Positions 1-64,000 of a stretch of 64,000 nucleotides of DNA are shown one piece after another. How positions within the stretch are numbered: position 1 is the first letter of the stretch; each line of letters begins with the position of its first letter. The stretch comes from Macrostomum hystrix (lineage: Eukaryota > Animalia > Platyhelminthes). The notes beneath the pieces are model-generated. The model was not told the DNA's origin and ran no database searches. It worked only from the letters and a program-made list of their open reading frames with translations. The stretch lies in the NCBI GenBank assembly GCA_950097015.1, contig CATNEN010000015.1, forward strand, positions 1,054,001-1,118,000, in the 5' to 3' direction. Made by a program: the position numbers and the translations under genes.

Positions 1-17
1 TCCGATTTTTTAAAGCT

Positions 18-485
18 ACAATGATCCCCCAGTTGACAATGATCCCCCAGTTGACAATGATCCCCCAGTTGACAATGATCCCCCAGTTGACAATGATCCC
101 CCAGTTGACAATGATCCCCCAGTTGACAATGATCCCCCAGTTGACAATGATCCCCCAGTTGACAATGATCCCCCAGTTGACAATGATCCCCCCAGTTGAC
201 AATGATCCCCCAGTTGACAATGATCCCCCAGTTGACAATGATCCCCTAGTTGACAATGATCCCCCAGTTGACAATGATCCCCCCTTGACAATGATCCCCC
301 AGTTGACAATGATCCCCCCTTGACAATGATCCCCCAGTTGACAATGATCCCCCAGTTGACAATGATCCGCCAGTTGACAATGATCCCCCAGTTGACAATG
401 ATCCCCCAGTTGACAATGATCCCCCCTTGACAATGATCCCCCAGTTGACAATGATCCCCCAGTTGACAATGAACCCCCAGTTGAC
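18..485. repeat. 18-bp minisatellite (ACAATGATCCCCCAGTTG)n, ~26 copies, intronic in RasGRF
   Basis: Near-perfect tandem unit read directly. It explains the MIPQLT and GGSLST repeat ORFs at 16-576. Confidence 0.97.
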
Positions 486-698
486 TAACTGAAGCAACTG
501 AAGGGCCATGTATTCTTACAGGCTGAAAACAATGTGCTCCGAAGTTAAATTCCAAGCTCGTATGAAAACTGCTCACAATAACCTGAAAGTTGTGAGTTTG
601 AGCCTCTCAGGTAATGATCAAGGAACTTTGAGCACACCTAAGACACAGAACAATAAACAGAAGCGTGGTATTCAATGTCTATAGTTCAATGTCTATAG

Positions 699-3600
699 AC
701 CCGAATCCAAATCCAACGCACTTCCCTTGCCTAGGTCGGATCCCAAGCTGTTCAAGGACGATGTTGACATCAAGTTCAGCAGAACTCTGAACTCCTGCAA
801 AGTGCCGCAGGTAAGCGATCCCAGACAGGTTTCGCTTAGTGGAATGACAATGGATCTTTAGTACCTGTAGTGAGCTGATTTTCACAAACCAACGAACGCA
901 GATCCGACATGCCACGGTCGAACGACTCCTCGATCGGCTGACCGATCTGCGCTTTCTGTCCATCGACTTTTTGAACACCTTCCTGCTGACCTACCGGATC
1001 TTCACCAGCCCGAAGACTGTCATACTGGCGCTGAAACGCATTCTGAATAATCCGGAGAGTGGGAACCTAGACCCCAGGCCCAGCATCAGCATTCAGAGGT
1101 GAGCCAGCATTCTGAATTAGCTGGGGTAATTAAGGGTAGGTGGGGCAGTCCCCCAGTCCATGGACTGAACAGCCGTACGCAGACTTCAGATGTGCGGCGT
1201 AATAGCTGCGGCTGTGGTGTTGCACATCTGGTCCGATTGGCACGTTTCCAGTCCAAGTGAAAAAGTAAATTTCTACGCTCAGTGCTTCTAAATTTTAGAC
1301 CAAATTAGGCCAACCAATCAGAACTGAAGACAATGAACATTACACAGTAGCTTGCATTCCACATTCATTTTAGCTCCACCGAGTCCGATCAGAACGCCAT
1401 CGGAGCTGTAGGCACCGGAGCTCCAGGCTCTGCTGGCCCAGTCATTGTTGGTGGCGGCGGTGGCGGAGGCGGAGGCGGAGGCGGCGGCAGCGGCAGCTAT
1501 CTTCACGTAAAGCCTCAACTGGACAAGGCGAGGCGAATCAGCACCGGCATGATGCGCCTGGAGATCGCCAGCGAGACCGCAGCCGCCGGCAACAAAACTC
1601 GGGCAGGACAAGCCTCGCCGGCTGCTGCAAAGGTCGCTCCGTCAGCATCGTCTTCGAAGACTGCGTCTGTTGCAGTGGCAGCAGTTGCTGCAGCTTCCGG
1701 CCCACCTGGAGGTCGGCAGCAGCCGGGTGGTCCAGCAGCAGCGGTGATGGCAGCCGCTGTTGCTCCGCATCGCACAGGAAGCCTCGACGCTGGCGCGTGC
1801 GTTCGTCTCGTCAATCAGCGTCCGGGTGAGGCGAAATACAGCAATCCGGCAGCCATGGCGGCAGCTGCAGCGGCTGCGGCGACGGCGGCAGCGGCTGCAA
1901 AGCGCTCAGCCGCAGTGGCTGCCGCTGCTGACGCTGCCGCTGAAGGAGGTGCCGTCGGAGACTCACCGGAGATTCTCTGCGAGCTGTCGGAAATCAGCGA
2001 GCGACGCAAACAGATGATGGAAGCTGCGGCCGCAGCGGCTGTGGCAGCTGCCGAAGAGGCTGCAACGCAAGCGTCAGGAGACAACCGGGCACCCATCGCC
2101 AGCTGCGAGACAGTGCAGGAGGACGCGGCCACCAGCAGCGATGATAGCGACAGCGAGACCACCCCTGCTACTGGCGCTGGTCGGGAAAGGCTGATCGCTA
2201 AGAAGGTAAAGTTTTCTGTTTTCATGAATTTTCCTTGGGACTACTTCAAGCTGAAAACTATCCAAACCATCAAACAGGTTCGCATAGCCGGGGTGACAGA
2301 ATCGGAGGTCCGTGACTCGAGTCCTCCGCCCCTAACCACGGACATTCCCAGCATTCTGCACAATCAGCAGCAGCCGAATCCGCAGATGTCACAGGCGCCA
2401 TTGTCGCCGAAGCCGCAAATTCGGCCGACTCGATTCGAAGCGCCGTCAATGTTCATCCCCGAGTGCAACCTGCTAGACCATCGGTCCCTGTCTCCGGGCA
2501 GCTCCCCACAGCCAGCGAGATCCGCCGCAGCCACCGCTGCCCGTCTGACCGCGGGCAGTCCGCTGCCCTCTCGCAGAGCAGCATCGCCCATTCGCCCACC
2601 GCAATCTCAGCAGCAGCAGCAGCTGGACTCGCCATTGTCGCACAGCGCCAGTTCGCCAACAATCGGTCAGCCGCCCTCGGGGGTTCAATTTGGCGGAGGA
2701 GGCGTGACTGCCAGCGGATCTGGAGCTTCTAGCGGCGCCTATCAGAGCCAAGCCAGTTGGCCCAGGGGCTCCGTGGTGTCATGTGAGTTGGGGTTTGAGA
2801 CGCGTTTGTCATTTTGCTAGCTTTACTATAGCGAAGATAAGTGCTTTCGAAAGAAGGCCATAAAAATAAGCTATTGCCCTCTTAAAGAGTTGAAGTGTTG
2901 GCTCTAAATGCACCGGTCGAAGCTTGAAGTCTTGATCTCGAATCGAGGTCACATTAATTTGGAGCGCAGAGGCGCCTCAAGGCACAGTTCGAGTGTGCTC
3001 TGCCTGATGATGAGAAATGCAGGGCAAATGTTTTCACATCCATGTTGAGAGTATTACTATTATGACCACACATTAATACTCATCAGGGTCGGGCGTTAAG
3101 CGGCCCTCCTACGCGTCAGAGTCAGGCGATCTTCCAGGCCAACACTCGCGCTGCAGCATTGTTACCCGCTCTGACGTGGATTCGCCGCCATGTCGCACCC
3201 GAGCCGGGGCCGTGGTCACGTCGTCCAGAGCTTCGAAGAGACGGTGAGAGTTTCACTGGCACAGGGACGGCCAAACACGCGGGAAGATCAATCTCTTGTT
3301 GAAACATTTACTCCAAGTACCGTTGCAAACCTCATCCAGCTCCAGCAACACAGCAGCCGCGCTCGCCTTCGCCGCGGCCACCGCCGGAGCTGCCAACTCG
3401 CCCAAGATCAGCGCCAGCGAGCGTCAGGGCCGCGCCACAGTCGCCAGCGCCTCGGCTGCTGCGACAGCCGCTGCCGCCGCCGCAGCCGCCGCCGCGGCCA
3501 CCTGCGGGCCAATGTCTGGCGGAATTCTCGACAAACGGCTGAGCATTATCTGCACCGCTGCCACCATGCGAGTGTTGAATGTTGTCCGTCACTGGGTCTA

Positions 3601-6600
3601 CAAGTTCGGGGAAGACATCGAAGCAGACGCCGCGCTGCGCAGCGACATGATCGACCTGCTGGAGGAGCTCGTCTGCAACCAGAGCCTGTTCCCGCCGGAT
3701 CACAAGGCTGCGCTGCAGATTCTGCTGCGCCTGCGAAACGACTCTTTGACTGAGCCGAAGCCCGACCTGGAGGCGCTGCTGACACCAAAGTCCGTGCCAT
3801 CGGCCGAGTGTTTCGATACCCTGTCCGCGCTGGACATTGCTGAGCAGATCACCTACATTGATCACCAGATATTCAGAGCCATTCAAAGCACGTAAGTAAC
3901 GAACTATTTAAATATCTTGCAAAGTAATTCGCAATGCGATCGTGCCAGCTCTTTCTCAGACAAATGTGCATCCATGCTGTTCAGAAGCCTTATCATTTCT
4001 TTAATACACAGCTAGAGGGTGAATAGAGGGTAAACGTGTCTCACTCTCACCAAAGTTCTGAGTATTCAAAGTATTCAAATTTGGGGCGCAGCAGTGGAGA
4101 GATGGCTTTAGGGTTTGCCGTAAGGCGTAAACTTTACTTTTAAGTCAATTGTTTTGCAAGTCCCGACAAATGACCAGCGCTTACTCAGAATGTGAACTTT
4201 ATTTTAATTAGCCTAGTCTGCGACCATTCAACTTCGAGAAAAAATATTGCACTTTATACTTTTAAAGCCGCGATTGATTTCAGTGAGTTCCTCATGCAAG
4301 CCTGGATGAAGCGCGACCGCAATGAAAAGGCGACTCACGTGCACCTGGTCAGCAAGCGCTTCAACGAGGTCAGCAGCCTGGTGATCTCCGAGATCGTGTC
4401 GCGCACAGAAATGTCTGATCGGGTGGCCTGCATGGAGAAATGGGCGGCCATTGCTGATATCTGTCGCTGCCTGCACAACTACAATGGCGTGCTGCAGATC
4501 TGTGCGGCATTCGTGAACTCGGCCGTGTTCCGCCTGAAGAAGACCTGGGAGCGGCTGTCCAAGTCCACCCGCCAGATGATCGAGAAGCTGCAGACTCTCG
4601 TATCGTCAGATGGAAAGTTCAAGAACATGCGCTCAGCACTGCACACGTGAGTTCAGTTTCGTGAGGCCAAGTATTCGTGCACTTTGAAGCGAGAAAAAAG
4701 TACATTTCCCACGCTTGTGCTCAGACCGAACATAAATTAGCAAATTATGAAGCAACATAGCTCGAGAATAACCGTCGTCAAACACCGTCTCTCCTCGACT
4801 CTAATTATCGAGGCAGGATGAGCGCTGAGCACTCACAAAGGTAAACTGGCTGCGCTGCATCTGTAGGTGCGTGAGCTAATATAATCACTAGTTAATATGC
4901 GAGGTGAACATTTCTGTTCCTTAGGCTTCAATCGAATATTTCACGGTTATCAGCATTGACGAATAACCAATTGGCGCTTCACAGCTCCCATCCCAGGCTA
5001 CTGTTGTGAATCTGAACTGACACTGGCACATTGCGGCGGGTGGCTTTAGTGCAAGTTTGAAACTTATACGGCAACTCGAATTCTAATAGATGCCTCAGTG
5101 TTGTATATTTCTATGGCTAAAATACCTATTGATTTTAAATGCCATTTTAGCAGATTGAATTTTCGAAAGTAAAAAGTTTGCCTTAAAGCCCCGCGCGTGC
5201 TCAGAGCCCGCTCATTGCCCCTGCATTAAAAAATAGAATTGTTTTGTTGACGCTTTGGTTTTACGAATCCATATTGTGTAAATTATCGACACTTACATTT
5301 ATATCAGATGTGCCCTAGTTTTTGCATTCTCATTGTAACATGATTAATTTAAGTCAATAAAGCGTGCATTAAACGACAGGAGTATGCATTAAATGCTTTT
5401 GGTCGATAAAATGCTGTCTATAGCAAGACAGATGAAAGATAGCATGCTCCACAATGCATTACTATTGTACGCTGACTGACTGCAGCAAGGACTTATGGTC
5501 GTGAGCGAGTGTCTATGGTAGATTTATGCTAGGCTTCCGAGTGCGTAAATAGTCTTTGCACGAGTGCGCGCAGCGCACGAGTGCCATAGACTATTTACGC
5601 ACTAGGAAGCCTAGCATAAGTGCATTGATTTATGACCAAGTGTGTGTGCGCAAGACCAGCTCCTTCGGCCCATAGACAATACCCGTCTGGGATTTACTGC
5701 AAAGTAGCTCAGAAGAGGGATGGCACGGAGATCAAGTGGAGTATCATTTACCGCACAGTTGCGGAATTTACTGCACACTTCAATCTATTTCTTTGATGGC
5801 CTTTGGGCCATAAACTATACACGAGCTTGAGACGTTTACGCACATTTGGTTATATGTCAATGGTCCTTGCTGCACGACGCTGCTCAAATCGTCAGTTTTT
5901 CTTGCTATGTTTATGTCTATAGCCACTCGTGCACTCAAAACCGACTCACATTAAGTGCTGTGTCCAATGGAGGGAGGGTCCCGTTTGCTTGGCGGCCGTT
6001 TGTAGCGTTGACAAAGAAGGCCGTGAAGAAAGAATCGATGATTCCTAAAGCCCGCAAATAAGGATGAAAATCTTCGAGGCATTTTCACCTCGTACTCTCA
6101 CCTCGCTACCTCGAGTAGGCGGTGTCTGAGGACTGTCTTTTTCAAGACTATCAATCCCGCTAACCTCACCAATGCCATCGATTTAGTCTAGCGACTGCTA
6201 TTAACGCCTCAGTCAGTCTGCATAGCCGTATTTAAGTAGACTACCTTTGCTTAAATTTAGCATATAATCAATTTTCGTTTATACTAGTTGAGTTTTTATA
6301 TGCTTGTCAATTTTAACAAGTTTCCCGTTAATTTATCTGACTCATCGATAATACACATAATACACTGTGGGTGTGGGAAGACATGTCTTCGCTTGCTTAA
6401 CTGGCTGCGGTGGAGAATGCAAAGCCTTAAAAGCAAGGAAGACTTGACGAAAGACACAAAAACAAACAAACTAGCAAATATACGACAAAGACCTCTTGAT
6501 GTCATGCTTTTCTAACGATAAAATCGAATGTTGTCTAATCAACAAATACCCAACTATGTTTCTGAAATGAGAAATTACAATCATTAACTAAGAGATGAAT

Positions 6601-7332
6601 TATAGCTTAAAGCTTTCTTTTTCAGAATGGCCTTAGGGTCCGAGCCAAGTTAGACGCAGCAAATATGTATTTGCTTAGCAGCAACAATGCTGCGGTGAAT
6701 TTATAGCCTTAACTATGCACACATTGTGACAGAGAAGAAATTCACCACTTTAAACTTGCAGCTGCGACCCGCCCTGCATCCCGTACCTGGGCATGTACCT
6801 CACCGACCTGTCCTTCATCGAAGAGGGCACCTCCAATGTCACCGAAGATGGCCTCATTAACTTCTGCAAGATGCGGATGGTAAGCTGGCAACCACTGGTT
6901 CATTGCTTTAAAGATGCCCTGCTACATATAGTAGGGCTGACGTAGATGGCGTAGAAAATTGTACTTAAAAGGGTCGTTTTAATGTTCTAATTTTGTCTGG
7001 TTGCAGATTGCGCACGTGATCCGTGAGATCCAGCAGTATCAGCAGACACCCTACCGAATTGAGTACAATATCAAGGTTTGTGGTCTCTTTCAATTTTTCA
7101 AAAATACCCGTTCACTAACGTGCTGCTAAAATATTCGTTTTTGCATCGAAAATTGAGTTTCTAAAATCTTGCAAAACCTCTGTTTTGCTGCTACCAGGCC
7201 TGCGACTACTTGTTGGACCCAACTCGTCAAATGGACGACGAAGCGACGTACCAGGCCTCTCTACGACTCGAACCCAGGGCCTCGATCTGCCCTGAGACGG
7301 CTCACCAAACTCGCATCAAGCCGCAGCACTGA
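699..7332 (+). CDS. RASGRF1: Ras guanine-nucleotide-releasing factor (RasGRF1/2 homolog), 3' part: split REM domain plus CDC25 GEF domain; 5' end lies outside the window
   Basis: Phase-consistent GT-AG exons: 699 (or 735)-810, 902-1098, 1374-2205, 2278-2782, 3318-3891, 4284-4646, 6762-6879, 7007-7075, 7198-7332 (TGA). Translations [80 protein letters not shown] and [31 protein letters not shown] match hallmark RasGRF motifs as I recall them. Confidence 0.93.
2890..3065 (+). mobile_element. Partial copy (C) of a tRNA-headed SINE-like dispersed repeat, in RasGRF intron 2783-3317
   Basis: CTGCCTGATGATGAGAA (3000-3016) is identical to 52723-52739. It also shares AGGCACA..GAGTGT with copy B and CGAGGTCACATT with copy A, and ends in a TATTACTATTAT tail. 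Confidence 0.6.
5481..5874. mobile_element. MITE-like element with nested inverted repeats, in RasGRF intron 4647-6761
   Basis: 12-bp terminal IR TGCAGCAAGGAC (5481) / GTCCTTGCTGCA (ending 5874). Internal 32-bp stem 5524-5555 pairs with 5588-5619 with one mismatch. No target-site duplication is visible. Confidence 0.55.
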
Positions 7333-7338
7333 GAGCTG

Positions 7339-7560
7339 CTTGAGATCCTAACAATCTTGAGATCCTAACAATCTTGAGATCCTAACAATCTTGAGATCCT
7401 AACAATCTTGAGATCCTAACAATCTTGAGATCCTAACAATCTTGAGATCCTAACAATCTTGAGATCCTAACAATCTTGAGATCCTAACAATCTTGAGATC
7501 CTAACAATCTTGAGATCCTAACAATCTTGAGATCCTAAGATCCTAACAGACTCTAACAAT
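7339..7560. repeat. 17-bp minisatellite (CTTGAGATCCTAACAAT)n, 11 full copies plus decayed tail, starting 7 nt after the RasGRF stop
   Basis: Units start every 17 nt from 7339 to 7526. Confidence 0.95.
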
Positions 7561-9027
7561 GCTAAACCTTGAGTGTAAAATCTTGTCTGGTGCAGTGTGA
7601 TGTCTTGTCCCTAATTCGCACTGTCTGTCTCAGTATCTGATTGTAAATAGCACTAAGCATGGCATTCCTTATTGTCTTTTCTATTTGTAATGCTGCTGCT
7701 CTCTGATACTCCACTGCATTCGTCTCTTACTAGACGTCAGCTAGTTGTTAACCAGTCACTCGTCACATAAGAAGCTGTACTGATGTTGTTCAAAGCATGT
7801 TTCAGTTCTACCTGTCTATTGTCCGTCATTCATGTATCCGTCATTCATCATGTATTCCTCCGATGCTACGCATATGTTTACTCTGAGTGTCAGTTCTGCA
7901 TGTCCGTCTTGACGTCTTGTGATACTAACCGCGATCTAATAGCTTGTCTACTCGAATAGACCTATTTTGTTCTTTTATCTAGCTGTTTCGCAAACCGATT
8001 GCGTCCTGTCGCATTTCCTATATTTAAAACTATATAATTAATTTAATTTCTGTCTGCTCTTTGCCTAAAAAATTCTATTCGTCAACTTTTATAAAAAAAA
8101 TACCATGCCACTGTTAACCCATCCCTGAAGGCAATCTAGTATTTTTCCCAACAGTTTACCAACACAGCAGTCTGGCAGGCATTGTTGTACAAAAGTTTGT
8201 ACACACCGCTCTAGGACATTGCGCCCAGTCTTTTTTAAGGCAAAATAATTATCGATTCTTATTGTCCTTATGATAATCATCAATGATATTTTCCGTGTCA
8301 TATTTTTCCTTGCCGATAATGCAATACTGTGAAGCAATACTGGTCAGTTCCTTGTCTTTTTCTCAGTTTTTACATTGAATCTCCAACTACTTGTCTTAGC
8401 TGTTCCTTTCGTGTTCGCTGTTTTCCTTCGGACTGAAGATACGCCACGCCATCGAGTTTATTCGAGACATGTTGATGTTTGGCAAAAATATATTAACTTT
8501 TGCTGCTTCTCCACAATATCAGGCTGGTTATTGACTTATGTTTTAATGAGCGAGTGTGATACGACACAGGGTGGGTGATGCATAGTACGAGTGCTGTGTG
8601 CATTTTCTACTCAAAGACGACTGAACTTACGAAAATACAGGACTCAACGCTCGAGTCTTATAAAAAAGGGAAAAATTCTGGACTGTACATACATTATGTT
8701 AGGAGTTATGTATATACAACATCCTAGTGTATTATGATACGTTGAGTATTTCTACTCGTATATTGAGTTTTAGTTTATCCATCCTAGTATTACCATAGCG
8801 CTTGTAACAATATTTTTATTTCGTAACGATATATTGGGCCAAACTAGCCTATACCCATTGTACACTTTTGGAGGGGTTTTTTCCCAGCCACCAATGAAGC
8901 CTGATTGTTGCACGCCTTTACTGTCTATGTCCCGAACCCCGCCAGCTCGGATTATTTCGCCCACACTATGCAGGGTCTTACAGCCTTCCCCAAACTGAGC
9001 TCTCTTGCTGCCCTAAGTCAGGCGGTC

Positions 9028-9165
9028 TACTTTTGGACCATAGACATTTCGGGCGTGCACCAATCGACAAAATAATCGATTGCTGCACGCCCCGCGAGAC
9101 CGCTGGCTATATCCGCTCCGTGAGACTGATTGTTGCACGCCCCAACTGTCTGTGGTCCAAAAGTA
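9028..9165. mobile_element. Small palindromic MITE-like element
   Basis: ~38-bp imperfect terminal IRs (TACTTTTGGACCATAGACATTTCGGGCGTGCACCAATC versus the reverse complement of 9126-9165), ending in TA. Partial copies of the same IR occur at ~8852-8918. Confidence 0.5.
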
Positions 9166-10235
9166 TACAATGCCAGCGCTATGCGCCCTCGGTTAAAAAC
9201 ATTGCAGCACTCATAGCCGTTTATTACTATATCATTCGTATATTGGAAGCACAGAGTGCACACTAGCTAGCAAACAATACTGTATGTGTAAATAAGCCCT
9301 GCATGCTGTTTCAGTCCCTGTAAAATAGTATCGTTTATCTACTTCATAGTTTAAAAAATGAAATCGATTTAAAAGTGGCCTTCGTAAGTTTTCCATACAT
9401 TTGCATCTTTTTGCTTTAGTAGTCCTTGTTCCTATATTATTTCTCCGTGAGCGCACCCCAATTTGCACACAGGTACCTGAACCCTTTTAGCAAGGAAAGG
9501 TGTTCTTTCTTGACCATTTTTCCAATTTACCGAAAAAATTCAATAAATGAATGTCAAGCTGTTGAATTAAATTAGTTAAGACATACATAATGTTTGATTT
9601 TGTATTTGGCTGTTAACACACAGCTTATAATTTGCTCAAATTCAGAGCTAATTGAGATAAAATCTAAAATACAAGGGAAATAAGCATAGTCCAAGAACCA
9701 CATGTGCAAATCTTATGCTAATTTTTACACTTAAAGATAGGCTAAATAAGGCAAATCTTCTCTTTAGCCTTCACGGAAGACAAATTAAGGAGCTCAGAAG
9801 AAATGAAAAATGAGGCGCTTACAAAGGCAATTCGAGTGCCGAATGGACTTCGAATTTCCGGTCATAAACAAAGCATTGTACAAATATCTTTCCAGGCTAC
9901 GAGCAAATTACGAATCGCAACATAGTAACGAAAAAATTAATTTTACGAAAATAAGACAGCGAAGCGAACTATTCGATCTAAATAGAAATGTACGCGTCTC
10001 CAAGTCACGCAAAAAATCCACACTTTTTACTTCTTAATCGAAAGGTAAAAAATGGCTTGAAACTGAAAATCAAAAGCGAAAAAAATGACAACGGACAACG
10101 GGAATTCGCTAAAGTAGAATTTAACGTGAGCGTCGGTAATCGGTCAATGAATTCATTTTTGTCGTCAGCATTTTGACAGTCTCTAATCAGTATCTGCACA
10201 GATGCGTAAACCAACTCGTCACTTTTTTAATGGGA

Positions 10236-12966
10236 TCAGTCGAGCTCAAGGAGCTGCGCCGGCACCAGGCCTCGGTGGCCACCGACCTCCGCATTGTACA
10301 TCCCATCGGGTCGCATCGGACCGAAGGTCAGCACATCGTCACCGCGTCGCAGCTCCAACTCGTAGGACGGAAAAGCCGACGGTGATTCGTCGCTGGGACG
10401 ATAGTCCCGTGCCGCGCGGCGCCTTGTGCCCTGCTGCTGCTGCTGCTGAGGCGAGTGCGGCTGGTATTGCGATGGCGAAGGCTGCTGCGCCATCTGGGGT
10501 GACGATGAGGAGCGGTAGGGACTCATGGCCTCACTTGTTCGACGACCGGGGTTCTTCGAGTCCTCTCTACCCGGGCTGCGACCTCTAGCTTCTCCTGCCG
10601 GTATCTCAATCTTCTCGGAAGTTTCCCCATCGTAACCGAAAGTCTGCACGCCTAGTGAGGTGAGAACTCCTAGTGAAGCCTTTGGTATAAGTGACTTGGT
10701 GAGCCGACAGCTGACAACGGTCTGCTCCTCGACTCCGTTGACGAACACGCGATATCCGGCTACGACAACACCACGGTTGCGGTCCAGTGTGTCCAACGAC
10801 GGCGCTTCCCATTCCAGCATGATGCTTCCGTCTCCAAGGACGCGACTGATGCGCACATTCATTGGCGGGTCCAGCATTCGCGGCGGCGGCTGGTTTGCCT
10901 TCGGCTCAAAGTCGGACCGGCTTGGTCTGGCAGCTGTTGGCCTCGACTGAGGTGGCGAGCGGCTTCTCTGGCGCACAGGCTCAGGCTCAGCCGCATTCGG
11001 GCTGTAGGGACTAGAGTAGCGATCATCCGGTGGATAGAATGCCTGCTGAGAAGCCCGGCGAGGCGAAGGATAGTCCATCGATTCGTCCCTCGTTGGTTGC
11101 TGCTGCTTCTGCGCTTGATACTGGGGTCTGATGGTATCGTCGGGTAGTTGCTGGAATTGTGAATCACGACGTGTTGTGTCAAACGGATGCTGACTGCTAG
11201 GGTAGCCGCTTTTGGCAAAGCTTGGATAGTCATTTTCAGGTTTCTGATGCTGTTGCTGCTGATGCTGCATAGCGGCTCGTGGCTCGTAGGCAGCTTTGGG
11301 GGAAGTAGTCGGATCATCGTATGTGGATGAGCGATACGGCGGCTGCTTTTGCGGCTGCTGCTGTTGCTGTTGAGCCAGAAGGGATGGCGATAGTGGCGAT
11401 CGATCTCGAGGCCTATTGTTGCCCTGTGACCTGGCCACAATCTGCTCTGAGAGTGGAGGATCATCTTGGTTAGTGAGATAGTCGATTGGATCGACATAAT
11501 CATCGAGAGTTTTGCGCTGATTCTGATCTGCTTCTTGCAGCAGCTCTCGGGGTAAGCGCTCTCCGCCACCGCGAAGCTCGTTTGCCAGGCGTCGGATCAG
11601 GTCGTCCTTCTCCTTGCACCGCTTTTGCAGACGCTCAATCTTTGGTCGAAGTTTCGCAACAAGCAGCTCGTTCTTAAACTTGTCTCTCTCCAGGTCCTCA
11701 TAGCGCTTCTTGATTTTGTGAAAGTCGGTCTCCAAGTCGCGATAAAAGTCGTTCTCCCTTTCTAATTCATTCAGGACGTCCTTGAGCTTGCCGAGCTCCC
11801 GATGCAGCCCGGCTTCATCTGTCGATTTCTCCCGCAGCACATCCTTGAGTTGCTGAGTCTCAATCAGCAGGTCGCGCCGATCTTTCAGGATCTTGTTCTT
11901 GTCTTTTAGAGCGACCTTCAAATCATGGACTAGCTCCTCGAGCGCTTCCTTGTCTCGCTTAAGTGTCTCCAAGTGAAACACCTTTGCTTCGAGAGCCCTG
12001 ACAGCTTCTCCCATGTAGGCGTTTTCTTCTTCGAGATTCCTGCAGCGCTCACGAAAGTCTGCCAGCTTCTCTACCTGCTCCTTGAGTGCCTTATTCTCGC
12101 GCTCTGCGGTGCGGTAGTGATTATCGGAGACAGCCTTTTCGTTCTCCACGCCAGCTAGGGCGCTTTTAGTTTCTACCAGCTCGCGATTCAGATTCTCGAT
12201 CTGCTCATTCTTCGTTCGCACCTCGCGGTCTTTTCTAGTGACCTGGTTCTGCAGGTTCTTGAGCTCTGATTTAGCTCCTTCGACTTCCAACTCAAGACTC
12301 GCCAGCTCGTCCTTGGTCCGGTCCAATTCCTCGCTGACCGCCTGGAGTCGTTCGGCCTCTTTTAATGCGTTTTTTGCTACGATCACGCGATCCAGATTGT
12401 CGACCTCGGACTGCAGCTGGAAGATTATTCTCTCTTTTTCAGCAATGTCCTCGCCAAGTCTGGCGTTGTCCTCTGTGAGATCGGTAATGATCTTCTCCTG
12501 GTTGGTGATCTGGCGCTCCTTGTCCTTGATGAGATGCCGCAGCATGTATGCGTCGTCGGCAATTTTCAGCTTGCGGTTCATCTCGCGCTCGATGTAACGG
12601 TTGGTATCGAGCTCGCGACTCTGCGCTCGATTCTCCGCCTTCAGATCGTCCAGCTCGGACTCCGTGTGATGACGTCTCGCTGCCTGAGAGGCGTAGATGT
12701 CGCCATTATCTAGTGCTCCGTTGTGATGTTTCAGCTGCGTATCAAGCCAAGGCGACGTTATGGAATGAGTCATTCCATTGGGATCTTCATCCCTAAGTGC
12801 GGAATTCTTTAGCCGCTGAGGGTTCTGATGGTGATGGTGGGGGCCAGGGCCGGATTCGTTCTCCTCCTGCACCGGCGTGGGCCGTTCACGAAATGAAGGC
12901 TTCTTCGGTACTGGCGGGGGCTGACGCTGCACCGGTTGCTGCTTCGCATGCGGTGGTTGCTGCATG

Positions 12967-12998
<32 letters not shown>

Positions 12999-13085
12999 GG
13001 GCAGCTGATGTTGCTGTTGCTGCTGCTGCTGTTGCTGCTGGAACTGGCCATAGCTCACAGGCCTTGGATTGTGGTGACTGGCCAT
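10236..13085 (-). CDS. RIM-binding-protein-like protein: Q-rich N-terminus, long coiled coil, one FN3, C-terminal SH3; single exon, ~949 aa from the first ATG
   Basis: The uninterrupted ORF begins at TTG 13172 in the track, with the first in-frame ATG at 13085. FN3 segment: PPMNVRISRVLGDGSIMLEWEAP..VAGYRVFVNG. SH3 segment: ARDYRPSDESPSAFPSYELELRRGDDVLTFGPMRPDGMYNAEVGGHRGLVPAQLL, resembling the RIM-BP C-terminal SH3. Orthology is not established, so no symbol is given. Confidence 0.8.
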
Positions 13086-16000
13086 GCCTCGCTTTGGCTC
13101 TAAGGCTCTATGGTTCAAAGGCGGGTCTGCTGCTGCTGGTTGAATTGAATTGCTTGTTTTTGCTGGTGGCAATCCTCACTTCTCGGCGCATTTGGCTTAA
13201 GCAGCGGTTTTTAACAATCGGCTTCTGCCAAACCTCCGTAGAAAAGAAATGGGCGTCTCCCGTCAAAAGAGAGAACTGGCGAAAGAGCTCGCCCTCACCG
13301 GAGTTTCAAAGCGCGCACAGTCTGCCCCCCCATTGGGTGCCAGACTGGCCCAGACGGCACTCTCAAGTATTGGAAGCCGGGGAAGAAGGGAGCATGAGGA
13401 AAATATGCGGGTGATCGAGAGTAAATCGATTTCTTCTCCCGATCAGATCACCCTCCCCAGCCAGTTGGCGGTGGACCTCCCAGTGTTGGTAGCTGCCCTG
13501 GGCTGCTCCGCACAGCCCCAAGTTGTTTCTCCAGCCGAGAATGCTGCAATTGAAACAAGGCACTGGGGTCTGGTGATAGCCGTGCCTTACTGGCTGGGCG
13601 CGTATTGATCAGATCTCAGCTCTCTCTCTGCTTCAGTCCCCTGCTGAGCTGACGCGCAAGTTTCTAATTTTTTTTCGACCAGTTTTTCGCGCTTTTATTG
13701 CCTGGTGGTCCGTAGAGCGCGTCGGAGTCTTTAGCGTTCTTGGATCTCTAAGAAGGACTTTAAGAACCGAATAGGCGACAAGGCGGATAGACAGACGTTG
13801 TACGACATGTAGAGAACTATCGCTAAAATATTCCTGAACGATCCATCCGTTGCGAAGATTTTGAGCAATAAACTTATAAAACCCATAAGAGCCATGACGT
13901 CGTTAAAAAGTTATGTACTCGTGATCAAAATATAAAACGAATGAGTCATAAACTCATACGAGCGTAAGCCCCAACCACTCACTCACCAATGAACATGCCC
14001 CCTCGCGGGCTTGTTCCCCATTGATTGATTGGGCTTTGTTTCTTCAGTGGTATTCAACTCACGCATCCTGTCAGTCAGCGCCAAAATGAGCAGATAAAAA
14101 TATCCTGTTGCCGAAAACCGCTACCAAAAGCAGGCAGTTTCCATATGGGGAACACAGTTGCAGCCATCTATTTTTCTCTGCATTAGTTTAGTCATGAATA
14201 ATTGACAGGCATGAGGCAAAAGCTCCGCGGTCTAACGGACTGGACTTCAATGCAGTGCAAGAGACAGAAACGTGCGCAGGAACTACCGAGCTCAAAATAT
14301 TCTTGAACTCTAGCGCGGAGGGTGAATGCAACGGAAGCATGCGGTATTCGAAAATTAGTGATATATGCGAGAACTGCAGAGGGGAAGACTGATCAGAGGG
14401 TCAGGGGCGGAGGGAAGAAGGATTGGCGAGAGCCGGAGGAAAGGATTAACTGGGATCGAGTGCGGCCTTCTGTATCTGTCCCCACCCCCCACCCGACGGC
14501 TCTGATCCCCAAGCCTTACCCACTCCCCTTCTTGCCGCGTGCAGCTTCTCTCTGCCAGCAGCCATCCAAACCGTCCAGCGAATCCCAGATGGAACTCCCA
14601 TCCCAGCCCGCTCTCTTCCCCATGCCTTCTCCCCTATTCCCCTATGAGGCCAGGTCCTGATCCCTCAGCTGCCAGCCAACCATCCGGCGCCCACCGGCCA
14701 AAAAAGCGTGCCAATCTCTCCTCCAAATGGCCTGCCAGCTCCTAGCACCTCTCTCCCAACCTTACACTTCTTATCCCGTCCAGCCAGCTTGACTCCTCAC
14801 TCCGCAACTCCAGGCATCCCAACTGGCCTCTTCAGACCACAGGAAGAGAGACAGGGAGAGCCTCAACCAGCCGCTGCGTCCAGTGCAAGCACGCATTTTT
14901 CGGAGGCGCTTCGGGGTCACAGCCGCGAAGCCGCACTGCTGACGAACTACAGACCTACCGGCCCACGATTTCTACCGGCAGCCTTTCTGTATATAATTTT
15001 TTCAACCGCACTTCTTTCGGTTCCTCTGAAGCAGTGCTTTTTCTGAGCAGCCTTTGCCAGCTCACGATTCTTACTATTTATTTCTGGAGCGGCAGCAGCA
15101 AGGAGTGAGCGAGGCCGGCAGGGCTCTGGAGGTCCGCTGTCGGCTCTATCTCACCGGTCGGAGGTTTTCAGATACCGCAGCAGTTGGGAGCTTTCTACAT
15201 CGACAGTCATGTCGAAATCGCCTCGAGAGAAGAACAACAGGCAAGATGGGCCCTGTCTTTGCCTTGAAATCTAATATCTCACAAAATGCGTTCGCACTGC
15301 CAGAGTAAAAAAAACTGTAGGAAACGCCCTCCACGAGAAGATTCACCGGCCATGATAGCGAGGGTGGAAGGGTTGAATCGACGGGGTTCCTCATAGATTA
15401 GGAAGATCACCTCATATGGTATTGGGGGCCATGGGCCTTGGAGGCCGAGGTAAACGGGGAGCGCATACGGCCAATGGGACTGTTTATTAACTATTTATGC
15501 CAAACTTTTTGGACGCAGGCCTGGCATCCCCCAGCGCGGAAAAATCCCAGGCTGAATGAAGCGAAAGGTCAGCAGGGAGAAATGAGCCCATTGAATCTGC
15601 GAGCTGCTGCAATAAATATAATGGGATTTTTAGTATTGAGGGGGCTCACAGCCACGAGACTTCCAAGCCAACTTTCTAAATTATACTCAAACTGCCAGTT
15701 AGATTCGGGGATGACTCTAATCTATCTATACGCTGTCATCTGACACTACTATATCTACTGACTACTCTTTTGAATCTACCTTGTCTTCTCTGCCTATACA
15801 CGAGACTGAGAACACGATCTCAACTTGTGCTCAGCGCATGCTCAAAGTGAAGCATGAAAGGCGTATCTGTTGGCAGCGTCATCGATTGATTCATGGAAGA
15901 TCCGATCAAATAAGCGAAAATTCTTCTGGGAGGCGGCATGAGCAGCTCGTCAAGTTTGTCTTCGGTTAGGCTGGTGGCCTTTTTCCTCCGGCGGGTTTTT

Positions 16001-17125
16001 CGCTGTTAGAGCTGGCCTGGGCTTGGTGGCTGGCGCGCCTGATATTTCTGCCGTCTGTCAGAGTCTCGCGTGATCCCTTTATTTGCGAAGCCGCTTAATT
16101 ATTTCGCCCCTCTATTTATTCCAACTGCCCTGCAGCCGCAAGAAATATTGGTCTCCTACGCGGCTGCGGCCCAGTGAAAGACTCGGCCTGAGTTATGCCA
16201 TTTCGTATGGCAAGATAATTTTTTGGCCATTGTTGGTCCGTGAAGGGCTGGACGCTCGGCTTCCGCTGCTCCGCAAGAGCCGAAGATAATCTGAGCTTCC
16301 CCTTATCCCATTGATTTTTGTCTCCATGCCCTATCTGGAATCTGTTAGGTTTTAGAATCTTTGAACGTATTTTTAGAAATATTTTTATTTATTTAAACGG
16401 ATTGCTTTCCATGGGAGTCACTGAGAAGTTCTGAATCTGTAGAGGGCTGGGAATCCGGATGCTCCCAGTCCACGATTTTTTAGGAGGTTTTTTGGCTGCG
16501 GAAACATCTGTTGGGGATGCGCTGCTCTCTTAAATAGGGGAACAGAGGAAGAGGAGTTACTTTCATAGAGGCAGAGGGTGACAATGCAAAAAATTAAACC
16601 CTGTTATCACCGCGAAGCAAGCCCTAGATTTATGAGGTTGCTGGCAATCTGCCATATAGCTGCACTTTACTCACTTTGACATAGCTGCAGAAGTCAGCAT
16701 TCCGCTTGCCCCCAGAGAAGCAGCTAACGTTGCGGTGTCGCGCAGGGGGATTTGACGTTGACAGCGTCTGTAGAGTGGTCCCCCTCCTGAGAGTCCAGGG
16801 GGTGTAGGGACGCTGGCTCAGGTAGCGGACAAGGTCAGGTTTTTTTAGCAGAACGCTTAATTTATCATTGCTTGCGCACTTGCTGGAGCTAATACTTTGG
16901 CTGGTCTGGCGGCCCCTGATCAGGACAGCTGTTGATAAGCGTCGATTAGATGTACCACAAGCTGTTTATCCGGCCCAACTAGGTGTAGTTTATATCTATC
17001 TGTCTTGTGTAAACTATGAGACTCGTTTGAAGCTCTGACTCTCATGGGAGATCGAGTGCAATATACTTCATTCGTGAAGCTCCTCTGAGAGCTCTCTATG
17101 TAAGGTAAAATGCAAAAATTGACAG

Positions 17126-20100
17126 GAGTGCCAGCCTGCGCCGAGCCGCCCACCAGCTGCTCAGTCGCGAAGAATGCGAGACCTTCAAGGCCGCGTTGCG
17201 AGCCTTCCGCGAGACGACAACGGCAGGTCAGCTGATCACTAGCCTAGAGAAGATTATCGACTCGCCGAAGAAGCTCGGCCTTCTGCGCGAGATTGCCCTC
17301 CTTCTGCCCGTCGAACAGAGGCGAGACTTCATCAGCATGTCCCGCCAGCGCTTCAAAGGCTCTGAGCTGCTGCTGCAGGAGGAAAACATAGCCCAGGAGG
17401 CAGCTATTCGAAGCAGTCGCTTGAAGAGCAACAGCTCTGCGTGCCTCCCGTCGATTGTGGAGCCGTCGCCAACGCCTCTCATCCGGCAGCAGCTTCAACT
17501 GCAACTTCAGCGGCAGCCGCAGAGGCCAGGTGGCGCATCAGCAACCTTCAGCGGCAAGCGGCTTAGCATCCACCAGCTGGGCCTGGCTGAGAGCACACTC
17601 AGCAAATTGGAGCGCGCAGTCGGTCTAGCAGAGAAAATCACCCTGGCTGACAGTGCACCGATTCGAAGGCTCAAGGACGACTCGGCACCTCGCGTCATCA
17701 AGCTTAATTCTGCAACGTTCCAGGTAATTTTTGGTGGTGTTTGTTGCATTTTAGCTCGCCTGTCAAGCTATTGCCACTTTAAACCTTGGTCACAGGTTCG
17801 CTATAAGTCGCAGATTTCGCCCATCACGGGGCTGTCGCACGGCGGCAGCGTCAGCGTTGTTCAAATTGCTGGTCCATCAACCTCCTATTCAAGTCGGTCT
17901 CTCGATGCTGGATCTAACGCAGCCGCTGGTGCCGCCGCTGCTCCAGCTAAATTTCAATCGCTTGGCTTTGTCCGGCAGCAGCATCCGCAGATATCCGTCA
18001 TCAAGGAGGAGTCGCCAACAGATGAGGCGAATACCGGGAGCGGAGCGCGTGGCAGTCCAGCTGGTGGGAAATCCCCAGCTAAGACAGCCTCGGCTGCGTC
18101 CGCTTCTGCATCAACAGCAGTGGCGACTGCACAGGATCCAGATGACGAGCTCATGGAGCGGATCAAGAACCAGATGACAAAGCCGCGACCACCTCTGGCT
18201 GCGTTACAGGACAAGGGTTTCTGGGCACTTAACAGTCCGCGTAGGAATTTACAGGAGCAGCGCAAGCAAGAGCGCCGGCTTCTACACGAGTCTGCTCAGG
18301 AGCTCATGCAGGCGCATGTCTCGCCCTCGGAAAGTCCTTCAACGGTGGTCACCGAAGTTCTGGTAACTGACCCGCCTAAAACACCACCGTTGCGCGCACA
18401 TTCTCCAGCCCCGCCACAGGAGGAGGTACACATCATGCCGTGCCATGACGAGACCAATCATGGAATCTGCGATGTTATCATGGATCGGCCTGACTCTGAG
18501 GTCACAACCGGCTTTTCAACTGACACTGACAACGAAAATACTCAGCCATTAGCAGCTGCAGCGATGGCAGCCGCCGCAACTGCAGCGCTGGTTCTATCCG
18601 CTTCTGCGCCGCCGACTCTCGACTTTGGCGATGCAGTGACAGCGGACGGCGAATTGACACCTCCAGCGCAGAACCATCTTCAGGATGCTGAAGTTGACGA
18701 GAGTGCCAAAAAGGCAGCAGAGGTTGTCGAAGAAGAGGATGCAGTGGATGCGCTGGAAGATGCAGTTGAGCGAGCCGAATCAGCTGAGGTTTCGACGGAA
18801 GGGGCCCATGCAAGCAGAAGTAAGTATGCTGACGAAGATGCCAATCCAGATGAGAATGAGGTCGCGGTTGGCGATGAGGACTTGGATGCAGATGCAGACA
18901 TTGACGCCGATGCTGACGCCGATAATGTTGACTTACTGGCGACGAAAGAAGTGCAAGAAGAGTCGGACAGTCGAGACAGCGAGGCTGAACAGGAGGCCAG
19001 GCGGGACAGCGCGGAACTCATTAGCAGACGGTCAGTGTCCATGGTGGAGGTGGCCGAGTCCAGTGGTGTTGGGGATGGTAAGTCTATCAAACATGTACTT
19101 TTATGCGCATCACTGATGCATCACTAGCGGCAGTTTTAGATGTTAGAAGTGAACTTTTTAATAAGCAGGACAATAGCCATAACCGTGGGCTGCCGGTGAG
19201 TCTGATATTTGCATGTGCAACGGTTCAATCGCAACCGTCAGCTTCAATCGCAAGCTATAAACGTCTGTGAAAAGTGCAAGCAAAAAGAGGGGCGACGAAT
19301 AAAGATTCTACCGGCCTGGTGTGGAAATCGGATTATTCCACAGCAATGGGCGTGGATACGCGGATCGGGCCGGGGCAATAAGAAGGCACTCGAGACCGCC
19401 CTGATTTCGGCGCCTCGAGTCATTTCAGCCCCTGGGTGCGCTTGAAAGCTTAGACGGCACAGGCAGCGATGCATTCGACTTCGCAGACAAATTTGCGCCA
19501 GACAGACAGCTAGGATAGCAACTAAGGTTTCAAGTAACAGGCGTGCATAATTCAAGCCCAGCTGCAGGGGAACAGAAACCGATTAAATATGCGTTCCCTT
19601 GCAGTCCGATCGCGTGGGTAACAAAAGTCAGAAAGGAATTACTTTTAGTACTTTGATAAAAATGGCCCAAATGCGACCAGCAAGGCAGACAGTTGTCAGC
19701 AAAGCGGATGATACAGTGCATTTGAGATTAATTCTGTAGTGAAACTCGCGCAGCGATGATAGCTTAGCTGCCTGGTGCGCTGAGCTTTGCCAGCTTACAC
19801 AAAATTTAGCTGAAAAGAAAATAAGCAGCAGCGAACACGCGAAAGAAAATGGACACCGAAAACATTGAGGCAAGATGGGATGCAACTGGGCTGAAAAGAA
19901 CATCCCGTGGAACCGGGGGAGAGGCTAGCTGAGGTGAAGGAAAGGAAAGATACTTCCCTCTAACAGAGGCCGTTTAAAGGGGCGGAGAGTTATATACTGC
20001 CAGAGCCGTAGAGAGAGGCACACCAGGGATCAAGAAGAATGATGCAGGGCAGCGCTTTTGACGTTCTTTTGACAAGAACGAATGCATTGGCGTTGGGTGG

Positions 20101-20323
20101 CTCCCCCTACCTAGTCTTGCAAGCCTGGAAATGGTCAAAGTCAGGCATAGCTACCAGAATGCGGTATGGGCAAGTTGATATCGCCCCGTAGTTGAACCGA
20201 TAGTGCATGCAGCAGAAACTTCAAACCGGTAAGAACCCAAACGGTATTAAGTGGGAAACTGAGGCGCTTGCACAAGGAGAGCGCTATAAGTAGGGCGGCA
20301 ATATAGACAATCGAGGCATCAGT

Positions 20324-20355
<32 letters not shown>

Positions 20356-23300
20356 TGTTCTCCCAAAGCAAAGCCACCTAACCTGGAATGCAATCACGTG
20401 ATCCTCTTGCATCTTCACGGGCATGCGCACTTTCCACTCCTAAGTGGAAGCTACAGAAAGGCGCGAAGTGCTTGGAAAGTTTGTGTTTAAACTCCTATTT
20501 ACTAACATCTTAACTTGTGCAGCAAAGGTTATGCATAGAAAAATTGGCGCCGCCTGAGGACTGACGCCTGAGCACACGCACACAGATACCACACGTAGGC
20601 ACACACTCACACGCGGGCGTACATCTACGCTCGTAGCCTGACCTGTGCATTGGGCGTTGGCCCTTATGGGAGTCAATTGCACGCCAGGCCTCCAAGCCCT
20701 CTCTTCGCGGCTGCGCCCAATATTTATGTGGTCTCCCCGGGGTTTAGGGACCTTGGTCCGAAATGCCAACGCTTTGAGCCCTCTGCCACTCACAGCTTGG
20801 TCCTTCTGAGCTCCGTCAATAAGTGCGTGAATAGAACAGTTGAATTGACCGCGAAATCTCATTGCTACGAGCTTTATTTATGCAGTGATTTTATTCTTTT
20901 TAGAAACCTTTTGGATATAGATTATACATATTTTATCACAAATTTAGCATTTAAATTTGGACTGAGTTTCTGCAGTGTGCCTCTGGACACATCAAAAAGT
21001 AATTATGGAACAAATTAATCCCGGCCAAAGCCTCAGGCCATGCCTAGAAGGTGGAACAGTCAAAGCGGTGAATGAGGCATGCCGATCGTGAAATGGCAAT
21101 AGCAGCAAAATGGCTATTGCTGATTCCCTGTTCCTCAGCGTCTATCCCTCCGCCCTGCTGCGCCAGGCCCAACCAACGACTATCTGTCCGTCTGTCAGCA
21201 GCAGCTGCTGCCATAATTTGGCCATGAGGATCACCTCTCTGTTGAGACTTCCGCATTGCTAATAAATCGCTTTGCCCCAGTGTCTTTCAGTTTGTGTATC
21301 TCTCTGCCCCTAACCTTAGTACCTCTGCCTTGGATCCCGGACTCCGTCCAGATGCTCCCGCGGTTTGCGCACTATAGTAGGTGGCTGCATATCCCGTATT
21401 AAAATATGAAAGCTGCTGGAACTGAGGGATAAATTTGATTAGCTGCGTACATGCACCGCTGCGCGATACTGTCGAGACTAATAAATTATACGTTAGAAAA
21501 CGTGTATTTCTCGATGAAAATCTACACTTGTATTATTAATGTTTATATTTTTTCCACATTTTCAGGCCCCGGCGACAGCAAGACCCACCTGAGGCAGGTG
21601 CGCGAGAAGAGCAGTTCCCTGCAACGGGACGTTAAGCCCGGACGCCGTGACGATGGCAGCTCGTCGCCACCGCCACCTCCGCCGATGCCGCCATCAACAA
21701 CAACCACCTCCGTCATGTCATCCGCGGTCAGAGCAAAGTTTTCGAGTAGCCCACCCGTGGCTGACAACCAACTCTACAAGATGCTCTATGGGCCCAGTAC
21801 GGGGAGCGGAAAGGAGGAAGACGATCAAGTACTTTGATTAATTCGTCTTTTTACGTGTTACGCCACGCAGTTGTGGCTTAGATTAAAAAAACTTATTTTA
21901 CTGTAACACATAGAACTACTTACTAACTAACTTTTAATGATCGATCCACAGGTCTCAGTGACGTCATCTGTGCTAGAAAGTGAGTACCTAAAGTCGCGTC
22001 TCCTTCAGAGTTGGCCAGCCGGAGGCGCTGCAGCTGCGACGTCGGCAGCGTCAGCAGCGTCAGCAGCCCCCTCGACAACGGGAACATCGAGAGTAACTGC
22101 TGGATGTCAGACTGAGGCTCAGCTAACACCAGAAGGCCATGCCGACTTTGGCCTCCAGGTCTCCATACACTCCGACTGCAGTGGAGGCAACGGCGGCGTC
22201 AGAGGCGACGGCGAATCAGTCGGAGACGCTTTCCGCAGGCTGAAACCGGCCACTCAGGTGGACAGTCGGGAGGTGCAGTGCGATCTGGGCAGGCCGCTAC
22301 TGCAGGACTCTACGACATCGCCCGCAGATAGTGAGTTTTCGGTTCCAGATTTGGGAGATATCTGTTGGTTTGGTAGCATCATCCGGGTGGGGCGATGGAG
22401 GTTAATTGTTAGCAGCACCTGTTTGGAATCACAAAAGCTTTAAATTCGAAAAGACAAGCACGAGTACTTTCAAAAACTGATTTCGCTGCCTTTCCTTCTA
22501 GAAACTTGTTTTCTTAAGCCCGATTTAAATTTTGACCAAATTGACTCACAAAAATATTATTTTATAAGGGCCTCTTTAAAAATCACATTCCTGTACTCTC
22601 ATGCTTCATTGAGCGTCACTAAATGGAACTAGATGTCGGTGTGAATGGGTGCAGAGATTGCATCACATCATCGTCTGGTTGTACTAGCGTACTAATCATA
22701 AGTTGCTCAACTCTTGTCGTATTGAATTTTTCAATGTCATTTTAATCGCTACAGCATGTGGTTTCTTTTAAAATATTATTTCTTTTTTCAATACCAAATC
22801 AATTTTTCATGTTGGTTGAATGAACTAAAAAATCCGTCAAACACCAAGCGCAGCCTTTCATCGGGTAGCCAATTTTGCATATGGACCCCCCCGAAATGGT
22901 CTCCCCGTTTTTTCTCTGGTCGAGTGAGCAGCTGCTATCGCAACTCGACACACGTCCACTCAGACAGCTCCTGCAGCCCTGCCCCCCCTTGCCGGATGCA
23001 TAATCAAGCAGATTTTTTAATGTCCAATGATGATGCTTCTGAACCCAGCTGGCTGTTTTTCATTTGGCTTTTGCTGCACTATATCGTGAAATCGATTTCG
23101 ATTCTATTATTTCATCCGGCGACTGTAGCTTATCTGTGGCCTTCAACTTAATTAGATATTTTATACTGTAAAGTTTTGCTTAAACTTGTGTGCTTCTGGA
23201 AAGCAGTTTGGCAGCATTGTTTGCATAAAAATAAGTTTACCATTCCGATTTAAAATACAAGTTAAACACTATACGCACCGAAGGGGATGGCAATTGAAAT

Positions 23301-25381
23301 AAAGCAGTGGAAAAGTCGTGTCTGCATTCCAGCATTGTGGCAGCATTCGGGGCAGATATAAATCAGCCAACTCTCTGTCTGTCCCGCGCGCCTTCAGCGG
23401 CCAGCCATAAAGAGGACGAGCAGGCAGCGGGGGTGGAAAAGTGGAAGAGGAGAGGAGAGCAGGCGGAAGACACGGGCCAGTTTGCTCTGCTCGGAGACCA
23501 GAATGGCTAATCTATCTCTGAGCATTTTAGGCAAATGCTGCTTGCTTTTGCTGCTGGCCCACGCAAAGCATTCTTGCCCGATGTATTGACGCGGTGACAG
23601 GCACCCAGCCATCGGGCCAACGGAAATTCAGATCAATTTCATTTCCCGATTACCGGAATTCCAGCTCCCCATATGACCTTAGCAGTCACCAGGGAAAAAG
23701 AGGCGAAACTGCTCATGGGGCTTGACTGTCTCAAATTGCACCGAGTTGACTAATAGAGGTCACGATATTCCGTTTATAGAAAAGGAATTCTAAAGTACTT
23801 CTCAACCTGCCAACTTGTTAACGACTAACAAATATTTATAAAAAATTGAAACGTAAATAGGAAAGGCTTCTTTGACGTAAAATTCAAATAATTCTTCACT
23901 CAGAAGGCTTCTTATGTAGCGCAGTCATAGGATTTGCCCTGGTATTTCTGAAGCCCTTCAAAAATGATTGAAAGACAATTTACATCCACGCAGGCCTGAA
24001 CCTCCCTGGCAGTCGACGAAGGACGCCCCCATCGCCGCTGGCTCTGTCCCTTGCCAAGCCGCAAATCAAGCGCGAAGCCGTCCAGTCGCCACCACCGGCA
24101 GCCTTCGTGGCCAAAGACTCGAAGCCGGTACTGGCAGCTCATGAGGGGAGGCAAGAAATTGAGGCGGAGGAAGAAGAGCTGGATGATGTCCTGCAAGAGG
24201 CGGAGCTGTTGTACGCGATGAATGCCACCGAGGAGGATTCCGCAGCCAAAACTGCCGCACGGCAGCATGAAAATGCACAGCAGGCAGACAAGAAGCAGGA
24301 ACTAACAGCTGCGGCGGCTGAGTTAGCTCAGCGATCGGTGCACCAAGAGACTACTCAGCCGATTTCTATCGACTCGAGCAGACGAAATCAGAGGACCAGA
24401 CGCAGCAGCAGCAGCATCAGCAACACTGACGACTCATCGATGCCGTCAGCTTTAGCTCCCGCCGCTGCTGCAGCTGCTGGCACAGGGTTGGCATCGGCAT
24501 CTGTTTCGACAGCGGCTACGATGTCATCTACCGCAGCGATGCCGCAGTTTCCAACGTACCCGGCAGCCGCCGCAGCCGCAGCCCACGGCGGAGGCCCGCC
24601 GTCATCGGAATTTCCGTTCGGCTACTTCTTTCCGCCGCCACAGCCACCACCGCCGATGATGCTGAACTCACAGTCCCAGTCGCGGCCAATTTCGCCTCTC
24701 TCACGCAGCAGCCAGCAGCAGCAGCAGCAGCAGCAGATGCCATACAGCTCTTCCTATCCTGGCAATTTGTTCTTTCAGTGGATGACGGGCCAGATGATGA
24801 TGCAGGCGGCCGCAGCTCAGATGCCGTACGCTGGCTTCTCACCTGCCGACTTCTTCAACCAATTCTACGGCCAGTACCATCACCAGCAGCCGCAGCAGCA
24901 GCAGCCGGTGGCCACCGAGCCGGATGTGCGCCAGATAACGCTTAATAAAGCCAGAGGCACATTTGGTTTGTCCGTCACGATGGCGAAACGGGAGGGCGAC
25001 TTGCCCGCAGTTCTGGTGTCCTCTGTTGCTACGGGATCTCCAGCTTATCAGCAGGTAAGACAGACTTTAGGATGACAATTTAATGCGTTTAATTTCCTAT
25101 TTCAGTTTTCTACACAAACTTTTTTATTGCCACCAGTCTGTTGTGAATGGTAGGTACTCGTTTCGGACACAATGCGCGCACAACTAAATTATAAAATGCT
25201 AACCTAGACTTTGTGTTCCGAACCGCCTCCATAGGGCATACAACCTGGAGACGAGCTGCTGGAGCTTGAAGGCGAGAAAGTGTCCAACATGACGCTGCAC
25301 CAGCTGGGCATGGCTATCCGCAACCAGAGCAAAATCCGCCTCGCCGTGCGGGCCAAGCACAACACGGAGTCGGCAGTCTGA
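17126..25381 (+). CDS. WHRN: Whirlin/PDZD7/harmonin-family scaffold: harmonin-N-like domain, long low-complexity and Pro-rich region, C-terminal PDZ
   Basis: Phase-consistent exons: 17126-17723, 17796-19077, 21566-21828, 21952-22330, 23994-25054, 25235-25381 (TGA). Harmonin-N-like segment: LRRAAHQLLSREECETFKAALRAFRE..LITSLEKIIDSPKKLGLLREIALLLPVEQRRDF. PDZ: QITLNKARGTFGLSVT..VLVSSVATGSPAYQQ/GIQPGDELLELEGEKV. The start codon is unresolved. Confidence 0.75.
20323..20355. repeat. (TG)n microsatellite in whirlin-like intron
   Basis: The run TGTGCGTGTGCGTGTGTGTG.. is read directly. Confidence 0.9.
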
Positions 25382-26760
25382 GCACCGCATTGTCTATAGC
25401 TAGTGGGCCCTCGCATCCATTAATCTCAATCGCAGAATTCTAGAACTCCTCATGCATAGCATGTATAGTGAGCGCACGGCAGTGGCGCCCTTGATTTCTT
25501 TGCTATTCTAAACTTGTCACGCAGCTCATTTTATAAGGCTTGGTCGTTCTCATCCATTTACTCCCTAGCCGATGGAGTCCCCGACAGTGTCTGTCGCTTT
25601 CTTTGCCTTTGCGCGCTGCTTAAAATGCTAATCAATTGTTTAAAATTCTACAGCTACCCTTGTGTGAGATTTGGAGCTCGCGTTGCTGGCGTTGTACAAT
25701 TTACCGAACTATTAGAATTACAGTAAGCCTATGCTGCTTGTTATGCGACGTCGAGCGCTAGACCTGGAGTAAATAAATATCCATCTTTCATAGCACCTCG
25801 TGATGAGCAATGAATCTTTCAAGTGAGTCATGCAGTCAAGCTTCTCATTATGCGCTTCTCAATAGGCTTCTTGCGACTGCCGATGTAGTATTTTCTAGCC
25901 CACTTACCAACCAGATAGCAGCGTTACGTTCGGGGCCTTTCATGCTCTCGGACTTGGTCTAGTTTTACCAGTTGCTTCAACGACATTCATGTGCTCATTT
26001 TATAGACGTGCAATATTAGTCCAAACGTTTGGTTGAGCATATAAAGATGTTGGCCCGACAAGTCCTGTTTAACTGAATGCTTCTGGCACAAACAGGGACA
26101 CCTGAATATCTCCTGAATTCCTAAGCAGCTCCTCAAATTTAATTTGATGTCCGTGAAGCGTTTGTCATTTATCGGTCGTTGTTTTTAACTCGCTTAACTG
26201 CTAAATCAAATAAACTGGCAACGCGCGCATCCACGGCATATTTAGTCAGTAGCCGTGAGTTTTACCGTTATTTTGTGTGTAAAGGCCCTACTATGCCTAG
26301 TCTAGACAATAAATCAAAGACAAAAGCTATGTATTGTGTGCTGCCTAATACCAGTAGTCATCAATGCATTCATGGGCTTAACTTATCGAAATTAAATTGT
26401 TTTATGTCATCACGATCGTATTTGTTTAGAACGGTTAAACGGTAAGATACTGCTCGGTGCACCAAGAGACTAACTAGTAACAATGCCTCACTCCTCTGGC
26501 ACAAGCAAGCACATGTACTCAAGCACACGCTTATACTCGTACACTAAATATACGCTGTATATATTCAGATGTGTTTGTTATCTGAATGATATTTTTCACC
26601 AAGAAAGGACTTAAAAAGAAAGGAAACTTATGTATCCCACAACATGGAATACTATGTACTCGCCAGGCAAACTTCGATTCAAAACCTTTACAAAGTAGCA
26701 ATACTTCTTTGTTGTGATTTAATAGTTTTCTATGTACTGTATTTTTCGGTGCCCTCTCAC

Positions 26761-27253
26761 TGTCGCGTTGAATTTTGAGTCGCTTACCCCCCCCTGCTCC
26801 TATCTGTGCTCTGCGCCTGCCTGCCTACCAATTTCTCTCACCCCTGGCGTCTGATTGGTTGAGCCAAGACGTTTGCGTACCACGGTTATTGTTATCTCTC
26901 GTTCCTGCCCTCTCATTGGTTCGCGTCTCGCCCAGTTGTCTAATTGACCCTGCGTGATTGGCGAGGCTGCAGCTTAGCCCCCCGGGTGAGCAGGTATTAT
27001 TTATTGGCGTGCGCGCGCTCGTTCCCCTCTGGCGAGACTGTTTTGGTTTTGTTTGAGCACTCCAACCACAGCCTACTCTGGAAAATACATCAACTCAGCC
27101 AGCTCTCCCGAGCGCAAACCAGAACTGCTAGCCTACGTAAGTGGCGTTCTGCCTCTGTCTTTTCGGGTTCAGTCACTAGGACTTTGTCACCAGGGCCTGT
27201 GCATTCGTTGCGACCTTGGTTGCCGGCTTACTGCCTGTGCGTCTAGTGCGACA
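26761..27253 (+). mobile_element. Candidate solo LTR
   Basis: Bounded by the short inverted termini TGTCGC..GCGACA (TG..CA). It is GC-richer than its flanks and contains three ATTGG (reverse CCAAT) boxes. No TSD, PBS or PPT was found. Confidence 0.35.
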
Positions 27254-28676
27254 GTAGGCCGACACATAGTAGGACGGAAGTGCTGAACCTCCCTGCTCGT
27301 CCTGAGTGAGAGGCGAAGCCGGCTGGCCCGTCTCGGGACACAACATCTTATAGGGCGTGTCCACATGAACTATTTATATTAATATTGATGCGAGTTCAGC
27401 AGCCGACTTTGCTGTGGGTCCGTCAGCAATAGGTCACGAGGCTATTTCTGTCCCTTTCGCTGTCCCTTGAGCACACATAAACACACGTCACGGATACGCA
27501 TGAAGGCACATGTTGGCCCCCAAACTGTATTTTCGCTTCGGAAATTAATGTGCAGCGTCGCCATGAATTCGAGCTAAAAGACTTTTGCTGCAGAACCGTA
27601 TCTGTCCAACTTCCTAGACGTCACCTCCACAATGAAGATTTATATATACGAGCTACGAATAAAATGCTCTTGAAAATATTATAATTACATGATATAAGTA
27701 GACACAAACTGCGAAAAGTATAGGAGAATGATGTATTATCTACAGTACACACCTGATCGTGTTGTTGTGCTCGACTCAAAAGTACATGCCAGAATGATTA
27801 AGGAGTTGTTTAGCTGCAACTGTATTTCGTTTCCATAGCAACGCCAGCTGGGTTTAGCAATTAAGGGGATCAGTGCTCATCAGTCACACGTTGCTCACAA
27901 AGGAAAGTAGTAGAGATTAAAATGCATTGCTTTGAGTGCAGAAAAAGTGGGCACCCACAAACTGGACTCGCGGAAGCAATTTGTCATATGAGAAAGAACA
28001 TTATTGTTGAAAATTGCAGCGACGGGGAAGTGAAGCACCGATGCACATTGCAGAAAATTCGATAGCTGATTTCGCACCAATAGAAGCTTTTTATGTTGCT
28101 CTCATCATATAATTTTTTAACTGACTTTCAATGAATAGTTAAAAAGCAGCTCATATTTTAATGACCATGTTTTCCAGGTTATAAAATTTTCGTCTTTGCT
28201 TATTTTATAGACAGATAGGAGGCACACCAGGAAGTAAACTGTTAAACGTGCTTCTTGCTACTTGCAGTAACAAATATTTATAAGCGTATCATTTATTGAA
28301 ATTTAAGGATTACTAGCTCTACGTAAAAGCATTTGATCGAAGCCATGCCATTGGATAATACTAAGTGACGAATAGGTTAGACAAAGCATAATGTAAAACA
28401 CACAGGTGTCAATACACTTACATAATATATATTTATATTTAGTTTTATCGTTGAATCAAAGCCAAAAGAATTTATTTAAAAACTTTTCTATACATATCGG
28501 GTGCATGTCCTGAAGTAAATGGATATAGCGATGGGACGAAAAAGCTTCATCCTTTGATTTCCGTAACCCCCATTTGACTGCAGTTGTAAGCACTCATGTA
28601 AACACGCCTTAACCTTACATTACATGATTGCTGGTAAAGTCAGGAAGTTGAATAATTTGCATCTTCTGCAAAACTA

Positions 28677-28749
28677 TGGTTCGGCCCGGGCTCGAACCGG
28701 GGACCTTCTGTGTGTGAGACAGATGTGATAACCACTACACCACCGAACC
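28677..28749 (-). tRNA. trnV-CAC: tRNA-Val (anticodon CAC)
   Basis: The reverse complement GGTTCGGTGGTGTAGTGGTTATCACATCTGTCTCACACACAGAAGGTCCCCGGTTCGAGCCCGGGCCGAACCA forms a full cloverleaf: 7-bp acceptor stem, anticodon arm TCTGT-CTCACAC-ACAGA, GTTCGA T-loop. A T-run follows immediately downstream. Confidence 0.95.
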
Positions 28750-29375
28750 CTTCATGTTAGATAAGTATTAGCCGAAATATATAGACGATTGTCACGGAAA
28801 AAAAAGGAGAAAGAAGCAAATAAATCGTTTTATTTGACTCGTCAGTTAAGAACGGTTCGAGTTAATTCAATCAGAAAAATCATTTCATAAAACCTATTTT
28901 TCCTATTAAGGCAAAGCATTCACTGCTTCGACTGCTGAGTCCCCTAAGTTACTTTAATTTGCGTTTTGAATGGCTAATTTTTTATTTAATTTCAAACTCG
29001 TTCTTTTTCTATCTGCAAATTTATTTAAATCTAAAACATTGTTAAATGGTTCAAAATTAAAATAAGGTAACTGCCGTACTAGCACTAGAGAGCATAATAC
29101 AGGTATTTAAGCGTATTATTAGACGCATGTATTTGTTTTTAATTCGCTTTTATTTTAAAAATATTTAAGGACTAAGAATACTGAATACAAAGTCCCATAG
29201 AGAAATCTAGCAGCTAGGACAGGGGCCAGGGCACGCAACAGTGCGACCAGGAGCTGTAAGTTTAGTTTTTAAGAAAATGTACTTTTTGTTAGCGTCTAAA
29301 CAGTAAAATTACAAAATTAACTCAGGAACAAATTATGTAGCAATTTAGATAGCTCCCAAGTCACCCAAAACGATC

Positions 29376-29501
29376 GGCAACGGCCATATCATGTTGAGAA
29401 CACCGGTTCTCGTCCGATCACTGAAGTTTTGCAACGTTGGGTTTTGTTAGTACTTGGATGGGTGACCGCTTGCCGCTTGGGAATGCCAAATGCTGCTGTC
29501 T
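29376..29501 (+). rRNA. RNA5S: 5S rRNA variant, probably a pseudogene
   Basis: GGCAACGGCCATATCATGTTGAGAACACCGGTTCTCGTCCGATCACTGAAG..GTTAGTACTTGGATGGGTGACCGCTTG..GGAA aligns with metazoan 5S and ends at TTTTT. It carries a 7-nt tandem duplication CCGCTTG (29466-29479) and an altered box A. Confidence 0.85.
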
Positions 29502-30266
29502 TTTTGGCCTTTTGGGATATTACAAAACGGACCTAAAACACAGATGATTACGAGAGTTTGGCGAGATTTTGAGTAGTATGTAGCGAGTATTCGATTAATT
29601 TTTTTTTAAAACCTTTGTATTGCAAGTTTTATAAGTCGTCCTGACGAAAGGAAACCTAGAAGCAAGGTTGTCAAAAGTCAAAATAAAATGAGTCCTCATC
29701 TGATGAAAATTCACGCAATCCGGATTTCTGTGAAATATTTATTTCTACGAAACAAAAAAGGTCCCTGGTTCGAATCCTGAGTCGTGAGTACGAGTTCCGA
29801 TAGCTTCGGCTTCTTGATGATTTGTTTTATTTTAAAATATGTAAATATTAAGAAAGCAAGTACTATGCAGCTTCATTAATCAATTTAGATACAATTTTTT
29901 TTACAGCACCATCGTTATGTTAGGCTTCGCTAAAAGTTAAATCGAGCACGACCATTCTTGACTTTGGCTGTGACAGTTACTATAAGTTATTCTACTTTTA
30001 GAAGTAAAAAGTTGACTTTCATCTCTCATCTCAAAACTAATATGTGGTGACGTCACTCTGGCTGCGGCTGGCTAAGGCAGCTGTGTTGTGCACCTGCCCG
30101 GCACGTTATCTAATTATTTAGAATGTACTGTGTATGTACGTGCTTTAAACCTTTCTATCCTATGTGCACGCGCGGAGTCAGTTTTATCGCTCACTAGAAG
30201 CACTGCTGTAGTGCCCTGCTTTCATTATTTGTCATCTCGTTGAGAGGCTTGAGTTTCGTTCTACAA

Positions 30267-30641
30267 CAGGGGTCGGCAAACTCCGGTCCGCGGGCCAGAT
30301 GCGGCCCTCGAGCCCAAATCCGGCCCGTTGCCCCTTCCGACACCTACTAGTCTCATCTCTCCCGTGTCTTGACTCCTCCGTGTCTCATCTCTCCCGTATG
30401 GCATCTCTCCCATGTCTCGTCTCTTCCGTGTCTCATCTCGCCATTGTCTCGTCTCTCCCGTACCTTATCTCTCCTTTGTCTCATCTCTCTCGTGCCTCAT
30501 CTCTTCTCTCTCATCTCTCCTGTTTCTCATCTCTCCCCTATCTCTGATATATTTCTCTTAGATTTCTACAGTCCGCGCGGCCCGCTGTCGTCTTTTAGGT
30601 TCTATTTTTGGCTCGCTAGCAAATAAGTGTGCCGACCCCTG
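30267..30641 (+). mobile_element. Non-autonomous hAT (Charlie-like) MITE, 375 bp
   Basis: TIRs CAGGGGTCGGCAAAC / GTGTGCCGACCCCTG. Perfect 8-bp TSD TTCTACAA at 30259-30266 and 30642-30649. Subterminal GGTCCGCGGGCC motif and an internal decayed (TCTCATCTCTCCC..) repeat. Confidence 0.9.
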
Positions 30642-33470
30642 TTCTACAATCTTAAGCGAGGTCTCTACAGTGTGCCGACCCCTGTTCTACAATCTTAAGC
30701 GAGGTCTCTGCAGTTTGCCGACCCCTGTTCTACAATCTTAAGCAAGGTCTCTACAGTTTGCCGACCCCTGTTCTACAATCTTAAGCAAGGTCTCTACAGT
30801 TTGCCGATCCCTGTTCTACAATCTTAAGCAAGGTCTCTGCAGTTTGCCGATCCCTGTTCTACAATCTTAAGCAAGGTCTCTGCAGTTTGCCGACCCCTGT
30901 TCTACAATCTTAAGCAAGGTCTCTACAGTTTGCCGACCCCTGTTCTACAATCTTAAGCAAGGTCTCTGCAGTTTGCCGACCCCTGTTCTACAATCTTAAG
31001 CGAGGTCTCTGCAGTTTGCCGACCCCTGTTCTACAATCTTAAGCAAGGTCTCTACAGTTTGCCGACCCCTGTTCTACAATCTTAAGCAAGGTCTCTGCAG
31101 TTTGCCGACCCCTGTTCTACAATCTTAAGCAAGGTCTCTACAGTTTGCCGACCCCTGTTCTACAATCTTAAGCAAGGTCTCTACAGTTTGCCGATCCCTG
31201 TTCTACAATCTTAAGCAAGGTCTCTGCAGTTTGCCGATCCCTGTTCTACAATCTTAAGCAAGGTCTCTGCAGTTTGCCGATCCCTGTTCTACAATCTTAA
31301 GCAAGGTCTCTGCAGTTTGCCGACCCCTGTTCTACAATCTTAAGCAAGGTCTCTACAGTTTGCCGACCCCTGTTCTACAATCTTAAGCAAGGTCTCTGCA
31401 GTTTGCCGACCCCTGTTCTACAATCTTAAGCAAGGTCTCTGCAGTTTGCCGACCCCTGTTCTACAATCTTAAGCGAGGTCTCTGCAGTTTGCCGACCCCT
31501 GTTCTACAATCTTAAGCGAGGTCTCTGCAGTTTGCCGACCCCTGTTCTACAATCTTAAGCAAGGTCTCTACAGTTTGCCGACCCCTGTTCTACAATCTTA
31601 AGCAAGGTCTCTACAGTTTGCCGACCCCTGTTCTACAATCTTAAGCAAGGTCTCTGCAGTTTGCCGACCCCTGTTCTACAATCTTAAGCGAGGTCTCTGC
31701 AGTTTGCCGACCCCTGTTCTACAATCTTAAGCAAGGTCTCTACAGTTTGCCGACCCCTGTTCTACAATCTTAAGCAAGGTCTCTACAGTTTGCCGACCCC
31801 TGTTCTACAATCTTAAGCAAGGTCTCTGCAGTTTGCCGACCCCTGTTCTACAATCTTAAGCAAGGTCTCTGCAGTTTGCCGACCCCTGTTCTACAATCTT
31901 AAGCGAGGTCTCTGCAGTTTGCCGACCCCTGTTCTACAATCTTAAGCAAGGTCTCTACAGTTTGCCGACCCCTGTTCTACAATCTTAAGCAAGGTCTGTA
32001 CAGTTTGCCGATCCCTGTTCTACAATCTTAAGCAAGGTCTCTGCAGTTTGCCGACCCCTGTTCTACAATCTTAAGCAAGGTCTCTGCAGTTTGCCGACCC
32101 CTGTTCTACAATCTTAAGCAAGGTCTCTACAGTTTGCCGACCCCTGTTCTACAATCTTAAGCAAGGTCTCTACAGTTTGCCGATCCCTGTTCTACAATCT
32201 TAAGCAAGGTCTCTGCAGTTTGCCGACCCCTGTTCTACAATCTTAAGCAAGGTCTCTGCAGTTTGCCGACCCCTGTTCTACAATCTTAAGCAAGGTCTCT
32301 GCAGTTTGCCGACCCCTGTTCTACAATCTTAAGCAAGGTCTCTGCAGTTTGCCGACCCCTGTTCTACAATCTTAAGCAAGGTCTCTGCAGTTTGCCGACC
32401 CCTGTTCTACAATCTTAAGCGAGGTCTCTGCAGTTTGCCGACCCCTGTTCTACAATCTTAAGCGAGGTCTCTACAGTTTGCCGACCCCTGTTCTACAATC
32501 TTAAGCAAGGTCTCTACAGTTTGCCGACCCCTGTTCTACAATCTTAAGCAAGGTCTCTACAGTTTGCCGACCCCTGTTCTACAATCTTAAGCAAGGTCTC
32601 TACAGTTTGCCGATCCCTGTTCTACAATCTTAAGCAAGGTCTCTGCAGTTTGCCGATCCCTGTTCTACAATCTTAAGCAAGGTCTCTGCAGTTTGCCGAC
32701 CCCTGTTCTACAATCTTAAGCAAGGTCTCTGCAGTTTGCCGACCCCTGTTCTACAATCTTAAGCAAGGTCTCTGCAGTTTGCCGACCCCTGTTCTACAAT
32801 CTTAAGCGAGGTCTCTGCAGTTTGCCGACCCCTGTTCTACAATCTTAAGCGAGGTCTCTACAGTTTGCCGACCCCTGTTCTACAATCTTAAGCGAGGTCT
32901 CTGCAGTTTGCCGACCCCTGTTCTACAATCTTAAGCAAGGTCTCTACAGTTTGCCGACCCCTGTTCTACAATCTTAAGCGAGGTCTCTGCAGTTTGCCGA
33001 CCCCTGTTCTACAATCTTAAGCAAGGTCTCTGCAGTTTGCCGACCCCTGTTCTACAATCTTAAGCAAGGTCTCTGCAGTTTGCCGACCCCTGTTCTACAA
33101 TCTTAAGCAAGGTCTCTGCAGTTTGCCGACCCCTGTTCTACAATCTTAAGCGAGGTCTCTACAGTTTGCCGACCCCTGTTCTACAATCTTAAGCAAGGTC
33201 TCTGCAGTTTGCCGACCCCTGTTCTACAATCTTAAGCAAGGTCTCTGCAGTTTGCCGACCCCTGTTCTACAATCTTAAGCAAGGTCTCTGCAGTTTGCCG
33301 ACCCCTGTTCTACAATCTTAAGCGAGGTCTCTGCAGTTTGCCGACCCCTGTTCTACAATCTTAAGCGAGGTCTCTACAGTTTGCCGACCCCTGTTCTACA
33401 ATCTTAAGCGAGGTCTCTGCAGTTTGCCGACCCCTGTTCTACAATCTTAAGCGAGGTCTCTGCAGTTTGC
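30626..33470. repeat. 43-bp satellite, 66 units, made of hAT right TIR + TSD + flanking DNA
   Basis: Unit AGTTTGCCGACCCCTG-TTCTACAA-TCTTAAGC(A/G)AGGTCTCT(A/G)C. The span of 2845 bp equals 66x43+7. Confidence 0.97.
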
Positions 33471-35950
33471 TGCTTGCTGCAAAATAAAGAAAGCCTACAA
33501 GAGCTTTAACAGCGCAATTCTGCTTAGTATTTTCGTTCTTTCGCAGTAGGAAAAAAGAGAAATCAGTCAAATTGTATATAGTACAATGCACACAAGCAGC
33601 AAAAGTCGGTAATAGCCAGGAAAACGGAGAGTAAAAAAACTGAAAACAATTGCAAAAAAAGTTTGCATCCAGCAGACTGGGACTTTGTACATAGTGGAAC
33701 CAGTAAGCATGATAAATAAGGAAACACACGGCGGATAATAAGGGGCCACACTAGCACAGTAAATGGTACAGAACGCTATAATGCTTTGGCTAGTAACAAA
33801 TAAATGTTGCTTTCTTCTAGGAGAAAAAGTATATAAAATACAAAAAAGAATAAAAAACAAGTAAGCCTTTGCCTAAATTTCATTACAGCCAGTAGCAGCT
33901 CCGCATTGCGGCCAGGTGCGGGCTGGCTGGAAGTCCACGGACACTCATATTGGCAAATATAAATAATGAAAACAGGACACTACAGCAGTGCTTCTAGTGA
34001 GCGATAAAAAGCCAAAAACAATGAATAAAAGCAATAAAAACAACTCAAATTTAGTGAGATCTCAGGACCAGACAGAAAGGCACAAGAGCACACGGAGACC
34101 CCGAAGAAAAAAGGCCAAGAGACAGTTCACCGATCCCAACTCACATTTGCCCATTATAACATGTCTGATAACATCTCCAAACACACAACAGTTTGATGCA
34201 GTCACTTTCTAAATAGTTAGACTGGCAGTATAAAGCATCATGCTAAGTATTCTCCCATTCCCAAACGCCATGAAAATCAAAAGAACGGGCTGAAATTTTC
34301 CGTTCTATCCGATGAAACATCTTCCAGAATCACAAAACATCACAAGACATCGTCGAGATATTCAACTTTTAACTCGTTGAAAGGTCTTGGAGAAGAATGG
34401 CTGAATATCTCAAGGATGCTACACATCGGTGCCTGAACTAAGCAACACAGGTAGCAAGAGATGTGGCTTGATATCGGTCGAAAAAACAACTTGGTATTTC
34501 CACTGCTAATTGGCAAAGCAGCAGCAACAACAGACACTACTAGTAGTAGCAGCACAAGAAAAAAACAGTAGCGAGTTTAAAGAAAAGTCAAAGTGGCACA
34601 CAGAGTTTGTACATTCGCTCTAAACAACTGTAAAAGTACATACATAATATGCCGCCCAGCTCTCACCAGATAAGGACACAAAAGTTGAAATAGAAACACC
34701 AAGCCAGAAAAGATTACATGTAACTAGCTGACAAATGACAATTCAATCAGACATCTTTGATTCGTACAGTACTCTCTGGTAAAATGGGAAGACATGTATG
34801 TGTTAGCTGCGCGGCTTAGCATGCCGCACCTTGGGAAATCAATAATAATAAAAACTGTATCGCACATCGCGGGGGATGCTGCCCTGGCAAGGCGAAGTTA
34901 ACACACAAAAATTCAGTTTCGGTGAGCAAATTTGGAAAAGAAAGCGACAAAAAGTAACATCTGTCTCAGAAATCTAATTTACAAAGTAACTCTTTTAGAG
35001 AAGCAAATAGGCAGATTATTTATATAATAGTGAATAAAAGATAATGAAACAGCCAAGGTGGAGTTTGTGGCAAGTGCCGCACATGCCAAACAGAAGGTGA
35101 TGAACCGCATGGAGTTGTGTACAAGCTACAGCGCACCAATATATTTGGATAAACATGAGTATAACTATATAGGTGTGTGTGTAGATGCTCATATATCGGA
35201 TAAAATTTGGAAGACAATAATAAAATAGCAATAGGATCAGTTGGCCTCGGTTAAAAACAACAACAAAAACAACACTCGACAAACAATCAATACAAAGGGC
35301 ATTCGCAAGCAGATTCTTATTTGGCTGTGAATCTCCCGCTACTCATTAGGAGTAGTACAGAAGGGTATGATAAAGCTTAAGTGCATCTAACCCCAAAAAA
35401 CACAAGACAAGACTATCATCATGGGTAGATTGGTAGAATTGAAACCGAGTACAGTTAGGCCTGTTGTACAACCACTGGATTTCAAAAGCTGCGTACAGCA
35501 ACCTTTTTAGTCTGTGGACTAAACCCACTACCGGGGAGGCCGCTACACCCGCCCAAATGTGAGTTATTCGGCTAAGAAGTAGTCTGCCTTGCTACTGCCA
35601 TAAGTAGACTGTTTAGCATATTTTCATAAAACAGGAGAAAAAATCTATAAAAAGTTAGTTTGTTCGATAAAACAATCAGGAAAAAATTGAATTTATCCAT
35701 GAGAAAAAAATCTGCGCCAAGAGCTGCGTGAAACAGCTGGGAATAACAGTTCGGGACAGTTTAAAAAACAATGTACCATTGGGTTTGAGAAGACGGCAAG
35801 TTTGGTGGCGGTGGAGGGTCAGGGGGTCGTGAGCTGGAATATTGGAATTCCTAAAGAATTGCTGGAATACAGAATAACGCACGGTGGGCATGAGATTCTC
35901 GGATCTGAGACTCACAGTAAGCCAGTTCAGGAGATTAGTTTGAGTGTCCA

Positions 35951-36721
35951 TCAGAGCTGGTGCGCGCTTGGCCCGGTCAGCAGTTTGTGCTGCAACCAGA
36001 TTGCCTTCAGGACGTTTGCCACCTCCGGGCTGAGCGGTGGCGGTGGCGGCGGCGGCTTCTGCTGCAGCGGCAGCTGAGGCGACTGAATAGCGAGCTGCGG
36101 GGGCGAAGGCAAGGTAGCAGCCGAGCCAGCACTAGCAGCAGCAACTGCATGGCCCCCAGAGCCAGCATGAGTAGTGTAGTGCTTCCTCAGATAGTCGGCC
36201 CTGGCGAAGCCCTTGCCGCAGAGCTCGCAGCGGTGCGGCTTGCAGCCGGAGTGCACGGTGCGAATGTGCCGGTTGAGCGTGGACCGGTCGAAGAACTCAC
36301 GGTCGCAGGCCGTGCAGGAAAGGCGAGTTGTTCCAGGCGCCGGCTGGGACGGTTTCGGCGATGACAAACTCAGCTGCTGCTGCTGCTGAGCAGTCGCTGT
36401 GGTCGGCGCTGACAGTGACGGTGAGAACTGACGCGCAGGGCCGTCCTTGAGCGACAAGTCCAAAGGCGCCTGGGAGCAGCCGCCACCGCTGCCGCTGAGG
36501 GCACAGTCGTCATCTTCATGCTCCTCCAGATCGACGATGTGTCTCAGCAATGCTGAGTGACCGTTTTTGCCCGCTGCTGCTTGGTCGGACGGGTACTGCG
36601 TCAGCAGGCTGATGGACTGCGGCTGCGCTGGCGGCAGAGGCAGCGGAGACGACGCCGATGCAGCCGGTGAGTGCAGCCGGGGCACAGGGCCGCGCAGCGA
36701 GATGACGGGCTTTCGCCGCAT
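35951..36721 (-). CDS. C2H2 zinc-finger protein (two fingers) with a PLDLS CtBP-binding motif; single coding exon visible
   Basis: Fingers CTACDREFFDRSTLNRHIRTVH and CELCGKGFARADYLRKHYTTH with an SGCKPH linker, plus APLDLSLK. A strong acceptor (TTTTCTGCAG) lies 2 nt before the ATG, so an upstream exon or trans-spliced leader is possible. Confidence 0.85.
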   Translation of the reverse strand: MRRKPVISLRGPVPRLHSPAASASSPLPLPPAQPQSISLLTQYPSDQAAAGKNGHSALLRHIVDLEEHEDDDCALSGSGGGCSQAPLDLSLKDGPARQFSPSLSAPTTATAQQQQQLSLSSPKPSQPAPGTTRLSCTACDREFFDRSTLNRHIRTVHSGCKPHRCELCGKGFARADYLRKHYTTHAGSGGHAVAAASAGSAATLPSPPQLAIQSPQLPLQQKPPPPPPPLSPEVANVLKAIWLQHKLLTGPSAHQL

Positions 36722-38334
36722 GCCTGCAGAAAATTTTGGGTTGTTTTTTTCATCTTCGCTGCATTTCTTTGAACATCATTTTAAACAAGCTAACTTATAC
36801 TTATTTATTGATTTATACCCCCCATGAACTTGTGAACTCTTAACTCAACAAGTAACTACTTGTTGAGTTAATTGTTACTACTTGTTGATATTTTTCTCTT
36901 TCAAAGTTCCAATCTCAGACTGTCTATCCAACAGTTTCTATTCATGTTTGAGAACCTCTCATAAAGGCTAGCAGTTATGACTATTATGTAGAAGAAAGAA
37001 ATAAATGAGATGAGATATACTATCTGAGATAAACTTACTAAAATAAATATAAAAGAGTGAGATAATAAGTAAAACAAATCAGTCTAAAAGAGTAAAACTA
37101 ACAATCAGTAAAACTAACAAAGTCTTAGATAGAGACTGAATATTAGCAACTAAGGTTTCTTAATTTTTTTACAAAATACTATAAATAACAAAAAGTTTTT
37201 AGTTAAAACCTAAACCTATTTTTTGTTTTAATGCTTTTGTTTATTTCGACTATTTGTTTTTCCAGATATTTTGTTTACCTAAAATTAATCTTATGCATGC
37301 TAGTGCTACTGTTTTTCTATCGCCTTTTTTAATCCAATTGTTCAGCCTTAACCATCAAATAAACAAAAAAATCAGCACCCAATTGGTGTGTGCACTTCAA
37401 TAATAATAATAATAATAATAGATTGAAAATGGCTTGCTTGAAAGAAGAAAAAATCATAAACAAGGCTTATTCACTTTCATGTGTCACAAAGAGTTGCTGT
37501 CTAATTATTTTCAAGTGTTTTTTATTTAATTACTTGTTGTTCTTTGTAACAATCAGCATCAAATTTTCTTCTTTCCTGCAACTTTAACATCTATGGCTGG
37601 CTGCCCACCTTCATGAAATTTAATCAGCAAAACCAAAAAAGTGGTGAATTCAGCCAGACTTCTTAAACTCACCATGACTAACTTCCACCTTTGCCAAATA
37701 GTAAAGGGAGTTAAGATAGACTCACAACTATTGATGGCCATGTAACATATCATTACTGACTAGGCTAACTGCAAGCAAAGCAATATTAAATCATTGGGAA
37801 GCAGCTCCAGCATTGGCTGACACCCAAACTATATCAATAGCTATGCCTAGGACTACCATCAATGTTGGCACCAGCACTCCATTAGTAGAGGCTTGTTCTT
37901 GGCTAGCATACTACTGGGCCTGTTAGATCAGCCAGAAGGAGGTTAGGGCCTGGGTCCACGCTGCCTGACAGACCAGTGTGGACTGGCTCAATTTATATAT
38001 GACATGCCAATAATACTTATTGAACCATCACTATTTCTAATGAGCAAGGTAGACCAGCCCAGACTATTAGAAATGATGAGTCAAAATTTATGCTTTGAAA
38101 ATATCATCAAGGGCACTATCATAACTCTTATATTTATACCTACCATTGAAAAAACATACAACTATTTTACACAAGGAAATCTACAAATTGTCAGGTATAC
38201 TGTATATGCTCTTAATTCATAATCATTAAAACATAAAATATGTGCTAATGATGGAATCATTAGTTTATCATTATTGTATCATTTCATACTTCTATACTTT
38301 CATTTCATACTGTTCTGAGGGCTGGAAATGAATA

Positions 38335-40009
38335 TAGCATTTTGCAGGCTAGTAGAGAAAATAAGCAAGCGATAAAATAATCGATGACAAAGTCAGTGGA
38401 ATTTTTTACACTATGGTCAAAGCCATGCACATTCCTGCAACCAAATAAATAATGTGAGCACCCAATTCATAAGAGTCATTAGTTCTTGTGTTTCTTCAGC
38501 TCGAAATGGACGCAATCGACATCGAGGAAGATGACAGTTTTGAGGAGGATGGAGACAGCTTTGTCACAGCGGAGGACGCAGTTCAGGCGGCGGCAGCACG
38601 TGGTCCGTACTCCAAGATAAGCAACGAAAAATATGAACTGATAGTCAGTGCGCTTGAGCGAGGGGACAGTGCTGTGCAGATTTCGAGGTTTTTTTAATGT
38701 AAAGGTACCAACTGTGTATACTATCCAACGGCACTACGAGCTGACGGGACGTCGTGATCGACTCCGTCGAGGAGGCGATCGAACGTCGAAGCTTGGAAAC
38801 CAAACGTGCAACTGCTTCTAGATTCACTGGATGCCAATCCATTATTGACACTTAAAGAGTTGCGTTGCAAACTGGAGCATTCGTTCGACAGTCTTCGCGT
38901 AAGCGAAGCAACACTTAACCGATCTCTAGACAAACACCTGATCACGCTGAAATGCTTAGGCAGAGATGCTGACCTGCCGGTCGCGCGGAACACGCCAGAA
39001 AATAAAGCACGCCGACAAGCATTTGCACAGTGGCTGCTTGACCTGCCTCCGGATTGTCACTTGATCTATATAGACGAGACAGGGTTCAACATATGGACAA
39101 GACGATCTCTAGGGTGCAGTTCGCGTGGTCAGCGTGTTAGGCGCACTTTGCACACGCAGCGCGGTGTGCAGGTGAATGTCATCCAGGCCATCTCACCTGG
39201 CCTCGGTCTGGTACACCACAAGATTTTGGGCCAGACGCTAACTGCGAATGTGTTTCAAGTTTTTATCGAAGAGTTACTCGACGCTGTCAACAATCGAGAA
39301 GAAGTCGATAATGCGGATCAATTCTGCATCATTATGGACGGTGCTCGATTTCACAATGGCGTGAGGCTCCCGCAACAAAATGAAGCTAACTGGCAAGTCA
39401 TGCAGCTGCCGCCGTACTCACCATTTTTGAATCCGACTGAGAGTGTGCTCTCCTGCCTGAAGGCGACAATAAAATGTCAGTTGTCTTTGCCCCAAGTTCA
39501 GCTCGAACTTGACAATACCACACCACAGACAACACTATGCGAGTGGCGAATTCTTGTTCTTCAGAGAATCGCAGAGGAAGCAACTTCCGAAATCACACCG
39601 GTCAAATGTGGAGGATGGTTTCGGAATGCACTCCGCTTCATCCCTAGATGTGTCGCGGGAGAAGACATCGTTTGATTTCTGCCATATATCGGACAGCTTC
39701 ACTGAAGGAAATCTTTTTCGAGTTTCATTTTGTACTTTTCCCTGGGTTTTGCGTACTAGTTTTTCATATGTTTCGTCATATTAATAGTCACTTTTTGTAC
39801 CACGCCATTTAGCTTCTTAAATATACAGCATCACAGTTAGCTGTCGAATGTTTGCTAAGCATTGAGAATTGATGAATTGCGTGCTCACATTATTTATTTG
39901 GTTGCAGGAATGCACATGGCTTTGACCATAGAGTGTAAAAAATTCCACTGACTTTGTCATTGATTATTTAATTGCTTGCTTGTTTTCTCTACTAGCCTGC
40001 AAAATGCTA
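38335..40009 (+). mobile_element. IS630/Tc1/mariner-superfamily DDE transposon with ~136-bp TIRs
   Basis: 38335-38470 is the near-perfect reverse complement of 39873-40009, and both ends are flanked by TA. The internal transposase has IYIDETGFN, IIMDGARFH and LPPYSPFLNPTE motifs. Confidence 0.92.
38506..39675 (+). pseudogene. DDE transposase interrupted by two compensating 1-nt frameshifts
   Basis: The ATG 38506 frame stops at a T7 run (38689-38695). The shifted frame reads NVKVPTVYTIQRHYELTGRRDRLRRGGDRTSKLG (HTH/linker-like). The original frame resumes at ~38806 and runs to 39675. Confidence 0.8.
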
Positions 40010-40648
40010 TAGTATAGAAGTATACTAATTTAAGTCTTTATCCATAGGCCTAGATAGATCTCTGCTAACAATGGTGAAACAAAGGACTCTTTCCATTTCA
40101 AGATTTGACATTTAAGCAGTTTTCTTTTCTGACTTTAAAATATTTTTAGGGCCCTTATTGGGATAGGCCTATAGTATTTTTGTGGATGGCATCTGGCATA
40201 CTATCATGATGCATTGTAGCATAGCACCATGACACACTCAGTGGGTCAGGATCCAAGAACTTGACTTATAATGCACTAAATACAGTGGCCATTGCTATCT
40301 TAAGCAAGGAAACAAAACATGTAACTTGAGGAAGTCAACATCAACAGTAAAATGTAAATAGGTCAAACTGTAAACTAAAACAATGTCACGCTAGGATTTA
40401 AAAATTGCCATGACACTGCTGGCATTATTTTGTTACTCAATTCCCTTATGTTGATCCTATTGAACATGGACCTTTTATATATGATCCCCAATGTAAAATA
40501 TATAATTGGATTTTTCTTGGTTGTCAGTATAATATTTAGGTTTAGGAGTTTCTGAAAGGAATGGTAGGGGCCTATGCCATGATTTGTTGCTTGATTAGGC
40601 CCAAATGACACCTATAAATAGTAAGTAAAGCAGAGTATGTTTAGTATA

Positions 40649-40730
40649 GCCGAAATGGTTTGAGGCCGAAACGGCTTTTGGCCGAAACGGCTATGGCCGA
40701 AACTGCGTATGGCCGAAACGACCGGAATTC
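40649..40730. repeat. Five degenerate GGCCGAAAC(G) direct repeats ending in GACCGGAATTC
   Basis: Read directly. It resembles a subterminal repeat cluster of a non-autonomous element, but no partner end was identified. Confidence 0.6.
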
Positions 40731-41675
40731 GTGCCTTTACTAGGCCCCTATGTGTAGTGAAAAGTTAGTAAAGTAAATGCAAGAAATAGTAAAAAAATAA
40801 TCGAACCAAAAATCATATAAACAACAAGGATGATACTAAAATATCTTGCAGTAATTGCTATTATAACTAACTAGTGCGTTACTTTTTAAGCTAGGTACTG
40901 TAATCATTCCAAAAATGCGCATTTTTTTGGCGCTCGTTTTACGTTTTAGATGGTGCGTCACTTGTTAGAAACAAGGATTAGAACAGTATAAATAATTTGA
41001 AATTTATTAATTTTTTGTGTGAACAATAATTTATCGGAAAGAAAATGCATATTTAAGGAATAAGCTGTGTACTTTTTTGTTTAGAAGAAAACTATTTTTT
41101 AAATTTACGTTAATCATATTTTATCAATAAATTCCATGAACTCCACCTTGGCTTATCTAAATTTAACCGGCTAGATTATGTAAAGTAACACCAAGAAGCA
41201 ATAATAGTTGTAGGTTAAAGTTAGAAGAAAAAATAATTTAATAGTTAAAAGGTCGAACTTCAGTCTCTGTCTGAACTATAGAGTCGTTAGTTGCATATTT
41301 TAAGTTATTCTTTTTTCCTGGCTTACCAGAACCTTTTATTTGTTTGATAGGCCTGGCCGCCTGGCCAAAATTCGTATCATTTATCTGTAATGTTGTAATA
41401 ATAATTAGACTATAGTAAGCTAACATAGGGACCTATATATTTATATTTTCATTACTTATCGAAATAATGTTTTATTCTATTTCTATGCTTCTTACTTACA
41501 AGGCTAGATTCCTAGATAAAATTAAAAACCTAGTAAATGACAATCATAATCACTGGGTCAAGTGACTATCACCATACATATGCTTTCACAGCATTTCTTT
41601 GTCTTGCAACTTATTCAAAGTAGGACCTTAAGCATTTTATTTTGGTTTTGGGTAATGATTGTTTTATATTCTAGA

Positions 41676-41959
41676 CATACATGCGCAACCTCCCAAATCT
41701 TAGCCGGCCGTGCAACTTAGTTTTTGCTCTAATTACGACTTAGTTTGTTTCATTGCTCATTTTGCGACTTAGTTTGCTCTCATTTGCTCTCTTTTTCTCT
41801 CCCTTCCTTTTCTTCATGCCTTTCTTTTTTGTCCCTTGGTGCTTGGTCCCCCCTTTGATTTTTTTGCGCTTGGTTGATTGGTTTTTGCGACTTAACCTTG
41901 CTTGGCCCTTGTTCCACCCGCCCAGTTCGGCCGGGTCGGCCGGGTGTTGCGCATGTATG
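41676..41959. mobile_element. hAT-type MITE, 284 bp
   Basis: Perfect 14-bp TIR CATACATGCGCAAC / GTTGCGCATGTATG. The 8-bp flanks ATTCTAGA and ATTCTGGA match at 7/8 and fit a TSD. Internal GCGACTTA-type direct repeats are present. Confidence 0.75.
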
Positions 41960-43307
41960 ATTCTGGATCATGTAGATGTAGTAAAAGCCTGAAATTTTGG
42001 GTAGGGCCTATGCATTTTTGTTGCATGCCAAAATCGGCTTGTGAGATGGGCATATAATTGGTGCAGGTCAAAATATTTTCATGCATTATCATTTTGTTCA
42101 ATTTTATTGCCTCATTAGTATACAATATTGGTGTTGAAGGGTAGTTAGTTGCATTTAGGGTAATGTATCATCAAAAAAACAAAATGTGTATTTTTTTTAC
42201 TTCAAACCTAAGCTACAGTGAGGTTTTTTAAACAGTGTGGTTAATTCTGCATAGTCCTCATAATAAGGTTTGTTAAACTGTGGTTTTTTAATATGTCATA
42301 AAAATCACTAACTTCACTGCAGGGTAAATGTGTTTGACATTACTATGCAGTAAAGTTAGCTGTTTTTACAGCACTGTAAAATGTCAATATCGTAGTAAAC
42401 TGTCAAAAATAACTAAAAAGAACCTTTTAGGGTTACAAAGTGAATTATCACCCCTAGTTTCAGAAGACAATTAACATTTTTATACATTATCAATTATTAT
42501 ATTATCAAGGATATGGTCTAGGTATCTACATAATTGTCAACCAAAAGCATAGTGCTTACCTGTAGAGTAGAGTAGGCCTATTCAGTAGGTGACTTAAGTC
42601 TGGGAGTTTAATGAAGTTTTAAATTTCTAGTATTTAGTTTCATAACACAATCATTTCTCTTTAAAATTTGCATTGAAATGATTGCCTTCCAAAACCAATA
42701 ATGTATGTCCATTCAACTGTTGCAAATAATATGTAGTTCTTTTGTTTGAAATGGGATTTTTAAAGCGCAACAAATATCAAAGGGGATAATCAAATGAAAA
42801 TTGCATGTTAAAGATTGACAATCCAGAAGGTTGCCTAGAACTTTAGCTAGACTAGTTTAATGCTGACAGGCTACAGTTCTTTTTTATGCTATGGGATTCT
42901 AGCCAATAGTCAAGTCATCAAGGCACACACAGGCTTTACTTCTGTGTTTCATATTTATACATGCTCTATGTGCCATAAACTATATGTAAATATGATAGTC
43001 TATCAATTAAAATAAGTAGATCTGTTGAAGCCAGAGTTAATGAATATAAAATACTTCTGAGACATCTTTTTTTAATCTTTTAATTGAGCTAAAAAGCCAT
43101 CTATTTTTTTAAATTATTGATTCTTTGTGTACACTCACATATGGCCACCAAAAGGTGTAATGCTGTTATACAGATATTATTATTATGCATATCCCTTTAG
43201 AACACAATTCTCTAGCTCTAGTTATATCTTTCACAAAGCTGCAAATTGACATTTATAGATTATCATTACTTTACTTACCAGCTAGCTCGTGAAAGATACA
43301 AAATTTT

Positions 43308-43590
43308 AGTTTATCCTAGCTGCGCTCACCAGGTAGCTCTTAAATGACACATTCAGTTTATCCTAACTGTGCTCACCAGCAAGCTCTTAAATGACACATT
43401 CAGTTTATCCTAACTGTGCTCAAAAGCTAGCTCTTAAATGACACATTCAGTTTATCCTAACTGTGCTCAAAAGCTAGCTCTTAAATGACACATTCAGTTT
43501 ATCCTAGCTGTGCTCACCAGCTAGCTCTTAAATGACACATTCAGTTTATCCTAACTGTGCTCAAAAGCAAGCTTGTAAGAGACACATTCG
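43308..43590. repeat. 47-bp tandem repeat, 5 full copies plus partials, just upstream of the TPR start
   Basis: Units CTCTTAAATGACACATTCAGTTTATCCTAACTGTGCTCA..AG start at 43337, 43384, 43431, 43478 and 43525. Confidence 0.93.
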
Positions 43591-43719
43591 GAAGCACTGG
43601 CTGCATAACAGCTGTTGCCTTTCGGACCTGCAGAAACTCCAAGAAGGCTTGATACTACGCTTCAAAAAACCAAATTCCAGTCGACATTCGCCGAGACAGA
43701 CGAAGCGACATCGTCAACA

Positions 43720-46700
43720 ATGGAGCCGGAATCGGCAGCCGTGTCTGGCGGAGTCGATTCCGCTGAAGCGGCAATCGGCGCCGACCTGTGGGCCTCGCTA
43801 ACGCTGGAACAGCAGGCGGGCATCGGCGCCGCGGTTGACCGGCTGAGCGGCCAGCTACGCCGAGAGCGCGAACTGCGCCGAGTGGCCTGCGTTGACAGCG
43901 AGCAAGCCGTCTTCGACGCCGAGGCGCGGACCGCCAGCCTGTCAACTCGCCTCACCACTCTACAGACGGAAGCCGAAGCCGCGGCAACCCGAACTGCCGA
44001 GCTGGAGCGTCGTCTCGCGGACGCCGAGGCTGTTGAACGCGAGGCGGCGTCGATCAGACTGGCGTGCAGTGCCGCTACAGAGCGGGCTGACTCCCTGGCC
44101 GCCGAAGCCGCCGATTTGCGACGTCGTCTGGAGGAAGCCGAATCTGCGCGTGACTCGGCCGCCGAACGATTAGAGAAGCTGGAACGCGAACGGCTGACGC
44201 TGACTCTACAGCTAGACGAGAAGGCTTCGCTGGCCGACTGTCAGGCTGGTGAGTTCCTGGATTCTTGACCACAGTACTTTTGAAGAACTTTGACCTACTG
44301 AAAAGGCTTTCAGAAGCCTCATAAGGCAAAATGTTTCGACTCGTATCTAAAATATCCCAGATCCTCAGATTCAGATAGAACAATCCCAGATCCTCAGATT
44401 CAGATAGAATCATCCCAGATCCTAAGATTCAGATAGAATCATCCCAGATCCTCAGATTCAGATAGAATCATCCCAGATCCTCAGAATCAGATAGAACAAT
44501 CCCAGATCCTCAGATTCAGATAGAATCATCCCAGATCCTCAGATTCAGATAGAACAATCCCAGATCCTCATATTCAGATAGAATCATCCCAGATCCTCAG
44601 ATTCAGATAGAATCATTCCAGATCCTAAGATTCAGATAGAATCATCCCAGATCCTAAGATTCAGATAGAATCATCCCAGATCCTCAGATTCAGATAGAAT
44701 CATCCCAGATCCTCAGATTCAGATAGAATCATCCCAGATCCTAAGATTCAGATAGAACAATCCCAGATCCTCAGATTCAGATAGAATCATCCCAAATCCT
44801 AAGATTCAGATAGAACAATCCCAGATCCTCAGATTCAGATAGAATCATCCCAGATCCTAAGATTCAGATAGAATCATTCCAGATCCTAAGATTCAGATAG
44901 AACAATCCCAGATCCTCAGATTCAGATAGAATCATCCCAGATCCTCAGATTCAGATAGAATCATCCCAGATCCTAAGATTCAGATAGAATCATCCCAGAT
45001 CCTCAGATTCAGATAGAATCATCCCAGATCCTAAGATTCAGATAGAATCATCCCAGATCCTAAGATTCAGATAGAACAATCCCAGATCCTCAGATTCAGA
45101 TAGAATCATCCCAGATCCTAAGATTCAGATAGAATCATCCCAGATCCTAAGATTCAGATAGAATCATCCCAGATCCTAAGATTCAGATAGAACAATCCCA
45201 GATCCTCAGATTCAGATAGAATCATCCCAGATCCTAAGATTCAGATAGAATCATCCCAGATCCTCAGATTCAGATAGAATCATCCCAGATCCTCAGATTC
45301 AGATAGAATCATCCCAGATCCTAAGATTCAGATAGAATCATCCCAGATCCTCAGATTCAGATAGAATCATCCCAGATCCTAAGATTCAGATAGAATCATC
45401 CCAGATCCTCAGATTCAGATAGAATCATCCCAGATCCTAAGATTCAGATAGAATCATCCCAGATCCTCAGATTCAGATAGAATCATCCCAGATCCTAAGA
45501 TTCAGATAGAATCATCCCAGATCCTCAGATTCAGATAGAATCATCCCAGATCCTAAGATTCAGATAGAATCATCCCAGATCCTCAGATTCAGATAGAATC
45601 ATCCCAGATCCTCAGATTCAGATAGAATCATCCCAGATCCTCAGATTCAGATAGAATCATCCCAGATCCTCAGATTCAGATAGAATCATCCCAGATCCTA
45701 AGATTCAGATAGAATCATCCCAGATCCTAAGATTCAGATAGAATCATCCCTGATCCTAAGATTCAGATAGAACAATCCCAGATCCTCAGATTCAGATAGA
45801 ACAATCCCAGATCCTCAGATTCAGATAGAATCATCCCAGATCCTCAGATTCAGATAGAATCATCCCAGATCCTCAGATTCAGATAGAATCATCCCAGATC
45901 CTCTGATTCAGATAGAATCATCCCAGATCCTAAGATTCAGATAGAATCATCCCAGATCCTAAGATTCAGATAGAATCATCCCAGATCCTAAGATTCAGAT
46001 AGAACAATCCCAGATCCTAAGATTCAGATAGAATCATCCCAGATCCTTAGATTCAGATAGAACAATCCCAGATCCTCAGATTCAGATAGAATCATCCCAG
46101 ATCCTAAGATTCAGATAGAACAATCCCAGATCCTCAGATTCAGATAGAACAATCCCAGATCCTCAGATTCAGATAGAATCATCCCAGATCCTAAGATTCA
46201 GATAGAATCATCCCAGATCCTAAGATTCAGATAGAATCATCCCAGATCCTAAGATTCAGATAGAATCATCCCAGATCCTAAGATTCAGATAGAATCATCC
46301 CAGATCCTCAGATTCAGATAGAACAATCCCAGATCCTAAGATTCAGATAGAATCATCCCAGATCCTAAGATTCAGATAGAATCATCCCAGATCCTCAGAT
46401 TCAGATAGAATCATCCCAGATCCTCAGATTCAGATAGAATCATCCCAGATTCTCAGATTCAGATAGAATCATCCCAGATCCTCAGATTCAGATAGAATCA
46501 TCCCAGATCCTAAGATTCAGATAGAATCATCCCAGATCCTCAGATTCAGATAGAATCATCCCAGATCCTAAGATTCAGATAGAATCATCCCAGATCCTCA
46601 GATTCAGATAGAATCATCCCAGATCCTAAGATTCAGATAGAATCATCCCAGATCCTCAGATTCAGATAGAATCATCCCAGATCCTAAGATTCAGATAGAA

Positions 46701-49700
46701 TCATCCCAGATCCTCAGATTCAGATAGAATCATCCCAGATCCTAAGATTCAGATAGAATCATCCCAGATCCTAAGATTCAGATAGAATCATCCCAGATCC
46801 TAAGATTCAGATAGAATCATCCCAGATCCTCAGATTCAGATAGAATCATCCCAGATCCTCAGATTCAGATAGAATCATCCCAGATCCTCAGATTCAGATA
46901 GAATCATCCCAGATCCTAAGATTCAGATAGAATCATCACAGATCCTCAGATTCAGATAGAATCATCCCAGATCCTAAGATTCAGATAGAATCATCCCAGA
47001 TCCTCAGATTCAGATAGAATCATCCCAGATCCTAAGATTCAGATAGAATCATCCCAGATCCTCAGATTCAGATAGAATCATCCCAGATCCTCAGATTCAG
47101 ATAGAATCATCCCAGATCCTCAGATTCAGATAGAATCATCCCAGATCCTCAGATTCAGATAGAATCATCCCAGATCCTCAGATTCAGATAGAACAATCCC
47201 AGATCCTCAGATTCAGATAGAACAATCCCAGATCCTCAGATTCAGATAGAACAATCCCAGATCCTCAGATTCAGATAGAACAATCCCAGATCCTCAGATT
47301 CAGATAGAACAATCCCAGATCCTCAGATTCAGATAGAACAATCCCAGATCCTCAGATTCAGATAGAATCATCCCGGATCCTCAGATTCAGATAGAACAAT
47401 CCCAGATCCTCAGATTCAGATAGAACAATCCCAGATCCTCAGATTCAGATAGAATCATCCCAGATCCTCAGATTCAGATAGAATCATCCCGGATCCTCAG
47501 ATTCAGATAGAACAATCCCAGATCCTCAGATTCAGATAGAATCATCCCAGATCCTCAGATTCAGATAGAACAATCCCAGATTATTCGTGATGGGAGTTCG
47601 TATTGATAATGAAGGTATTTTGTCTGTAATCAGGTCGCATCGAGCGCCTAGAAACTGAGCGCCAGCACCTGGAGGATCGGGTGCGCCTGCTCGAGTCCCA
47701 GCTCACTGAGCATCTGTCATCAGCATCGACCTCCGCTGCCGCTGCCTCGGCTGCCCAGTTGGAGAGTTCAACGCTCTCGGCACTCAGCTCCGGCGCCGAG
47801 GAGCTGCGCAGTCTTCGAGCCAAGCTGGACAGCGCGGAGTCTCGATCAGCTGAGTTGTCAGCCCGACTGGAATCGGCTCTGGCCCGGCTGGAATCTGATC
47901 GGGAGGAGCGGCAGCAACTGGAGGAGTCTTATCAGCGCCAGCTGGCTGCTGAGAGAGCCGCTGCCGAGCTGTCCAAGGCTACAGCTGATGAGCAGAGTGT
48001 CAGGTGAGATTTCGCAATTGTCTGCTTTTAATTAGATTGTCGTTCTGTGCGTTTGGTTTTCTGTATTTCACGGTATTGTCCTTGTCTGTAATATACCGCA
48101 ATTTATCATTTACTGAAGCCTTATTCTAGTCTGTAAACTGCTCTGCCGTGTGTGCCTCTGGGAACAGACTGTACTTCACTGTACAGTCTGTTATTCACTG
48201 TACAGTCTGTTATTCACTGTACAGACTGTACTTCACTGTACAGTCGGTTATTCACTGTACAGTCTGTTATTCACTGTACAGTCGGTTATTCACTGTACAG
48301 TCGGTTATTCACTGTACAGTCTGTTATTCACTCTAGTCTGTTATTCACTCTACAGTCTGTACTTTCTGTACTTCACTGTACAGTCTGTTATTCACTGTAA
48401 AGTCTGTTATTCACTGTACAGTCTGTTATTCACTGCACAGTCTGTTATTCACTGTACAGTCTGTTATTCACTGTACAGTCTGTTATTCACTGTACAGCCT
48501 GTTATTCACTGTACAGTCTGTTATTCACTGTACAGTCTGTTATTCACTGTACAGTCTGTTATTCACTGTACAGTCTGTTATTCACTCTACAGTCTGTACT
48601 TCATGGTGCAGTCATGGTGCAGTATGGTTGAATACACCTGGTCTGTCCATCTTTCTGATCACATGTACACAGTAAATGACACAGGCGATTCCCTTCGACT
48701 GCTCCCGCTCTCCAGGTGCTCGGAGCTGGCCAGCGCTGCTGACGGCATGCGAGCCCGCCTGGCCGAGGCCGGCAGAGATCGCCAGCTGATGGAGCGCAGC
48801 TTTGCCAGCCAGCTGTCGGTGGCGGCCGAACGGCAGTCCGAGCTGGAGTCGACCATCGCTGAGTTGAAGTCGCGCCTAGCCGAGGCCGCCAGCGAGGTCG
48901 ACAGGCTGCGCGCCGGCATCGGTGCCCTGTCCGAGGCGGAGATCGAGCGCCTGGCACCCGCCGCCGCAGCCACCAGCCGCATGCTGAAGCGGGGAAAGAC
49001 TCTCACGCAGATCTACGCTGAGCACGTGGAGGTCCAGGGCCAGCTGTCCGCGGCACGCCTGGAGGCTGACAAAGCCAACTTGGCGGTGGCGCATATCCTT
49101 GAAGAGATTCAAGCCAAGGTGCCGCTGCTTCGCCGGCGTCAGGAGGAGTACCGGCGGGTCCGGCTGTCCGCCAGTCAGCTGGCCAAGCGGCTCGACGACT
49201 CCGTGGCCCAGATGTGCGATCTGAAGCGCGGCAATGAGGAGCTGGCTAGGAAGGCCGCCTTCTTTGAAAGGGAGAATGCTAGACTGAAGGCCAGGGCTAA
49301 AGATCTGGGCGAGCAGGTGAGGGGCTCGACTTTTGACCAGCTTCACCATTCAGTGTGTTGCACAGCTCATTCAGTGTTGCACGGCTCATTCAGTGTGTTG
49401 CACGGCTCATTCTGTGTTGCACGGCTCATTCAGTGTGTTGCACGGCTCATTCTGTGTGTTGCAAGGCTCATTCTGTGTTGCACGGCTCATTCTGTGTTGC
49501 ACTGCTCATTCTGTGTTGCACTGCTCATTCTGTGTGTTGCACGGCTCATTTTGTATGTTGCACGGCTCATTCTCTATGTTGCACGGCTCATTCTGTGTGT
49601 TGCACGGCTCATTCTGTGTGTTGCACGGCTCATTCTGTGTGTTGCACGGCTCATTCTGTGTGTTGCACGGCTCATTCTGTGTGTTGCAAGGCTCATTCTG

Positions 49701-52700
49701 TGTTGCACGGCTCATTCTGTGTTGCACTGCTCATTCTGTGTTGCACTGCTCATTCTGTGTGTTGCACGGCTCATTTTGTATGTTGCACGGCTCATTCTCT
49801 ATGTTGCACGGCTCATTCTGTGTGTTGCACGGCTCATTCTGTGTGTTGCACGGCTCATTCTGTGTGTTGCACGGCTCATTCTGTGTGTTGCACGGCTCAT
49901 TCTGTGTGTTGCACGGCTCATTTTGTATGTTGCACGGCTCATTCTGTATGTTGCACCCCACTTGACCATCTCAATCTGCGCAGGTGACTCACCTGCTCGC
50001 TGAGGTAGAAGCCGCACGCGGCCGCCCATTGGCCGGAGGTGCTGGGGATGCCAGCTCAGAGGCTGAGGCGGCCCAGCCTGACAGGTTAGATAACCAGCAG
50101 ATGGATGAGGGCAGCGGAGGCGGCTCTCTGCTATCTGAGCAGCCTCAATCGACTCAAGATGTCATCAGTAGTTCGCTGCTGACCTTCTCGGACATTGGCC
50201 AGCTTCAGCAGCGCAACATCGGCCTGGTGGAGGCGTCGCGCGAGCTGGCCGCCAGGTTGGAGGTTCTGGAGCGGGAACGCAGCGACGCTAGCGAGCTCCG
50301 GCTGCGGCTGGAGGCGGCCACATCCGAGCTGGAGTTGGCCCGCACCGCTGAGAGGCAGCACCGAGACCTGCTGCGCGTGGCCAGTCAGCAGCGGGACATG
50401 TACAAGGTGAGCACTGCTTCCTCTTCTCATGCTGAGTTCTTCATCCGGTTTCATCCTGAGTCCCCTAGGTTTCACCCTGAGTCCCCTAGGTTTCATCCTG
50501 AGTCCCCTAGGTTTCACCCTGAGTCCCCTAGGTTTCATCCTGAGTCCCCTAGGTTTCACCCTGAGTCCCCTAGGTTTCACTCTGAGTTCATGAGGTTTCA
50601 TCCTAAATTCATGATGTTTCATCCTGAGTTCATGAGGTTTCATTCTTTCTTGATTTCTGAAGCTTTTATCATCAGAATCAACGACCTCTATCTGAGTCGT
50701 TAGAAACTAATTATAAACGCGCAACCCTTTACTTATAAGTAGACTAGCTAGCAAAAATTGTATTTGATAGCCAGCAATTCTCATATTCGTTCGCAGCTGC
50801 TACTGGAATCCGCCAAGAATTCTTCCGCCACTGATTCGGCTGCCGCTGCGGCTGCTGCGGCCCCAGTTTCCACAGAGACCAGTCAGCAGCAGCAACAGTC
50901 CTCATCCTCGGCCAGCAGCGCAGCGCTCGTTGCCGCCCACGCCGAGCTGTCAGCCGTTCGCTCCCAGCTGGCTGAGCGGGATCGTCAGCGCGCCGTTGAG
51001 CTGGAGGGCGCCCGCGCCGAACTCCTCGAGGCGCGCCGCACCGGCTCCCGCTTGTCTGCCCGCCTAGAGGCCGCTCAGCGACGCGCCGAGCTTGGCGAGG
51101 CCGGCTGCGCGCGCTATCGCCGCGAGATTGACATCTTGCGCGAGATGAACGAGAAGTATGCGGGCATGCTGGCCAGGCACGAGCGGGAAGCCGTGCAACT
51201 GCAGGCCCAGCTCATTGACCGGGCCGAGTCCAGGGCCCGGTTGGAGGCCCAGCTGGAGTTGGCCCGTCAGCAGGCCAAGGCGCTGAGAGCTGCCGAGGCG
51301 AGGCTAACTGTGGAGTGTGAGCAGCTGAGGCAGGACCGGCTGAGGCAAGGCCTGCTCATGACCAGCCTGCAGGCTGTGCAGGTGAGTCTGCTGAGAGTCA
51401 GCCAGGACGTCTGGCCTTCTTTGCACCTGTGAGGTGTGGGTTGCATAGAACTCAATTAGTGAGCATGTAGCACAGTGTTTAAATATACGAGATTCGGACC
51501 TATAGGTCATGGGTTCGAATCCATGTTTTTAACAGTAGAAAGACAACGGCAGTAGTTCAAATATCCGCTGCCTACTAGCTCCCAAATCTAATGACCGATT
51601 TTCCGGAAAGTTTTCCGCCCTCAGCCGTTGAGTCAGCATCGTCGAGATGATTCAAGTGATTCTTGTCGAAGAACCGGTTGGCAAGGACAACTAACGTAGC
51701 TCTGCATAAACCTCAATGGCGAATCCAAATTGGTTTGAATTTTACCCCGTGTTCTAAAAATCTGGCTATTTTAAATACCTCCTTGATCTTACTACTGTTA
51801 AAAGTGGCTGCAATATGGGTACCGACGTCAGCTGCAGCTTTGCGGCTGGCTTTACATCTCGTGAGCCCTTCTTCAGGGCGCCTTCCGCTTGTTTTCCTAC
51901 ACACAATGTGGCGCAGTTCATCGCTTATGAATTATTTGCAAAACTAGCCTCGTCGGAATTCCCCAGGTCAACCTGGAGAAACGCGACCAAGAAGTTCGCC
52001 TGGCTGCCGAAGCTCGAGTGTCGGCAGCTACTGAGCGGGCCGCATCCCTGGAACGCCGATTGGCCGATGCCGTGTCCGCAGCGTCAGCCGAGCGGTCAGC
52101 TGCCGAGGCAGCGGCTGCCAACTCCGCCAAGCAGCTGGCAGAGCTCTCCGAGCGCCTGGCCGCAGCTCAGGCCCGGCTGAAATCTGCCGAGGAGCTGGCC
52201 GCCAACTCTGCGGCCGCAGCTGCCGCCGCCGGAGTCAAGACTGCCGCTGCCGAGGAGGACTCGGCGTCAGCGGAGCAGCCGGAGCCTGTCGACGCTTCGG
52301 GCCAGACGGCTTCCGCTCTCGCCAGCGAGCAGGAGCTGGGGGCCCTGCGGGAGCGAGTGCAGGCCCTGGAGCGAGACTGCGACTTCCTCAGAGGCCAGGT
52401 GGACAATTATCGGGCCATGGCGGAGGGCGCCGAAGCTCGCCTCACTCAGCAAGCCGAGGAGCACGCGGCGGCTCTGGCCGAAGCCGAGAGTCGTCTCAAA
52501 GAGAGGCAGGAGTCCATTGACTACTATCGGTGAGCTGCGCCTTGGACTAACTTCTTTTATGATACTAATGCTGCTAGATATTTAGTTGTTCTTCCCAATG
52601 TCTGTCAGTGCAGTCTATCGCGTTCGCGTATCGCGCACCAAGGTCGATTCTGCGGCGACGCCACATGACGTCAAGAAGGCTTGAAGGCTTGTCGAGAAAT

Positions 52701-55700
52701 TTAGGCACAATGAGAGTGTACACTGCCTGATGATGAGAATTCAGGTACACACCTTTGTGAGGGTGTGTTCAGGAGTCGGCGAAGAGGGCAGAATTGCCTC
52801 GTCGCTTACTGCGGGTCTAGTGTCACCCAATGATGAGCTATTGTCCACAGCCCTTCTGAAATTATTGTTTTTATTATTGTATTATATTTTATAAAATTTA
52901 CTTGTCCTCTTCTGCAATATCCTTCTCCTACTCCCTCTGCGAAGCTTTCTTGTTCCCCAATCCCATGTGTGATGAGATTTCTCTAACCACAGTGTTCCTC
53001 ACCGCTGAACCCGAAGCGCCCAGCTGGACAGCCTGGAGCGGGAGCGCCAGTCGCTGGTGAGCGATCGCTTCAAGCAGACCGAGGAGGCCCACGCCATGAA
53101 CGCCGACCTGCGTAAGCAGCTGCACGACCGGCAGCAGGAGCTGCAGGCGGCTCTGGATCGCCGCAACGCCGCTGTCGGAGCCGAGGAGCGGGCGAAGGCG
53201 CGGGCTGCTAGAGAGGCCGCCAAAGCAGCGGAGGCCGACAATAAGTACCAACAGGAGCTGCTGCTGCACGCCGCCGATGCCCAGGCGATGCAGGCGGTGC
53301 GCAAGGAGCTGGCCGAAGCTGAGCGGCGCTGCCAGGAGGCTGGCGAATCGGCGCGCCGTGCCAGCGCCGAGGCACAGCAGAGAATCGCGACCTTGACAGC
53401 CGAGGTCGATCGGCTTAAGGCGGCCAAGGCGGACGCTGAGGCGAAGCTCACTCAGCTGGCGGGCGACTTCAGCGAAGCCAGGAAGCGACTGCTGGCGACT
53501 GAAGAGGGGACCGCCCAGTCAGCTGCTTCAACAGGCGCAGGTCGCGGGGGTGTTGCCAAGGAGCTGGCTGGCCAGCTGCAGGTGAGACGATATTGCCCTA
53601 AAAATAAACAATCAGCAAATAGGACAATATGGTTCATAGTCATTCACTTATTCAGCATGTTCACCACCATTGTCCTTGCCGACGATGCGCCAGGCCTCTG
53701 GTTCCGGTACCCACGCTCTTGAGTCCGCATTGCGTACCGCTCCATTGCAAGCAGCTTCGTTGTGCTCAATGCTGTCGAATCGATTGACCCGAAGGGGCTT
53801 CTTCACAGTTGGAAATAGATACTTGTCACAAACGTGAGAAGTCATGCGAATAGGGTGGATGCTGAAGCACTTCCCAGCCCCATCTAGTTAGAAGATCCAC
53901 GAAATTGTGCTTGCGATGTGCTGGTGCATTATCATGCAACAGACCACACCAGATTCCAGCAAGCCAGGACGCTTCTTTCGAATCGCTGGACGCAACTTCT
54001 GCTGGATCCACTTGAGTAGTGCCCATTGACGGTGGTTCCATGGGGCACTGCCCAGTTGAGATAGACTCCGTGGGCATCAAAAAACATAATGTGCATGACC
54101 TTCAGCGCGCCCTGCTTCCTGATTGCCTTCTGTGGCCTCGGAGAATCAGCCGGAAACCATTCAGCAGACTGGGCCTGTGTTTCAGGATCCCAGCTGTAAA
54201 TCCACGTTTCATTTCCGGCCACAATTCTCAGAAGAAATTTGTCTCTGTGAAAGCGACGCAGGTGGTTAGTGGCAGCTAGAGCTCGCTGCATCTTCTGCTC
54301 ACCTGTCAGAAGGTGCGGCACCCACTTGCAAAACTTCTTCTACGGGTCGAGACGCTCAGTCCGAATGGTATATATACTGCCAACTGACACTCCTACCTCT
54401 TCTGCCAGCTCTTCGCTTGTCCGTCGCCGATTATTATCCAGGAGCTCTTGGACTTTCTTCATCTTGGTTGCTGGCAGTCATTGGCTTTCCTGAACGATCA
54501 TTGTTTTCAATGCTTTCTCTCCGTAAACAACCGGCACCACTTGCGAACCGTCTGCTCAGTTTGTGCGTTGCTGCAAAATACTTGCTGAAGCTCTCGGAAC
54601 ATCTCCGGAGGCTTTTCCTTTTGCAGAAATTGAAACTTCATGACAATTCTAACGTCTTGTTTCGAGAATGATTCCGCCATTGCCAATAATTCAATGGGTA
54701 GCAGTAAAGAAGAGAGCGAAGCTCAGGCATGGTTGCAAGCTAAGGCTTAAAGTCTTAAACCGAAAATAGCTTTTTTAATGTACGCCGTAAATTTTAAAAC
54801 CTTCTTTTAGGGGCTTCGGCTAGGACACGCGGGCCCGCGGGCCTGGTGCGGCACTTAAAGCTCCCCTGTCTCAACCCTCCCCTGTCTCATCTCTCCCCCG
54901 TCTCATCTCTCCCCTGTCTCATCTCTCCCCTGTCTCATCTCTGCCTGTCTCATCTCTCTCCTGTCTCATCTCTCCCCTGTCTCATCTCTCCCCTGTCTCA
55001 ACCCTCCCCTGTCTCATCTCTCCCCTGTCTCATCTCTCCCCTGTCTCATCTCTCCCCTGTCTCATCTCTCCCCTGTCTCATCTCTCCCCTGTCTCATCTC
55101 TCCCCTGTCTCATCTCTCCCCTGTCTCATCTCTGCCTGTCTCATCTCTCCCCTGTCTCATCTCTCCCCTGTCTCATCTCTCCCGTCTCATCTCTCCCCTG
55201 TCTCATCTCTCCCCTGTCTCATCTCTCTCCTGTCTCATCTCTCTCCTGTCTCATCTCTCCCTGTCTCAACCTTGTGTCTATCACACTGGGAGTTAATGAG
55301 AATCATTTAGAGTGGTTCATTCATTCACAGCACAACATAAAAAAATTCATCACCCTAAGCTATTATTCTCGAGGCACACAGTGACAGTTGGAGTGCTCAA
55401 GTGTAGTATGATTATTATGGTAATTATCGCCAATCGCTTAGCTAAAATCCCAAATCCCACGCAGGATCGAGTCCGTCAGGTGGCGGAGTTCCAGGCTGCC
55501 GCGGCCCGCGCCGAGTCAGCGCGTCTCGCGCGCCAGCTCGAGTCCACTCGCGCCGCCCTGGACGAGGCTCGTTCCGCGTTGGTGGCCTCGGCCGCGGTGC
55601 CCTCTCGCCAGCTGGTGGACGCCGATGAGCGCGCCGAGCTGGTCCGCGCCCGCGAGCAGATCAGCCTGCTGACGGAGAGCAACCGGCTGCTGCGGCAGGA

Positions 55701-58383
55701 GGAGGCCAGGTGGCGCTCCCGCACCGCCGAGCTCACCAGCCGGGCTGACGAGCTGGCGAATCAGCTGGCTCCGCTTCGAGCTCAGCTGGCGGCGGCTGCC
55801 AGTCAACAGACCGAAGCCGAGGAATCTGCCAGGCTGCTCACCGAGGAGCGAAATCGGTGGCGCGATCGCTGCCAGGAGCTGCTGGAGAAGACTGAGCGCA
55901 TGGACGCTGATCAGTACAAGCAGGCCTGCGCTGAGAGGGACGCCCTGCAGGTTGGTTAGAGCTGGAGACCTGGGAGCGTCGATGATTCCAACCTTCTTAG
56001 AAGCACTTGAGAAGATCTTGAGCATACCCTCAACCCCCGCTACAGATTCAGGTCGAGAGCCTCAAGGAGGAGGTTGAAGGCCTGAACGCGGACATCGCCG
56101 ACTTGAACAACCAGCTAGAGGAGACGACCGAGAAATTCGACGCGCTGACAGTCGAGCAGGAGTCGGCCAAGGCTCGCCTAGCTTCCGTCATTAGCGAACG
56201 GGACGACATCGACCAGGTGCTGGCGCAGAAAGTCAAGGAGCTTGAGGAGCTGACCGCCGACCGTGACAGGCTGGCTCGAACTGTGGAGGAGCAGCGGGAG
56301 AGGTACAAGCGGGTGCAGGAGGTTGCCAGGAAGTACAAGCAGGAGGCCGTGGACCTGCGCACAGGCAAGGACGGCGGCGATACTGAGGTGGCTCGGCTTC
56401 GGGAGCGGGTGAGCTGGCTGACATTGGCCTAATAATGATAATAATGATAATAATTGCAGGAGGGCTGCGGGCAATGGCACACATCATTTGGTGACACTAG
56501 ACCCGCAGCCAACGAGAAGGCAATTCTGCCACTCCTGAGCACACACGCACACAGATGCTGTACGCTGGCACGCACTCAAACATGTGTGCACATCTGCCCT
56601 GACTCTCTCATCGTCAGGCAGTGTACGATCTCACTGTGCTTTGAAGGTTGCCCTTCATTGGCCTAAATTTCACGACAAGCCCCCAAGTAAATGTGACCTC
56701 GAACTTTGGGGCCTTGGAGCGAGAGGCAAATGCGTTAGACCGCTCTGCCGCCGACCCCAGTTGTCTGAGAATCCGCGCATCCCCGCCCTAACCCCGCAGG
56801 TGTCAGAGATGGAGGCCGCCGTTAACTCCGCTCGCGCCGAGTCCCAGACCGAAGTCGACCGCTTCAAAGACGAAGCCGCAGAGGCCCGCATGCGCACGGC
56901 TGCAATTGAGAATCACTCCAAGAAGCTGCAGGCTGACAATGCCGCTCTGCGATCTCGGGTGGCGGAGCTCGAGGCTCAGCTCAAGGAGCTGCAGCAACAG
57001 CAGCAACAGCAAAAAGTCAGCCTGAAGCGCCCATCTTCAATGCCATCCGGCGACAGAGGAGACGAACAGGCAGGCGACTTGGGTGACGATGATGACGAGT
57101 CGACAAAGCCCAAGCGAGCCCGTCAGGAAACTGACGATGCGGAACCGGAACAGCGCTCCGTCGCACCGAATGTGTTGGAGACAAATCGAGACACCAAGGC
57201 AGTAATGGAAACTGGTCCGGAAGTTCAGCCTGAGCTGCAGACTGAAGTGGAAGCGCGAATGCAGCCAGAGGAGGAAACTCTGGAACAACATGTTAAAGGC
57301 AATGAGGAAACACCAGCTGAGGACGAGCAGCCAGCCGAAGGCGAGGAAGTTGAGCCCGAATCTGAGCAGGAAATCGAGCAGCAGGCTGCTGTCGAGGAGG
57401 CGGTACAGTCGGTCGACTTCTTCGAAGAAGCCGCAACAGGTGACTTCGCCGAGGACGCAGGTGACTTCATCGAAGCCAACGACGCTGAGCAAGCGGATGC
57501 TGAGGCCGCTGTGGACGTGATCTGTATTGATGAATCTGTCAGCGTGGAGGATGAGGCTGAAGCTGAAGGTCAGAACCAAATTGAGGATCTGCAGCAGCAG
57601 CAGCAGGAGGATGAGCAGCAGCAGCAGGAGGAGTATGAGCAGCAGCAGGAGGATGAGCAGAAGCAGCAGGAGGAGGATGAGCAGCAGCAGGAGGAGGAGG
57701 ATGAGCAGCAGCAGCAGCAGCAGGAGGATGAGCAGCAGCAGCAGCAGCAGGAGGAGGATGAGCAGCAGGAGGATGAGCAGCAGCAGGAGGATGAGCAGCA
57801 ACAGGAGGAGGATGAGCAGAAGCAGCAGGAGGATGAGCAGCAACAGGAGGAGGATGAGCAGCAGCAGGAGGATGAGCAGCAGCAGGAGGAGGATGAGCAG
57901 CAGCAGCAGCAGGAGGCACAACAACATGAAAATTTCGGTGGCGAAGTGTGCTTAACTCCCAGTCAGGCTGATGATGCATCGAAGGAGGAAACTCAGCCTT
58001 CTACCGACGCGGTAGTTTCGTCGGCCTCCGATACGCTCAAGACAGCTTCGCCGGCTCTTGCAGCTGTCGCTACCGTTGGCCAGTCATCGTCTACTCAACG
58101 ACCTCGCATTGAGCCGATCGTCTGGTCCTTGTCTTCTGAACCTGGAGCCGCCGCCGCCACCGCACCCGCTTCTGCCGCGCCTTCACTATCCAGCAGGTCG
58201 CTTCCGGCTCCGCGTCGTGCCTGGGGGCAGCAGCAGCAGCATGTTGTGCCCACCATCGCCAGCACCCGGGGCGCCTTTGTCGGTGGTGCCGGACATCGCG
58301 GCAGAGGGCAGCAGCAGCAGGGTGCAACTGGAGTCGCTCGCCGCCAAAGTCGGCTGACCATTCAGCGGAAGCCGCTGCCGTGA
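43720..58383 (+). CDS. TPR: Nucleoprotein TPR (Megator/Mlp), nuclear-basket coiled-coil protein, 10 exons
   Basis: Exons: 43720-44248, 47634-48003, 48716-49316, 49984-50406, 50797-51381, 51967-52529, ~53017-53581 (weak AAG acceptor, uncertain), 55465-55950, 56046 or 56052-56408, 56800-58383. TPR-like motifs: SEQAVFDAEAR, RGKTLTQIYAEHVEVQGQL..LEEIQAKVPLLRRRQEEY, VISSSLLTFSDIGQLQQRN, QQRDMYK, KYQQELLLHAAD, LLTESNRLLRQE, EERNRWRDRCQEL. The tail is acidic. Confidence 0.92.
44354..47581. repeat. 29-bp satellite (ATCCCAGATCCT(C/A)AGATTCAGATAGAA(TC/CA))n, 111 units, TPR intron 1
   Basis: The distance between the first and last TCCCAGAT (44355 and 47574) is 3219 = 111x29. Confidence 0.97.
48165..48603. 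repeat. 19-bp minisatellite (TGTACAGTCTGTTATTCAC)n, TPR intron 2
   Basis: Read directly. It explains the LFTVQSVIHC repeat ORFs. Confidence 0.93.
49345..49956. repeat. 21/19-bp minisatellite (TG(TG)TTGCACGGCTCATTC)n, TPR intron 3
   Basis: Read directly. It contains a 225-bp higher-order duplication, marked by the GCAAGG variant at 49461 and 49686. Confidence 0.93.
50432..50645. repeat. 21-bp minisatellite (GGTTTCA(T/C)CCTGAGTCCCCTA)n, TPR intron 4
   Basis: About 6 near-perfect units plus decayed copies, giving the FHPESPR repeat in the read-through ORF. Confidence 0.9.
51461..51750 (+). mobile_element. Candidate tRNA-derived SINE (second family), TPR intron 5
   Basis: An A-box-like TAGCACAGTGTTTAA is followed by the B-box GGTTCGAATCC. 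There is no proper cloverleaf. The 3' boundary is a guess. Confidence 0.4.
52600..52888 (+). mobile_element. tRNA-headed SINE-like repeat, copy B, TPR intron 6
   Basis: Colinear similarity to the reverse complement of 56431-56758: GCAGTCTATCGCG..CCAAGG, GGCTTGTCGAGAAATTTAGGC, CTGCCTGATGATGAG, GGCAGAATTGCCT, GTCTAGTGTCACCCAATGATG, CAGCCCT, and an ATT-rich tail. Confidence 0.75.
53590..54790 (-). mobile_element. Degenerate mariner (DD34D) element in TPR intron 7; transposase pseudogene ~54680 to ~53640
   Basis: Minus-strand fragments MAESFSKQDVRIVMKFQFL, KWVPHLL, IVAGNETWIY (first D changed to N), LLHDNAPAH and LQHPPYSHDF with stops and frameshifts. Repairing one frameshift gives D34D spacing. 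TIRs are only weakly recognisable, so the boundaries are approximate. Confidence 0.88.
54862..55270. repeat. 16-bp minisatellite (TCTCATCTCTCCCCTG)n, ~25 units, TPR intron 7
   Basis: Read directly. It is preceded by GGCCCGCGGGCCTGGTGCGGC, which resembles the subterminal region of the hAT MITE at 30267. Confidence 0.93.
56431..56758 (-). mobile_element. tRNA-headed SINE-like repeat, copy A (most complete), filling most of TPR intron 9
   Basis: The minus strand begins GGGGTCGGCGGCAGAGCGGTCTAACGC (A-box-like) ..AGTTCGAGGTCAC (B-box-like). The body is shared with copy B and ends in an (ATT/ATC)n tail. Confidence 0.75.
57589..57920 (+). repeat. Coding tandem repeat (E/Q-E-D-E-Q3-6)n in the TPR acidic tail
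   Basis: GAGGATGAGCAGCAG repeats lie in the frame of TPR exon 10. Confidence 0.85.
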
Positions 58384-58864
58384 CCAAAGCAATGTCTTGA
58401 TACCAAAATCTTATCCCAGTTCTAGTTTTAGAAGTTCCCAAATAAGATACCTCCTGTGTTGTCTTATTAGGTCTGACTGTAACAACACCGGTTCTGCCAT
58501 ATTCAACAATCCTTCAAAAAGTGCCATCAGTTAGTATAAATAATGCCATTTTTCCTAAAGCAACACAATTATCCCAATGCCTAATCTGTTCGCATTTACG
58601 TTAATAATGAAAGCAGCCCATCTTATTGTTATAATTTATTGATTCTATTTGATCCCGTACTGCTCCCTAGGATTCGTATATTGCTGCCATCATGAGCTGT
58701 TTAGCATTCTTCTATAAATAATTGTTCAACTGGGTGTGTTTGCCAACATACTTGCATATTAAAGTGCAAATGCCTGTGAATCTTATTCAACTTATCTTAT
58801 TATTTTTTGTCAGATCTTTTTCGTTATTTGTCTGTTATCAGCGATCCCTTTCTTACCACACAGT

Positions 58865-60418
58865 CTCAGATTCCTGATTCAGGCATTCCTTATCCCATGC
58901 TCAAGCATTCCTGATCCCATGCTCAGGTATTCCTGATCCCATGCTCAGGCATTTCTGATCCCATGCTCAGACATTCCTTATCCCATGCTCAAGCATTCCT
59001 GATCCCATGCTCAAGCATTCCTGATCCCATGCTCAGGTATTCCTGATCCCATGCTCAGGCATTTCTGATCCCATGCTCAGACATTCCTTATCCCATGCTC
59101 AGGTATTCCTGATCCCATGCTCAGGTATTCCTGATCCCATGCTCAGGTATTCCTGATCCCATGCTCAGGTATTCCTGATCCCATGCTCAGGTATTCCTGA
59201 TCCCATGCTCAAGCATTTCTGATCCCATGCTCAGACATTCCTTATCCCATGCTCAAGCATTCCTGATCCCATGCTCAGGTATTCCTGATCCCATGCTCAG
59301 GTATTCCTGATCCCATGCTCAGGTATTCCTGATCCCATACTCAGGGATTTCTGATCCCATGCTCAAGCATTTCTGATCCCATGCTCAGGTATTCCTGATC
59401 CCATGCTCAGACATTCCTGATCCCATGCTCAAGTATTCCTGATCCCATGCTCAGGTATTCCTGATCCCATGCTCAGTCATTTCTGATCCCATGCTCAGAC
59501 ATTCCTTATCCCATGCTCAAGTATTCCTGATCCCATGCTCAGGTATTCCTGATCCCATGCTCAGGTATTCTTGATCCCATGCTCAAGCATTTCTGATCCC
59601 ATGCTCAGACATTCCTTATCCCATGCTCAAGCATTCCTGATCCCATGCTCAGGTATTCCTGATCCCATGCTCAGGTATTCCTGATCCCATGCTCAGGTAT
59701 TCCTGATCCCATACTCAGGGATTTCTGATCCCATGCTCAAGCATTTCTGATCCCATGCTCAGGTATTCCTGATCCCATGCTCAGACATTCCTTATCCCAT
59801 GCTCAAGTATTCCTGATCCCATGCTCAGGTATTCCTGATCCCATGCTCAGGTATTCCTGATCCCATGCTCAAGCATTTCTGATCCCATGCTCAGACATTC
59901 CTTATCCCATGCTCAAGCATTCCTGATCCCATGCTCAGGTATTCCTGATCCCATGCTCAGGTATTCCTGATCCCATGCTCAGGTATTCCTGATCCCATAC
60001 TCAGGGATTTCTGATCCCATGCTCAAGCATTTCTGATCCCATGCTCAGGTATTCCTGATCCCATGCTCAAGTATTCCTGATCCCATGCTCAAGTATTCCT
60101 GATCCCATGCTCAGGTATTCCTGATCCCATGCTCAGGTATTCCTGATCCCATGCTCAAGCATTTCTGATCCCATGCTCAGACATTCCTTATCCCATGCTC
60201 AAGCATTCCTGATCCCATGCTCAGGTATTCCTGATCCCATGCTCAGGTATTCCTGATCCCATGCTCAGGTATTCCTGATCCCATGCTCAGGCATTTCTGA
60301 TCCCATGCTCAGACATTCCTTATCCCATGCTCAGGTATTCCTGATCCCATGCTCAGGTATTCCTGATCCCATGCTCAGGGATTTCTGATCCCATGCTCAA
60401 GCATTTCTGATCCCATGC
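58865..60418. repeat. 22-bp satellite (ATTCCTGATCCCATGCTCAGGT)n, ~70 units, between TPR and the TRAF-like gene
   Basis: Unit starts at 58885 and 60403 differ by 1518 = 69x22. Confidence 0.97.
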
Positions 60419-60537
60419 CCAGGAATGCAGCTACACTAGTCTAGTATTGACCTCCTCAGTTGCAGTTCCATAGCCAAGTGCAGACCCAACAGAGGTTGTC
60501 ATGGCAACACCAGTGAAACCCAATCGCTAACCCGCAG

Positions 60538-61845
60538 CTTACCGCAGCGATCCCAGCAGCCGTAGCTCCAGTGAGCGGCTGCAGCGAGCCGCCGGCCGCA
60601 GCCCCGGCTGCAGTGGTGGAGCCGGAGGAGCCAGACTTCACCAGCGCGGTGCCCGACAGGCTGAAGTGTCCGATCTGTCTGGGCCATCTCAAAGCCCCGC
60701 TGCAAACCTGCTGCGGCCACCGCTTCTGCCGCGGCTGCTTTTTCTCGGCTGCGGCAGCCACAGTCAGCACCCCGTCAGCTGCGTCGGCAGTTCAGCATCC
60801 CCAGCTGCACCATCACCAGCACCAATTCCAGCAGCCCTTGCCAGCCACTGCCGCAGCCGCAGCCGCCGCAGCAGCTGCCGTGCCCTCCTCGATACTCAGC
60901 ACCCGCCGGGCATGTCCGCTGTGTCGCTCGCCGATTCTCGACGTCGGACCGTCTGCCGCCGGTCGCGGTGGCCTGACAGCTGGCGTATTCAACGATCTGG
61001 CCACTGAACGAGAAGTTCAACAGCTAACTGTGCGCTGCCCGCGGCCCGGCTGTGATGCCACCATGGAGCTGGGCGGACTGAGAGCTCACCTGTCCAGCAA
61101 CTGCCAGTTTGTGGAGGAGACCTGCCCAGAGCAGTGCCAGGTAATAAATGCACTTATTTCACACTTCATTGTCAATTGCACACTGCCGCCAATGTACACT
61201 TACTGAATAAACATTGTCAAGTACATACACCGAATGTACATTGCCCCAGATGTACACTGACCCGAACCCAACCTCTGTCTCCGGCAGTCGCGCGTCCGCC
61301 GCTGCGACCTGGCCGCTCACCGCGCCGCCTGCCGCGACCGCCAAGTGGCCTGCCTATTCTGCTCCACCTGTGTGCCCTATCGCCAGCTGAACTTTCACTA
61401 CCTGTTCGGCTGCTCCAACTTCCCCATGCCCTGCCCGCACCGCTGCGGCCGCGTGCTGGCCGGCCACCAGCGCCTTCAGGAACACCTGGACCGCGCCTGC
61501 CCGCTCACCCTCGTCCTCTGCCCGTTCGCCAGCTTCGGCTGCGCCGCGGCGAGCCGGCATCGGCGGGACCTCGGCCGCCACGTGGCTGAGGCGCACAGCT
61601 ATCACTTGCAGTTGCTATGGCAGCAGCAGCAGCAGCAGCAAGTGCAGCCTCTACAACAGCAGCAACAGCAGCAGCAGCGAGCCACCACTGCTGATTTGAA
61701 TTGCATGCTGGACAAGCTGGTGGTGAACCTTCAACAACAGCCACTTCCATCGCAGCAGCAGCAGCAGCAGCTGTTTGCTGCTCAGCAGCAGCAAGCCCTG
61801 AGAAATCTGCTCTACCAGCAGCAGCAGTTCCAGCCAAGGCGTTGA
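60538..61845 (+). CDS. TRAF: TRAF-family-like protein: RING finger plus TRAF-type zinc fingers and a Q-rich tail; no MATH/TRAF-C domain seen
   Basis: Exons 60538 (after CTAAC..CAG; true start unresolved)-61140 and 61288-61845. RING: CPICLGHLKAPLQTCCGHRFCRGC..CPLC. DLATEREVQQLTVRCPRPGC, CQFVEETCPEQC and CSNFPMPCPHRC..LQEHLDRACPLTLVLCPFASFGC..RRDLGRHV..HLQLL are typical of TRAF4/6-like proteins. Confidence 0.85.
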
Positions 61846-63776
61846 TCTTCATCAGATGGGATCAACTGGAATGAGGATTTAAAACTGTGCCGGGGCTGGG
61901 GATTCGCTTGCGCATTATCAATGCCAGTTTCCTTTGTTTTAGCCTGGCTTCTGTGTTGTATTTTTTATTAGTCAGCGTCAACTAGAGTTTATAGGCTTGT
62001 GTTTGCAATTTTACAGCTTTTACCTGTGCTTCAACGGATTAGCATCAACGGAGAGACGGACTGAGAATATGGACTCAATCCGATATCTGAAATCACTATC
62101 TGATCTATCTGAAAGCAATGATCAGCTCACCCAGCTAATCTCTCTCTGTCTCTCCGCCAATTATAATTGGTTGCTACGCGGTCTCCAGGACTATTGTGCA
62201 GTGTTTTGTGTCCCAACTCTGGCCAATGGTTTCCGCCTTATTTAGCTTACTCAATAGTTTTGCGGCTACTCACAGCAGGTGTTCGATTCCTCACCCTGAG
62301 CTGAGCCAGCTGCTGCTGCTGCTGTTTCTCACCTCCGCTTAGCAATCCACTTATTTACAGGCTCTGCATCACTTCATTAACTGTAGTATTAAGTAAGGCT
62401 CTATTGTTGATTTTATTGTTGCCATGCAAGACTGTCATTGCAAGCATGCTTCTTATACATTAATCTGCTGTGGTTTCCTTTAACTTGCTGATTTTAGTTG
62501 CGCAACACTTGTTTCTGAATGCCTCATAAAGTGTCTGGTTGCGCTTTCCTCTCCGTGTCTAGCTGAGTCTCAGAATGGTCTTTGTCACTCTCTATCCGCT
62601 ACCCCAGCTGCCTGCTTGGGCCTCAGGTGTTTGCGACTTTGATTAATTATCCGAATACTTTCCTTGATTATCGATTTTAGACTTTGTAGTAATGACAGTT
62701 TTATTGGAACTCGCAAACCACCCGCCTAGCCTACTTACTCCTCCATTGGTGAGTAGTGTGACGCGGCTTTTATTGTCTATTCATTCTCAGCGCGACAGAA
62801 TGGGAATCATTTTTTCACTTCGGTGCAGTGTTTCAATCAACTGTGTAGCGTCTGTCTGCTGATTAGTGACATTTTAGCCTGTGCTTTATCGATTTGACAT
62901 AAAAGTTTTACTCCATTTTACTACTTATATTAGTAGCTAACAACCTGTAAGCCGTGTGTAAATCTAGTAATTGTGTAGCTATAAACTTTTTAGGCCTTGC
63001 TTTTTTTCTTCTGGTTAGGTCTTCTGTGTGCGCAGCGATATTGTCGGTTTTGTTTTACTCAATACCTTTGTGTATTTTAACTGTCCGTTCGGAGACCTGA
63101 GAAATGAATTAGCATCATACTACTGCAGTTTGCGGTGAGTAGTAGGATAAGTGTAGCTTATCACCAGCTTTCCTCAGCGCTTTGGCAGCTGGATCAGTTT
63201 ATTGGCAGCATTGGCTTTCTGATAGACTTTGATTACTGATTTTCCACTCTACCTACTTACCTACTGAGCCTCAGTAGCGTGATGCGCGTGGTTGTCGGTT
63301 TTAATCAAGACAGTATTAGCGTCGTGAGCAGTCGATGATTTGTCAGGTAAATCAGTAAGAGGCTGATTTGTCAGGTAGCATGCACATAAAACGCGAAGAG
63401 GCATACTGGCTCGCTAGCACTTTTGTATTTGGCCAGAAACACTGGGGTGGGCGTACCCACCCCCCAATCACGCCACGCAAGCACGCACGCAGGCGTGTTA
63501 TGGTTTCATGAGTTTGCTGCTGAGTTTGGTTTCCGACACACGTGATCGTATCCAGGTTATGCGCAGTCTAATAGAATGGCTGAGAAGGCTGTCAAAGTGG
63601 CGAAGAGCATTCTGCGGTAATCGCTTCCCCTAAAAAATTCATGCTAACTCCTCGATATTTAACGCCTTTCTCTAGATAATTCAAGCAACTCAATTGATGA
63701 TAATTGTTTTTCTTCAATAAATCATGGCACATCGTCGATATTTCTAGCTTTCTCTTGGATAATCTGCTTTCCCCTC

Positions 63777-64000
63777 AACGCCCACCACACAACTGGGGGA
63801 GCTCTGACATTAACTCGAGAGGCGAGGACCTCCTTGCCTACATCTTAACCACGTACCTGGAGTTCTGCAACACAGGGAGCACCCCGACCTTTGACAATGG
63901 CCGGTGGTCTGAGGTCATCGACGCCACTCTAGCCACACCTGAGATTTACCAGAGCCTTAGGGAGTGGCAGGTTCTGCCGGAGACCTCCCTCTCCGATCAC
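63777..64000 (+). mobile_element. Non-LTR retrotransposon AP-endonuclease fragment, continuing past the window edge
   Basis: NAHHT (63777), then a 1-nt shift to WGSSDINSRGEDLLAYILTTYLEFCNTGSTPTFDNGRWSEVIDATLATPEIYQSLREWQVLPETSLSDH (63794-64000). These match the APE motifs NAH..WGS..N.RG, TPTF, IDxT and SDH. The fragment is absent from the ORF track. Confidence 0.85.

Follow-up and report, generated by a model that had tools for sequence, protein, structure and literature searches.

Architecture of the locus

The locus lies in a 64-kb stretch of DNA from Macrostomum hystrix (hereafter the window, meaning the whole stretch analysed) and consists of a short DNA transposon, the right end of which runs without interruption into a long tandem array (Table 1). 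Each end of the transposon, a non-autonomous MITE, abuts a copy of the 8-bp TSD TTCTACAA, and the two copies are the same in all eight positions, as is expected of a hAT insertion. Its 16-nt TIR, CAGGGGTCGGCAAACT, starts with CAGGG. The right TIR differs from the complement of the left one by a single mismatch, a G for a T, and the end-to-end likeness of the two termini stops at exactly 16 nt. TIRs of hAT elements are short and start with CAG or TAG (YARNG). The target itself has a T at position 2, an A at position 7 and TA at positions 4–5. It therefore fits nTnnnnAn, the pattern of Ac/Hermes type elements, and nnnTAnnn, the pattern of Buster type elements (PMC10368747, PMC3517528), equally well, and a single site does not separate the two types. 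Taken together, the 8-bp TSD, the CAGGG terminus and the target pattern point to a hAT element.

In the start of its TIR (CAG(G/A)GG...GGC), the 8-bp TSD and the TA at TSD positions 4–5, the element resembles Mar, a hAT MITE of the Buster family from Drosophila, the terminal repeat of which reads CAG(G/A)GGTAGGC (PMC3517528). Unlike the element described here, Mar resides in another host, has another internal sequence and is without a reported array derived from its end (PMC3517528). The interior of the Macrostomum element carries about 12 tandem copies of a 16-mer, GTCTCATCTCTCCCGT. At 54861–55268 this 16-mer recurs as an array of 26 copies, in a diverged relative of the element that occupies approximately positions 54808–55510 of the window.

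The region 28900–31055, which comprises the element with the flank to its left and ten array units, was compared with several runs, all of them in the form of contigs; word depth summed over contigs serves here as a rough guide to copy number only. In run X1, the summed word depth of the element body reaches 1e5–7e5, compared to 72.7 for the unique flank, and the bin adjoining the TIR corresponds to about 4500 single-copy equivalents, a summed depth that is not a copy number. Around 30043–30195, the left flank also consists of a low-copy repeat, paralogues of which may contain an empty site. The element family is very abundant and has thousands of copies. A 20-nt motif from the subterminal part of the element was searched for in metagenomes, with four chance bacterial matches and zero element copies, and a search of the literature for the TIR sequence as text returned irrelevant matches only. 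Seven ORFs of the window were scanned against Pfam; no cognate hAT transposase was found among them, the only transposase being of the Tc1/mariner kind (DDE_3).

Table 1. Features of the element, the array and their surroundings (window coordinates)
Feature	Position	Strand	Basis or remark
Left arm of a 49-nt inverted repeat bracketing element and array	30182..30230	.	47/49 complementary to 33961–34009
TSD, left copy, TTCTACAA	30259..30266	+	Read directly; same as 30642–30649
Non-autonomous hAT-like MITE, 375 bp	30267..30641	+	16-nt TIRs matched at 15/16, perfect 8-bp TSD outside
Left TIR, CAGGGGTCGGCAAACT	30267..30282	+	Sequence reading, TIR comparison
Internal 16-bp repeat of the element, ~12 copies of GTCTCATCTCTCCCGT	30350..30544	+	Tandem Repeats Finder: period 16, 11.9 copies
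Right TIR, AGTGTGCCGACCCCTG; doubles as the opening 16 nt of unit 1	30626..30641	+	
43-bp minisatellite, 66 units and a 7-nt partial unit	30626..33470	+	Tandem Repeats Finder and in-register cutting
TSD, right copy, TTCTACAA, first of 66 occurrences	30642..30649	+	8/8 identical to left copy
Terminal AGTTTGC: partial 67th unit, or original flank 7-mer behind the putative microhomology	33464..33470	+	
Right arm of the 49-nt inverted repeat	33961..34009	.	Pairs with 30182..30230

Structure of the array

Tandem Repeats Finder describes the interval 30626–33470 as a repeat with a period of 43, 66.2 copies, 97% matches and 0% indels. When cut in register, the interval yields 66 full units followed by AGTTTGC (2845 = 66×43+7), after which the periodicity stops and the sequence continues with TGCTTGCTG. 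Every unit is composed of the whole 16-nt right TIR, the 8-nt TSD and 19 nt of the flanking host sequence. With these three landmarks legible in each unit, every breakpoint can be placed to the exact base. A preliminary description of this DNA, made from its letters alone, had proposed a 375-bp hAT MITE with a perfect TSD followed by a 43-bp array, the same composition of the unit, and a length of exactly 66×43+7. The coordinates and the 8/8 TSD agree with the first of these proposals, in-register cutting confirms the second, and the third stands as well, with no indels in the array.

Unit 1 starts with AGTGTGC, which matches the terminal AGTTTGC in six of seven positions, and the consensus unit starts with AGTTTGC, so that the array closes on an incomplete last unit. 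The window contains 67 occurrences of the TIR 16-mer (0.33 are expected from shuffled sequence). Its match to the left TIR is perfect in 55 of the 66 units; two units keep the original mismatch, and the remaining nine have another one, a C>T substitution at unit position 11. The preliminary description was too generous in this respect. It held that the first unit alone differs, that later units complement the left TIR perfectly, and that the locus offers 66 right ends, each better matched than the original. The G variant, AGTGTGCC, is present in both units 1 and 2, and the perfect complement and the improved match both apply to 55 units and not to all 66.

A coding role for the array was considered and rejected. 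Stops occur on both strands of the unit and, as its length of 43 is not divisible by three, in every reading frame; no ORF of at least 150 amino acids is found within the array.

The array is a single-locus minisatellite

Assemblers are prone to assign a wrong copy number to long, near-identical arrays, and the preliminary description named an assembly artefact as the outcome that would undo its account. Run X1, the run that matches best and may be the very sample behind the window assembly, gives word depths of 276–5832 in the array bins (mean about 2600), i.e. 4–80 times the single-copy level of the unique flank. Depths of this size are those expected if some 66 copies were divided over a few variants, which argues that the array is private to the locus and has about the assembled copy number. 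Runs X3, from a separate study, and X7 each contain one 73-nt contig at 30945–31017 with one differing letter. Since 73 = 43+30 is the size of a collapsed one-unit cycle, both runs contain the junction between two units. The ordered pattern of unit variants presented below is also unlike that of a collapsed or inflated repeat. That the array or its length was made by the assembler is thus scarcely credible. In run X2, from the sister species (organism B), neither an array contig nor the unique flank is present.

No copy of the array unit was found outside the array in the 64-kb window, and exact-protein look-ups of three neighbouring ORFs led to no other contig carrying the locus. The monomer of a dispersed satellite occurs at many loci and in high abundance, whereas the 43-bp unit has an X1 depth of about 66 copies and a single location in the window. 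The array is real and looks private to its locus; it is a single-locus minisatellite and not a dispersed satellite.

This genome readily forms arrays of this kind, and they are common in the vicinity. Tandem arrays make up 17% of the window, and ten minisatellites have units of their own (including one of 29 bp × 111 and one of 22 bp × 70), the exception being the 16-mer that belongs to the element itself. Against this background the 43-bp array is unremarkable. By a rough estimate from several thousand element copies and about ten arrays per 64 kb, chance alone would place tens of arrays in the genome across an end of this element family. Simple and tandem repeats account for 15% of the genome of Macrostomum lignano (PMC5730564). 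The same species provides the best database match (51% identity) of a zinc-finger ORF located 2.5 kb to the right of the array; at this level of protein identity the nearest relative is too distant for orthology of non-coding sequence.

Variation among units and expansion of the array

The units are 98.1% identical to their consensus. Five positions vary, three of them commonly, and there is only one singleton substitution in 2838 nt of units, which speaks for a recent expansion or homogenisation. Units of identical type are adjacent in 23 pairs, compared to 13.7 ± 3.1 in shuffled orders (P = 0.004). The order of unlike types is uneven, too: A>C is found seven times and C>A once, C>B five times and B>C once, and D>A three times with no instance of A>D. 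Together these types make up a recurring block, B..D..A..C. The recurrence of this block implies that multi-unit blocks were duplicated, and it fits unequal exchange or conversion better than single-unit slippage alone.

The edges of tandem arrays are typically poorly homogenised. At unit position 33, a G that is part of a CpG is kept in units 1–2 and 63–66, and the interior units mostly have an A. The G is taken to be the older state, which survives at both edges of the array.

Origin of the array

An array of 66 units and 7 nt implies a starting sequence in which a 7-mer was present on both sides of a 36-nt core. One copy, described by AGT(G/T)TGC, would have been located at the inner edge of the right TIR, and the other, AGTTTGC, 19 nt beyond the TSD. 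The best reading is that of a minisatellite confined to this locus, born accidentally over the right-hand boundary of a hAT-type MITE and most likely neutral, a reading to which we assign a probability of roughly three in four. The history would comprise three steps. The element inserted at TTCTACAA, with duplication of 8 bp, an event still legible at both of its ends. A 43-bp segment made up of the 16-nt right TIR, the right TSD copy and 19 nt of the flank would then have been duplicated in tandem, either by slipped-strand mispairing or by microhomology-mediated repair, between the copies of the 7-nt direct repeat that bracket it at the inner TIR edge and in the flank. Finally, unequal exchange or conversion of multi-unit blocks, for which the pattern of unit variants provides a trace, would have produced the 66 homogenised units. 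The TIRs within the units would be passengers in this process.

Established models of minisatellite birth describe events of the same kind. In the model of Haber & Louis (1998), the duplicated segment is flanked by direct repeats of 5–10 bp, and in that of Taylor & Breden (2000), slipped-strand mispairing takes place at non-contiguous repeats and leaves an incomplete terminal unit (both summarised in PMC3389668). In humans, transposable elements are the source of 23% of minisatellites, and 7 bp is the length of the direct repeats in most of those that have them at their flanks (PMC3389668). The preliminary description attributed the birth of the array to slippage at its 7-nt near-microhomology. 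The anatomy of the locus, the length of 66×43+7 and the models just named all agree with this proposal; the arithmetic is consistent with it and is not a proof of it. Elsewhere in the window, arrays close with overhangs of 0–16 nt, so that 66×43+7 by itself does not prove birth at a microhomology, and the 7-nt overhang could alternatively be what a subsequent deletion at the edge left behind. Judged from the sequence, a microhomology step in the birth of the array is likely.

The G/T difference between the two 7-mers may be accounted for in two ways. The duplicated TIR may already have carried the G, with the T contributed by the flank, or the TIR may originally have carried the T, with the G arising later in unit 1 and being copied to unit 2. 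Either scenario costs one mutation and one extra local event. If the T is original, the 7-nt repeat was perfect, and the apparent improvement of the TIR by the array is no longer a coincidence. The 55 perfect TIRs most likely reflect an original T, or else a T that came from the flank by chance.

Three other routes to the array were tried and discarded. Insertion of the element into a pre-existing satellite is at odds with the left flank, which is not unit sequence, and with the unit, which holds the tip of the element itself. Repeated insertion into a shared TSD is ruled out by the 19-nt flank, which is the same in every unit, and by the fact that only 16 nt of the element are repeated. Slippage driven by a hairpin was rejected on the basis of the predicted folding of three units as single-stranded DNA, which is worse than that of shuffled sequence (−5.4 kcal/mol versus a shuffled mean of −9.1, z = +1.6).

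A possible contribution of transposase to the birth of the array

The start of the unit coincides with the exact inner boundary of the 16-nt TIR. Under an accidental birth, a match of this kind would be expected in a few per cent of cases; a stall linked to transposase would account for it. Two variants of such an origin can be formulated: transposase bound to the right TIR would stall replication, or repeated nicking or an aborted excision at that end would be repaired from the sister chromatid, and either event would seed the duplication. A unit boundary at the inner TIR edge is more natural under this origin. The chemistry of hAT transposition takes place at the element tips, and microhomology repair of transposon-induced breaks has been proposed as a route to tandem repeats (PMC9659126). 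Against it, the locus shows neither an excision footprint nor palindromic filler, and contiguous sequence is copied exactly in the units. The other nine arrays in the window were formed with no recognised transposon end in or beside their units, the seven ORFs scanned provide no cognate transposase, and a coincidence of the boundaries is no rarer than about 1 in 20 to 1 in 40. A transposase-linked origin is unlikely.

Function

The preliminary description proposed several roles for the array. It suggested that the array could supply alternative right ends, making the element mobile together with a variable number of units, or that it could be a sink for transposase, a hotspot for insertion or a source of small RNAs. 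The locus does present 55 units in which a perfect TIR is found beside a hAT-type target. In addition, the right end of Hermes is bound by no BED domain (PMC10368747), so that a bare TIR might serve as a right end once the left end is held. The remaining observations point the other way. None of the 66 TSD copies contains an insertion (0 indels in Tandem Repeats Finder), and the word depth is that of a single locus with some 66 units, leaving no excess that could represent mobilised copies. The unit is absent elsewhere in the window. Several hAT elements require 150–450 bp of subterminal sequence (PMC10368747), and the array units lack that of the element. The stretch was present in no RNA run, which in itself is not evidence of silence. 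The proposed roles thus find no support at the locus, and a functional array is very unlikely.

In its strongest form, this proposal would make the array-borne TIRs live substrates. The cognate hAT transposase would pair the left end of the element with any of the 55 perfect right ends, and the position of the unit boundary may itself go back to transposase bound at the TIR during the birth of the array. We regard this as highly improbable. If it were true, the locus would be a transposase trap, or a source of derivatives composed of the element and n units that seed the 43-mer elsewhere, and it is only through use of its TIRs by a transposase that the array would gain interest.

Relation to known tandem repeats of transposon origin

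The mechanism proposed above for the accidental birth of the array is a known one, with no new one indicated, and the array is a clear but ordinary local minisatellite across a transposon edge. It is a very clean natural example of the start of a tandem array, in which the transposon tip, the TSD and the host flank can be read in every unit. As such, it could be used with students, or contribute a single case to a survey, across this genome, of the reasons for its abundance of private minisatellites.

The closest parallels are the minisatellites proposed to be born between short direct repeats (Haber & Louis; Taylor & Breden; the Alu-derived cases of Jurka & Gentles; PMC3389668). Similar to these, the Macrostomum array has a 7-nt bracket, an incomplete end unit and a unit derived in part from a transposable element, and later expansion by unequal exchange or conversion is likewise part of that model (PMC3389668). 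It differs in that its unit straddles the element, the TSD and the flank and that each unit contains a complete TIR and TSD; its state at birth is inferred.

Satellites that have a terminal repeat of a DNA transposon as their monomer are known from several animals and include TIR-220 of Tetris in Drosophila virilis (PMC4079207), Xstir and miDNA4 of Xenopus and the MITE-linked satellites of bivalves (PMC9659126, PMC12628747). The present element family also shares with them an internal repeat that can expand. Unlike the Macrostomum array, which occupies a single locus and combines 16 nt of element with 27 nt of host sequence, these satellites derive from repeats internal to the element or from whole elements and are usually found at many loci.

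A TSD located between repeated transposon sequences is also a feature of tandem transposon dimers that originate from double insertion in a shared TSD (PMC12628747, PMC9659126), and hAT MITEs arranged in arrays have been described in cod, where they accumulate in tandem (PMC12368964). In both of these cases whole elements are repeated, whereas in the Macrostomum array it is the last 16 nt of the element.

Sequence flanking the element and the array

The 375-bp hAT-like element and the 43-mer array that adjoins it are enclosed by a 49-nt inverted repeat, the arms of which are complementary at 47 of 49 positions and would have been spaced ~550 nt apart prior to insertion of the element and expansion of the array. 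Word depth (summed over contigs of sequencing runs, and a rough guide to copy number only) suggests that this inverted repeat is low-copy. It has no evident target-site duplication, and could represent either an inverted duplication that arose locally long ago or the ends of an older element. The sequence flanking the element on the left (30043–30195) is a genomic repeat with a depth of roughly 10–50 times single copy and variant letters at 30081, 30147 and 30152. Paralogues of this flank might supply the 'empty site', from which the pre-insertion sequence could be reconstructed.

Neighboring genes and repeats

Features identified in the window around the element and the array
Feature	Position	Strand	Details
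Long open exon	10236–13172	-	978 aa; RIMBP2-type Ig-like domain and SH3 domain
tRNA gene	28677–28749	-	Rfam, 66.4 bits
5S rRNA match	29376–29501	+	full-length, 73.4 bits; followed by T run
49-nt inverted repeat, left arm	30182–30230
49-nt inverted repeat, right arm	33961–34009
C2H2 zinc-finger ORF	35951–36721	-	256 aa
Tc1/mariner element	38333–40011		inverted repeats of ~80 nt, 95% complementary
ORF within Tc1/mariner element	38806–39675		DDE_3 domain, E = 5e-21
Diverged relative of the hAT-like MITE's family	54808–55510		left end TAGGGGCTTCGGC, then CCGCGGGCC motif

The gene to which the long open exon belongs is RIM-binding protein-like, and the array may be located either in an intron of this gene or upstream of it. 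In the database, the zinc-finger ORF is matched best, with 51% identity (E = 1e-64), by a Macrostomum lignano hypothetical protein. The 5S-like copy, separated by 0.6 kb from the tRNA gene, has a word depth of about 50–90 times single copy, a figure that is likewise approximate. Because the abundant genomic version differs from it at 29422, 29429 and 29430, the copy in the window may represent a variant or pseudogene.

The diverged relative of the element carries 26 copies of an internal 16-bp repeat (54861–55268), compared with ~12 in the element itself; a clear right inverted repeat was not found in this relative. Besides the 43-mer array, the window contains nine minisatellites with units of 16–47 bp (among them those at 18–485, 44354–47581, 49347–49956 and 58879–60423), the largest of which are made up of 111 units of 29 bp and 70 units of 22 bp. 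Apart from the 16-mer shared with the element, every unit is private within the window, and the nine minisatellites together with the 43-mer array occupy 17% of it.
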